Shown: positions 1-37,918 of the stretch, in pieces
Layout of the letters: every line of letters starts with the position of its first letter
Numbering within the stretch: position 1 is the stretch's first letter
Origin: a virus
Lineage: Duplodnaviria > Caudoviricetes
Direction: 5' to 3' (one strand)
Length of the DNA: 37,918 nucleotides
IMG/VR virus record: IMGVR_UViG_3300017777_003696
Span: 1-37,918 of that record
Program-made: the position numbers and the translations under genes
The notes under the pieces: model-generated
Told to the model about the DNA's origin: nothing
Seen by the model: only the letters and a program-made list of their open reading frames with translations
Database searches by the model: none

Positions 1-34
1 GGCGGCAGCCCTGGCGGCAGCCCTGGCGGCAGCC
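1..34. repeat. Left copy of 34-nt terminal overlap, built from a 12-nt tandem unit (GGCGGCAGCCCT)
   Basis: GGCGGCAGCCCTGGCGGCAGCCCTGGCGGCAGCC is identical to 37885-37918. Confidence 0.97.
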
Positions 35-378
35 AACTCGTCGCGCGTCGCTTCGCCTACGGCGAAGGCTCGCGCGACTCGTATGCTCTCCCGAGGACGC
101 TTGTCCTCGGGGAATTCCTTTTCATAGATGTGAAGGACGGATTCGGCACAGTCGCACGCGAAGAGACGCGCCAGGCGGTCGCGATCTGCTTCCTGTTCCG
201 GCATTACGCCACGAAGCGCCCAAAGAGCATCGTCGATGCCGTTGCTTTCGAGAATGACGCCGAAATCAATCGGCTTGTCGGTGGGGAATCTGCTCCCGAG
301 GGTGCGGAGCAATTTGGACCAGCCTTCAGTGCAAGGCTGATGTTTGCGGAGGATGGCGAGGGTAATCGTGAGCTTCAT
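1..378 (-). CDS. 5' part of Imm5-like/Ala-repeat phage protein spanning the contig junction (not in ORF track)
   Basis: Hand translation from ATG at 378: MKLTITLAILRKHQPCTEGWSKLL...LESNGIDDALWAL...RLFACDCAESVLHIYEKEFPEDKRPRESIRVARAFAVGEATRDELAAARAAARAAA. The frame is open to base 1. The A-x-x-C-A-E-x-V-L and P-x-D-x-R-P-R motifs are typical of Imm5-like phage proteins. Confidence 0.85.
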   Translation of the reverse strand, partial: MKLTITLAILRKHQPCTEGWSKLLRTLGSRFPTDKPIDFGVILESNGIDDALWALRGVMPEQEADRDRLARLFACDCAESVLHIYEKEFPEDKRPRESIRVARAFAVGEATRDELAAARAAARAAA

Positions 379-387
379 GGATCGAAT

Positions 388-750
388 TCAGTCGTGGATG
401 TTGGGGCGAACTGCGGCGGGAGAAATGACGCGGCCATCGGCACGATCCTGAAGGCTGATCACACGCTGCTGACTGCGGGCGATGTCCTGGGCCAGCTCGA
501 AGAACGAGACGCCACCGGACGGATCGCGCGGCATCGGCGCCGGCTCCGGGTTCCAAAGCAAATCCGCCGACTGGGCGAGTTCGCACGCGCGGGCGTAGTC
601 TTCGCCGCGAATCATGAAGTCGATAGTGCGCGTCTTTTCGCCGTCACCGGCAAATTCGAACGGGATGCGCGCCTGAACGATAGCGGCGGCTAATGCGGTG
701 GCCTGGCGCTCTGTGAAACAGAGAATTGGACGGCAGTATGGCAGAGGCAT
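388..750 (-). CDS. Hypothetical protein, first gene of the leftward (early) operon
   Basis: In-frame ATG at 750 (MPLPYCRP...) of track ORF 388..936. The longer start runs through the AT-rich promoter region. The ORF ends 10 nt before the next ATG. Confidence 0.65.
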   Translation of the reverse strand: MPLPYCRPILCFTERQATALAAAIVQARIPFEFAGDGEKTRTIDFMIRGEDYARACELAQSADLLWNPEPAPMPRDPSGGVSFFELAQDIARSQQRVISLQDRADGRVISPAAVRPNIHD

Positions 751-820
751 AATCGTGATCCTGGGCGTTAGAGCTTCCACGGATGGCGTCAGTGGAGCGG
801 CCCGGAGAATTCCGGACCGC
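751..820 (-). promoter_or_regulatory. Structured 5' leader of the early operon (two hairpins)
   Basis: On the minus strand: GCGGTCCGGA-ATTC-TCCGGGCCGC (820-797), then GCTCCAC-TGACGCCATCC-GTGGAAGC (798-773), then CACGATT directly before the ATG. Confidence 0.55.
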
Positions 821-926
821 GCGAATACATACGGACATAATTTTCCCGAACACGAGAAAAATCTGTCAGTGGGTATCAGCGTGTCACTGGTAAGATTGTC
901 ATTGAAATATGTCCGTAGGCATACAC
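821..926. promoter_or_regulatory. AT-rich divergent promoter region bracketed by a 10-bp inverted repeat (operator-like)
   Basis: TACGGACATA at 830-839 and TATGTCCGTA at 908-917. TTGTCA/TTGAAA -35-like hexamers at 896-907. Lies between the divergent arms. Confidence 0.6.
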
Positions 927-965
927 GTTCCATCACGTCAGGTCTGCACGTCCCGAGTTATTCAG

Positions 966-1006
966 ATGCCCGTCGATCCTTCACCGGACGGCGGGCGTTC
1001 TGTTTT
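966..1006 (+). terminator. Intrinsic terminator ending a short rightward transcript
   Basis: ATGCCCGTCG (966-975) pairs with CGGCGGGCGT (989-998) with two G-U pairs, plus inner TCC/GGA. Followed by TCTGTTTT. Confidence 0.7.
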
Positions 1007-1011
1007 CGGAG

Positions 1012-1041
1012 TTGACGGACGCACGCATGAAGGTGCATCAC
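1012..1041 (+). promoter_or_regulatory. Putative rightward (late) promoter
   Basis: TTGACG at 1012-1017 directly after the terminator, with GTGCATCAC at the -10 position. Same layout as the candidate promoter at 11787. Confidence 0.45.
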
Positions 1042-1560
1042 GGCGGCACGAAATAATAACTCGTGACGCTCGCCAGGTGTCCGATACGACTGGCAACCCT
1101 CACCCGAACCTTGAAACCGCATAGCGGCGGGAACGGTGAGAAACTACGGTGCGCGGCCTGACTCACGAAAGGCGGACGCATCGTTCGGACCATGAGGAGG
1201 CTGGGGCGAGGAAGCTGGACCTTTCCCGCCTGGACGCTCGCGTGGCCCGACCGATGCGCCTGCTACCAGCCGCGCTTAAATCCTGTCACGTCAGAACGAC
1301 GTTGAGGACGTAGCACTGTGCCGGCTCACGCTGGGCACGCTTCCGAATTGGGACAATGCCGGGAAGCAATGTGCTGCGGTATGTCATACGCGAAGGGCTC
1401 ACGCTCAAGCAGTGGACTCCACTCCCTCACCTGGCAACGGGTGAGGTGTCTCCGCTCCGGGTCTTCGCTAAGCAGTGATCTCCTTCGGATCAGATAGGTA
1501 AGAGAAAGCGGAACTGAACCCATCGGGATAAATCCGAAGCTTGCCATCCGATGGACTCGG
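1042..1560 (+). ncRNA. Candidate large structured non-coding RNA or late-operon leader, family not recognised
   Basis: Nearly continuous nested stems by eye: 1042-1070; 1099-1104/1135-1140; rod 1151-1275; 1281-1308; 1309-1316/1371-1378 three-way junction; 1390-1400/1459-1468; 1425-1446 with GCAA tetraloop; 1520-1526/1548-1554. No convincing ORF. Confidence 0.55.
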
Positions 1561-1576
1561 TAAGAAAAGGATGTCC

Positions 1577-2272
1577 ATGAGTTTGATCAAAGGAATGGCG
1601 GCATGGCTTCAGCATTGGAGCACGGACGAAACTGGCACGCTGTTGGCGACGGGGGGAACCAATCCGTTGCCAGTCTCACAAATGGGAGCTGCGACGCTTC
1701 CGACAGGCGCGGCAACGGCGGCGAAACAGCCGGCACTCGGCACGGCGGGAACGCCTTCGGCTGATGTGATCAGCATTCAGGGCTTCGGCTACTCGCCGAA
1801 CCTTGCCTTCACGCGGGTGGCGGACACGAACGCCTACGCGGCTGGCGATGTCATCGGCATCAATGCGGCTGGCTCGCCAGGAAGCGCGATCCACACGCTA
1901 CTGACCGCTGGGCCGTCCGCTGGCGAGATCCTGATCGAAGCGGCGTCGCTGCGCATCGATCTGGCCGCTGTGCCGGCGAACATGACCAGCTTCCGGCTGC
2001 ATCTGTTCGATGCGGCGCCGGATGCGGTCCTGGACAATGCGGCTTTCGATTTGGCGTCCGCTGGTGATCGCGGGAAATATCTCGGGTTCATCGATCTGGG
2101 CGCACCGTTGGATCTCGGTTCCACGTTGCTTGCCCAGGTGGACAACGTGAACAAGCGCGTGAAGCTGGCCGCTGCCTCCACGTCGCTCTATGGCGTGCTT
2201 CAGACGAATGGCGGATACACGCCGACAAGCGCGGAGTCGTTCAAGCTGCAACTGCGCACGCGGGCCGTCTGA
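1577..2272 (+). CDS. Hypothetical virion-associated protein (beta-rich, possible decoration/fibre)
   Basis: AAGGA precedes the ATG at 1577. Ala/Gly/Thr-rich, with an R-x-A-D-T-x-A-Y-A-A-G-D-V motif I associate with phage structural proteins. Confidence 0.7.
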   Translation: MSLIKGMAAWLQHWSTDETGTLLATGGTNPLPVSQMGAATLPTGAATAAKQPALGTAGTPSADVISIQGFGYSPNLAFTRVADTNAYAAGDVIGINAAGSPGSAIHTLLTAGPSAGEILIEAASLRIDLAAVPANMTSFRLHLFDAAPDAVLDNAAFDLASAGDRGKYLGFIDLGAPLDLGSTLLAQVDNVNKRVKLAAASTSLYGVLQTNGGYTPTSAESFKLQLRTRAV

Positions 2273-2275
2273 GCC

Positions 2276-2929
2276 ATGCGCACGCTGCCTCCCCAGGCGC
2301 TGGATCCGTTCAAGTTGCCGCACCTGGCGTTCGCCTTCGACTCACGCAATCCGTGTGGACTGGTGGCGGACGCGTCGGGGAATGTCTCGCGATGGCTGGA
2401 CCGTTCCGGCCGCAATCGCGATTTGACGGGCGCCGGGGCGGCAATGCCGGTGTTCACGCCGGGCAACGGTCTGCTGTTCAATGGCGTCGCGAACAGCCTG
2501 GTGTCGGCGGCGGTGACGCGCACCCAGCCGGTGACGATGTATTTGGTTTTGCTGCAAGTGGCGGGAAACACGTCTGTCACGGGTGGCGCGTCGAACAACA
2601 CGCTGCGGATGCTTCAGCTCAACCTTCAGCTTTCGAACGGTGGCGGTGCGGCTTGCACGAATTCCGCGCTTGCGGCTGGAACGTTCGGTGTCGTGGCGGC
2701 TGTCCACAATGGCGCATCGAGTTCGATCAAGGTGAACCGTGGCGCACCTGTCACCGGCAACCCTGGCACGAATGGCGGCACAGTGCTGACGCTGGGACAG
2801 CGCGGCGACGGCGCTGGCTTCTGCAACTGCCGTGTGAAGGCGTTGCTCGAATTCACGGTGGCGCACGACGAAGCAACTCAGGCCCGCATCGTGGCCGCTC
2901 TGATCCGGCGCTATGGCATCGTGGAATGA
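2276..2929 (+). CDS. Putative LamG/concanavalin-like beta-sandwich virion protein
   Basis: V-S-R-W-L-D-R-S-G-R-N-R-D-L N-terminal motif, LLFNG, and C-terminal L-x-x-R-Y-G-I, as in phage LamG-like domains. Tightly coupled to the upstream gene. Confidence 0.7.
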   Translation: MRTLPPQALDPFKLPHLAFAFDSRNPCGLVADASGNVSRWLDRSGRNRDLTGAGAAMPVFTPGNGLLFNGVANSLVSAAVTRTQPVTMYLVLLQVAGNTSVTGGASNNTLRMLQLNLQLSNGGGAACTNSALAAGTFGVVAAVHNGASSSIKVNRGAPVTGNPGTNGGTVLTLGQRGDGAGFCNCRVKALLEFTVAHDEATQARIVAALIRRYGIVE

Positions 2930-2935
2930 ATTCGC

Positions 2936-3268
2936 ATGATCGAATTCACAAAGGAGAATCGCCGCGAGACGTGGTGTTCCTGGCACGATGACATGAGCCT
3001 GAACCGGCGCCAGGCGATGACGCTGGCGGCGGATGCGAACGCGACGAAGAACAAGCTGCTTCGGGAAGCGGTGGAAGCGCACCTGGGCCGGCTTCCTACG
3101 GACAAGGCGATTCATGAGCTGGTGACGGAACGCCGGGAGCCGGGCAGTGCGGTGATCTGGGTGTGCTGGGCGGACACGGCCATTGCCATCCGAACGGATT
3201 GCACGGCGAAGGTGAAGGATCGGCGCTACCTGCTGACGTGGTTCTGGAAAACGCTGCCAAAACGATGA
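2936..3268 (+). CDS. Hypothetical protein
   Basis: Fills the gap between neighbours, with an ATGA overlap to the next gene. Confidence 0.7.
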   Translation: MIEFTKENRRETWCSWHDDMSLNRRQAMTLAADANATKNKLLREAVEAHLGRLPTDKAIHELVTERREPGSAVIWVCWADTAIAIRTDCTAKVKDRRYLLTWFWKTLPKR

Positions 3269-3939
3269 AGCCAACACGCGAGCGGGCCCAGACGAACACG
3301 GCGGGAGTAGTGTCGAAGGACAGGAATTCGAGCGGGCCACGGCCGGATGTGTCCACGTCAGGCGGGTCGAGTCCTGGCGAGCTGGCAACGACGGACGGCT
3401 GGGTGCCAGTGGGCGGAATCGTGATGTATTCGGGCGCGTTCGCCGACATCCCGGACACCTGGCATCTGTGCGATGGCACGGACAGCACGCCAGACCTGAC
3501 GGATCGCTTCATCCTCGGGACGAACACGGAAGGCGAGCTGGGCGACGTAGGCGGTGCGAAGAAGCATCGGCACAATCTTATCGCGGCGGACACGCCGGCC
3601 GGCACGGCGACGGTGGTAGCCATCACGGCGGGCACGCCAGCGGGCACGCTGGATTCGGTGAGTGCGGGCACGCCAGCGGGCACAATCGACGCGCACACGA
3701 CAACGGCGGCACTTCTTTCGGGCCTTGGGACGACGCTCCTCACGGGCCCCGGGACGCATTCCTTCACGGGCACGGCACTCGCCGGCCACACGCACACGTT
3801 CACGGGCACGGCACTGGCAACGCACACGCATCTTCTCGCCGGCAAGACAGCCCTGGGTGAGAGCGAAGCAGGCGCCTACGGCGCGAACGACACGCTTCCG
3901 CCGTTCTACAAGCTGGCGTTCATTCAGCGCATCCGGTGA
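3265..3939 (+). CDS. Tail-collar-domain fibre protein with HxH repeats
   Basis: VPVGGIVMYSG...IPDTWHLCDGTDSTPDLTDRFILG (tail collar signature), HRH/HTH motifs, and C-terminal LPPFYKLAFIQR. ATG at 3265 overlaps the upstream stop. Confidence 0.85.
   Translation: MKPTRERAQTNTAGVVSKDRNSSGPRPDVSTSGGSSPGELATTDGWVPVGGIVMYSGAFADIPDTWHLCDGTDSTPDLTDRFILGTNTEGELGDVGGAKKHRHNLIAADTPAGTATVVAITAGTPAGTLDSVSAGTPAGTIDAHTTTAALLSGLGTTLLTGPGTHSFTGTALAGHTHTFTGTALATHTHLLAGKTALGESEAGAYGANDTLPPFYKLAFIQRIR
3628..3815 (+). repeat. Intragenic direct repeats in the collar-fibre gene
   Basis: 20-mer GCGGGCACGCCAGCGGGCAC at 3628-3647 and 3664-3683. 17-mer TTCACGGGCACGGCACT at 3763-3779 and 3799-3815. Confidence 0.9.
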
Positions 3940-4478
3940 CGACGGTTCGCAAACGTGGCCGCGAGGACAAGCTGACGCCTGGACAAGCCCGTTACGTCCA
4001 GTTCCGGCTTGCTGGCGACAAACGGCAAGCGGCCTACGCGAAGGCGTTCCCAGGTGCCTCGAAGTCGGCACTGGCGTGCAAGCCGTATATGCTCGAACGC
4101 AACCCGCGCGTGATCGCGGCCATGAAGGCGGCGAATGCTGGCGATGCGCAACGGTTGGCGAAGCTGACGCGCTCGGGTGACACGGTGGCGGTGATCGCGG
4201 CCGGCGCCGTCGCGCGTGAAGTGCTCGAAGTGGGCATGACGCGAGCGGAGAAGCGGCGCGTGCTGAAGCGGCTGGCGATGAATCCGAAGCTGCCGGCCAT
4301 CGATCGCATCCGTGCAATCCAGGTGGACAACCTGATGACGGGGGACAACAAGCCGGTGCGGTTCGAGGGTGAGATCACGCTTCACGGCATCTTCCAAGCC
4401 TTGGGTTCAACGACGGGACTGCCTGATCCGAACGAGGTGTTCGAGCTGGCGCCGGGCGACGCTGTTCTTCCTCCATGA
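3936..4478 (+). CDS. terS: Terminase small subunit (putative)
   Basis: KLTPGQARYVQ...QAAYAKAFP...ML..NPRV is the helix-turn-helix-type N terminus of TerS proteins. DRIRAI motif. Lies upstream of terL. Confidence 0.7.
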   Translation: MTTVRKRGREDKLTPGQARYVQFRLAGDKRQAAYAKAFPGASKSALACKPYMLERNPRVIAAMKAANAGDAQRLAKLTRSGDTVAVIAAGAVAREVLEVGMTRAEKRRVLKRLAMNPKLPAIDRIRAIQVDNLMTGDNKPVRFEGEITLHGIFQALGSTTGLPDPNEVFELAPGDAVLPP

Positions 4479-4792
4479 AACCACATCCTCACTCGCCCAA
4501 CTGGACACGCTGGCTCGGACACCTGATCGGCAAGCCGGCCCGTGGCTTGGAGATTGGAACGTGGAAGGGTGAGAGCGCCGAATGGATGCTGGACAACGTG
4601 TTCACGCATCCGGATTCGTCTTACACCTGCATTGATCACTTTCGCGGGTCGGTGGAACATCATATCGGCGGACACGATTGCTCGGCGCTCGAACGTGATG
4701 CACGGGCCCGGGGGAACTTCGATTCTGGGCTGAAGCACGCCCAGGACAAACGCGCGTCCATCGTGCCACGGCTCGAACAGGTGATTCCATGA
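4475..4792 (+). pseudogene. Truncated class I SAM-dependent methyltransferase (Methyltransf_24-like), probably a deletion fusion
   Basis: GLEIGTWKGESA (motif I) and TCIDHF (motif II) are present. The ORF ends at 105 aa without the later D-x-I-Y-I-D-G-x-H strand. No continuation is possible in other frames before the next gene at 4789. Confidence 0.6.
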
Positions 4793-5388
4793 AGATTGCC
4801 GTCCTGGCCTGTGGGCCGTCCTTGGTGAAGCACTACGACACGCGCGAGGCGTTCGACCTGGTGATCGCCGTGAACAGTGCCGGGCATCTCTATTCGTGCG
4901 ACTGGCTCGCGTTCTCGGATCGTCACATCATCGATCCCGTGGTGGCCGGGGAATACAGTTGGCCGCGTGTCGGACTGCTCACGAATACGGGCTGGAAGAG
5001 CGCAGCAAACGCGCTGGGCCTACGTTTCGAGCCGTTGCCGATCTACGACTACCGGCTGAAAAACCTGACGCCAGCGATGGCCGGCCTGTGCATCGAGCAA
5101 GGAATGACGGAATGCGGGTTCACGTTTCCGAACGCGCTCTTCTTCGCCGGCACGAAGAAGCCGGACGAGTTGCATGTGTTCGGCTTCGACTGCGCGATGA
5201 CGGAAGAGGACGTGGCTGGCGTGAAGGGCTATCACACGCGCAAACGCTGGACGACTGAACTGCCGTGGATTCGTGAAGTGCTGAAACCAATCGAGCGCGT
5301 CGTTCTGCGCTGTGATGCGTCGGACAAGGTGAAGCGTTGGGTGCTTGGCAAGTCGAACGCGGACGTGAATTCACTCTTCCCGAAATGA
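4789..5388 (+). CDS. GT42/Maf(DUF115)-like Rossmann-fold glycosyltransferase-like protein
   Basis: AVLACGPSL, VIAVN, WLAFSD and LHVFGFD...YH motifs follow the order seen in CstII sialyltransferase/Maf-type proteins. Confidence 0.6.
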   Translation: MKIAVLACGPSLVKHYDTREAFDLVIAVNSAGHLYSCDWLAFSDRHIIDPVVAGEYSWPRVGLLTNTGWKSAANALGLRFEPLPIYDYRLKNLTPAMAGLCIEQGMTECGFTFPNALFFAGTKKPDELHVFGFDCAMTEEDVAGVKGYHTRKRWTTELPWIREVLKPIERVVLRCDASDKVKRWVLGKSNADVNSLFPK

Positions 5389-5573
5389 AATGCCCAGTGT
5401 GCGACAAACGGATTGAGCCGAAGCATTCTTACCTTTGCGTGAAGTGCTTCTGGGAAACGCCGGCTTCGCTTCGGATGAAGCTGGGCCATCTGCATCGGAT
5501 GAAACAGCCGGTGGACGCGCTGGTGGCGAAGATCGTCCGCACACTGCGCCCAGCGTCAGACCCAAATCCATGA
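5385..5573 (+). CDS. Small zinc-finger protein
   Basis: MKCPVC...LCVKCF. ATGA overlaps on both sides. Confidence 0.7.
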   Translation: MKCPVCDKRIEPKHSYLCVKCFWETPASLRMKLGHLHRMKQPVDALVAKIVRTLRPASDPNP

Positions 5574-7228
5574 AGAAGCCGAAACAGAAGAGCGCGGACG
5601 AGGTGGCGGCTGAAAAGGCCATCGCGGCAAAGCTGTCGAACCGGGCCTGGCGCCTGAATAACCTCTATTGGATCGAGGACGAGAACGGCCGCAAGGTGAA
5701 GTTCCGCCTGAACTGGGCCCAGCGCGCGTTCTTCGCCGTGATGTGGTGGCTGAACGTCATCCTGAAGGCGCGGCAACTCGGCATGTCCACGTTCATCATG
5801 CTCGCGCAACTGGACCGCTGCCTGTTCAACGCGAATCAGACGTGCGGGCTGATCGACAAGACGGATGAGGACGCGAAGAAAAAGCTGTCACGTCAGAAAT
5901 TCGCCTACGATCACCTGGACGATCCGGACGATCCTGCCACGGCCCAGCTCGGCGCCGGCATCAAGCAAGCGGTGGCGCTGCTGATCGAGAACAAGAAGGA
6001 ACTGGAATTCTCGAACGGCTCGAAGATTTGGGCGGGCACGTCGCTGCGCGGTGGCACGGTGCAATTCCTGTGGATCTCGGAGCTGGGTTACATCGCGTTC
6101 CACTTCCCGGACAAGGCTAAGGAGATCAAGGACGGTGCGCTGAACACGGTTCACGCCGGGAACATGGTCGTCATCGAGTCTACGCACGAAGGCGGGAAAT
6201 ATGGGCTGAACTACGCGATGATCAAACTGGCCCAGGAAGCGCCGAAGGTGATGACGGCGATGGACTGGCGATTCCACTTCTTCCCGTGGTGGCGCGATCC
6301 GAAATACACGCTGGCGCTTCAGGCTCCGCTCGTCCTGGACCGCGAGCTGACGGAATACTTTGCTGCGCTCGAAAAGAACGAGGGCATCAAGCTCACGCCG
6401 GAACAAAAACACTGGTATGCGAAGAAGCGCGCGACGCAGGGCGATGCGATGGGCAAGGAATTCCCTTCGACCGCTGAAGAGGCGCTGAACGCCGTCGTCA
6501 CTGGCGCCATCTACGGGAAGATCATCAGCAAGCTACGGCGCGAACGCCGGATCGTGGACTTCCCGCACAACCGGATTGCTCCGCTGATCACGTCCTGGGA
6601 CATCGGACAATCGGACTTTACGGCCGTCTGGCTGGTTCAGCTCGTCGGCTTGGACATCTGCATTCTGGACTTCTACGAAAACCACGGCGAGGCGCCGGGC
6701 CATTACGTGGCGAAGATCCGGGAGTGGGAACGGAAGTATGGCGCGCCGATCACTCAGAACCTGGTTCCGCACGACGCTGACAATCGCGGGCCTGGCGGTA
6801 AGACGTGGGTGGACTATGCGAAGGAAGCCGGCCTGACGTGCATCAAGGTCGTTCCGCGCACGCCGGACGTGTGGGTGGGCATCAACTACCTTCGCGCGCT
6901 GTTGCCACGCTGCTACCTTCACCTGACGGGATGCGGCCAGGAATGGAAGCTGGACGAAACGCCGATGCCGTCCGGTGTGGCTGCGCTCGAAGGCTACCAC
7001 ACGGAAACGGAGATCAGCGAAGGCACGATCAAGGAAATGCCGGTGCATGACGCTTGCTCACATCCGTGTGACGGACTGCGGACGTTCGCCGAAGCACACG
7101 CGCGCGGGATGCTCGAAGGCACGTCCATGACGGCGAAGGAAACGCATCGCGAGAATCGGAAGGTGGTTATGGGCATCCGCCAGCTATACGGCACGGACTT
7201 CAAACCACGGCCGAAGGTGATCCGATGA
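5570..7228 (+). CDS. terL: Terminase large subunit
   Basis: ILKARQLGMST Walker A, LWISELG Walker B, IESTHEG coupling motif, SWDIGQSD and SHPCDGLR nuclease motifs. The ATG at 5570 overlaps the upstream stop. Confidence 0.95.
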   Translation: MKKPKQKSADEVAAEKAIAAKLSNRAWRLNNLYWIEDENGRKVKFRLNWAQRAFFAVMWWLNVILKARQLGMSTFIMLAQLDRCLFNANQTCGLIDKTDEDAKKKLSRQKFAYDHLDDPDDPATAQLGAGIKQAVALLIENKKELEFSNGSKIWAGTSLRGGTVQFLWISELGYIAFHFPDKAKEIKDGALNTVHAGNMVVIESTHEGGKYGLNYAMIKLAQEAPKVMTAMDWRFHFFPWWRDPKYTLALQAPLVLDRELTEYFAALEKNEGIKLTPEQKHWYAKKRATQGDAMGKEFPSTAEEALNAVVTGAIYGKIISKLRRERRIVDFPHNRIAPLITSWDIGQSDFTAVWLVQLVGLDICILDFYENHGEAPGHYVAKIREWERKYGAPITQNLVPHDADNRGPGGKTWVDYAKEAGLTCIKVVPRTPDVWVGINYLRALLPRCYLHLTGCGQEWKLDETPMPSGVAALEGYHTETEISEGTIKEMPVHDACSHPCDGLRTFAEAHARGMLEGTSMTAKETHRENRKVVMGIRQLYGTDFKPRPKVIR

Positions 7229-7443
7229 ACGACATCGATCCGAAGCGCGGCGCTGTCATCGGCGCGGCCTATCACCTGATGCAGTTCATGAACACGAAGG
7301 TCGGACACACGCGGGACTGGCCTGTGCGCATCATGGCAGACTCGCCGGAAAGGGAAGAGCTGGCGCGGCTCTTGGACGAAACGAACAAGGCGCTGGAAAC
7401 CCTGATCAAATGCGAGCGGAACGCATCATCGACGCGGACCTGA
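7225..7443 (+). CDS. Hypothetical protein
   Basis: ATGA overlap with the terL stop. Confidence 0.6.
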   Translation: MNDIDPKRGAVIGAAYHLMQFMNTKVGHTRDWPVRIMADSPEREELARLLDETNKALETLIKCERNASSTRT

Positions 7444-7775
7444 TGGCGCGCGTTCAGGCCGCGATGGCGGCGGACGGTGGGCACAACGTTCCTTGCGTGA
7501 CGCACGCGCTGATAGGCCAGGACGGCACGATTTGGGGCGCCTTCAGCGTCGTCTATGCGCCGGCCCTGTTCTTCTGGATGGACACGCGCAAAGGCACAGG
7601 GCTGGCGTCCCTGCGCGGTCTGCGCGCGGCACAGGCTGAGTTCAGGCGCCTGGGCCATCGGCGTATCTTATTGCCGATCCAGTCGGATTCACCCTATTAC
7701 CCGTTCGTCCGCTCCATCGGGTTTTCCCCGATTGGGCCGTGCGAGTTGTTCGAATTCAATCCACCGGAGGAATAG
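7410..7775 (+). CDS. Degenerate GNAT-fold-like protein
   Basis: Size, position before the portal, and C-terminal FVRSIGFSPIG resemble GNAT motif B. Confidence 0.55.
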   Translation: MRAERIIDADLMARVQAAMAADGGHNVPCVTHALIGQDGTIWGAFSVVYAPALFFWMDTRKGTGLASLRGLRAAQAEFRRLGHRRILLPIQSDSPYYPFVRSIGFSPIGPCELFEFNPPEE

Positions 7776-7777
7776 CC

Positions 7778-8041
7778 ATGTGCTTCAAATCCAAATCTTC
7801 TTCTTCACCGGCTCCCGCGCCGGCCGCTCCCGCCGCTGTGTCGGCTCCTTCCGTGGTTGCGCCGACGAAGCCACCGGCCGCTGTGCCTCCCGTGACTGAA
7901 CGCACGGTGGAAGTTGAAGCGGCGTCGCGACAGACGCGCGTGGACGCAAAGAGGCGGAAGGGGATGCGTTCGACGCTCCTGGCCGGCGAGACGGGCGGCT
8001 ATCAGGCGCCCGGTGAAGAGAAGAAAACTCTGCTGGGCTAA
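7778..8041 (+). CDS. Small pre-portal virion assembly protein (T7 gp7.3-like position)
   Basis: GGAGG RBS. MCF start, Pro/Ala-rich linker, RRKGMRSTLL and C-terminal KTLLG, typical of this gene in podoviruses. Confidence 0.8.
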   Translation: MCFKSKSSSSPAPAPAAPAAVSAPSVVAPTKPPAAVPPVTERTVEVEAASRQTRVDAKRRKGMRSTLLAGETGGYQAPGEEKKTLLG

Positions 8042-8056
8042 CCGGAGATCATCACC

Positions 8057-9748
8057 ATGGCATCGAAGAAGAAAGACGAACTGGCGGAACAACTGGTGGC
8101 GCGACACAACGCGCTGAAGTCGGATCGCGGGACGTGGGATGTGCTTTGGCAACAGATCGCGGACTACGTGATGCCACGGAAGAGCCAGGTGACGACGAAG
8201 AAGACCGAAGGTGTCGAGGGCTTCACGGATGACATCTACGACATGACGGTGATCCGGTCGAACATGACGCTTGCGGCCGGACAACTGAACTACGTCACGC
8301 CGGCAACTGATCGCTGGTTTGCATTCGAGCCACCGGAAGAGATGAAGGAAGCGGGCGGCGACGCGGCGGCGCGCTGGTATCAGCTTTGCACGGAAATCGC
8401 GTTCCGTGAGTTGGCCCGGTCAAACTTCTATCTCGAAATTCACGAGCTGTTCCTGGACCGGGGCGGCTTCGGCACGTCGATCATCTTCGCCGAAGAGGGC
8501 AAGCGGGTAACGCTGAAGTTCGAAAACTGGGAGGTGGGCACGTATTCCATCGCTGAAGACGATGAAGGCGTGGTGGACACGGTGTTCCGCGAATTCGAGC
8601 TGACGTGTCGCCAGGCCATTCAGAAGTTCGGCATCGAGCACTGTGGCGAGACGATTCAAAAGTGTTACGAAGAGCGGAAGCCGACATCGTTGGACAAGAA
8701 GTTCACGTTCATTCACGCCATCTTCCCGCGTGCGGACGATCAGCGGAAGCCGGGCAAGATCGACGGCCCGAACAAACCCATCGCGTCCGTTTACGTGTCG
8801 GTGACGGACAAGGTTTGTGTCCGGAATGCCGGATACGACGAAGCGCCGGCCGCTGTCTCGCGCTTCCTGAAGTGGGGCAAATCGCCATACGGCTATTCGC
8901 CCAGCATCGAGGCGCTTCCCACCGTCCGCCAGGTGAACTTCATCGAAAAGCAGATGGACGCGCTGGCGGAACTGGCCGCGTTCCCGCGTATCCTGATCCC
9001 GGATGGGCTCGAAGGTGACGTGGATCTTCGGAGTGGTGGTGTGACTGTGTTCGATCCGAACAACGTGAACGCCGTGCCGAAGGAATGGGCGACACAAGGG
9101 CGCTACGACATCGGCCTTCAGCGTGTCCAGGCGAAGCAGAAGCAGATCGAAGAGGCGTTCCATGTGACGCTCTTCAAAATGTTTGCCGAACGGGAAAAGC
9201 AGATGACGGCGCGCGAGGTGATCGAACGCGTCCAGGAAAAGCTCGTTCAGTTCTCGCCGACGTTCGCGCGCATGACGACGGAGCTGCTGAATCCGCTGCT
9301 CGAACGCGTGTTTGGCATCCTCTTCCGTGCTGGCAAATTCCCGGATCCACCGGAAGAAGTGTTCGTGGTCGGGCCCGATGGCGTGTCGCTGCCACTGCCA
9401 CAGGTGGCTTACACGTCGAAGATCGCGCTTGCGATCAAGGCGCTCGAAAATCAATCGTTCCTTCAGTTCGTGGAAGTGGTGGCGCCGTTGGTTCAGGTCG
9501 ATCCGTCCGTGATGGACGCGCTGAACACGGACAAGGCGATGAAAGGGCTGGCGCGCAATCTGTCGCTGCCGGCCGATTGGATTCGCACGGACGAAGAGAT
9601 CGGCGCCATCCGCCAGCAACGTGCCGAAGCGCAGCAAGCCCAGGCGGCGGCTGAACAGGCGAAGCTCGTCGCTGGCGCGGCGAAGGACATGAGCGCGGCC
9701 GATCCGGCGATGAAGAAGCTCGCGCTGGCCGGGATGGTTCGGACGTGA
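8057..9748 (+). CDS. Portal protein (head-to-tail connector, T7 gp8/BPP-1-like)
   Basis: 563 aa. SNFY...DRGGFGT, SPYGYSP, QMTAREV and ELLNPLLERVF motifs, Gln/Ala-rich tail. GGAG RBS. Confidence 0.95.
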   Translation: MASKKKDELAEQLVARHNALKSDRGTWDVLWQQIADYVMPRKSQVTTKKTEGVEGFTDDIYDMTVIRSNMTLAAGQLNYVTPATDRWFAFEPPEEMKEAGGDAAARWYQLCTEIAFRELARSNFYLEIHELFLDRGGFGTSIIFAEEGKRVTLKFENWEVGTYSIAEDDEGVVDTVFREFELTCRQAIQKFGIEHCGETIQKCYEERKPTSLDKKFTFIHAIFPRADDQRKPGKIDGPNKPIASVYVSVTDKVCVRNAGYDEAPAAVSRFLKWGKSPYGYSPSIEALPTVRQVNFIEKQMDALAELAAFPRILIPDGLEGDVDLRSGGVTVFDPNNVNAVPKEWATQGRYDIGLQRVQAKQKQIEEAFHVTLFKMFAEREKQMTAREVIERVQEKLVQFSPTFARMTTELLNPLLERVFGILFRAGKFPDPPEEVFVVGPDGVSLPLPQVAYTSKIALAIKALENQSFLQFVEVVAPLVQVDPSVMDALNTDKAMKGLARNLSLPADWIRTDEEIGAIRQQRAEAQQAQAAAEQAKLVAGAAKDMSAADPAMKKLALAGMVRT

Positions 9749-10047
9749 GCCAGGAACAGAAACAGGCTGAAGCGCAGTTGCGGCACGAACGCCTGTGCCT
9801 GGCCTACGCTCGCGTGCTGGGCCAGGACGGCGCCAGGTCGGAAGATCAGGCGCTCGTGATGGCGGACATGGAACATCGCGGCTACATGCACCGGAGCACG
9901 ATGGTTCCGGACGCTGGCGGCGGTCAGTGCGAACATCGAATCTCGTCAGCCGAAGGACAGCGCATCTTCGTCCTGAATACGAAACAGCTTATCCGGGGCG
10001 CGAAGCTTTCGGAAAAGAAGAAACCCGTAACCGTTAAGCGAAAATGA
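9745..10047 (+). CDS. Conserved post-portal small protein (Bbp19-like)
   Basis: AYARVL...LVMADM...AEGQRIFVL pattern. GTGA overlap with the portal stop. Confidence 0.75.
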   Translation: MSQEQKQAEAQLRHERLCLAYARVLGQDGARSEDQALVMADMEHRGYMHRSTMVPDAGGGQCEHRISSAEGQRIFVLNTKQLIRGAKLSEKKKPVTVKRK

Positions 10048-10589
10048 AAAACACTGCACCCGTCACCGATGGCCCAAGCAAAGCCCCACAAATCGACTAC
10101 GCCCTGAACGAGAAGGGCGAGATCACGCGCACCGATAAGGACAGCACGATCATCATCGGCCGGTATGATCGCACGACGAAGATCGTGCGCATCGTTCCGG
10201 AGTGGGCGAAGTTCCGCCCGGCGATGATCCGATTCCTGAACGCGGAAGAGATCGGCATCGAGTCCATCCTTCTCGAAGGCGACAAGCCGGACGTGGTTCC
10301 GGACGCCGGCATTCCTCCGCGCCCGAAGATGACGATTGAGGCGGGCGACAAGACGCCGGCCGTGGTCGAGTGGTATCGGAAATACAAGCCGGCCGAATAT
10401 CGTGCGCGCTACGGCATCAAGGGCGACGGCGTGATCACGAAGCATCGGAAGGAGAAGAACGAGAAGGGCGAGACGATCAGCGTCCCCTACGAAGTCGAAG
10501 CGACGCTGGCGCATCGGAAGACGCACCTGACGGAGAAGATCGAGGCCGGGGACAATCCCGAGGACTCTGGCGAAACGCCGGCCGTCTAA
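10044..10589 (+). CDS. Hypothetical protein in the head module
   Basis: ATGA overlap and typical codon usage. Confidence 0.8.
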   Translation: MKNTAPVTDGPSKAPQIDYALNEKGEITRTDKDSTIIIGRYDRTTKIVRIVPEWAKFRPAMIRFLNAEEIGIESILLEGDKPDVVPDAGIPPRPKMTIEAGDKTPAVVEWYRKYKPAEYRARYGIKGDGVITKHRKEKNEKGETISVPYEVEATLAHRKTHLTEKIEAGDNPEDSGETPAV

Positions 10590-10618
10590 CTCTGCGTCTT
10601 CACTTCAACACGTAACCG

Positions 10619-11716
10619 ATGAAACGATTTCAAAAACTCTATGCACCCGAAGGCGATGGCGGTGGTGGTGGCTCTGGTGGCACTGGCGGCGGTTCCCCTG
10701 GGGCTGGCGCTGGCGGCGCGCCGGGTGCCAGCGGTGGCGCCGGCACGCTTCTGTCGGGTTCGCCTGGCAATGGCACGGGAAGCGGCGGCACGGGCGGCGG
10801 CGGTGGGGCTGCGGGTGCGCCTGGAAGCGGTTCTGGATCTGGCGGCGCTCCCGGCGCTGCTGGCGCCCAGGGCGGGGGTGCGCCAGCATCAGGTCAGTCG
10901 TGGTTCGTAGGACTCTACGGCAACGACGGGAAGATCGACGCGAAGAAGTTCGACGCGCTTCCTGATCACCTGAAGGCACACGCCGACACGTTCAAAAAGT
11001 ATCAGACGGTCGAAGCGTTGCTGGGCGGCATGGGCAACCTGGCGAACCTCGCCGGCAAGAAGGGGCTCGAACCGCTCGCGAAGGACGCACCGGCTGAACT
11101 GGTGGCGGAACGCACGGCGCTGATGCGCAAGCTGAACAACGTCCCGGAGAAGCCGGAAGGCTACGGCATCAAGAAGCCGGACGGCCTTCCTGACGATCAG
11201 TGGAACGGCGAATACGTCGGCGGCATCCTCGGCGTCCTGCACAAGCACAACGCCAGTCCTGAGCTGGTTCAGGAGCTGACGAAGTTCGACGGCGAGTTTG
11301 CCGGCAAGCTGCGCGCTGGTGGCGAAGCGGCCCAGGCGGAAACGCTGAGGAAGGAAGGCGAGGCGTTGCGCACGGCGTTCGGGTCTGACTTCGACAAGAA
11401 GCTGGGTCTGGCGAAGCGCGCGGCGGCAACGCTGGGCTTGGATGTGAACGATCCGGCCATCGGCAACAGTTCGAAGATGATCGTCGCCTTGGCGAAGGTC
11501 GCTGAGATGGTTTCCGAAGACAAACTGGTGTCCGGCGACGGTGGCGCCGACTTCGGGAAGGGTGATCGCGAGAAGGCGCTGGACATCGTGAACAACCCGG
11601 CGAACCCGCTCCACAAATCATTCCACGATGCCGAACATCCCCAGCATCAGGCGGCGGTCGAAGCGCGCTCTGCGTTCAACAAACGCTGGCACGAATCACA
11701 ACGGCGGAAGGCGTAA
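10619..11716 (+). CDS. Capsid scaffolding/assembly protein
   Basis: Position before the capsid gene. Gly-rich N terminus, VPEKPEGY, SEDKLV and C-terminal HPQHQAAV motifs. Confidence 0.85.
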   Translation: MKRFQKLYAPEGDGGGGGSGGTGGGSPGAGAGGAPGASGGAGTLLSGSPGNGTGSGGTGGGGGAAGAPGSGSGSGGAPGAAGAQGGGAPASGQSWFVGLYGNDGKIDAKKFDALPDHLKAHADTFKKYQTVEALLGGMGNLANLAGKKGLEPLAKDAPAELVAERTALMRKLNNVPEKPEGYGIKKPDGLPDDQWNGEYVGGILGVLHKHNASPELVQELTKFDGEFAGKLRAGGEAAQAETLRKEGEALRTAFGSDFDKKLGLAKRAAATLGLDVNDPAIGNSSKMIVALAKVAEMVSEDKLVSGDGGADFGKGDREKALDIVNNPANPLHKSFHDAEHPQHQAAVEARSAFNKRWHESQRRKA

Positions 11717-11743
11717 GAACGCCATTCTTACGGCATTGTTTCG

Positions 11744-11780
11744 GCCCGGTGGCGCCCCATGGCCCATCGGGCTTTTTATT
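11744..11780 (+). terminator. Intrinsic terminator after the scaffold gene
   Basis: GCCCGGTGG (11744-11752) pairs with CCATCGGGC (11764-11772), followed by TTTTTATT. Confidence 0.8.
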
Positions 11781-11786
11781 ACCTGA

Positions 11787-11815
11787 TTGACGGGAATGCA
11801 CCTGGCGCGCATTGC
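11787..11815 (+). promoter_or_regulatory. Putative capsid-gene promoter
   Basis: TTGACG-N17-CATTGC immediately after the terminator. Confidence 0.5.
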
Positions 11816-11819
11816 TCGG

Positions 11820-11963
11820 GAACAGAGGGGCACGCAGACACCCGGCGAAAGCCGGCCTAAACGGCACTCGGACACGTCCGAAGCGTTCAGGCCCAGACGG
11901 AAACCCTGACGCGACAGACCGGCCCGCGTCCGCAACGCGGTTCATGTCAGAGTCAAAAACGTC
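11820..11963 (+). promoter_or_regulatory. Structured 5' leader of the major capsid gene
   Basis: CCGGC-GAAA-GCCGG (11842-11855), TCGGAC/GTCCGA (11868-11881), CCGCGT/ACGCGG (11924-11940), CTGAC/GTCAG (11906-11910/11946-11950). Confidence 0.55.
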
Positions 11964-12863
11964 ATGCTCACTCAACTTCCGGAACATTATCAGACGGACT
12001 TCGCTGATAACTGGGAACATCTCCTTCAGCAGAAGGATTCGCGGCTCGAAGGCCGCTGCCGTAAGGCCACTGTCAAAGGCAAGGAACGCACCTTCTCCCA
12101 GCTCGGGAAATCGAAGATGCGGCTGATCACCACGCGCAACGGCCAGACCGTGCCAAGTGATTCCACGATGGCGAAGCGCTGGGTGCGGCCGAAGGGATAC
12201 GATGAAGTCACTTTCATCGATCAGTTCGATCACATCGCGCTTGGCGAACTTCCGGCTCCCGAGTCGGAGCACGTTCAGGCGCACGCGATGGCCGCGAAGC
12301 GGACCATTGACGAGGTGATCATTGCCGGCCTGGAAGGCACGGCCTACATCGGCGAAGACGGCACGACTGCCGTGGACCTGGGCAACGGCCAGAAGGTCGC
12401 CGTGAACTACGTTCAGTCCGGTTCCGCCGTGAACAGCGGGCTCACGCTCGCGAAGATGGCACGCGCGAAATACATCCTGGACGTGAACGAGGTCGAAGAC
12501 GAAGACCGCTACCTGATCGTGTCGGCGAAGCAGATCAACGATCTCCTCGTCAACGTGGTCGAGATCAAGTCTTCGGATTACAACGAGGTGAAGGCGCTGG
12601 TGGACGGGAAGGTGAACCGTTTCATGGGCTTTGACTTCGTGCGCACGCAACTCCTGACGCTGGTGACGGCAACGGACGTGCGGACGTGCATCGCCTACCA
12701 CAAGATGGGCGTCGTGCTCGGCATCGGCATGGAAAAGTCGGTGAAGATCGACATCCGCGCCGACCTGAACCACACGATCCAGATCCGCACGGTCATCATG
12801 ATCGGGGCGTCGCGCATGGAAGAAGAGCGCGTGGTTCTCGTCTATTGCGACGAGTCTCCGTAA
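11964..12863 (+). CDS. Major capsid protein
   Basis: 299 aa. LLQQKDSRL, AAKRTIDEVII, SSDYNEVKALVDG, FMGFDFV and GASRMEEERVV motifs of a widespread podovirus capsid family. Confidence 0.93.
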   Translation: MLTQLPEHYQTDFADNWEHLLQQKDSRLEGRCRKATVKGKERTFSQLGKSKMRLITTRNGQTVPSDSTMAKRWVRPKGYDEVTFIDQFDHIALGELPAPESEHVQAHAMAAKRTIDEVIIAGLEGTAYIGEDGTTAVDLGNGQKVAVNYVQSGSAVNSGLTLAKMARAKYILDVNEVEDEDRYLIVSAKQINDLLVNVVEIKSSDYNEVKALVDGKVNRFMGFDFVRTQLLTLVTATDVRTCIAYHKMGVVLGIGMEKSVKIDIRADLNHTIQIRTVIMIGASRMEEERVVLVYCDESP

Positions 12864-12908
12864 TCCAGATACGCAACAAAAAGAAAACAACCATAGGAGA
12901 AAATCCAC

Positions 12909-13382
12909 ATGGCTACTTCAAATACGACAATCTACGGCAAGCAGATCGATCCCACCATGGGCAATCGGCTGACGCCTCGTGAACTGTGCTCGAAAACCTT
13001 CTTCGCTGACATCCCTTACACGATTCTCGGCACGGAGGCCCAGGGCGACTTCCTGAATCTGATCAAGCTGCCACAGGCCGCTGTCATCGATCCGACGCTT
13101 TCGAGCGTTGTCACCGATGGCATCGCCACCACGGCGACGCTCGACATCGGCGACGATGACGACGAGGGCGTTGGTGCGGCGACGGATGCTGATCGCTACG
13201 CGGACGGCTTGGACGTTGCGGCGGCTGGCGTCGATCTGTTCAGCGCGAACGCGGCGGCGGCTCGGCTTGTGCCCTACAAGCTCAGCAAGGATTCGATCAT
13301 CAAGCTCGAATTCAAAACGCTGGTGACTCCGGTTGCCGGCAAGAAGCTGCTGATCCGTTTGGCTTACCGGATCGAGGGTTAA
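12909..13382 (+). CDS. Putative capsid cement/decoration protein
   Basis: AGGAG RBS. Directly after the capsid gene and before a strong terminator. Jelly-roll-like pattern (TLDIGD...DRYADGLDV). Confidence 0.75.
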   Translation: MATSNTTIYGKQIDPTMGNRLTPRELCSKTFFADIPYTILGTEAQGDFLNLIKLPQAAVIDPTLSSVVTDGIATTATLDIGDDDDEGVGAATDADRYADGLDVAAAGVDLFSANAAAARLVPYKLSKDSIIKLEFKTLVTPVAGKKLLIRLAYRIEG

Positions 13383-13424
13383 TCCTCGCGCCGGGCCTTG
13401 GGTTGGGGGTTTGTAGGTTACGGG

Positions 13425-13468
13425 CGCCCGGCGCTGGTGGATCAAACCACTGGCGCCGGGCGTTTTTT
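13425..13468 (+). terminator. Strong intrinsic terminator after the capsid/cement genes
   Basis: 16-bp stem CGCCCGGCGCTGGTGG/CCACTGGCGCCGGGCG followed by TTTTTT. Confidence 0.92.
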
Positions 13469-13490
13469 CTAACACGAAGGAATCACGCAT

Positions 13491-14096
13491 ATGCCATCGA
13501 AGACTGAAATCGCGAACATGGCCCTTCATCGGGTCGGGGCTCAGCGCATCATGGACCTGAATGACGCGGACTCGAAGAGTGCGCGCGTGCTTCGGGACTT
13601 CTTCGAACCGGCAATCCGTGAGGTTGGCCGGCTGGCGGAATGGCAATGCCTGAAGGATCGGGCGACGCTGGGCCAGCTCGCGACGGCGCCGGCCTTTGGC
13701 TGGGATTACGCGTATCAGCTTCCGGCGACGTTTCTGCGGCTCGTGAAGCTGAACGGCGTGGATTACCGGGGACAGCCTGGCGACGATCACGAAATCGAGG
13801 GGCGCACGCTTTTGACGGATCAGACGACGGCGGACATCGAGTTCATCGCCTACAAGGAAGACACGACGGACTACGATCCGCTGTTCGTGAAGGCCATCGT
13901 CGCGAAGCTGGCGGCTGAAATTGCGGTTCCTCTTCGCCAGGACGAAGCCCTGGCCGCTCGGCTGATGGGTGAGTTCGAACAGCTCGCGCTTCCGAAGGCG
14001 CGCACGAAGACGGCCGGCGAGCGTCGTCCGAAGCGGTTCGATCCGACCGCTGAATGCTCGTTCCTGAATTCGCGCTTCAACTCCACGAACGGCTGA
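13491..14096 (+). CDS. Tail tubular protein A/adaptor (T7 gp11-like)
   Basis: EIANMAL.RVG, P.FGWDYAYQLP..FLR and DPLFVKAI..KLA.EIA motifs. Confidence 0.88.
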   Translation: MPSKTEIANMALHRVGAQRIMDLNDADSKSARVLRDFFEPAIREVGRLAEWQCLKDRATLGQLATAPAFGWDYAYQLPATFLRLVKLNGVDYRGQPGDDHEIEGRTLLTDQTTADIEFIAYKEDTTDYDPLFVKAIVAKLAAEIAVPLRQDEALAARLMGEFEQLALPKARTKTAGERRPKRFDPTAECSFLNSRFNSTNG

Positions 14097-14098
14097 AC

Positions 14099-16681
14099 AT
14101 GGCGCGCGGCATCGCGAACAAGTCGATCCTGTCTTTCAACGCTGGCGAGCTGTCGCCAAAGCTGGACGCGCGCACGGACCTGGACAAATACGGCGCCGGG
14201 TGTCGGACGCTTCAGAACGCATTTGTTGAGCCGTATGGTGCGGCTATTCGTCGCGCTGGCACACAATACATCGCGAGCACGAAGGTCGCCGGCACGAAGG
14301 CCAGGCTGATCGGCTTCAAGTTTTCGACTACGACGAACTTCATGATCGAGTTCGGCGTGGGCTATATTCGGTTCTTTTCTAACGGTGCGCGGGTGGAGTC
14401 GCCTCCTGGCACGCCGGTCGAAGTGGCGGCGCCGTATGGCGAAGCGGACCTGTTCGAACTTCAGACGACACAGATCAATGATGTCGTTTATATCACGCAT
14501 CCGGATTGGCCTACGCACAAGCTTTCACGGCTTTCGGATACGTCTTGGACGATGGCGGAAATGGATCCGTATTATCCGCCGTTCCTGGATGAGAACGTGG
14601 ACGAATCAGTGGGGCTTCGACTGAACGACGCGGCGATCACAACGGACTGGGTGACGGCGACAACTTACGTTCCTGGCGACGTGCGGGATGAAGGTGGCGT
14701 GATCTATTTCTGCCTAATCGGGCACACGTCAGGCACGTTCGCGACGGACTTGGCGGCGGGGAAGTGGGAAATCTACAACCTTCTGACGGCGAGTTCTGCG
14801 GTGTTCCTGGCTGGACACGTCGGAAGCTACTGGCAACTGGCGCACCTTCGGGAAGCGTCGTTCGTTGAACTGGAAATCACGGTTCCGGCTGACTGGGTGA
14901 CTGCGACGGTTTACGCGGTCGGGGACATCCGGCGCGTGACGGCGACGAACTACGTCTGTCTGACGGCGCACACGTCGGGAACGTTCGCCACGGATCTCGC
15001 GGCGGCGAAGTGGGCGGTGTCCGAGGCCGATCTGACATCGGCAACGATTCCAGTGCGTGGCGATTGGAACGTGCGCACTTATGGCGTTTGGATCGCTGAC
15101 ATCCTGGTTCAGCGTTCACTCGACGGCGGCACAACCTGGGACACGATTCGCAAGTTTCGCGGGAAAGAAGATCGCAACGTGGACGCGACTGGAAACCAGG
15201 TCGAAGACGCGCTGTTCCGCGTCGTCCTGAATGACATCGATCCTCCGACGAACGCGGGCCCGACTACTCCGCGCGTGGTGATTGAAGTGGTGGACGCCTA
15301 TATTTACGGGCTGGTTCAGATCCTTGGCGTGATCAATTCCACGAATTGCCGGGTGCGCATTGTGGACGAACCGCTGAGTGAGGCGGAAACGCCATACTGG
15401 GCCGAAGGCGCATGGTCTGACGTGCGCGGATACCCTCGCGCGGTGACGTTACACGAGCAACGGCTGTGCTTTGGCGGGACAACGCATCAGCCGCAAACGG
15501 TGTGGGGCTCTGTGACGGGCGACTTCGAAAACTTCCAGCGTGGCACGTTGGACACGGACAGCTTCGCCTACACGCTCGGCGCGACGGAGTTTAACGCCAT
15601 CCTGTGGTTCGTGTCACAAGGCCGGTTGTTGATCGGCACGACGGCCGGCGAGTGGTCAATGTGGTCAGGCGATCAGGGGCTTCCCATCACGCCGTCCGCC
15701 GTGAAGGTGGATCAACAGTCTGCCTTCGGGAGCAAGGTAGGCGTGCCGGCGCTGCTCGTGAATGATCTGGTTCTGTTTGTGCAACGCCAGGGCCGGAAGG
15801 TGCGCGAACTGTCGTTCTCGTATGAGAAAGACGGCTACGTGGCTCCGGACCTGACGCTGTTGAGTGAGCACGTCACGAAGGGCGGCATCGTTCAATTTGC
15901 CTACCAGGCACAGGCGAGCGCCATCCTGTGGGCGGTGACGGGCGAAGGCGTCCTGATCGGCATGACTTACGAACGCGAACAGAACGTGTTCGGCTGGCAT
16001 CGGCATCCCACGGACGGCTTCGTGGAGTCCGTTGCCACGATCTACGGCACGAACGACGATGAAGTTTGGATGGTGGTTCGGCGCACGGTAGGCGGCGCGA
16101 CGGTGCGCTATGTCGAGCGAATCAATCCCGCTAAGTGGACGGCGAAGGCGGATTGTTTCTTCGTGGATTGCGGGAAGACTGTGCTGCTCTCGCCGGCATC
16201 TACGGCCGTGACGGGCCTGGCGCACCTGAACGGGAAGACGGTTCAAGTCCTGGCGGACGGGAATGTGGAAACGAACAAGGTGGTTGCGGCCGGGGCGATC
16301 ACGTTGGATCACGCATCGAGCACGGTTCAGGTGGGACTTCCGTTCGAAACGATTGTGAAGCCGATGCGGATCGACACAGATCCGTCGCTTGGAAATTCCC
16401 AGGGCGTGGTGAAACAGGTGCGCAACCTGGTCATTCGCGTGCTGGACACTCTGGGCCTGAAATACGGCGACGGAAAGGCGGCGTTCGAAACGCTCGAATT
16501 TCGGGAAATCGACAGCGGTGGCGACGCGATGGATTCCAGTCCGCCACTGTTCACGGGCGACAAAGAGATCCAGTTCCCCGGCGAGTTCGAAACGGAAGGG
16601 GACATCGTGATCAAACAGGATCAGCCGCTGCCGATGACGCTGATCGCCATCGTCACGAAGCATCAAGTCACGGGCAAATGA
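14099..16681 (+). CDS. Tail tubular protein B/nozzle (T7 gp12-like) with two inserted CBM-like repeats
   Basis: SFNAGELSP, GYPRAVTLHEQRL.FGG, LFVQRQGRKVREL and GWHRH motifs. ATG at 14099. Confidence 0.92.
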   Translation: MARGIANKSILSFNAGELSPKLDARTDLDKYGAGCRTLQNAFVEPYGAAIRRAGTQYIASTKVAGTKARLIGFKFSTTTNFMIEFGVGYIRFFSNGARVESPPGTPVEVAAPYGEADLFELQTTQINDVVYITHPDWPTHKLSRLSDTSWTMAEMDPYYPPFLDENVDESVGLRLNDAAITTDWVTATTYVPGDVRDEGGVIYFCLIGHTSGTFATDLAAGKWEIYNLLTASSAVFLAGHVGSYWQLAHLREASFVELEITVPADWVTATVYAVGDIRRVTATNYVCLTAHTSGTFATDLAAAKWAVSEADLTSATIPVRGDWNVRTYGVWIADILVQRSLDGGTTWDTIRKFRGKEDRNVDATGNQVEDALFRVVLNDIDPPTNAGPTTPRVVIEVVDAYIYGLVQILGVINSTNCRVRIVDEPLSEAETPYWAEGAWSDVRGYPRAVTLHEQRLCFGGTTHQPQTVWGSVTGDFENFQRGTLDTDSFAYTLGATEFNAILWFVSQGRLLIGTTAGEWSMWSGDQGLPITPSAVKVDQQSAFGSKVGVPALLVNDLVLFVQRQGRKVRELSFSYEKDGYVAPDLTLLSEHVTKGGIVQFAYQAQASAILWAVTGEGVLIGMTYEREQNVFGWHRHPTDGFVESVATIYGTNDDEVWMVVRRTVGGATVRYVERINPAKWTAKADCFFVDCGKTVLLSPASTAVTGLAHLNGKTVQVLADGNVETNKVVAAGAITLDHASSTVQVGLPFETIVKPMRIDTDPSLGNSQGVVKQVRNLVIRVLDTLGLKYGDGKAAFETLEFREIDSGGDAMDSSPPLFTGDKEIQFPGEFETEGDIVIKQDQPLPMTLIAIVTKHQVTGK
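14645..15013 (+). repeat. Two ~41-aa carbohydrate-binding-module-like repeats inside the nozzle gene
   Basis: DWVTATTYVPGDV...YFCLIGHTSGTFATDLAAGKW (14645-14767) and DWVTATVYAVGDI...YVCLTAHTSGTFATDLAAAKW (14891-15013). Confidence 0.85.
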
Positions 16682-17082
16682 ACAGCATCCGAGAAATCAA
16701 TTTGGACGTGGATCATCCCGTTCTTTCGGTCTGGTGGGAAGCGCACGGCTGGCCCGTCGTTCCGCGCGCGATCCTGCCGAAGCTGGGCGTGATGGCGATG
16801 GCTGGGGATCTGCGCGTTGCGGCCGGCTTCCTCTACATGGACAACTCTGTGGGCGTTTCGATGCTCGAATGGCTCGTGACGAACCCGGACGCCACGGGAA
16901 GGCAATCCCTGGCGGCTATCGGCGCCGTCATCGGCTTCCTGTCTGAACGCGCGCTGGAAATGGACTACGGCGTGATGCTTACGAGCTGCCGTCAGCAAGG
17001 GCTCGCGCGCATCTTCGAACATCACGGCTTCGCCAAAACGGACGAAGGAATCATTCACATGGTCCGCAAACTTCGGGAATAA
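16678..17082 (+). CDS. GNAT-like protein (T7 gp13-like position)
   Basis: ATG at 16678 overlaps the nozzle stop. VAAGFLY, EWLVTNP and IFEHHGF motifs. Confidence 0.8.
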   Translation: MNSIREINLDVDHPVLSVWWEAHGWPVVPRAILPKLGVMAMAGDLRVAAGFLYMDNSVGVSMLEWLVTNPDATGRQSLAAIGAVIGFLSERALEMDYGVMLTSCRQQGLARIFEHHGFAKTDEGIIHMVRKLRE

Positions 17083-17083
17083 C

Positions 17084-17725
17084 ATGGCCGCTCTCACCAC
17101 TCTCGCCGTTGCTTCACTCGCTGCCACGGCTGTCGGCACTGGTGTCGCCATGTATGGGCAGGCCCAGGCCGCAAAGACCGCGAAGAAGGTCGGCGACTAC
17201 AACGCCAGCGTAGCCGAACAGAACGCCGGCATCGCCGATCAGAATGCCAGGCAGATCGCGGAAACCTCGGAATACAACGCGAAGGTGTTGGAGGTTCAGG
17301 CGATTCAGACGGAGATGGACGGCCGGGAGAACATTCGCCGGAAGCGGGCTGAGAATAAGCGTTACGCTTCGACGCAGCGGGCGCGCTTTGCGGCGTCTGG
17401 CGTCACGGAAGAGGGTTCGCCCTTGGAAGTGATGGCAGAGACGGCGGCACTGCTCGAAATGGATGCCCAGGAGGTCAATCGCCAGGCGCAGATTCGCCAG
17501 GCCCAGCTTCGGGCTGGCGCGACGGAGGAACGGCGCCAGGGGCTATTCCAGGCCGATCAGGCGCGGCAACAGGGTTCGCAGTATCGCACGCAAGCCGGGT
17601 TCGAACGCATGTATGGCGCGGCCAGCGCCAGCGCAGCGAAGATCGGGATGGCGTCCACGCTTCTCGCGGGTGCTTCGAGCATGGCCGGTTCCGCTTACAC
17701 CTTCCGCCGTCAAGGCGCTATCTGA
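17084..17725 (+). CDS. Internal virion (ejection) protein, gp14-like
   Basis: Hydrophobic Ala/Gly N terminus, Gln/Ala-rich helices, QRARFAASGV...GSPLEV motif. Confidence 0.85.
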   Translation: MAALTTLAVASLAATAVGTGVAMYGQAQAAKTAKKVGDYNASVAEQNAGIADQNARQIAETSEYNAKVLEVQAIQTEMDGRENIRRKRAENKRYASTQRARFAASGVTEEGSPLEVMAETAALLEMDAQEVNRQAQIRQAQLRAGATEERRQGLFQADQARQQGSQYRTQAGFERMYGAASASAAKIGMASTLLAGASSMAGSAYTFRRQGAI

Positions 17726-17727
17726 TC

Positions 17728-19452
17728 ATGCGCACAATTCCCGTCCCGAATCGCAACCCTGTCGGTGAAGTCGGCCCTGGCACGGTCAAACGTGAGGCGC
17801 TGATCGGTGCGCCGAATCGCACGCGCATGGACGAGGGCGCGCTTCAGGCGCCGAACCGGGCCATCGTTCAGGCCGGACAGACGATTCAGGGCGGCGCGGA
17901 CATGCTCGGACGCTTCGCCATGGAGAAGGCGAACCAGGTGAACAAGGGCATTCTGGCGAAGGAAGAGACGATCCGCATGGAGACGGCGGCGGGCATTCAG
18001 GCCCACTTCGAAGCGAACCAGGACGAACCTGGCCTGTGGGGCGATCACGCGAACGCCACCTGGGCGACTTACGAGAAGGATCGCAGCACGCGGGCGAAGA
18101 AAGAGAAGTGGGCGCCGGACGTGATGGAACGCGACACGCTTCAGTATTCGGTTTTCCGGAACGAGGTCGGGATCAAGTTTCGGGCGGAACAGGACAAGGC
18201 GACGGTGCGCCAGGCGAACGCGCGGCTCGAATCGAACGCGGAAGCGAAGTTGCGCGCGGGCGATTACGACGGGTTCGTGAAGAGCATCGATCAGATGAAT
18301 CTCTTCCCGGAGGCGAAGGAGCGGAAGATCCGCCAGGGGATCGAGGAAGGCATGTATCGCGTGGCGAACGGCCAACTGGACGCGCTTCGTGATCTGCCAC
18401 CGTCACAGGCTATCCCGGCAATCGAGGCGTTCGTGGCGGCGGTGAACAAGAAGGGCGCGGACGGGAAATTTAAGGAATACGAATTTGAGCGCGGCGGCAT
18501 GTCCGTCGGCGCGCGTCAGCAACTCGTCACGGTGGCCCAGGGGCGCATCCGTGAAAAGGAACGGGCCATGGCTGTGAACGGGCGCGCGATCATCGCGAAC
18601 ATCCGCATGGGACGCGCCGACGTGACGAACGTGCTGGATGCGGTGAAGGCCGGCGAGATGACACCAGAGGTGGCGAAGGCCATCATGCCGGAAGTTGCGA
18701 TGGCCGTGGACGAGTGGGACGTGAAGGTGGCGAACAAACAGGCGGCGGCTGACGCGAAGGTGGAAGCGGAGAAGCGGCGCAAACAGGAACAGGCCCAGCA
18801 ACAGGCCGGGACGACGGAACGGCTTCGCGTGGCTGCGCTCGAACGCGGGAAGGTGGGCATCCGGGACATCGAGCGTCAGCTTGCGCTCGGCGAGATCGGT
18901 CCGGCCCAGGCCGATCAACTGAAGGAAGAGCTGATTCAGGCGTCGCGTGCTGAAGTGCAAATGGAGAAAGGCGACTACCGGCTGATCGCGGACAAGATTC
19001 GCGGCGGCATGTCGGCGAAGATGTTCGGCCGTCAGCCTTCGGATGTGGAGTATCAGCGGATTCAGGCGTCCATTGCCGGCTCGAAGACTCTGACGAAAGA
19101 GACGCGGCTGAAGCTGATGGATGAGTTTTTCACGATGAAGCTGGCGGACATTTCCGACCTTCAGGAAGAAGGCCCGGAGAACGGACGCTGGGCGGATCGT
19201 GACATCACGCCACCGGAACGCTCGCTTCGCCGGGATCTCCTGGGCGAATACAAGAAGCTGCTGCCGGCGCTCGGCGACGTGACGGCTGGCGATCTGATGT
19301 TCAGCCAGGAAGCGCGCATTCGCTCGTTCTTCGACTCGGCGAAGGCGCCACGCACTCAGGCGGAAATCGAGAAGTTCACGAAGGAACAACTTCTTCCCGA
19401 GGTTCAGAAGGCGGCTGGCTTCCAGGCACTGAAGGACGCATTCAAATTCTGA
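17728..19452 (+). CDS. Internal virion (ejection) protein, gp15-like position
   Basis: 574-aa helical protein between the gp14-like gene and the giant virion gene. Confidence 0.75.
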   Translation: MRTIPVPNRNPVGEVGPGTVKREALIGAPNRTRMDEGALQAPNRAIVQAGQTIQGGADMLGRFAMEKANQVNKGILAKEETIRMETAAGIQAHFEANQDEPGLWGDHANATWATYEKDRSTRAKKEKWAPDVMERDTLQYSVFRNEVGIKFRAEQDKATVRQANARLESNAEAKLRAGDYDGFVKSIDQMNLFPEAKERKIRQGIEEGMYRVANGQLDALRDLPPSQAIPAIEAFVAAVNKKGADGKFKEYEFERGGMSVGARQQLVTVAQGRIREKERAMAVNGRAIIANIRMGRADVTNVLDAVKAGEMTPEVAKAIMPEVAMAVDEWDVKVANKQAAADAKVEAEKRRKQEQAQQQAGTTERLRVAALERGKVGIRDIERQLALGEIGPAQADQLKEELIQASRAEVQMEKGDYRLIADKIRGGMSAKMFGRQPSDVEYQRIQASIAGSKTLTKETRLKLMDEFFTMKLADISDLQEEGPENGRWADRDITPPERSLRRDLLGEYKKLLPALGDVTAGDLMFSQEARIRSFFDSAKAPRTQAEIEKFTKEQLLPEVQKAAGFQALKDAFKF

Positions 19453-22400
19453 TGACTGACGAACTGGCACCTTTCTTCGAATCGCGCGAGCTGCGCGTGA
19501 ACCGGCTTCCTGATGAGGCACGGGACAGCTTCAGCCTGGCCGCTACCTCGGCGCGTGAGTCGGGACAGACGGACTTCGAAGATCGTCAGTTTGTCAGCCT
19601 GTGGCTGTCGCGTCGCACTGGGATGCCCCGGACGGACGTGCTGAACAACTTCGACGCCATTGCGTCACGGTTTTTCGGAGACGGTGCAACTGCCTCGAAG
19701 GCATGGGATCAGATCGCGAAAAGCTACGCGCCACCGGCCGAAAAGCAGGATGCCCCGAAAACCGGGGCAAGTTCGGCGGGGCAAGATCCGGAGTTTGCCG
19801 ACACGGAAGGGCTGGCGAAGATGGGCAAGGGCGTGCTCCTGGAAAACGTGGAGCAATCCGGCCGGGCGGCGGGCGCCGGGTTCACCGGCTTTGCCCAGCA
19901 AGTGCCGGCTGGCCTGTATTCGCAGGCGGCGACGGTGCTTCAGTCGCCGGGCCGGCCGAAGTCCGTGTTCGAAGATCGCACCTACCTGGACCTGTCGCGC
20001 GAGCGTGCGCAGATCCTTCGTCCGCCGTTCTGGCCCTACGATCACGACAAAGAGCCGAACGAGCGGGAAGCGAAGCGGCTGGCGAAGATCGACGCGGACA
20101 TGGCGACGCTCGCGAAGCGCAACGACGCGGCGAACCTGGAACGGGTGAAGTCGTTTGCGCAGTCCGACAGCACTGGCATCGCCGACGAATACCGGCGCCT
20201 GGCCGGCTTCTGGTATGACCTGAGCAAAGGCGCCAGCGAACGCATGGGCGTGAATCCGGATTTCGAGAAGACGACGCTGGGCGGCTTCATGAAGAGCGCG
20301 GGAAGCGTGCCGGCGACGGCTGCAATGGCCGTCATGGGGCCCGTGGGCTGGCTGGGCATGGAAGGGTCGTTCTTTGCCCAGGTGGAACAGGAACGCATGG
20401 AGAAGGAGGGCGCGGCCTACGATCCCCAGGCATCGGCGGCGGCGAACCTCGGGTCTGCCTTGCCACAGGCGATCATGGAACGGGCGTTCGGTGTGGAACG
20501 CCTGATGAACAAAGTGCTCGGCGAAGCGGCGAAGCAGTCGGGCAAGGTGACGTTCGGCGACTTCGCCAGGAACTTTGTGCGCGCGGGCCTGACGGCCGGC
20601 GTGGAAGAGGCGATCACTGAGCCGACACAAAACTTCTGGAACGACTACGTTGCTTCCCTGAGCTACGATCAAAACCGGGAGCTGTTCACGGCGGACGCGG
20701 CAAAACAGCGTTTGGTCGAGTCGGTGTCAGCGTTTGCGCTGGGCTTCCTCTTTGGCGGTGGCGTCACGTCTGTCCAGGGCATCGATCAGAATCGCAAGGT
20801 TGCGGCCGGCGAGCGTTACCTGACGACGCGGGACGGCCAGACTCTGGCGCCGGAAGACTTCCGCGTGATGCGCGCGGTGAAGTCCGACCGGGATCTGATG
20901 ACGACGGCGCCGGATGAGGAAACCGGCCGGATGCTCGTCGCGGCGGTGAACGGCGATCAGGCGGCACAAGCCGACTACAACAACCGCGTGCTTCAGTCGC
21001 TCTTCGTGAAGGCGGACGACGTGGACGTGGCCGGGATGTCGGTGGGCATGATCAACGACGTGCCGGCCGTGCGCATGGAAGACGGCGTGATCGTTTCGCT
21101 GGACCTGACGAAAGAGGAAGACCGCGCATTCCTGGACAACTTCAAGCGGGAAGCCGTGAAGGTGAAGGCGACGCAGGACACGCTTGCGGAGATGCAGGCG
21201 CGGCACGGCGACACGCTTGAGGCGAGTCAGCCGGCGAAGCTCGCGACGCTGGAAGAGCGCGTGGCGTCCGGACAGATGACGCAGGAACAGGCGGACGATG
21301 CGTTGGAAGTGGCGAAGACGATCAACGGCCTGGCGGCGGATCTGAAGCTGGGCGATGTGGCGCCGGAAGGGTCCGCCACGACGCGCCAGGACGGCGACGT
21401 GTTCAAGATGGTGGTCGAAGTGGCACAGTCAGCCGATCCGACGAAGGCCATCGAAGAAGTGAGCGAGGCGTATATTCAACGCGCCTACCGGACGCGCGAT
21501 CTTGTCCCGGCTGATCTGAATGACGCGCGGATGCGCTGGCACGAACAGAACGGCGAGGCCGATGCGGCGGCGGGCATGGACGGCGATAAGCTGGACCGGG
21601 CGAACATCGAATGGTTTTCGAAGCGCGTCGTGGAATACGCCGTGGCGAATCGGAAGACCGAACTGCCGGGTGGCTGGGGTGCCTGGCTGCGCACGCTCGG
21701 CGAACAACTGAAGAAATTCCTGGGTGGCGCTGTCCGCATGAAGAAGCTGATGCGCGACGGGAAGCTGGACGCGGAACTGGAAGCGTGGATGAAGGGCGCC
21801 ATCGGCAAGCCGGGCGATGCCTTTGCGATCACGTCAGAGAATGCGAACGCTCGCGCGGAACAGGGGAACGTCGAAGCGGCGCCGGTCGCGTCCGAAGTCG
21901 ATCAGGAAAACCCAGACATCACGTTCGCCCTTACTGGCGTGCCACAGAACGCGACGCAGGCACTTCAGGCCCAGGCGTCGGCGCTTCGGGCGAAGAAGCT
22001 GGCGGCGACGGCACAACTGACGGCACGGCTGCGCAGTGGCGTGCCATTGCCGAAGCGCGCGGCGCTCGTTCGCCGTTCGACACAGGCGAGTCTCGCGGCG
22101 CGCCTGGCGATGCCGATCAGCTCACGTCTGTCGCGCATCAGCCGGCCGCTGGCGCAACGTCTGCGGCGTTTCGAGTTCGACCTGGGCAACGCCATCACAC
22201 GCGACTTCGCCCAGGTGGAAGGCTTCATTCGTGGATTCGAAAAGATGCGGCCGGACGACGCGGCGATCTTAGACTTGGCGCTGAAGAACGGCGACACGGA
22301 CACGCGGGACACGATGCTGGCGGCTTACAACCTGACGGCGGACTTCGCCAAGGTTCAGGCCGTGCTCGAAGCGACGAAGGACAAAGCGAAAGCGGCCGGC

Positions 22401-23990
22401 TACGATTTCGGCGAGGTGTCGGATTACTTCCCGCGCAAGGTGAACGACGTGGACGGGCTGTTCATGCACTATTACGGCAAGCCCCAGGCCGGCCGGATTG
22501 AGGAAGTGCTACGCGATGCCCAGGCGAAGGCGGCGGCGCAAGGGCGCACCCTGACGCATGACGAACGGATCGAGATCGTGAACAGCGTTCTTCGCGGGTT
22601 CCGTCCGCCTGAGTCGAAGCCGTCGAACCTGAAGGCGCGGAAGACGGACGTGGTGGACGTGGACGCGGATCGTTTCTACGCGGACAGTATTCAGGCGCTC
22701 GTCGGCTATATTGAGAGCCTGAACAGTGCCATCGAGAAGCGGCGGTTCTTCGGGAAGTATCACGTCACGATGCAGTCGGCGACGGGCGGCGTGTATTCGA
22801 GCAATCGGATCGCCGTTGAGGCTTCAATCGGCGCGCTGGTGGAAGACATGATCGCCAGCGGGCAAATCACGCGGGCGCAACAGGCCGAAGTGTCCGCCGT
22901 CCTGGAAGCGCGGTTCAGTCAGCAATCGAGTTCGCCGTTCATCCGCGCGTTCAAGGCGCTGAGTTACATGGGCACGATGGGCCAGATCACGAGCGCGATG
23001 ACGCAGCTCACGGACCTGGCGTTCTCCATGTATGAGAACGGAATCTTCGACACGCTGATCGCGGCCGGGAGCGCCGTCACGCGCACGTCGAAGATCACAA
23101 GGAAAGACCTTTCCCTGGACACGATGGCCGAAGAGTTCCGGGAGATGGGCGCGCTGCACAAGGCGCTGAACCGCGTCTTCAAATTGGTCGGCATTCACTA
23201 CCTGGACATGGTGGGGAAAGAGACGCTGGTGAATGCGAAGTTTCGCGCACTGGAACGCGAAGCGTCTGCCGGCAAGTTGAGCGCGAAGAGTCGCGCGCTG
23301 ATCAACGCGTCCTTTGGTCCGACGATTGCGCCTCGCGTGATTGGCGAGCTGGCGCGCGGTCAGAAGACGGAAGACACGATGTTCGCCGTCTATTCCATCC
23401 TGGCGGACTATCAGCCGGTGAGCATGTCGGAGATGCCGGAATTCTACCTTCGGCATCCGAACGGCCGGGTGTTCTACATGCTGAAAACTTTTGCGCTGAA
23501 GCAGATTGATTCCTTCCGGCGCGAGTCGATCACCCTGATCGTTAACGGCAACGCGAAACAGAAGGCGGTCGGGTTCCGCAACCTGATCCACATGGCGGCG
23601 CTGCTCTATCTGATCGGGCTCCCGGTGGACTGGCTGAAGGACTGGGTGATGGGACGCGATCCGCAAATTGGGGATCTGGCGTTCGACAATATGTTTAAGC
23701 TGCTCGGCGTGAACCGCTGGAACCTGTGGCAATTCCGGGAGAAGAAGAATCCGCTGGAAGCGGCTTTGCTCCTGGTGACGCCACCGGCGCCGTTTATTGT
23801 CTATCCGCTGGACGATCTGAAAGAGGCGATCAAGCGCATCGGAGAAGGTGACGAAATCGAGCCTGGCAACTTCGAATCCTGGCGGATGCTGCCGTTCCTC
23901 GGGGCGCCGATTTACTGGTGGTTCGGTGGTGGCGCCGTGAAAGTTGAAAAACGACGCGAGAAGCGGGAGCGCGGTCGCGTAACTCCGTAG
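19452..23990 (+). CDS. Large internal virion (ejection) protein, gp16-like position
   Basis: 1512 aa. EEAITEPTQ, DYFPRKV and GRVFYMLKTF motifs seen in large phage DNA-delivery proteins. Confidence 0.82.
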   Translation: MTDELAPFFESRELRVNRLPDEARDSFSLAATSARESGQTDFEDRQFVSLWLSRRTGMPRTDVLNNFDAIASRFFGDGATASKAWDQIAKSYAPPAEKQDAPKTGASSAGQDPEFADTEGLAKMGKGVLLENVEQSGRAAGAGFTGFAQQVPAGLYSQAATVLQSPGRPKSVFEDRTYLDLSRERAQILRPPFWPYDHDKEPNEREAKRLAKIDADMATLAKRNDAANLERVKSFAQSDSTGIADEYRRLAGFWYDLSKGASERMGVNPDFEKTTLGGFMKSAGSVPATAAMAVMGPVGWLGMEGSFFAQVEQERMEKEGAAYDPQASAAANLGSALPQAIMERAFGVERLMNKVLGEAAKQSGKVTFGDFARNFVRAGLTAGVEEAITEPTQNFWNDYVASLSYDQNRELFTADAAKQRLVESVSAFALGFLFGGGVTSVQGIDQNRKVAAGERYLTTRDGQTLAPEDFRVMRAVKSDRDLMTTAPDEETGRMLVAAVNGDQAAQADYNNRVLQSLFVKADDVDVAGMSVGMINDVPAVRMEDGVIVSLDLTKEEDRAFLDNFKREAVKVKATQDTLAEMQARHGDTLEASQPAKLATLEERVASGQMTQEQADDALEVAKTINGLAADLKLGDVAPEGSATTRQDGDVFKMVVEVAQSADPTKAIEEVSEAYIQRAYRTRDLVPADLNDARMRWHEQNGEADAAAGMDGDKLDRANIEWFSKRVVEYAVANRKTELPGGWGAWLRTLGEQLKKFLGGAVRMKKLMRDGKLDAELEAWMKGAIGKPGDAFAITSENANARAEQGNVEAAPVASEVDQENPDITFALTGVPQNATQALQAQASALRAKKLAATAQLTARLRSGVPLPKRAALVRRSTQASLAARLAMPISSRLSRISRPLAQRLRRFEFDLGNAITRDFAQVEGFIRGFEKMRPDDAAILDLALKNGDTDTRDTMLAAYNLTADFAKVQAVLEATKDKAKAAGYDFGEVSDYFPRKVNDVDGLFMHYYGKPQAGRIEEVLRDAQAKAAAQGRTLTHDERIEIVNSVLRGFRPPESKPSNLKARKTDVVDVDADRFYADSIQALVGYIESLNSAIEKRRFFGKYHVTMQSATGGVYSSNRIAVEASIGALVEDMIASGQITRAQQAEVSAVLEARFSQQSSSPFIRAFKALSYMGTMGQITSAMTQLTDLAFSMYENGIFDTLIAAGSAVTRTSKITRKDLSLDTMAEEFREMGALHKALNRVFKLVGIHYLDMVGKETLVNAKFRALEREASAGKLSAKSRALINASFGPTIAPRVIGELARGQKTEDTMFAVYSILADYQPVSMSEMPEFYLRHPNGRVFYMLKTFALKQIDSFRRESITLIVNGNAKQKAVGFRNLIHMAALLYLIGLPVDWLKDWVMGRDPQIGDLAFDNMFKLLGVNRWNLWQFREKKNPLEAALLLVTPPAPFIVYPLDDLKEAIKRIGEGDEIEPGNFESWRMLPFLGAPIYWWFGGGAVKVEKRREKRERGRVTP

Positions 23991-24025
23991 TGGATTTCCC
24001 GATGGCAACCTAATACTGAAGACCC

Positions 24026-24628
24026 ATGATCTCATCGACCACAGCGAAGGTTCAATTCACCCTTTCGAGCGGCGATCAGTCGCTGGCGATCCCGTTCTAC
24101 TTCCTGGAAAACTCGCATGTGAAGGTCGTTCGCACGCGTAACGGCGTGGACACTACGCTGTCGGCGACGGGTTACTCTCTGACTGGCGCCGGGGCTGAAG
24201 CGGGCGGAACGTGCGTTCTTACTGGCCTGGAATCGGCCGGTGGTGATCGGCTGACAATTCTGCGCAACGTGCCTGCAAGTCAGTTGGTGGACTACGCTCC
24301 GAATGATCGCTTCCCGGCGAGCACGCACGAACGCGCGCTGGATAAGCTGACGATGCTGGGCCAGCGGTTTCTCGAACTGGCGGAACGCGCGCTTCGCTTC
24401 GGCGAGGGCGAGGTGATCGGGAGCGGCAATGTTCTGCCGAATGCCATCACACGCGCGGACAAGATCCTGGCTTTCGATGACGACGGTGCGCTGGACCTGT
24501 CGCTGGGCTTGGACGACGTGCGCACCATCGTCATCGCGAACCCGGTGGCTGCACTTTCGGACGTGACGGATTACGGCTCTGTCGGCGATCCAGTGACAGA
24601 CGTGGCCGATTACGGATCAATCGCATAA
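24026..24628 (+). CDS. Tail fibre adaptor (T7 gp17 N-terminal-like anchor)
   Basis: IPFYFL...VKVV, LTILRNVP..Q..DY, FPASTHERALDKLTM. Ends with two D-V-x-D-Y-G-S repeats. Confidence 0.85.
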   Translation: MISSTTAKVQFTLSSGDQSLAIPFYFLENSHVKVVRTRNGVDTTLSATGYSLTGAGAEAGGTCVLTGLESAGGDRLTILRNVPASQLVDYAPNDRFPASTHERALDKLTMLGQRFLELAERALRFGEGEVIGSGNVLPNAITRADKILAFDDDGALDLSLGLDDVRTIVIANPVAALSDVTDYGSVGDPVTDVADYGSIA

Positions 24629-24647
24629 TTCAAAAGGAAAAACCAAC

Positions 24648-26327
24648 ATGAGCACGGCAATCAAACGGCGTCGGGGAACGACGGTTCAGCACTCCACTTT
24701 TATCGGCCAGCTCGGCGAGCTGACGGTGGACACGGACAAGAAGACTGTCGTGGTTCACGACGGCGTTAAAGCGGGCGGGTTCCCGCTCGCTTCGAATGAC
24801 ATCGTGAACGTCATGTCCTACGGGGCGAAGGGTGACGACACGACGGACGACAGGGCGGCGATTCAGGCGGCGCTCAATGCTGGCGCTGGGAAGGTGGTCA
24901 TCTTTCCGAAGCCGGTTTCCAAATATAAGATCGTCGGCAACCTGAATCCGGTGAGCAACTGCCACATTCGGGGCGAGGGTTATCCGACCATTCACCAGAC
25001 ATCGATCCGATCTCAGTCGATTGAGATCCCGCCAAGCACAACGAATCTGGTGATCGAGGGATTGCGATTCGAGACGGATGGCGCGTTCGATCTTGGGTCG
25101 GCTGGGAACAGCGTGATCGATTTGAACAGTGGTGGTGCGGCTGGTTATTGTTCGAACATCACCGTGCGCGATTGCATCATTGTGGGCACGCCGATCACCG
25201 GGATCAGCATGTATCGCGCGACAGGCGTGCGAATCGAGAGCTGCACGATCAATCACGCCATCGGAGAGCACGGCATTTACCTGTTGGACACGGATCGCGT
25301 CTTCATTCGTGGCAACCGGATCGTTGGTCCCGGCGTGTCTGGGAACGGAAGCAACGGCATCAAGCTTTCGGGCGCGTCCACGCAATTCACGATCTCGGAC
25401 AACCTGGTTTATTCTACTGCCACCTATGGAATCATGGTGACGGAGCAAGGTGGTGGCCGTCCGACCTATGGGAGTGTGGCGAACAACTCCATCGAAAGCG
25501 CGTTCGTTGGCATGTATATCTTCGGGGACAATATCAGCATCACGGGGAACGTGCTGAAGACTCCGACTCGCAACGGGATCGAAATTACGGGGAGCACGAA
25601 CGTCACTTGCGTGGGCAATGTGATCAAGGGCGTGGCGACGGCTGGCTATCACGGGATTTCCGTGGATGTGGACGGTGGGACAGTGAGCGGCAACGTCATC
25701 ACGGATTGCCCGCGCGGCATCGAGATCGGGATCGGATGCGTGGGGCTTCGCATCTGTGACAACATGCTGAACAACACGGCGAACACTGGCACGCGGGCCT
25801 TCAACCTGGCCGGCCCGCTCGCCGGGTTTATTCCCGTGTGGATCTACAACAATACGGCTCTCGGTTACGCGGATCTGATGTTCTACGCGGATGAATATTG
25901 CTACGAATGGGGCAACGTTCTCAGCACAACGCAGACGATCCCACAGACGCGCGGCACTTCTTGCCTGAAGGCCGCGAGCGTTGGGGCTGGCACAACTGCC
26001 GGCTATATGCGCACGAACGCGGAGGTTTATATTCACACGTCGGAAGGCAATATTGTGAACAAGGCGTCCACGGATGATCTTTGGAATTTAGGGGCACTGA
26101 CCACGGCGGCGGGCATGTATGCGAAGGTAGCACTGTGCCTGAGCAGCTCGGCTGTCGCCAGCATCGTGAAGGGCGCGGAAGCGAATTCACGCAACGGCTC
26201 GAAGCTGCCGTGGGTTCGTCGTTCGCTGGCTATTGTCGGCTACGTGCAACTGGAACCGAGTTATGCGGGCGGCGCGCTGGGTGGCGCGTTTATGTCCGAC
26301 ACGATTGGCCTTCAAAACATGCCATGA
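24648..26327 (+). CDS. Tailspike/depolymerase: Mtd_N-like head plus right-handed beta-helix
   Basis: RRGTT.QHSTF.G..GELTVDTDKKTVVVHDG..AGGFPLA (Mtd_N-like), NVMSYGAKGD.TTDD.AAIQAAL (pectate-lyase-3-like start), repeated I.GN.I strands. AAGGA RBS. Confidence 0.9.
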   Translation: MSTAIKRRRGTTVQHSTFIGQLGELTVDTDKKTVVVHDGVKAGGFPLASNDIVNVMSYGAKGDDTTDDRAAIQAALNAGAGKVVIFPKPVSKYKIVGNLNPVSNCHIRGEGYPTIHQTSIRSQSIEIPPSTTNLVIEGLRFETDGAFDLGSAGNSVIDLNSGGAAGYCSNITVRDCIIVGTPITGISMYRATGVRIESCTINHAIGEHGIYLLDTDRVFIRGNRIVGPGVSGNGSNGIKLSGASTQFTISDNLVYSTATYGIMVTEQGGGRPTYGSVANNSIESAFVGMYIFGDNISITGNVLKTPTRNGIEITGSTNVTCVGNVIKGVATAGYHGISVDVDGGTVSGNVITDCPRGIEIGIGCVGLRICDNMLNNTANTGTRAFNLAGPLAGFIPVWIYNNTALGYADLMFYADEYCYEWGNVLSTTQTIPQTRGTSCLKAASVGAGTTAGYMRTNAEVYIHTSEGNIVNKASTDDLWNLGALTTAAGMYAKVALCLSSSAVASIVKGAEANSRNGSKLPWVRRSLAIVGYVQLEPSYAGGALGGAFMSDTIGLQNMP

Positions 26328-26794
26328 TGAAAGCGTTCCGCTTCAACTTCCTCGCCGTCCTGTTCCTCGGGGTGGCTTTCATCCTGGCGGGGTGTGGCCC
26401 GAAGGCGCCAGACCGCTCGCTGATCTTGTGGGAACAACCTTCGCCGGAAATTGCGGCGAAGGCGTACGCGCGCGACGGCGCCGGGGTGTTGCGTGTGTTC
26501 CACGTTCTTCCGACCGGAAGCATGGAGCCGTTTCTAACTGGCGGGGATTGGATCGTGGTGGACTTCGGCGTTCCGTTCACGGCGATCAAGGCGGGCGATT
26601 TGCTCGTGTATCAGGCAAATTGGCTTCCGGCCGATTCGCCTCCGGTGACGCACATGGCGGCGGCGCGAAGCGGGCCTGGCTGGGCGATGGATGGCATCGC
26701 GAATCGCCACTATGAGAACGGCACGCAAACCATGATGCCGGCCGATTATCGCGGGAAGGTGATCCAGGTTTACACGAAGCGGAAGAAGACGTGA
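26324..26794 (+). CDS. Lipoprotein with S26 (SipW/ER-type) signal-peptidase-like domain
   Basis: Signal peptide with LAGC lipobox. TGSMEP (26516-26530), GD.IVV, I.AGD..VY, VTH (26645-26653) and G.AN motifs. The ATG at 26324 overlaps the tailspike stop. Confidence 0.8.
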   Translation: MMKAFRFNFLAVLFLGVAFILAGCGPKAPDRSLILWEQPSPEIAAKAYARDGAGVLRVFHVLPTGSMEPFLTGGDWIVVDFGVPFTAIKAGDLLVYQANWLPADSPPVTHMAAARSGPGWAMDGIANRHYENGTQTMMPADYRGKVIQVYTKRKKT

Positions 26795-27537
26795 AGACTC
26801 CGCTGACAACGACGCAACGCGTGGCGCTTCGCGGCTTGTTTGCCGCGCTGGCCTTGGTTGCTGTCGTTGCCTGGGCGGTGTTCGTCTCTGGGTGCCAGGT
26901 GGCACAGTGGCGCGTCCTTCAGAAGAAGGTGGACGGCGCCGATGGCGTGAAGCCGGCCGCACAAGTGGAAGGGGAGAAGCGCGCGGCGGCTTACATCGTC
27001 GCCAGGACGACGCCACCCGTGGCAGATCCGGCCGTGGCCGTTCAGGATGTGAACCAGGTGGCAACGGGCCTTTCTTCGTCCCTGGGACAGCCGGCAACGC
27101 CTGTCACGACGGCGGACAGGGACGCCGCGATCGCCACCCTGACGGCGGGCCTGAAGGCGAAGGACGCGCAACTGGACAAGTGGCGGGCGTTCGGACGGAA
27201 ACATGCCGGCGTCGCGCTGGAAGACACGGGGATCAATCTTGCCGGGCCGGCCGGATTGCTCGCCTTCGCCGGGGTGATCGCGGCGTGCATCTTCGTGCCT
27301 GGCTTCGGTTACGTGCTGCTTCGCTTGGTTCCCGTCCTGTGGGGCATGGTGAAGCGGATGGCGGCGGGTATCGAGTCGTTCGCGGCGGATGCGCCGGCCC
27401 AGGGGAAGGTTTTGAAAGAAGCCTACCTGTCGCGGAAGATGAACGAGGTGGACAAACGAATTGTGAAACAGCGAAAAAAGGCCATCCGGCCGGAAGAACT
27501 AATTTCAGCGGCTTCCGTCGCTGTGCCTACCCCCTAA
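26791..27537 (+). CDS. Membrane lipoprotein with C-terminal TM region (u-spanin-like topology)
   Basis: N-terminal signal with VSGC lipobox, helical middle, hydrophobic GLLAFAGVIAACIFVPGFGYVLL segment, basic tail. Confidence 0.55.
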   Translation: MKTPLTTTQRVALRGLFAALALVAVVAWAVFVSGCQVAQWRVLQKKVDGADGVKPAAQVEGEKRAAAYIVARTTPPVADPAVAVQDVNQVATGLSSSLGQPATPVTTADRDAAIATLTAGLKAKDAQLDKWRAFGRKHAGVALEDTGINLAGPAGLLAFAGVIAACIFVPGFGYVLLRLVPVLWGMVKRMAAGIESFAADAPAQGKVLKEAYLSRKMNEVDKRIVKQRKKAIRPEELISAASVAVPTP

Positions 27538-27771
27538 ATGAACGACTTCCTCAATCGCATTGCTGACGAAGTGAAGCCTGGTGTGGCGCACACGGTGGGA
27601 GCCGTGTCGGGCGGCACTGGCTTGGTGTTGTGGGCGGACATCGCGAAGCATCTAACGATCATGATGGGCCTGTTGATCGCCGTCATGGCGTTCATCGGTG
27701 GCGTGTTCTACGCCACATATTGGGCGATCAAGGCGCTGCGGGAGTGGAAGGAAATGCGGAAGAGCGGCTGA
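27538..27771 (+). CDS. Holin-like small membrane protein
   Basis: 77 aa, 1-2 hydrophobic segments, charged C terminus. Last gene of the late arm. Confidence 0.55.
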   Translation: MNDFLNRIADEVKPGVAHTVGAVSGGTGLVLWADIAKHLTIMMGLLIAVMAFIGGVFYATYWAIKALREWKEMRKSG

Positions 27772-28291
27772 TGCGCTCGGCGTTTGTCTTCTGGCCGTGG
27801 CACGCCAGGCATCGAATCGCGTAGGCGCCGACATCTTCAGGCGTCAGGCGCCGGATGAATTCGCCGACGTGCTCGAAGCTGGTGAGTGTTCCACATGGAA
27901 CAACGTGGTCGATTTGCACCTGTTTCCGGGGGAACGGCTTTTTGCAGTCGTGGCACAGGTAGGCCCATTTCTGGCCATTCGGCCCTTTGCACGGGAAGCG
28001 GGCGGCATGGAGCGCGGCGACGGCCGGCTTCCAGAAGCGGGACATGCGGCGAAGGCACGAACGTATTGCCTGCCAGTATTGGGCTTCCGTCCAGGTGGCG
28101 GCGTTGCGGGTGCGCGGAACGCGGCCGTCGCGCTTTCCTTTCGATTTGGCGGGGGTGGCTCCCTTCACCTGGACCTGGGGGACTTCTGGCTTCCTGGGCG
28201 CCAGGGCGGCGGGCAAGCCATCGCTGGCGTTCGCGGCCAGGAAACCGAGTGATGCCTTGGGGAAGCGTTCGCGGAGCTGGGCGAATGTCAT
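27728..28291 (-). CDS. HNH endonuclease-like protein
   Basis: CHDC...VQIDHVVP...CLACH..KT. Confidence 0.85.
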   Translation of the reverse strand: MTFAQLRERFPKASLGFLAANASDGLPAALAPRKPEVPQVQVKGATPAKSKGKRDGRVPRTRNAATWTEAQYWQAIRSCLRRMSRFWKPAVAALHAARFPCKGPNGQKWAYLCHDCKKPFPRKQVQIDHVVPCGTLTSFEHVGEFIRRLTPEDVGAYAIRCLACHGQKTNAERISRSSAFPSTPAAP

Positions 28292-28557
28292 ACCAGCCAG
28301 CCTTTGGCGCGGGCTTCCTTTGGGTGCGAGTGAATCCAGTCATGGGCTTCGCGACAGACGGCGAGCCAGGTGGATTCTCGAAGGTAGTTCCCGCCGTAGC
28401 GGCCGGCCGTGTGGTGGATGTCGCGGGAACGCGCCTTTGGGTTCAGGCCAGGGAGGTAGCGCGCCACCTGGCAAACCGGGTGCGCCTTCAGGAACGCACG
28501 GCGGGCGGTGGAGTAGAGCGCGAGCTGGGCCCGGCGCCGGTCGGAAATCTGCTTCAC
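28288..28557 (-). CDS. Small HNH-like nuclease
   Basis: HPVCQV...DIHH..GR...WLAVCREAHDWIH. GTG start at 28557 overlaps the upstream stop. Confidence 0.8.
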   Translation of the reverse strand: MKQISDRRRAQLALYSTARRAFLKAHPVCQVARYLPGLNPKARSRDIHHTAGRYGGNYLRESTWLAVCREAHDWIHSHPKEARAKGWLV

Positions 28558-29015
28558 GCGGGCTTCCTCCCGGTGCAAGCGGACGGCGGCGTGGAATAGT
28601 CGTGAAGCCAGCGGCCGAATCGCTTGCCCGTCTTTTGATCGCGTCCGTCAATGTGGACGACGAACGGCTTCACGGCTGTCACCTGAATGCCTTCGCCTCC
28701 GTTGAACTTTGCGGCCGGGCAACGGCATTCCGTTCCGGCGCGGTGGATGCAATCGCGACAGATCGCCATCACGCCAGGGATAGGCGCGTTCACGGGCGCC
28801 TCGGCATACAGGCGCGGGTGCGGTTCAATGATCGTGTCGGAGCATTGCCGGCAAAGAATGACGAAGATGCGCTGGGGTTGATCGGCCGCGTCGTGCTCGA
28901 TCCAGGTGGCAACGCGGTGGGACGATTGGCATTTCTGGCACAAGAGCGGGCTGACGCACGCGGGCAGGGTGACGGACAGGCGGGGCCAGGTGGCGGGGTC
29001 GGACTTCGGTTTCAC
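28554..29015 (-). CDS. Cys-rich putative zinc-binding protein
   Basis: CQKC, CRQC, CRDC and CRC motifs. GTG start at 29015 overlaps the upstream stop. Confidence 0.7.
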   Translation of the reverse strand: MKPKSDPATWPRLSVTLPACVSPLLCQKCQSSHRVATWIEHDAADQPQRIFVILCRQCSDTIIEPHPRLYAEAPVNAPIPGVMAICRDCIHRAGTECRCPAAKFNGGEGIQVTAVKPFVVHIDGRDQKTGKRFGRWLHDYSTPPSACTGRKPA

Positions 29016-29332
29016 TTGAAGAAGAGAACGATGGTTTGATTCACGTAGGCGAGGGTCACGACGTAAGCGACGATCGGGCCGATAATGATGGCCGCGATGA
29101 CAAGTGGGCGGTGGCGGCGCCGGACTAGAAAGAGCGCGATCAGTCCAGCGACGAACACGACGCCAGGAATCGCCCAGATCGTGGTGAAGCAAACGAGAAT
29201 GCCGGCCATGATGGCACAGAGAAAAGCCAGCGCGTTGAAAGGGGTGGCTTCGGCTTCGTCGCCAGTGAGACGGCAAGCGAGAACGTAGAAGATGACGGCC
29301 AGGACGGCGAGGGTGATGGCTGCGGTGATCAT
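29012..29332 (-). CDS. Small multi-pass membrane protein
   Basis: About four hydrophobic segments in 106 aa. The ATG at 29332 overlaps the methyltransferase stop. Confidence 0.7.
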   Translation of the reverse strand: MITAAITLAVLAVIFYVLACRLTGDEAEATPFNALAFLCAIMAGILVCFTTIWAIPGVVFVAGLIALFLVRRRHRPLVIAAIIIGPIVAYVVTLAYVNQTIVLFFK

Positions 29333-29826
29333 GGGCGCTTCCATTTCCAAGTGTTGAAGCCGGCGACGCCGAAGCCGAAGACGGAAAGGATGCAATCCTT
29401 CGGGTAGCCCCAGGTCGGGTTCGCCGGATTGAACGCGATGCGGCCCTGAAGCGCGGCAACGATGGCCTGGCCGTGGACGTGATCAGCGAACCAGTTCGAT
29501 CCAACGCTGGCCGGCGTGAGGAAAAGGATCTTCGCGCCCAGGGCGCCTTCCTCGCGGCACTTCTTTGCCCAGGGCGCGATGTTGTCGAAGGGCGGGTTCA
29601 GCCAAAGCAGGCCAGGAATCTTGTGCCACTCTTGGCGAAGCGAGTCGTCCGCGATGCTGAAGAAGTTCGCGTGTTTGGTGTTCGCGGCGTGCGCGGCGAG
29701 GTCGAAATTGATCGGGCCGAAGCGTCGGGTTACGGCTTCCATGAATTCGGGCGGGGTGGCGTAATCCTGTTTCGAGCTGGCGCGGTTAAACCCGGCGCCC
29801 GTGCGTTTGGTTGGTGAAGCGATCAT
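29329..29826 (-). CDS. Phage DNA N6-adenine methyltransferase
   Basis: DYATP, FDLAA...NTK, DSL.QEW, WLNPPF catalytic motif and GRIAF. ATG at 29826. Confidence 0.9.
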   Translation of the reverse strand: MIASPTKRTGAGFNRASSKQDYATPPEFMEAVTRRFGPINFDLAAHAANTKHANFFSIADDSLRQEWHKIPGLLWLNPPFDNIAPWAKKCREEGALGAKILFLTPASVGSNWFADHVHGQAIVAALQGRIAFNPANPTWGYPKDCILSVFGFGVAGFNTWKWKRP

Positions 29827-30095
29827 GATTTGGTGTCTGACGCGGCTTCGTGCCACGTCGGGAAAAGTTGGGTGTAGGATTCGACCATGCTGACGGTGAC
29901 GGTGCGGCCGCTCTTCCCGCGAATGGTCAGGAGCGTGTCCGGGATGGCTCCGCGTTTCGTGATGCCGTTGGGCTTGGCGCCAACGACGGCGCCGACGTGG
30001 CGAACGCTGCCGGCGACAGGCACGCATCCGATCACGGCGCCGGGTTTTGGGTAGAAGGCGGCGATCTGTCCGACGTATTTGCTGGGCTCGCTCAT
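29823..30095 (-). CDS. Hypothetical protein
   Basis: ATG at 30095 (MSEPSKYVGQ...), with 4-nt overlaps on both sides. Confidence 0.7.
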   Translation of the reverse strand: MSEPSKYVGQIAAFYPKPGAVIGCVPVAGSVRHVGAVVGAKPNGITKRGAIPDTLLTIRGKSGRTVTVSMVESYTQLFPTWHEAASDTKS

Positions 30096-30424
30096 GTCGG
30101 CTCTTTCTGCGGGTGGAGTGTGGCGGCGACGCCTCGAAGCGTCGTGTCGGTGAACTTCACGCGGGCGCAATATATGTGCCGGCATTGGGTTCGGTCGGGA
30201 TCGGGCTGGCCTGGGGCGCCGTAGTGAACCCACTTCCCGCCGTTGTCCTTCCGGTTGCGGGTGCATGTAGTGGTGAAGTCGCGACAATCGCATTCGCCGT
30301 TTCCGCCCAGCTCGGACAGGTCAACGACGTGATACAGGCGCGGGTCTTCCCAGGATTCGACGCGGTAGCGCAACGGCTCGCCTTCGATCTCCTGGACTTT
30401 GACGGTGCGCTTCAGTTTGCCCAT
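30092..30424 (-). CDS. SWIM zinc-finger protein
   Basis: YRVES...YHVV...ECDCRDF...QCRHI fits the CxC-xn-CxH pattern. Confidence 0.8.
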   Translation of the reverse strand: MGKLKRTVKVQEIEGEPLRYRVESWEDPRLYHVVDLSELGGNGECDCRDFTTTCTRNRKDNGGKWVHYGAPGQPDPDRTQCRHIYCARVKFTDTTLRGVAATLHPQKEPT

Positions 30425-30426
30425 GG

Positions 30427-31764
30427 TCAGGGTGCCTTCGCGGCGGTGGCTTGTTCGTAGAAGTTGAGCGCGGCCGGGTGTGCCTTGATCACGCGGCGAG
30501 ATCCGGACGCGATGAACAGACCTTCCTTCGTCCGCGCGCGAGACAGCGCGACGTATGCCTGGCCGTATTCGAACGCTTTGCCCAGGTGGACTTCGACCTT
30601 ATCGAGCGTCAGGCCCTGGCTTTTGTGGACCGTGATGGCCCAGGCCAGGCGAATCGGAATCTGGGTGCGACTGCCGATCTCTTTCTCGTTCTCACAAATC
30701 ACCCACTTCCATGCTTCCATCGTCATCTTCACGCCGTTTGCCCATTGGACAATCGGCATCCGAATGAATTTCCCCTGGAAGCCGATCACGGTGCCGAGGG
30801 TGCCGTTCACGATCCCGCGTTCCTGATCGATGTTTGCGCAGCACATGACGCGGGCGCCTTCCTTCAAATCGAGCGACTTCGGCATAAGGCATTTGTCGAG
30901 AATCCGAATGGCGCGGTCGGTGCCAACGTCGTCCGCCTGGAAGCCGATCTGTTGGGCTTCGATGGCGGCGAGGCGGGACAGGTTGATCGTCTCGGCGTCC
31001 TTGTTGTGCGTCGTGAGAATGACGGGCGGCGTGGTCGGGTCAGGGTCCGCTTTTCGGTAGCACGAATTCAGGACGGCGGACACGGCCGGCGTGATGTTTG
31101 CCACGCGCACATCGTTCAGCGCGTCGGCGAACGGCTGGTCTGCCTGGCGGAACACGCGCGTCAGGACGCGCGTGCGCACGTTCAATTCTTTCCAGACCTT
31201 GGCCTGGAAGGCGAAGCCGGCCGGGTTGACGTTGTTCTTCGACACGGGTGGGAGCTGAAGGAAGTCGCCGAACATGATGAGCTGCATTCCGCCGAACGGC
31301 TTGTCCGTGTCGCGGATCGCTCGGAACACGGTGTCAACGTGGTCGAGTAGGTCGGCGCTGATCATCGAGATTTCATCAATCGCCAGGTGATTCGTGCCGG
31401 TGATGTTTTCGAACGCGCGGCGGTTCGAGTTGAAGCGGATGCGGTGGATGGTGTTCTTCGTCGGCTCCTGAGCGCCGGTTTCCTGATCGCCGATTGCCAG
31501 GCCGGCCCAGGTGTGGAGCGTCAGACCGCCGACGTTCACGGCGGCGATGCCAGTGGAGCCGACAACGCCCAGGCGAAGCATCGCCTCACGGAAGCCGTCA
31601 CGCATCTGGCGAAGAAGGTGAGACTTTCCCGTGCCGGCGCTGCCGGTGCAAAGGACGGTGTGGAGGTTCAGCACGTCGTTCAGGCAAGCGTCCTGTTCGG
31701 GCGTGTTGACGGGCCCAGGCGGTGGCGTCGGGGCGGGAGGTGTGGCGTCAGGAGTGTCGGGCAT
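30427..31764 (-). CDS. PIF1/RecD-like SF1B helicase
   Basis: GSAGTGKS, TGIAAVN, IDEISM, PFGG.Q...GDFLQLPPV, AWAITVHKSQGLT and YVALSR motifs. ATG at 31764. Confidence 0.93.
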   Translation of the reverse strand: MPDTPDATPPAPTPPPGPVNTPEQDACLNDVLNLHTVLCTGSAGTGKSHLLRQMRDGFREAMLRLGVVGSTGIAAVNVGGLTLHTWAGLAIGDQETGAQEPTKNTIHRIRFNSNRRAFENITGTNHLAIDEISMISADLLDHVDTVFRAIRDTDKPFGGMQLIMFGDFLQLPPVSKNNVNPAGFAFQAKVWKELNVRTRVLTRVFRQADQPFADALNDVRVANITPAVSAVLNSCYRKADPDPTTPPVILTTHNKDAETINLSRLAAIEAQQIGFQADDVGTDRAIRILDKCLMPKSLDLKEGARVMCCANIDQERGIVNGTLGTVIGFQGKFIRMPIVQWANGVKMTMEAWKWVICENEKEIGSRTQIPIRLAWAITVHKSQGLTLDKVEVHLGKAFEYGQAYVALSRARTKEGLFIASGSRRVIKAHPAALNFYEQATAAKAP

Positions 31765-31769
31765 GGGCG

Positions 31770-33665
31770 TCAGAACGGTTGATCGTCGTCTTGTTTGAGC
31801 GGGAGGGTGGGAGCGGTGTCGGCAACGGGCGGCACGATGTCCGCCTGTTTTGTCCGGAAGGACTTCGAAGGATTGTCGAACCAGAGTTTGGTCCGGGGGC
31901 GCTTGCCGGTGCGGCGCTGTTTGCACACGAGAAGAAGGCCGTCATGGAGCTTCGACAGCTCTTCGATCTTCGTCGTGTCGTTCGTCTCGCGGGCGATGTT
32001 TGTCTTCTCTTCCTTTTCCACGTTGCGCCAGACCGTCAGCACGTTGTTGAACGGCGCCAGGATGCCGGCGCTTCCGAGCACGTCGGACATCGCCGGGATC
32101 TTATCCTCGCCCTTCTTGATCGCGGAGTGTGCGAGAAGCCACAGGTGCGCGTCCGTGTTCGCACGCGTGAAGTTGCGGCACGCCTTGGCGAACTGATCCT
32201 GGCCTTCGTAGTCGTCTTTCCGGACGAAGAACATCAGCGAATCGATCACAAAGCGCGTGCATCCGAACCGCTGGGCGGCGTAACGGAAATCCTCGAACAC
32301 GGGCGCCCAGGTCTTCATCTCGTCGTCCTTGTTGCTGAAGAACCACAGGCGTCCATCGAGCCAATCAATCGCGCGATCCACTTCGTGCTCGTCTGGTTTC
32401 TTACCCAGGAACTGAGTCGCCAGGTTCACGATCATCTCGTCCGGCCCGATCTCGGCGCTGCCGACACAAGTTTTGTGGCCGCTTGCCATCTCGTGAAGAA
32501 ACACCTGATACGTCAGTTCGCTTTTCCCGTGGCCTGGGTAGCCTTGGCACAGAGAACATTCGCCGTCGCGGAGCTGGAACGGGAAGTCCGGGAAGACGAA
32601 GGTGTTCACGGCATCCTCGTTTCGCTCGCGACGTAGGCGGTTCTTCACTTCCTCGCGGAAGGCGCCGGCACTGCGCAGCGTCGGCGGGTCGTAGGAGAAC
32701 GCGCGGGCAATCCAGGCGGACACTTCCAACTGGCCGGGCTCTGAATTCACGAGCGCGTCGTTTGCGTCCTTGAACGGCTCCGGTGGAAGCAGGCGATAGC
32801 ATCGCGCCAGGCCCAGGCGTTTGCAGATGACGCGCGCGGCTTCCTCGCCAGGACGAAGGCCGGTCTTTGGATGCGGCTCGTCGCGGTCCGTCATCACGTA
32901 GATTTTTTCCAGGCGCATCAGCGCGTCGTAATCGTTTTCGATCCAGTCCATGTTCGAACAGCCGGACGGGAGTGACAGGACGGGCATCCCAGGATCCAAC
33001 TGGTGGACGGACATGGCATCGTATTCGCCTTCCGTGATGATGATCGCGCGGTCGGACGGCTTCACGTTCCACCATCCCCAAAGCGTATAAAACGGCTGAG
33101 TCGTCCAGATGTCCTTCTTCCCTTCCTTTGTCGGTTTGATCCCGGTGGACTTCAACATGGTCGGCTCGCCTTCGCTGTCGGTGTATTGGAAGCACACGAA
33201 ATTTTCGTTGTGCTCGGACGGCCGGCGATGCGTGCGAACGCGGTAGGTCTTCAGCGTGTTCGGGTGAAGGCCGCGCTTCTCCTGAAGGTATTTCAGTTCC
33301 GGCGTGCCGGACATGGGATGCACGTCCACCAGTTCAGGCTTCGGCGGGCGCGGCTTCGGCTTCGGGCGTTCGATGTTCGAAATGCCGGCGTAGCGGCAAA
33401 TCTCCGGGAACGCTTCTTTGAACGTCTGGCCCTTGGCGGCGCACCACAGATCGAAGATGTCGCCTTTGTCCGTCATGGTCGCGTGATCGCGCCACACGCC
33501 TTTCTTGTCGCCGCGAAGGTTGATCGTCATGGACGAACCTTCTTCGCCGGCTGGCGAGCCGATCAGGAATTCGTGGCCGCGCACCTTGCCCTTCGGGAAG
33601 AGGTAGAAGCACACGCTTTCCACGTTGGACAGAAGCCGTTCCTTGACTGATTTCGCATCGTGCAT
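31770..33665 (-). CDS. Bifunctional primase-helicase (T7 gp4/Twinkle-like TOPRIM plus SF4 helicase)
   Basis: IITEGEYDAMS, SLPSG, D.D, FKDAND, GYPGHGKS, FVIDSL and LLAH motifs. Confidence 0.93.
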   Translation of the reverse strand: MHDAKSVKERLLSNVESVCFYLFPKGKVRGHEFLIGSPAGEEGSSMTINLRGDKKGVWRDHATMTDKGDIFDLWCAAKGQTFKEAFPEICRYAGISNIERPKPKPRPPKPELVDVHPMSGTPELKYLQEKRGLHPNTLKTYRVRTHRRPSEHNENFVCFQYTDSEGEPTMLKSTGIKPTKEGKKDIWTTQPFYTLWGWWNVKPSDRAIIITEGEYDAMSVHQLDPGMPVLSLPSGCSNMDWIENDYDALMRLEKIYVMTDRDEPHPKTGLRPGEEAARVICKRLGLARCYRLLPPEPFKDANDALVNSEPGQLEVSAWIARAFSYDPPTLRSAGAFREEVKNRLRRERNEDAVNTFVFPDFPFQLRDGECSLCQGYPGHGKSELTYQVFLHEMASGHKTCVGSAEIGPDEMIVNLATQFLGKKPDEHEVDRAIDWLDGRLWFFSNKDDEMKTWAPVFEDFRYAAQRFGCTRFVIDSLMFFVRKDDYEGQDQFAKACRNFTRANTDAHLWLLAHSAIKKGEDKIPAMSDVLGSAGILAPFNNVLTVWRNVEKEEKTNIARETNDTTKIEELSKLHDGLLLVCKQRRTGKRPRTKLWFDNPSKSFRTKQADIVPPVADTAPTLPLKQDDDQPF

Positions 33666-33705
33666 GAGCTGGAAAGTTGGCCGGATAACGCGCCGGCCGC
33701 GCGGT

Positions 33706-34299
33706 TCACTTCTTCTTCTTGGGCTTCTTCGGTTTCTTGTCGGTGGACGCGGGCGGCGTTCCGCCTTCCCCGTCCGTGCCGGCTGCGGGCGCCTCGAACT
33801 TCAGGGTGTCGCCACCCTTTGGCTCGGCGCCTTCGCTTTTCCCGTCATCGAGCGGAAGAAGGCGCTGCTGACGTTCGCCGTTCGCATATGCCTCCGTCGC
33901 TTCGACCATTTCGCCAAGAAGTTCGGCGTGCTTCTTCGAACACTGCCGGCGCTGTCCGTCTTCGCCTTCAGCGGCATCGTCAAACTGGAACAGGGGCGTC
34001 GTCATCCGATGGGCGCCACCTGTCGCGTCGAGTTCCTTGCTGAAGACGATGGACGCGGAGCGCGTCCCTTTCTTCGTGTAGGAAAACGACACGGCCAGGA
34101 TGATGATGCCCTTCTGGTAGGCTTGGCCCAGTTCCAGGATGTTCACCACAACGTCCGCCAGGGACTGAAGGGTGGTGTCGAATTTCTTCAGCGGCGCTTC
34201 GTGCGCCCTGATCTTGCGTTCTTCGACGGCTTGGTGGCCCTGGACTTCATGGTGGAATTCCACGGCCGATTCTTCGCGTATGACTTTGGTGACTTTCAT
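33706..34299 (-). CDS. Hypothetical protein
   Basis: In-frame ATG at 34299 (MKVTKV...), downstream of the nuclease stop. Lys-rich tail. Confidence 0.75.
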   Translation of the reverse strand: MKVTKVIREESAVEFHHEVQGHQAVEERKIRAHEAPLKKFDTTLQSLADVVVNILELGQAYQKGIIILAVSFSYTKKGTRSASIVFSKELDATGGAHRMTTPLFQFDDAAEGEDGQRRQCSKKHAELLGEMVEATEAYANGERQQRLLPLDDGKSEGAEPKGGDTLKFEAPAAGTDGEGGTPPASTDKKPKKPKKKK

Positions 34300-34340
34300 G
34301 AGTTGATCTGCGGTTTCGAGTTCCGGCGTGATACCGGAAA

Positions 34341-35297
34341 TTAGTAGGGGCGAGACGCGTAGCTGGCGCCGGACTCGCGGATGGCGGGCGGCGGCGGCAC
34401 GTCCGCCGTGATGCCGATGCCACGCTGGGGACGCGGATCGTAACCCTTCAGGAAGCGCCAGATCGCGGCCATGTGTGTGAACGCCTCGTAAGCGGCGGCG
34501 ACTTCCTCGCTGGAATACCACACGCCTTCAATCCGGCCCGGCTCCGTCGTGCTGATAAACAGATTGAAACCGGCGACGAAATCGCCGGGACGCGGCACGA
34601 TGGAATAGTGTCCGCCGTGATACGCTCCGATCTGCATTAGCTGGGTGTCGTATGCCTTCACTGGCCGGCCCGGCTTCGTCTTTCGGGTTTTCCAGTCGCC
34701 GAATCCGATCCCACGTTTGCACGTCATGGGAAGGTCTCCCGTGCCGGCGTATCCGTGAACCAGGTTCACCACTTTGACTTCGTGGCCGGTGGGGTGGATG
34801 TCGTGTTCACGCACGAACGAGCGGATCGGTTCGATGAACGTCTTCATCGGGAACCGCTCCTTCAGCTCGGGAAGAAACACCTGTTCGTCTTCGTTGTAGA
34901 GATCGCCGGACAGAACAAGCTCGGCGGCGCGGTGGATTAGTTTGCCGGCGTCCGCTGCGTCTTCCACCTGCTGGAAGGCGCGTTCACATATGTCGGCGTG
35001 AAGCTCGTCAAACGCGCGATGCGCGATGTCGAGCACGGCCACGGCGATGTCCGCGTGTTCGCGACCATTCGCGATCACTCCGATGCGGCGGTGGAATTCG
35101 CTCGTGACCTGTTCCATTTTCCAGTCCGTCAGTTGCGGCTTGTCCAGGATGTCCAGGATAGTCGTGACGGATGGGAGAAGGCCCAGCTTGCGCGCGTCCG
35201 TCAGGGACGTGGCACGCGATTCGCCGGGCTTCGATTTGTTGGGGACGGTGTGGCACGAAGTGCCATCCGGCCGATACCAGTGCGCTGATTTTTTCAA
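34341..35297 (-). CDS. PD-(D/E)XK exonuclease (phage recombination nuclease)
   Basis: HWY, LPSVTTIL, KP.L..W, G..IH, YAGT.DL, DWKT and Q.GAY motifs. TTG start. Confidence 0.88.
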   Translation of the reverse strand: MKKSAHWYRPDGTSCHTVPNKSKPGESRATSLTDARKLGLLPSVTTILDILDKPQLTDWKMEQVTSEFHRRIGVIANGREHADIAVAVLDIAHRAFDELHADICERAFQQVEDAADAGKLIHRAAELVLSGDLYNEDEQVFLPELKERFPMKTFIEPIRSFVREHDIHPTGHEVKVVNLVHGYAGTGDLPMTCKRGIGFGDWKTRKTKPGRPVKAYDTQLMQIGAYHGGHYSIVPRPGDFVAGFNLFISTTEPGRIEGVWYSSEEVAAAYEAFTHMAAIWRFLKGYDPRPQRGIGITADVPPPPAIRESGASYASRPY

Positions 35298-35341
35298 GGT
35301 GATGAGTTGGGTGGATGTCGATGGTTACGGGATGGTGGCGA

Positions 35342-36082
35342 TCAGAACGGAACGTCTTCGTCCACGTTGCCGGCGCCGGGCGTGCCCTGGTTCGCGGCCT
35401 TCTTCTCGGCTTCCTCCTTCGCCTTGCGGTCGGCTTCGGCCTTCTCGGCGGCGGCTTTCTCTTCAGCTTCCCGCTTGGCCTTGTCCTGGGGGTCTTCGTT
35501 GCGGACCTTCGCCGTATCCGCCAGCTTGCCGGTGTTCAACAGCCGGGAAATGCGAAGGATGTCGCTGGCCGTGGTGAACAGGTCGCGCGAGAACGCTTGC
35601 GATTGGAAGTAATCGAGCGGCGCCTGTTCGTTGGCTTCGAACGCGGACTTGATCAACTGACAGGCGTTCGTGATGGCGTTGCCGATGGCCTGGCCTTCGG
35701 CGCCCTGGATGCCGGCTGACTTCTGCGCGGCGGCGGGCGTTGCGGCCTGGCCCGGCTTGGCATCGCCGACGATCTGAATCGTGGCCTTGTCGCCGATGGT
35801 GATCTGCTGGGTGCCCTTGTATTCGGTTCGGCTGATGCCTTTTCCGGAGACGTGGACAACCTTGCCGGCGTAGCGCGACGGGTCGGTTCCGAAGAAGTTT
35901 CCGAGGATGCAGATCCCGGAGCTGTGCGGGTCGGTGAGGATGGCGGTGTTCGGCGCTTTGCCCTGGCCGCGTTTCGGGTCGGACAGGACGCATTCGAAAT
36001 CGTCGTTGATCCAGACTGCGTTTTGGCGGTCGCCGGGAGACATTTCCAGGATTTCGCCGATGGTGATCAGTTTCGTAGGCAT
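35342..36082 (-). CDS. Single-stranded DNA-binding protein (OB-fold, putative)
   Basis: OB-like beta pattern (GKVVHVSG...EYKG..QITI) and SSB-type acidic tail VDEDVPF. Adjacent to the exonuclease. Confidence 0.75.
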   Translation of the reverse strand: MPTKLITIGEILEMSPGDRQNAVWINDDFECVLSDPKRGQGKAPNTAILTDPHSSGICILGNFFGTDPSRYAGKVVHVSGKGISRTEYKGTQQITIGDKATIQIVGDAKPGQAATPAAAQKSAGIQGAEGQAIGNAITNACQLIKSAFEANEQAPLDYFQSQAFSRDLFTTASDILRISRLLNTGKLADTAKVRNEDPQDKAKREAEEKAAAEKAEADRKAKEEAEKKAANQGTPGAGNVDEDVPF

Positions 36083-36125
36083 ATTACTTTCGTATTGATG
36101 TTTTTAGTGCAGGGGACAGTTGTAG

Positions 36126-36217
36126 CGGCTGGCGTCAGTGAGAATCCGGAGTGGGAAACCACTTCGGCCAATCGTGGAAGCGGATCAGCTCTTCGGAGCG
36201 GTCCGCTTCTTCGTTTT
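36126..36217 (+). ncRNA. Candidate antisense small RNA opposite the early operon
   Basis: CCGGAGTGG-GAAA-CCACTTCGG (36146-36167) is followed by a UUCG-capped terminator. The G-U pairs and tetraloops work only on the + strand. TTGATG at 36095-36100 is a possible -35. The 5' part matches 780-794. Confidence 0.55.
36177..36217 (+). terminator. Intrinsic terminator on the strand opposite the surrounding genes
   Basis: GAAGCGGATC-A-GCTC-TTCG-GAGC-GGTCCGCTTC (14 bp, C(UUCG)G loop), followed by TTCGTTTT. Confidence 0.7.
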
Positions 36218-36463
36218 CGGAACTAACGGGAACGGTGTCCGGGTCTTCGTCTGCTTCACGAAGGTTTCCGTCACCGGATCGAAGCCGGCCTGATGCGCGA
36301 ACTTCACAAGGCGGTCGATGGCGACGCCGTAGGACGTGCCACGGCTCTGCCAGGTCTTCAGGTCCGCCATGGTGTGCGAGTCGATGAACGGACCGCCACA
36401 GAGGCGAACGCGGGGCAAGTCGCCGATCATGTTGCCGTGTTTGGGCTGGATGGGTTCAGGCAT
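36185..36463 (-). CDS. Small hypothetical protein, possibly ribbon-helix-helix DNA-binding
   Basis: Start at 36463 or 36478. TMADLKTWQSRGTSYGVAIDRLV resembles the helix-G-x-S-helix of RHH proteins. Weak assignment. Confidence 0.55.
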   Translation of the reverse strand: MPEPIQPKHGNMIGDLPRVRLCGGPFIDSHTMADLKTWQSRGTSYGVAIDRLVKFAHQAGFDPVTETFVKQTKTRTPFPLVPKTKKRTAPKS

Positions 36464-36677
36464 CGGGTTGGGTGGCATTGTGCTCCGCTGCCTCTTGCGG
36501 GGTCGGCAGGTAACGGCGGTGCATTTGGGACAGGACGCCTTCCAGCGTCGTGACGGTGGCGGCGAACACCTTCTTCTCGGCGTCGAGAGTCAGGCATTCG
36601 GGCGTGGTTCCTTGGAACGTCTCGGCGGGGCTTCCCTCGCGTTCGACGGATACGGTGACGGTGATCTTAGTTTTCAT
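36456..36677 (-). CDS. Hypothetical protein
   Basis: ATGA overlap with the upstream gene. Confidence 0.7.
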   Translation of the reverse strand: MKTKITVTVSVEREGSPAETFQGTTPECLTLDAEKKVFAATVTTLEGVLSQMHRRYLPTPQEAAEHNATQPDA

Positions 36678-36943
36678 TCGGCAAATTTGCGTGCGGCGTG
36701 GCCCAGCTTCTCAGGGAGAACGCCAGCCATGCCGGCGAGCATGGAAACGGCGCCGGCCTTTACGGTGGCATAAAGATTGCCGGACTCGTTGGGCGCGGTG
36801 AAGGAATCGTTCAGCGACACGACGCGGCGCATCTCGAATTCTTCGACGTGAAGCGGCACGCCTTCAGGCGGCAACGCTTCGGTGATGCCTTCGCCGACGT
36901 GGACGAAGGCCGTCACGATGATTTCGATTCGGACGTTTTTCAT
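36674..36943 (-). CDS. Hypothetical protein
   Basis: Starts 3 nt after the upstream stop; operon packing. Confidence 0.7.
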   Translation of the reverse strand: MKNVRIEIIVTAFVHVGEGITEALPPEGVPLHVEEFEMRRVVSLNDSFTAPNESGNLYATVKAGAVSMLAGMAGVLPEKLGHAARKFAE

Positions 36944-36946
36944 GGT

Positions 36947-37825
36947 TCAGCGGACGACGGTTTTGGCTTCGCGCCAGTGGCGGACGCCAGGGAGGGACTT
37001 GCCTTCGGCCATCGTCTTCAGCGCGGCCTTGATCGCGGCGTTGTTCGGCGACAGAAGCACGAACATCGGGTGGGCTTCGCGAAGGGCTTCGATGTCCGTC
37101 ACCTCGAACTTCAGTTCAGAGCCAACGGCGACGCCTTCGATCTTCTTGGCGACAGGGACGACGGCGCTGGCTGCTTTGGCGGACGCGTCGGCGGCGTCCT
37201 GGCGGCGTTTTTCTGCCTCCTGGCGCTCGCGGTCTTCGCGTTCGATGCGTTCACGCTCGGCGCGTTCCTGGGCTTCCTTCAGCTCTTGCTCGCGCTTGGC
37301 GCGGCCTTCCTCGGAACAGACACGATCAGCGGCGGCGCGTAGCTTGTCCTGCTCTTCGCGCGCTTTGCGCTGGCGCTCGCGCTCTTTGGCTTCGGCCTTC
37401 TCGCGTGCTTCACGCTCTTTCCGTTCGGCGTCGAGACGGATGCGTTCCTGTTCCTGCCACGCCAGGCGCCGGGCTTCCTCTTCCTTGCGCTTCTGTTCGG
37501 CCTGGAAGGATGCCAGGAGTCCGCCGATCCGCTTCGCCTCGGCTTCCAGGTCGGCGGTGAGAGTGCGCGCGATGGAATCGATCTTCCGGCCGGCGTCCAG
37601 GATAGGCGCCTTCACGGCGTTGCGCGTCTCTTCGATGGTGCGCGTGAAGTTCGCCAGGTCTTTCAGGAACGTGGCGGCACGCTGGGCTTGGTCCGGGGAC
37701 GTGATCGCTGTGCCCTTGCGGGCAAGCGTCAGAAGGTGATCGCGGCGGGCCAGGGCTTCAGCCTGGGCGCTGATCTTGTCCAGCTCGAAGGCCGGCGCGA
37801 CGATTTCGAGGACGGTGGTTTCCAT
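36947..37825 (-). CDS. Coiled-coil phage protein (Gp157/Gam-like architecture)
   Basis: IEETR..VKAPILDAGRKID, a long E/R/K/A coiled coil, and C-terminal FEVTD...IKAAL...LPGVR. Confidence 0.8.
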   Translation of the reverse strand: METTVLEIVAPAFELDKISAQAEALARRDHLLTLARKGTAITSPDQAQRAATFLKDLANFTRTIEETRNAVKAPILDAGRKIDSIARTLTADLEAEAKRIGGLLASFQAEQKRKEEEARRLAWQEQERIRLDAERKEREAREKAEAKERERQRKAREEQDKLRAAADRVCSEEGRAKREQELKEAQERAERERIEREDRERQEAEKRRQDAADASAKAASAVVPVAKKIEGVAVGSELKFEVTDIEALREAHPMFVLLSPNNAAIKAALKTMAEGKSLPGVRHWREAKTVVR

Positions 37826-37827
37826 GG

Positions 37828-37918
37828 TTAGGAAGCTTCTCCGTCGCTGGCCGGCGTGACGAAATAATGGCGGTATTTTTTCGCGGCGGCAGCCCTGGCG
37901 GCAGCCCTGGCGGCAGCC
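37828..37918 (-). CDS. 3' part of the junction-spanning Imm5-like/Ala-repeat protein
   Basis: Reads AAARAAARAAA-AKKYRHYFVTPASDGEAS-stop (TAA at 37830-37828). In frame with 1..378 after merging the 34-nt overlap. The stop lies 2 nt before the next ATG. Confidence 0.8.
   Translation of the reverse strand, partial: AAARAAARAAAAKKYRHYFVTPASDGEAS
37885..37918. repeat. Right copy of 34-nt terminal overlap
   Basis: Identical to 1-34. Confidence 0.97.

Follow-up and report, generated by a model that had tools for sequence, protein, structure and literature searches.

The window, that is, the whole stretch of DNA analysed here, is the complete 37,918-nt record of a freshwater phage, and because its ends overlap by 34 nt (37885-37918) it is circular. 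The genome is organized in two divergent arms. The rightward arm begins at 1577 and carries genes for packaging and for the virion, among them those of terminase, head-tail adaptor (portal), capsid and tail, while the leftward arm carries replication genes (primase-helicase, Pif1-like helicase, exonuclease and methyltransferase). The element described here sits between the two arms, directly before the late arm and on the same strand. In fact, 751-1570 is the largest intergenic gap (820 nt, with the gene set chosen for this analysis) of an otherwise tightly packed genome, and the runner-up, 1-387, proved to be coding. A first-pass annotation made from the sequence had designated 1042-1560 as the largest gene-free stretch and as one 520-nt structured RNA. 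That stretch does lie within the largest gap, but its bounds were wrong, and the 5' bound at 1042 cuts through a predicted three-way junction. The features of the region are compiled in Table 1. The phage family is represented by at least 430 capsid relatives. None of 58 GTDB candidates was confirmed as a capsid relative by alignment, so that no host genome emerged from GTDB.

Table 1. Features of the gap between the two arms and of the start of the late arm
Feature	Position	Strand	Remarks
Inverted repeat, left arm	820..842		Operator-like; partner 905-927; 23 nt, 78% complementary; possible operator role
Inverted repeat, right arm	905..927		Pairs with 820-842
Promoter-like site of the leftward (early) arm	840..869	-	No other promoter-like site in 600-1700, where chance alone would give 0.7
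Putative rightward (late) promoter	902..929	+	TTGAAA-16-CACGTT, read from the sequence; absent from the consensus-scan list
Predicted three-way junction around the terminator-like hairpin	949..1068	+	z -4.46, 0 of 200 shuffles as good; mean pair probability of closing helix 0.84
Intrinsic-terminator-like hairpin (967-997) with T-run to about 1006	967..1006	+	From sequence and prediction
Predicted hairpin with CUCACC/GGUGAG closure	1099..1140	+	Within a part replaced in the relative
Conserved core, 5' part (5' strand of rod base)	1144..1183	+	One letter differs in X10 over 40 nt, plus one gap
Variable distal half of rod	1184..1251	+	X10 has 74 different letters in place of these 68 nt; robust helices in the ensemble
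Conserved core, 3' part (3' strand of the rod, a hairpin at 1281-1308, the three-way junction 1309-1378 and a final domain that includes the GCAA hairpin 1425-1446)	1252..1475	+	Three letters differ in X10 over 224 nt, plus one gap
Variable 3' hairpins, including 1520-1554 and the strand of a formerly proposed pseudoknot	1476..1558	+	X10 has 76 different letters in place of these 83 nt
Ribosome-binding site and start of first late gene	1559..1581	+	1 changed letter in X10; predicted unpaired up to 1570
First late-arm gene, function not assigned	1577..2272	+	1218 relatives; no Pfam or PHROG family

Among the sequencing runs listed as containing the stretch there was no RNA run, a result that carries no weight on expression. 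We compared the stretch with four of the runs (X4, X7, X9 and X10). It is at least 99% identical in X4, X7 and X9, with no listed difference, and these runs therefore add no variation. The one homologue that differs lies on a 42,132-nt contig of run X10, which keeps five separate blocks, namely 751-799, 954-1006, 1144-1183, 1252-1475 and 1559-1581. The parts between them are replaced, in order, by 523, 326, 74 and 76 other letters. The two blocks of the core, 1144-1183 and 1252-1475, are kept at 95-98% identity. A contig of equal length encodes a capsid that is 93% identical (P0208) and a next gene that is 62% identical (P0003, whose start is matched by the loose-end letters of the X10 alignment); through this link the contig belongs to a close relative, and the core is kept better than either protein. 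Moreover, the inner break of conservation falls exactly, and symmetrically, on the predicted pair 1183-1252, the pattern to be expected if the stem is conserved and its tip variable. Because the replaced part 1184-1251 ends at this very pair, a real core at 1144-1475 is supported. Three internal changes have a listed place: the insertion lies in a predicted loop, the deletion removes a bulge, and the only such substitution, at 1330, disrupts 1325-1330, the pair predicted to close a loop. As the sole homologue is a close relative, the 98% identity could also reflect recent exchange, and with one homologue covariation cannot be counted.

The inverted repeat 820-842/905-927 adjoins both divergent promoter candidates and resembles an operator. 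The putative late promoter has counterparts in related phages, the leaders of L255, L264 and L311 opening with similar TTGA..-16/17-(C/G)ATGGT sites. The TTGACG site formerly proposed as promoter and start is absent from the consensus-scan list and is located inside the predicted junction at 949-1068. In this junction two loops could kiss through about six pairs (976-981 with 1028-1033); the X10 contig keeps only 954-1006 of it, with 7 changed letters. The terminator-like hairpin 967-997 is predicted to form in nascent RNA at a probability of 0.93-1.0 for three trial starts. Downstream of the core the scan lists no terminator-like site, and such sites are not enriched in the window (19 against 18.0 expected in 1500-20000; 24 against 19.3 in 20001-37918). 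A switch that sequesters the ribosome-binding site was considered and rejected, with 1557-1570 predicted unpaired.

We then turned to the predicted folding of the element. Every strand pair that we checked among the stems of the first-pass annotation was present where it had been placed. None of 100 dinucleotide shuffles folds as well as 1042-1560 (z -2.75). The minus strand performs equally (z -2.72), so that energy cannot pick the strand; over 1006-1560 the minus strand folds better (z -4.09 versus -2.55 for the plus strand, 25 shuffles). The earlier assignment to the plus strand therefore finds no preference in energy, but it is retained because of the context and the GCAA and UUCG loops. 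The whole stretch 905-1570 reaches z -3.84 (20 shuffles), and the conserved core alone is weaker (-1.87 on the plus strand and -1.69 on the minus strand). As background we took 26 windows of 332 nt (plus strand, eight shuffles per window), of which one fell below -2.75 and another was at -2.7; with the background reaching comparable values, the folding signal is moderate.

In the ensemble of 936-1570, eight helices, which include most of those proposed, are robust, with mean pair probabilities of 0.81-1.0 (1177/1258, 1185/1250, 1190/1245, 1309/1378, 1318/1338, 1339/1367, 1425/1446 and 1520/1554), but the proposed rod base 1151/1275 and multiloop closure 1390/1468 are not (0.02 and 0.12, respectively). 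The rod base does form in the isolated rod (z -3.74). The hairpin 1520-1554, although robust in the ensemble, lies in a part replaced in X10 and gains no support there, and the proposed pseudoknot between 1451-1456 and 1507-1512 is lost, its strand 1507-1512 falling in the same replaced part. CTCAC occurs five times in 1042-1560 against 19 times on the whole plus strand (0.26 expected), a count that was chosen post hoc; the region also contains two complements of the motif (GTGAG) and a 10-nt sequence that is present at both 1323 and 1396, and one CTCAC copy is broken up in X10.

No Rfam 15 family matched the window at the gathering threshold, and a search of 800-1700 up to E 10 gave only four matches at chance level (E 2.1-9.9). 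Nothing of tmRNA, RNase P RNA or intron type was found among the Rfam 15 families present as models, and the window contains no tRNA or tmRNA gene. The region is also unlike a small protein gene, as neither a conserved frame nor protein relatives were found across it: none of its seven ORFs is recorded as a protein, and the longest, a 73-aa ORF on the minus strand, has no relative among 1.84 billion. The ORFs 1149-1313 and 1318-1497 (both plus strand) are disfavoured because the insertion and the deletion in X10 both shift their frame, while the 40-aa ORF 1356-1478 lies almost wholly inside a kept block, with no frameshift speaking against it. The claim of a structured non-coding element outside Rfam is thus supported by the Rfam search, the shuffles and the core kept in X10. 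A core of some 330 nt (1144-1475) within the leader of the late operon describes it better than one 520-nt RNA starting at 1042. Judging from predicted folding and from sequence comparison, whose support is weak, this uncatalogued structured element in a phage late leader is probably real.

We further searched for more homologues of the element. BLAST against phages and plasmids returned no real homologue, and nhmmer and BLAST over 236 loci returned none either. In exact-pattern searches, which miss diverged copies and may lack very close records, IMG/VR yielded no stretch in one search and 42 in another, none of which extended beyond 22 nt; JGI metagenomes yielded 92, one being the same genome (L123) and the others lacking extension; and GTDB yielded no match. 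Comparison with 23 related virus records as wholes gave only chance matches of 14-23 nt (in three of five, none of five and one of 13 records). The structure model of the core, R2, was run over 94 loci (five, then 89 of about 336) with a best E of 1.1. A match in L257 was rejected for lying inside a gene. The core was not detectable in relatives whose capsids are 66-82% identical. No description of the element was found in the literature searched. A catalogue of over ten thousand candidate viral RNAs (PMC10690425) gave no match in six of its supplementary files, and three others may list the element or the motif M described below.

In phages whose capsids are 72-82% identical, the same slot is taken by a non-coding leader, which opens with a terminator-like hairpin. 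A stem of at least eight pairs followed by a T-run occurs in all 11 leaders examined, the picks in L255 and L266 being doubtful, and only two of seven leaders of relatives beat shuffles on the sense strand. In L004, L246, L264, L311 and L283 the terminator loop complements a site that lies 42-56 nt upstream, and in L242 one that lies downstream, over 12 nt; such complementarity has a null P below 0.02 in three of the 11 leaders, i.e. L242 (12 nt), L264 (9 nt) and L311 (8 nt). In the window the loop-target complement is 6 nt and not significant (null P 0.72), and a c4-like loop-target switch was rejected there on these values. At five loci (L004:7388-7484, L246:4857-5003 on the minus strand, L264:2043-2154, L255:6600-6700 on the minus strand and L311:520-625) a hairpin with a GNRA loop precedes the terminator-like hairpin, whose loop complements the 5' strand of the first hairpin through a pairing sequence that varies among the phages (in L255 as seen by eye). 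From sequence, this two-hairpin arrangement looks like a conserved switch or pseudoknot. The late leader of L004 is headed by a tRNA-Thr-like gene (7266-7348).

Comparison of the leaders also turned up a second structured RNA. The L167 leader shares a module with that of L242 (75% over 110 nt), and a pattern derived from it gave 48 stretches, four of which are real: L294:1820-2145 (plus), L242:12448-12775 (minus), L311:650-920 (plus) and L167:5440-5790 (plus). We refer to this RNA, which spans about 330 nt, as motif M. It follows a promoter and a terminator-like hairpin and stands just before unrelated genes. It has a near-invariant block of 27 nt, and its members, when folded singly, keep stems through different sequence. 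No Rfam family matched up to E 5. In an alignment fitted to the structure, two of 18 modelled pairs changed on both sides, and 14 of 500 shuffles reach this score. Motif M is a new, uncatalogued, four-member structured RNA family.

The core of the window resembles motif M in that the motif fills the same slot in a relative whose capsid is 82% identical, is also about 330 nt long and has a similar helix order. Collinear block similarities end at 1133, 1281, 1297 and 1445, and one block match ranks first in the genome, with 42 overlapping blocks tried. However, the core lacks most of the 27-nt block and the 3' closing motif. With the motif M profile, members left out one at a time scored 115-167 and the window 16-38 against nulls of 16-28; over 12 settings, 13 to 259 of 400 shuffles scored as high as the window. 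The motif M model R1 gave no plus-strand match in the core, and reciprocally R2 found nothing in the four member loci. Homology of the core to motif M was therefore rejected, since 36 of 500 shuffles were as high, the profile scores were not significant under most settings and far below those of members, and both models failed. It is speculative and unlikely that both belong, as distant members, to a single uncatalogued class of RNAs of about 330 nt that fill an exchangeable slot behind late promoter and terminator. In such a class CUCAC loops would swap GUGAG partners to switch the fold or multimerise, and the RNA would reprogram the host RNA polymerase or work as a free RNA machine, with no phage protein involved.

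In the late leader of phage lambda, pR' is followed by the terminator tR' and then by the late genes, with Q as antiterminator. The window has a similar layout, i.e. a putative promoter, a terminator-like hairpin about 70 nt later and then late genes; the promoter-proximal intrinsic terminator of the lambda type has its counterpart, by sequence and prediction, in the hairpin 967-997 with its T-run. In contrast to lambda with its Q, no Q-family match was found in the scanned ORFs of the window, and about 560 nt of non-coding sequence follow the terminator. The scans (41 ORFs for PHROG, 21 for Pfam, 46 for Pfam and 17 for PHROG) covered part of the 255 ORFs and could miss a divergent antiterminator; within them no match to RNA polymerase, Q, N or the NusG family appeared, which makes a factor-free RNA plausible.

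Such an RNA is known from phage HK022. Its put is a protein-free, cis-acting antiterminator that works through the zinc-binding domain of the beta-prime subunit. According to PMC9378689, put is about 70 nt long with two stem-loops, and putR, which lies about 270 nt from its start, exerts its effect across 10 kb. Both put and the core are phage leader RNAs after a promoter and before a long operon, with no dedicated protein found, and the core starts about 210 nt after its putative start, to be set against about 270 nt for putR. By position the core fits, standing ahead of a long operon, behind a promoter that is itself putative and absent from the scan list. However, put as described there serves early genes and is small, whereas the core precedes late genes and comprises about 330 nt with multiple junctions and at least seven predicted helices.

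By analogy with these systems, the leader would likely help to control how far transcription runs into the late genes. More specifically, we give a probability of roughly 40% to the reading that the core at 1144-1475 is a folded, cis-acting late-leader RNA, like lambda pR'/tR' combined with HK022 put. Host polymerase would start near 936 from the putative promoter and mostly stop near 1006; late in infection it would read through the first terminator, and the core would then fold and, as put does, make the polymerase resistant to stops over the late arm of roughly 26 kb. Being downstream of the first terminator-like hairpin, the core cannot itself open that terminator. This cis-acting reading is favoured by the position ahead of the late arm, the conservation in five blocks and the layout shared with relatives, and it is weakened by the single close homologue, the late promoter that fails the scan, the terminators that are not enriched and a core more than four times as large as put. 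If the core is put-like, an uncultured phage family would supply a much larger example of protein-free antitermination, one that serves late genes, and would reveal how phages without a recognisable Q or polymerase time those genes. The case for the element comes from one close homologue, through sequence comparison and predicted structure.

A possible though doubtful alternative is that the core works in trans as a separate RNA, released from the leader by processing or produced on read-through. It could be a self-assembling ornate RNA, a sponge that binds protein through repeated CUCAC loops, or an RNA for antisense control or immunity of the P4 CI or IsrK type. Stand-alone RNAs would typically combine a compact conserved block with variable hairpins at the periphery, the repeats CTCAC and the 10-nt repeat with their GTGAG complements would suit such a role, and motif M, which shares the slot, precedes unrelated genes. 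Still, no terminator-like site follows the core, the interrupted CTCAC copy in X10 and a repeat count picked post hoc weaken the case, and the loop-to-target pairing of relatives is not significant in the window. According to PMC4825925, P4 CI with seqA/seqC and Gifsy-1 IsrK combine a short terminated form with a long structured read-through leader, from which IsrK and P4 CI stem, much like the layout of the window; the c4 antisense RNA (PMC2864571) has a parallel in the terminator loops of several relatives that complement a nearby site. The window differs from these in having no Rfam match, no significant loop complement and no integrase found. ROOL and GOLLD, suggested by the first-pass annotation, are likewise large, many-stemmed phage RNAs whose function is not known; according to bioRxiv 10.1101/2024.12.08.627333 they often lie near tRNA islands, have multiple covarying pseudoknots and form RNA-only multimers. 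The core has no Rfam match, no tRNA in its genome, a size of only about 330 nt and no supported pseudoknot, the proposed pseudoknot strand not being kept in X10; this assignment is not supported.

The core may also have no selected structure and be a GC-rich spacer common to one close relative via recent recombination. The sole homologue with its 93% identical capsid, a core z of only -1.87 and the lack of homologues in the IMG/VR, JGI metagenome, GTDB, phage and plasmid searches speak for this, but we consider it quite unlikely, as the five kept blocks coincide with separate predicted elements, the break falls on a predicted base pair, 905-1570 folds at z -3.84 and 820 nt are kept free in a tightly packed genome. 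A DNA element, either a replication origin for the primase-helicase or a site for protein binding or packaging, with hairpins in single-stranded DNA, would agree with the position between divergent arms, the encoded primase-helicase and Pif1-like helicase, the short repeated motifs and the strand-symmetric folding. It is decidedly unlikely, for the core has no iteron array or AT-rich tract, and the G-U pairs and GCAA/UUCG loops suit RNA. Cumulative GC skew over the whole window has its minimum at 92 and its maximum at 37889 without returning to baseline in the leftward arm, so that the plus strand is G-rich overall; with no switch point inside the element, locating an origin from skew was rejected. 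The multi-junction fold with conserved single-stranded linkers (e.g. 1276-1280) would allow a self-cleaving or processing ribozyme that matures the late transcript, as had been suggested. This we consider very unlikely: nothing points to a ribozyme, no Rfam family matched even up to E 10, the proposed pseudoknot is not conserved, and small self-cleaving classes are far smaller than about 330 nt.

Some features elsewhere in the window were recorded as well. The coding window 12001-12332 in the capsid gene reached z -5.4 on the plus strand with only eight shuffles, which may be noise. For 388-750 the atlas look-up gave no usable match. The 110-aa gene at 2936-3268, which is conserved in the family, resembles ribbon-helix-helix proteins below the 0.9 bar of the atlas look-up and is a lead only. 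The end junction (37885-37918 and 1-387) is crossed by a gene on the minus strand (phrog_18326), whose product of about 143 aa contains Ala-Arg repeats.

What the first reader, a model, noticed from the sequence alone, without database searches (positions are those of the whole stretch)
26324..27771. Lysis-position cassette with a SipW-like lipoprotein peptidase and no recognisable endolysin
Seen: three translationally coupled membrane-targeted genes follow the tailspike. They encode a LAGC lipoprotein with GSMEP...GD...VTH...G.AN motifs, a lipoprotein with a C-terminal TM region, and a holin-like protein. I find no lysozyme, amidase, M15/M23 or transglycosylase motif anywhere in the genome, including the ejection proteins. 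Established: Ser plus His in these boxes marks the SipW/ER-type S26 signal peptidases, and tailed phages of diderm hosts normally need holin, endolysin and spanin. Inference: the peptidase may replace the endolysin by cutting a proteinaceous envelope link, may process the adjacent spanin-like protein, or may remove surface receptors. From memory, similar lipoprotein peptidases occur in Verrucomicrobia (Opitutae), which would fit a host with an atypical envelope; the host call is tentative.
Basis: partly seen in the sequence, partly recalled or inferred. Interest (0 to 1): 0.75.

Follow-up and report, generated by a model that had tools for sequence, protein, structure and literature searches.

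The report
Protease-assisted phage lysis without endolysin
A complete 38-kb phage genome, likely infecting Opitutales bacteria, has no detectable wall-digesting endolysin, and the slot beside its predicted spanin and holin genes holds a signal-peptidase-like lipoprotein protease that related phages swap for an unrelated protease or lose, so it likely helps, but is not required, to burst a host predicted to have a thin cell wall.

Summary
Three coupled genes follow the tailspike in a complete circular podovirus. g1 has the LexA/signal-peptidase fold; Ser66 and His110 are invariant in 134 of 134 relatives, and Glu131 aligns with the SEC11 triad Asp. g2 has u-spanin topology but is helical and has no known family. 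g3 is holin-like. No muralytic domain was found in any ORF scanned. New here: g2 is the core and the protease is accessory. In 26 informative g2 loci the upstream slot holds this peptidase (14), an unrelated papain-like lipoprotein (2), anchor-only remnants (2) or neither (8). Both proteases also precede other spanin- or holin-like genes in unrelated phages, and both have chromosomal relatives in Opitutales. A syntenic relative of this phage is binned in an Opitutaceae MAG. Opitutaceae lack class A PBPs (found in 1 of 81) but keep SEDS and MreB. Against a simple 'replaces the endolysin' reading: a complete syntenic relative lacks both enzyme types, and 3 of 10 near-complete relatives carry a small lysozyme-fold gene far from the cassette. 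Best reading: a new lysis-cassette variant with an accessory envelope protease. The substrate is unknown.

The parts
26324..26794 (+). g1: lipoprotein peptidase of the LexA/signal-peptidase fold; predicted triad Ser66-His110-Glu131; lipobox Cys24
26791..27537 (+). g2: u-spanin-like protein (lipobox Cys35, helical periplasmic part 36-150, membrane segment 147-185, tail of about 60 residues); conserved core of the cassette; no known family
27538..27771 (+). g3: small holin-like membrane protein with a basic C-terminus; homologues follow g2 in G003 and L018
24648..26327 (+). tailspike (Mtd_N plus beta-helix) whose stop codon overlaps the g1 start; context
27728..28291 (-). HNH nuclease, last gene of the converging early arm, overlapping the g3 3' end; it marks the cassette as the end of the late operon
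1..34 (.). 34-nt terminal repeat (same as 37885-37918), lying in a 12-nt tandem repeat inside an Imm5-like gene; shows circular completeness

Best explanation
The three genes are likely the lysis cassette of a phage that likely infects Opitutales: g3 is predicted to act as the holin, g2 as a one-piece spanin joining the two membranes, and g1 is a membrane-anchored protease with an intact Ser-His-Glu site that likely cuts host envelope proteins or wall links as a helper rather than as an essential endolysin. Shown: gene order and coupling, conserved catalytic residues and fold, g2 topology, the swapping and loss of the protease, and the missing class A PBPs in Opitutaceae. Inferred: the host, the roles of g2 and g3, periplasmic location, and proteolytic activity. 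Also inferred: an aPBP-less thin wall lets holin plus spanin burst the cell with little or no phage muramidase, while a captured host-type protease weakens protein tethers or remaining peptide links. The substrate is unknown.
Against: No activity, location or substrate is shown. The window's g1 groups in the tree with L002-L004 (100/95), whose copies lie among non-lysis genes, so the enzyme also has a role outside cassettes. Three of 10 near-complete relatives carry a lysozyme-fold gene in the early region: G004, i-type, 26.2 bits, at the cut-off; G627, SLT, 25.5 bits; G632, a homologue at E 4e-12 that Pfam missed. Such genes are easy to miss, and no base rate of Pfam-visible endolysins in comparable uncultured phages was measured. 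g2 and g3 match no spanin or holin family. Opitutaceae do have sacculi (PMC5303756). Binning in a MAG is weak host evidence, and one short g2 contig sits in a Gemmatimonadetes MAG.
Confidence: 0.45

Rival explanations
1. g1 is a receptor-removal or exclusion protease riding in the late operon. It clips the phage receptor or other surface proteins so that progeny are not lost on debris or superinfection is blocked; lysis rests on g2 and g3 alone.
For: It directly follows the tailspike. It is dispensable (G003, L013, L090). Its nearest tree neighbours sit outside lysis cassettes. The T5 Llp lipoprotein beside the receptor-binding gene is a recalled precedent, not checked here.
Against: Two unrelated proteases both keep to the slot just before spanin- or holin-like genes, also in phages where the cassette is not next to the receptor-binding gene, as in G004 before the head protease and L007 before a tail gene. 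The tailspike is a beta-helix type that usually binds polysaccharide, not protein (general knowledge).
Confidence: 0.18
2. An unrecognised endolysin is encoded elsewhere in the window (an early ORF or a part of the ejection proteins), as the lysozyme-fold genes in three relatives suggest, and g1 is incidental.
For: Small lysozyme-fold genes lie in the early regions of G004, G627 and G632 and in an Opitutaceae prophage. One escaped Pfam. About 15 window ORFs have no assigned family and were not folded.
Against: A profile built from those four proteins finds nothing in any frame of the window, nor does an 81-sequence i-type profile. The unassigned early ORFs lack export signals except a multi-TM 110-aa protein. 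The N-terminal 820 residues of the large ejection protein resemble only polyvalent-protein clusters.
Confidence: 0.15
3. g1 is itself a new kind of endolysin: a signal-peptidase-fold enzyme that cuts peptidoglycan stem peptides or cross-links, and the papain-like swap partner does the same.
For: It holds the endolysin's slot. The alternative occupant has a papain-like Cys-His core, the fold class of NlpC/P60 and CHAP wall hydrolases (recalled; for the residues). Many host paralogues have cleavable signal peptides and so would act away from the membrane.
Against: No member of this fold is known to me to cut peptidoglycan (recalled). An exported, anchored enzyme would escape holin timing. It is lost in complete or syntenic relatives and co-occurs with lysozyme-fold genes.
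Confidence: 0.12
4. g1 matures or releases the neighbouring g2 or g3, acting as a dedicated signal peptidase, as SipW does for TasA.
For: Translational coupling, the signal-peptidase fold, and a conserved TGxNLAGP motif just before the g2 membrane segment.
Against: g2 occurs with the papain-like enzyme or with no protease in 12 of 26 informative loci. g1 occurs before at least three unrelated lipoprotein-TM families and before 3TM-holin-like genes with no spanin-like neighbour. The g2 motif is kept where g1 is absent.
Confidence: 0.1

Closest known systems
ER-type signal peptidases SEC11A/C, archaeal SPase I (TIGR02228) and Bacillus SipW
   Same: Ser in box B, His in box D, an acid at the triad position, LexA/SPase fold, small size
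   Different: Glu instead of Asp in the triad; the Arg-Asp structural pair replaced by Met/Ile; a lipoprotein signal instead of a TM anchor in this copy; far below the family cut-offs; encoded in phage lysis-type cassettes
T1 gp11-type unimolecular spanins (PMC6139136)
   Same: g2 has an N-terminal lipobox, a periplasm-sized middle without Cys and a C-terminal membrane segment, and lies in the lysis position
   Different: Helical rather than beta-rich middle; a tail of about 60 residues after the membrane segment; a conserved Cys166 inside it; no sequence or fold match; not the last gene; no endolysin beside it
Canonical holin-endolysin-spanin cassette
   Same: Position at the end of the late operon, coupled genes, holin-like and spanin-like members
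   Different: A protease, a remnant or nothing sits where the muralytic enzyme usually is
Verrucomicrobia phage P8625 (cultured, Puniceicoccales host; PMC4642752, KP792622)
   Same: No lysin annotated or detected; two small membrane genes after the tail genes, followed by a phosphoesterase-like gene as in many loci here
   Different: No g1, g2 or papain-like homologue; its similarity to the holin-like neighbours is weak (E 0.016 and 0.95)
MOA/PSL1a C-terminal papain-like domain (Pfam Agglutinin_C)
   Same: Closest match of the alternative slot occupant
   Different: Here a stand-alone lipoprotein in phages and Opitutaceae chromosomes; below the Pfam cut-off

Membership tests
ER-type/SipW signal peptidase (g1) | Catalytic Ser in box B and His in box D | tested here: met
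   S66 and H110 in 134 of 134 rows; aligned to SEC11C S68/H108
ER-type/SipW signal peptidase (g1) | Third triad residue in box E (SEC11 Asp122/134) | tested here: met
   E131 aligns with D134; E 121, D 10 of 134; Glu rather than Asp
ER-type/SipW signal peptidase (g1) | Structural Arg97/109-Asp116/128 salt bridge | tested here: not met
   M111/I125 in the window; pair kept in 76, lost together in 56 of 134
ER-type/SipW signal peptidase (g1) | Score above the curated family cut-off | tested here: not met
   TIGR02228 23.4 vs 51.85 bits; SipW 13.5 vs 190; no Pfam hit
ER-type/SipW signal peptidase (g1) | LexA/signal-peptidase fold | tested here: met
ER-type/SipW signal peptidase (g1) | Cleaves signal peptides of pre-proteins | not testable with these tools
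   needs an assay
Unimolecular spanin (g2) | N-terminal lipobox without an inner-membrane retention residue | tested here: met
   C35 in 87 of 90 rows; next residue mostly A/Q/S; the sorting rule is recalled from E. coli and untested in this host
Unimolecular spanin (g2) | C-terminal transmembrane segment | tested here: met
   Hydropathy peak 147-185, helix 153-200 in the model; followed by a longer tail than in gp11-type proteins
T1 gp11 u-spanin family (g2) | Beta-rich periplasmic domain and sequence likeness | tested here: not met
   The model is helical; no Pfam, PHROG or GenBank-phage match
Unimolecular spanin (g2) | Complements an Rz/Rz1 lysis defect | not testable with these tools
   needs an experiment
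Holin (g3) | Small membrane protein with a basic C-terminus beside lysis genes | tested here: met
   77 aa, hydrophobic 29-64, basic end
Holin (g3) | Match to a described holin family | tested here: inconclusive
   No hit; other phages have a GTA_holin_3TM gene after the same peptidase
Holin (g3) | Timed membrane permeabilisation | not testable with these tools
   needs an experiment
Endolysin (any window ORF) | Muralytic domain | tested here: inconclusive
   None by sequence profiles; unassigned ORFs not folded

The most novel reading that the evidence does not exclude
Phages of Opitutales, free-living bacteria without class A PBPs, use a muramidase-free lysis route. A holin and a new helical one-piece spanin burst the cell, and the endolysin slot has been filled at least twice independently by captured host lipoprotein proteases (a Ser-His-Glu signal-peptidase fold and a papain fold) that cut the protein or peptide links holding this unusual envelope together.
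Probability: 0.35. Interest if true: 0.85.

Novelty: new variant of a known kind. Interest (0 to 1): 0.72.

Why it matters
Tailed dsDNA phages of diderm hosts are taken to need holin, endolysin and spanin. Here is a widespread, undescribed cassette type in which the muralytic member is replaced by either of two unrelated proteases or dropped, in a host family that lacks class A PBPs and whose wall was long disputed. It offers a candidate new spanin family (g2), two protease probes for what bears load in the Opitutales envelope, and a direct test of whether holin plus spanin can suffice on a thin wall. Cultured Opitutaceae and a cultured Opitutae phage without an annotated lysin (P8625) make this testable.

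Full report
Observation. The window is a complete podovirus genome (direct terminal repeats; capsid, portal, terminase, T7-like tail and ejection genes). After the tailspike come g1 (26324-26794, 156 aa), g2 (26791-27537, 248 aa) and g3 (27538-27771, 77 aa), each start overlapping or abutting the previous stop; a converging HNH gene ends the operon. A second record of the same sequence, 38,007 bases, opens at window position 21905, so at most 123 bases can be missing at the junction. No muralytic family was found: Pfam on 48 + 4 + 2 called ORFs and on all 98 other six-frame ORFs of 85 aa or more, PHROGs on 48, NCBIfam on 17, six-frame SLT and GH24 searches with positive controls, and profiles made from relatives' lysozyme-like proteins. 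Unassigned ORFs were not folded.

g2 and g3. g2 has 89 relatives, many on phage-sized contigs, no family and no fold match. Cys35 is present in 87 of 90 rows, a helical middle follows, then a membrane segment at 147-185 and a tail of about 60 residues. Passages of PMC6139136 define u-spanins by an outer-membrane lipoprotein signal plus a C-terminal TM domain, with a beta-rich middle in the T1 family. g2 meets the topology but not the T1 family traits. g3 is a small membrane protein with a basic end and no family; the gene after g2 differs between phages but is almost always a small membrane protein.

Comparative picture. g2 was found on 30 distinct other contigs (duplicate records merged); 4 lack upstream sequence. 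Of the 26 informative ones, the gene upstream is the g1-type peptidase in 14 (7 clusters at 75% identity), an unrelated papain-like lipoprotein in 2 (L014, and L018, whose g2 is 67% identical to the window's), a short anchor remnant in 2 (L008, L013), and something else in 8. Searching from the proteases gave the mirror result. The g1 family precedes other lipoprotein-plus-TM families, or 3TM-holin-like genes, one of which passes the GTA_holin_3TM cut-off. The papain-like family (invariant Cys81 and His124; nearest structure the MOA/PSL lectin C-terminal domain, E 0.004) does the same in 9 of 9 further viral loci. A hydrophobic-segment gene lies within two genes downstream in 25 of 32 peptidase clusters, or 19 of 26 after dropping six reached through g2 or being the window, against 18 of 364 background genes; the subfamily query was itself seeded from cassette copies, so some bias remains. 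Exceptions are real: L002, L004 and L005 carry the peptidase among non-lysis genes, and L002-L004 are the window copy's nearest neighbours in the tree (100/95; rough bootstrap). Most phage copies (23 of 26) form one clade apart from the chromosomal copies.

Endolysins in relatives. Ten cassette phages are at least 89% complete (G000, G003, G004, G005, G627, G628, G631, G632, G639, G640). Called genes of at least 70 or 85 aa, and ORFs in uncovered gaps, were scanned with Pfam, leaving out some cassette, capsid, portal and terminase genes. Seven showed no muralytic gene. Three carry a small lysozyme-fold gene in the early region, far from the cassette: G004 (destabilase, at the cut-off), G627 (SLT, above it) and G632 (homologue of the latter, E 4e-12, missed by Pfam). 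G003 is complete and syntenic with the window (capsid 82% identical), keeps g2 and g3, has only a 33-aa remnant of the peptidase and shows no muramidase; part of its ejection protein was covered only by six-frame searches. The cultured phage P8625 (name recalled, then found; PMC4642752, part 2 of the text and passages read, supplement not read) lyses a Puniceicoccales strain, has no lysis gene annotated and none detected among 27 of its 52 proteins scanned with Pfam or 40 scanned with my profiles, and lacks g1 and g2. No base rate for comparable phages was measured.

Host. A contig in an Opitutaceae MAG carries g2 and eight syntenic homologues of the window's early genes (mostly 46-56% identity); a 1.8-kb g2 contig also sits in a Gemmatimonadetes MAG. 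The g1 family is found in 67 of 251 Opitutales genomes, often in 2-4 copies, in 0 of 151 genomes of the second MAG's phylum, and all 9 strong hits in a 101-genome Verrucomicrobiota draw are Opitutales handles, the other 9 being weak partial hits. The papain-like family is in 10 of 121 Opitutaceae. Passages of PMC5303756 report sacculi but low DAP and only ftsI among PBPs. Here the aPBP domain was found in 1 of 81 Opitutaceae against 39 of 101 in the phylum and 10 of 14 controls, while SEDS and MreB were in 41 of 41. Passages of PMC8406291 report that aPBP-less bacteria build a sparser, less rigid wall. The host call rests on binning and gene sharing, not on spacers or an integrated copy.

Mechanism. 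Shown: an intact protease site, u-spanin topology, a conserved g2 core with a swappable or missing protease, and a likely host without aPBPs. Inferred: g3 opens the inner membrane, g2 joins and disrupts the two membranes, and on a thin wall this may nearly suffice; a captured host-type protease, anchored on the periplasmic side, cuts protein tethers or residual peptide links and improves the burst (0.45). Rivals: receptor removal or exclusion (0.18), a cryptic endolysin elsewhere (0.15), g1 as a peptidoglycan peptidase (0.12), and processing of g2 or g3 (0.10; their partners do not co-occur faithfully). T5 Llp, NlpC/P60 and CHAP folds, the lipoprotein sorting rule and the SipW-TasA pairing are recalled, not checked by a call.

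Novelty. No GenBank phage matches g1, g2 or the papain-like protein; four literature searches found no description; passages of a 2025 survey of lytic proteins (PMC12596118) do not mention Verrucomicrobia. I rate it a new variant of the holin-spanin lysis cassette, interest 0.72. If a muramidase-free, protease-assisted route is confirmed in this host group (probability about 0.35) it would deserve 0.85.

Noticed in passing
Opitutaceae genomes (family of G001): The class A PBP transglycosylase domain was found in 1 of 81 genomes, while SEDS and MreB were in 41 of 41. This is a largely free-living family fitting the 'peptidoglycan-intermediate' definition, which PMC8406291 describes as host-associated; the passages read do not name Opitutales.
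   Followed up: partly
L057-L086: 17 of 30 Opitutales chromosomal loci hold two g1-family genes side by side (15 divergent, 2 convergent), typically one lipoprotein and one with a cleavable signal, often beside response-regulator genes. L242 has the papain-like gene next to a g1-family gene.
   Followed up: partly
L008:5054-5155 and L013:9909-9989: Short ORFs coupled to g2 look like deletion remnants of the peptidase. One matches the N-terminal anchor of the L123 copy; the other joins an anchor to the family's last beta-strand motif.
   Followed up: partly
L046:11250-11630; L149-L228: A signal-peptide-bearing i-type (destabilase-like) lysozyme in the early region of G004 has 138 close relatives among viral contigs and no match among GenBank phages.
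   Followed up: partly
L025, L026, L031, L033, L041, L100, L101, L106, L107; P8625_29: A calcineurin-like metallophosphoesterase gene follows the holin-like gene in many unrelated cassette loci, and a similar gene does so in P8625.
   Followed up: no
window 29012-29344 (-): A 110-aa protein with several hydrophobic segments in the early arm, no family; possibly an exclusion protein or a second holin-like gene.
   Followed up: no
window 24026-24628 and 24648-26327: The T7-like fibre adaptor and the Mtd_N tailspike are separate genes here but correspond to one 713-aa gene in G003.
   Followed up: no
window 1-378 (-) and 37831-37918: An Imm5-like gene crosses the genome junction; the terminal repeat lies in its 12-nt alanine-coding tandem repeat, so the repeat number is uncertain.
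   Followed up: partly
L088, L089, L091, L092 (G282, G318): Distant g2 homologues (about 20% identity) follow tail-tip-like genes in three places of one Opitutales genome and one of another, with no peptidase or holin-like gene beside them.
   Followed up: partly
G631 (L146:8406-10454) and G640 (L143-L144): Amidoligase, COOH-NH2 ligase and glutamine amidotransferase genes occur in two cassette phages.
   Followed up: no
G005 (L048:2992, L049:8025), G008 (L051:6978), G632 (L137:5618): Acb2/Tad1-like hairpin proteins and ART-PolyVal domains occur in relatives.
   Followed up: no
window 27538-27771 and g2 residue 166: g2 keeps a second Cys (89 of 90 rows) inside its membrane segment in a lipobox-like context; meaning unknown.
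   Followed up: no

Follow-up and report, generated by a model that had tools for sequence, protein, structure and literature searches.

A conserved element, probably an RNA, opposite the SSB leader in a group of phages and its candidate trans-acting pairing with early gene leaders

The + strand of the window, the whole stretch of DNA analyzed here and a complete virus record of 37,918 bases (37.9 kb) with direct terminal repeats, carried an element of two hairpins and short boxes between an RHH-like ORF and an SSB gene, and relatives of this phage carried it at the same junction. That this is a real, conserved and clade-specific RNA element is very probable. We also find it reasonably probable that the element is a trans-acting antisense RNA of about 90 nt, which would block translation of the phage's own early genes. 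This reading, first put forward from the letters of the window, was strengthened by a conserved strand polarity, by complementary words private to each genome's own leader, by better pairing with own than with foreign leaders, and by enrichment of the boxes at early gene starts; two relatives, L024 and L012, stood as exceptions.

A PHROGs scan of 47 ORFs gave the window phage a podovirus-like layout, with terminase, portal, capsid and tail genes on the + strand, and methyltransferase, helicase, primase/helicase and exonuclease genes on the − strand. No integrase, repressor or antirepressor families were found among these 47 ORFs, and the phage is probably lytic; many of the ORFs carry no annotation. 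Sequencing runs containing this uncultured phage were mostly from freshwater, with close relatives in one soil run, and one relative was a 10-kb contig binned to an Opitutaceae genome, a single binned contig that gives a weak hint at the host. The SSB assignment was based on 28 Foldseek matches with E values of 0.001 or below, most of them to OB folds (SSB/RPA among them), and on 55 homologues. The adjoining small ORF may be RHH-like: its structure model had a pLDDT of 67, and many RHH proteins ranked among the best structural matches, yet the best Z was only 3.5 and Foldseek gave no match, thus leaving the RHH fold without confirmation there. The start of the first early ORF at 750 was backed by a homologue beginning at the same Met position, and no PHROG or Pfam family matched this ORF.

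Several other features of these genomes were recorded. The second early gene (window 1-378 and 37860-37918, − strand) had an Imm5-like domain and a short tandem Ala-rich repeat across the genome ends, and an Ala-repeat ORF of L043 (2862-3320) resembled it. A 110-aa ORF near the start of the late operon (2936-3268, + strand) was kept in most relatives at 29–35% identity; its N-terminal half was RHH-like by eye, and it is a possible late regulator. In about 530 nt at 1010-1540, neither a convincing gene nor any match to Rfam or to a tRNA was found; at the equivalent place, between their early and late operons, L009 and L014 each carried a tRNA gene. At 902-1010 (+), downstream of a late-direction promoter (TTGAAM, 16 nt, nAnnnT), came a short structured leader and then a strong terminator (z −4.3), an arrangement that might be an attenuator like lambda pR'/tR' or a second small RNA; a hairpin with shared 5' sequence was kept in four relatives (L007 7105-7260, L010 4885-5030, L011 6320-6480 and L014 5500-5660, all on the − strand). 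Identical 10-mers formed an inverted pair at 830-839 and 908-917, flanking the divergent promoter region, and relatives had CCGTA-containing repeats in the early promoter; both are candidate operators for RHH-like proteins.

Table 1. Features of the element, its neighboring genes and its predicted targets in the window.
Feature	Position	Strand	Evidence or remark
Second box 2 target	364..370	−	codons 3–5 of second early gene
First early ORF, 120 aa, function unknown	388..750	−	predicted main target
Box 2 target CACGATT	751..757	−	−7 to −1 from first early ATG
Leader hairpin B	776..796	−	11-nt loop 781-791
Leader hairpin A, AUUC loop 807-810	797..820	−	fold
SSB-like gene, N-terminal OB fold and acidic C-terminal tail	35342..36082	−	Foldseek, homologues
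TTGATG, possible −35 hexamer	36095..36100	+	TTGAN at like position in relatives
Box 1 seed	36125..36140	+	11 perfect pairs; 17-bp duplex with leader loop
Predicted small RNA, ~90 nt: 5' seed region, hairpin I, box 2, intrinsic terminator	36126..36217	+	fold, relatives; 5' end predicted
GAGAAU linker, minor box	36140..36145	+	could meet AUUC loop of leader hairpin A
Hairpin I, 9 bp, GAAA tetraloop	36146..36167	+	equivalent hairpin of other sequence in relatives
Box 2, core AATCGTG	36168..36176	+	between both hairpins; most conserved part
Intrinsic-terminator-like hairpin, UUCG loop, U tail	36177..36217	+	overlaps RHH-like ORF stop
RHH-like small conserved ORF	36185..36478	−	directly upstream of element on mRNA strand; alignment

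Both hairpins of the original prediction, the GAAA-capped one and the C(UUCG)G one with a U-rich tail, were in place (Table 1), as were all strings that it had quoted for the element and the leader. Folding of both strands gave −46.0 kcal/mol (z −4.4) for the + strand and −35.8 kcal/mol (z −3.7) for the − strand. The location in the gap upstream of SSB held for most of the element; the terminator hairpin runs into the end of the RHH-like ORF, over its stop codon (36185-36187) and final codons, so the element is not wholly intergenic. The −35-like TTGATG was present, with no −10 hexamer behind it, and no sigma-70 promoter was called in 34000-37918. In 11 of the 14 elements, TTGAN preceded the folded segment at a distance of 27–34 nt, a weak promoter sign because the region is TG-rich, and across the 14 elements no −10 was conserved behind TTGAT.

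The principal match to the early leader, between 36126-36140 and 780-794, comprised 14 of 15 positions and was the sole one among 684 windows of 110 nt on both strands of the genome. Its exact 11-mer is ordinary, since the 150-nt element region had eight other exact matches of 11–12 nt elsewhere in the genome; AATCGTG (36170-36176), identical to 751-757 as had been claimed, occurred 10 times in the genome, and each of the two words taken alone was within chance. The target of box 1 (784-794) lay in the loop of hairpin B and its 3' flank, at −44 to −34 from the first ATG, and the predicted pairing had an energy of −9.2 kcal/mol after correction for accessibility (−29.6 raw). Box 2 was only partly open in the window fold, and by itself contributed only −1.9 kcal/mol. 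A third resemblance, of GAGAAT-CCGGA to 805-816, survived in part: the strings were there, and the CCGGA portion was in stems on both sides and outside the top three contacts. GAATC was found in five of the ten elements checked, and [AG]ATTC was there in all four of those with a leader, and in none of the five leaders whose element was without GAAT[CT].

Relatives were found by alignment-based scans, at loci with SSB identities of 24–51%; with the single SSB protein as query, no relative was found in viral contigs, where an exact 20-nt pattern also had no matches. Once duplicates were merged there were 15 distinct RHH–SSB sequences (the window, L006, L007, L009, L010, L011, L012, L014, L023, L024, L025, L029, L037, L039, and L043), some of which are near-sister pairs. 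An antisense-strand hairpin with a U- or AU-rich tail was present in 14 of the 15, at SSB identities of only 33–51%, and the full order of hairpin I, short box and terminator in 13. Box 2 (ATCGTG) stood beside the terminator in 11 of the 15 loci, occurred as a variant in L009 and L006, and was missing from L037; wherever it was present, 1–5 nt separated it from the terminator of antisense polarity. Stem sequences differed between relatives while box 2 stayed, and the peptide tail beneath the stems was likewise not conserved. All 14 elements folded better on the antisense strand, with 2–7 G–U pairs there versus 0–2 on the other strand, and the U tail was on one side only; fold z-scores were alike on both strands in the five elements tested, with L014 better on the mRNA strand, and the strand difference is partly due to composition. 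RNAalifold on a MAFFT alignment gave only five consensus pairs because stems of unequal length misalign, and therefore no column-wise covariation statistic is claimed.

The element appeared confined to this group. Distant SSB loci lacking the RHH-like gene had no match to R1, a mostly sequence-based model which matches its 13 training sequences by construction, so that its matches within this set are circular. On five whole records of element-less relatives, R1 produced only matches with E values of 0.06–0.8, in which the full architecture was absent on inspection. Two degenerate pattern scans returned 84 and 120 stretches, and R1, applied to 79 and 80 of them, recovered only five known phages. 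The three marker genes occurred together only in known loci when all 217 later loci were checked by HMM, and RHH alignment against 401 genomes of the order gave one match, the known bin. In L012 the RHH-like gene abutted SSB, with no gap and no element there; this phage, whose early region includes the antirestriction gene ArdA (7887-8402 and 9750-10001 for the two sites), was noted as a natural loss case. Antisense terminators before SSB with a similar loop and no box 2 were seen in L037 (1003-1080, −) and L044 (~500-560, −), and may be a reduced or ancestral form.

Covariation with the early leaders provided an argument for pairing in trans. Nine genomes had both the element and a first early gene after a divergent promoter region (L023, which starts inside the early region, entered the box count only). 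All nine had an exact complement of 9–12 nt between the element and their own first leader (−75 to +15 around the first ATG); in the shuffled-control comparison suggested with the original prediction, the same length was reached by 0–5 of 100 shuffled elements, and among antisense decoys, which were other gene starts of the same locus, by 0–1 of 10–43. Pairing was scored as accessibility-corrected helix energy in seven lineages, leaving out one of each sister pair (L007, L043). Own pairs averaged −9.2 and cross pairs −5.7 kcal/mol (9 of 5040 permutations), and the sum of the top three contacts also separated own from cross pairs (2 of 5040), p-values that are optimistic because the leaders and per-genome boxes were picked after part of the matches had been seen.

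The words differed between genomes, and came in a different order at the element and leader loci. The window had an 11-mer at −44 together with a 7-mer at −7, L014 had a 12-mer at −17, L007, L010 and L011 had 9-mers at −13 or −12, and L029 had an 11-mer at −66. In L009 box 2 was altered and its complement altered to match, and a private 10-mer from the hairpin I loop had its partner 8 nt before the ATG; the flanks of box 2 varied among L014, L023/L024 and L029, and own targets matched each. The main contact was at −17 to −4 in L007, L010, L011 and L014, which had the box 2 complement also in a hairpin loop near the leader 5' end, and near the leader 5' end (52–66 nt upstream of the ATG) in L029 and L043, where the start codon offered a second, weaker contact.

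The aim at the early-operon leader was upheld in that the first leader had a complementary word in 9 of 9 genomes, and the target set proved wider than one leader. The box 2 complement preceded three and five early genes of L023 and L024, one of which encodes a DUF932 protein, and L024 had tandem box copies. Over ten loci, early start windows totaling 6,365 nt contained 22 copies of the complement and no reversed copy, against 31 copies in 133,812 nt of same-strand sequence outside them; ACGATT was the first of all 6-mers seen in the early start windows of seven lineages, four of which carry it. The first early genes were wholly different among relatives (ArdA in L012, DUF932 in L023/L024), and the leader tags stayed. 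Three contigs of relatives from the soil run tracked the window leader to the last base of the box, then diverged into another gene start. A repeated cassette of terminator, small hairpin, box 2 target and ATG was observed in L023 (1-125, 1150-1255) and L024 (5730-5850, 6870-6985), which suggests modular capture of early genes plus tag.

Loci keeping one partner without the matching boxes, named beforehand as contrary evidence, were largely not seen, and the exceptions were L012 and L024. The former has a single CACGATT, 35 nt ahead of the ATG of an early gene, and no element in 88% of its genome. The element of L024 pairs weakly with its own first leader, as 91 of 206 own windows do equally well, and better with the leader of L009, which retains an older box 1 target. 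A wobble-flank test on 20 matched word pairs gave 3 G–U of 40 in the proposed orientation versus 2.7 expected, that is no excess, and 21 of 40 versus 10.7 expected in the opposite orientation, nine of them from one column in which targets keep an A; the kept A may reflect a tag function on the mRNA itself, masked by the RNA. Of eight sequencing runs covered, all as contigs, the one RNA run gave none with the phage; contigs show neither strand nor ends, and the result is neutral.

The antisense RNA that we favor would start at a promoter within the SSB leader, run opposite to the early operon and stop at a terminator of its own. It would show seeds at its 5' end or in the loop of hairpin I, plus the linker before the terminator, and these would pair with loops and open stretches in the leaders of early genes and occupy the place where ribosomes land. 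The contacts predicted in the window are those of box 1 with the leader loop and of box 2 at the start codon of the first early gene, and again of box 2 inside the second early gene (Table 1). The purpose would probably be timing, with the variable first-wave genes turned off once the replication genes are read, and variable first-wave genes with lasting tags fit such a switch. Loop-exposed seeds would suit pairing without a chaperone; a search of 151 genomes belonging to the same family as the Opitutaceae bin did not turn up PF17209 (Hfq), the host being indicated by one binned contig. An additional cis effect on the RHH–SSB junction is possible. The cis-antisense action on the SSB leader that had been proposed is doubtful because an RNA beginning at about 36126-36130 would reach neither the start codon of SSB nor the ~44 nt that precede it; only a 5' end upstream of ~36100 would bring that codon into the duplex. 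More tentatively, in a phage with no recognizable integrase or repressor, one Hfq-independent RNA could be the off-switch of a whole first-wave regulon, which new early genes would join through a 7–12-nt start tag, RNA and tags co-evolving into a private code for each phage.

The shared words could instead act on the mRNA strand as a protein site (operator, enhancer or processing site), with the hairpin an unrelated terminator of stray antisense transcription. All 22 copies are in mRNA orientation, many targets read CACGATTA with a last A left unpaired by the RNA, and L012 holds a copy without the element; an enhancer is plausible because SD-like 4-mers occur in just 7 of 53 early starts, whose leaders are C/A-rich. 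Several 9–12-nt words covarying per genome and differing in order at the two loci are nevertheless hard to reconcile with one protein site. Also against it are the closeness of box 2 to an antisense-polarity terminator and the position of the copy before SSB, ~60–90 nt from the ATG and unlike most targets, and we regard this reading as unlikely.

Quite unlikely, too, is a cis antisense RNA in the manner of P22 sar or lambda OOP, acting at the RHH–SSB junction only (by RNase III cleavage or uncoupling of SSB), with the leader matches due to duplicated leader modules or C/A-rich composition. The position recalls that of sar in the arc–ant gap, the element overlaps the 3' end of the upstream gene, and any such transcript is fully complementary to that part of the mRNA; the C/A richness of the leaders would be in keeping with it, and in L024 the sequence past the terminator also matches leaders. 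A cis RNA, however, has no need for a conserved box or for covariation with a site 2.5–5 kb off, and composition-like decoys from other starts rarely match as well.

There is little to recommend CACGATT or the 11-mer as a double-stranded DNA site, either an operator of the RHH-like protein or the −10 of activator-dependent promoters. The adjoining RHH-like gene is a weak pointer to it, L024 has tandem copies, and a CACGnT −10 is plausible in the host because the putative late promoter reads TTGAAA-16-CACGTT. The site is nevertheless no palindrome, none of 22 copies is reversed, and of the 22 CACGAT listed one has TTG at 16-nt spacing and none TTGA; the distance to the next ATG ranges from 1 to >50 nt, one copy lies inside a coding start, and the terminator and private words are left without explanation. 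CACGAT as a sigma-70 −10 was discarded for want of a −35. The box as an alternative Shine–Dalgarno sequence was discarded because, among eight 16S genes belonging to the same family as the Opitutaceae bin, AATCGTG occurred in one, and not at the 3' end.

It is improbable that the RNA pairs with leaders to activate, or to control termination by opening hairpins, rather than to block ribosomes: box 1 would melt leader hairpin B in the window, the strongest contact of L029 and L043 is far upstream of the ATG, and some L023/L024 boxes follow a terminator and small hairpin, but a contact covers part of −17 to −1, the ribosome binding region, in the window, L007, L010, L011 and L014, and the L023/L024 boxes are downstream of those terminators.

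The candidate antisense RNA has the marks of a trans-acting base-pairing sRNA: an intrinsic terminator of its own, a conserved single-stranded seed (box 2 being only partly open in the window fold), and a seed that is complementary to translation starts and covaries with them; the wobble-flank test gave no support to the last of these. The original prediction had not recognized it as C4 or CI, and no Rfam family matched: the window had no hits at gathering score, with only Xoo2 at E 6.6 over the element and none over the leader, and eight relative loci had only tRNAs. C4 (phages P1 and P7) and CI (phage P4) are cut out of the transcript that also contains their targets, and lie on the same strand. 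In immI, C4 controls ant expression (PMC8201110); no icd or antirepressor gene was found among the 47 ORFs of the window by PHROGs, most early ORFs carrying no annotation. The element resembles C4 and CI as a phage RNA controlling phage genes by short separate boxes, and differs in lying 2.5 kb from its target with its own terminator and on the opposite strand, since terminator polarity and G–U pairs put the RNA opposite the early mRNA. Arc is an RHH protein, and OOP overlaps the cII 3' end. The sar RNA lies in the arc–ant gap and blocks the ant ribosome site (PMC7968456; PMC12197685), and OOP is antisense to cII (PMC12197685). Like these, the element would be an antisense RNA situated in the space that follows a small gene; unlike them, as they act in cis by full complementarity, its contacts would be short, in trans and covarying, and the predicted RNA does not include the SSB start codon. 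Short boxes are used similarly by RNA II of pAD1 par, in which direct repeats DRa and DRb from opposite strands give complementarity that blocks ribosome binding (PMC4147584). That system is a plasmid toxin–antitoxin with convergent overlapping genes and one target, whereas the element has loci apart and several targets, with no toxin identified.

A literature search that lacked most subscription papers found no paper on such an RNA in this group or as a class. The phage antisense RNAs described in the sources cited above (PMC12197685; PMC8201110; PMC7968456) mostly act on lysogeny or on one overlapped gene. If the proposal is true, a trans RNA directed at the starts of the phage's own first genes would end the early phase without a protein repressor, a different use. 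The natural own and foreign pairs would allow a cheap reporter test and offer a small set of orthogonal RNA–leader switches. A parallel is found in the start-associated sequences (SAS) of Cluster K mycobacteriophages, where a 13-bp word precedes phage start codons in one orientation and overlaps an SD-like sequence; its authors left room for an RNA or protein that binds it, and the passages on it name no partner RNA (PMC3203893). The box of the element is, by contrast, unrelated to the anti-SD and has a candidate partner RNA in the same genome, and the element points to a kind of partner that could be tested for orphan start-associated repeats of other phages.
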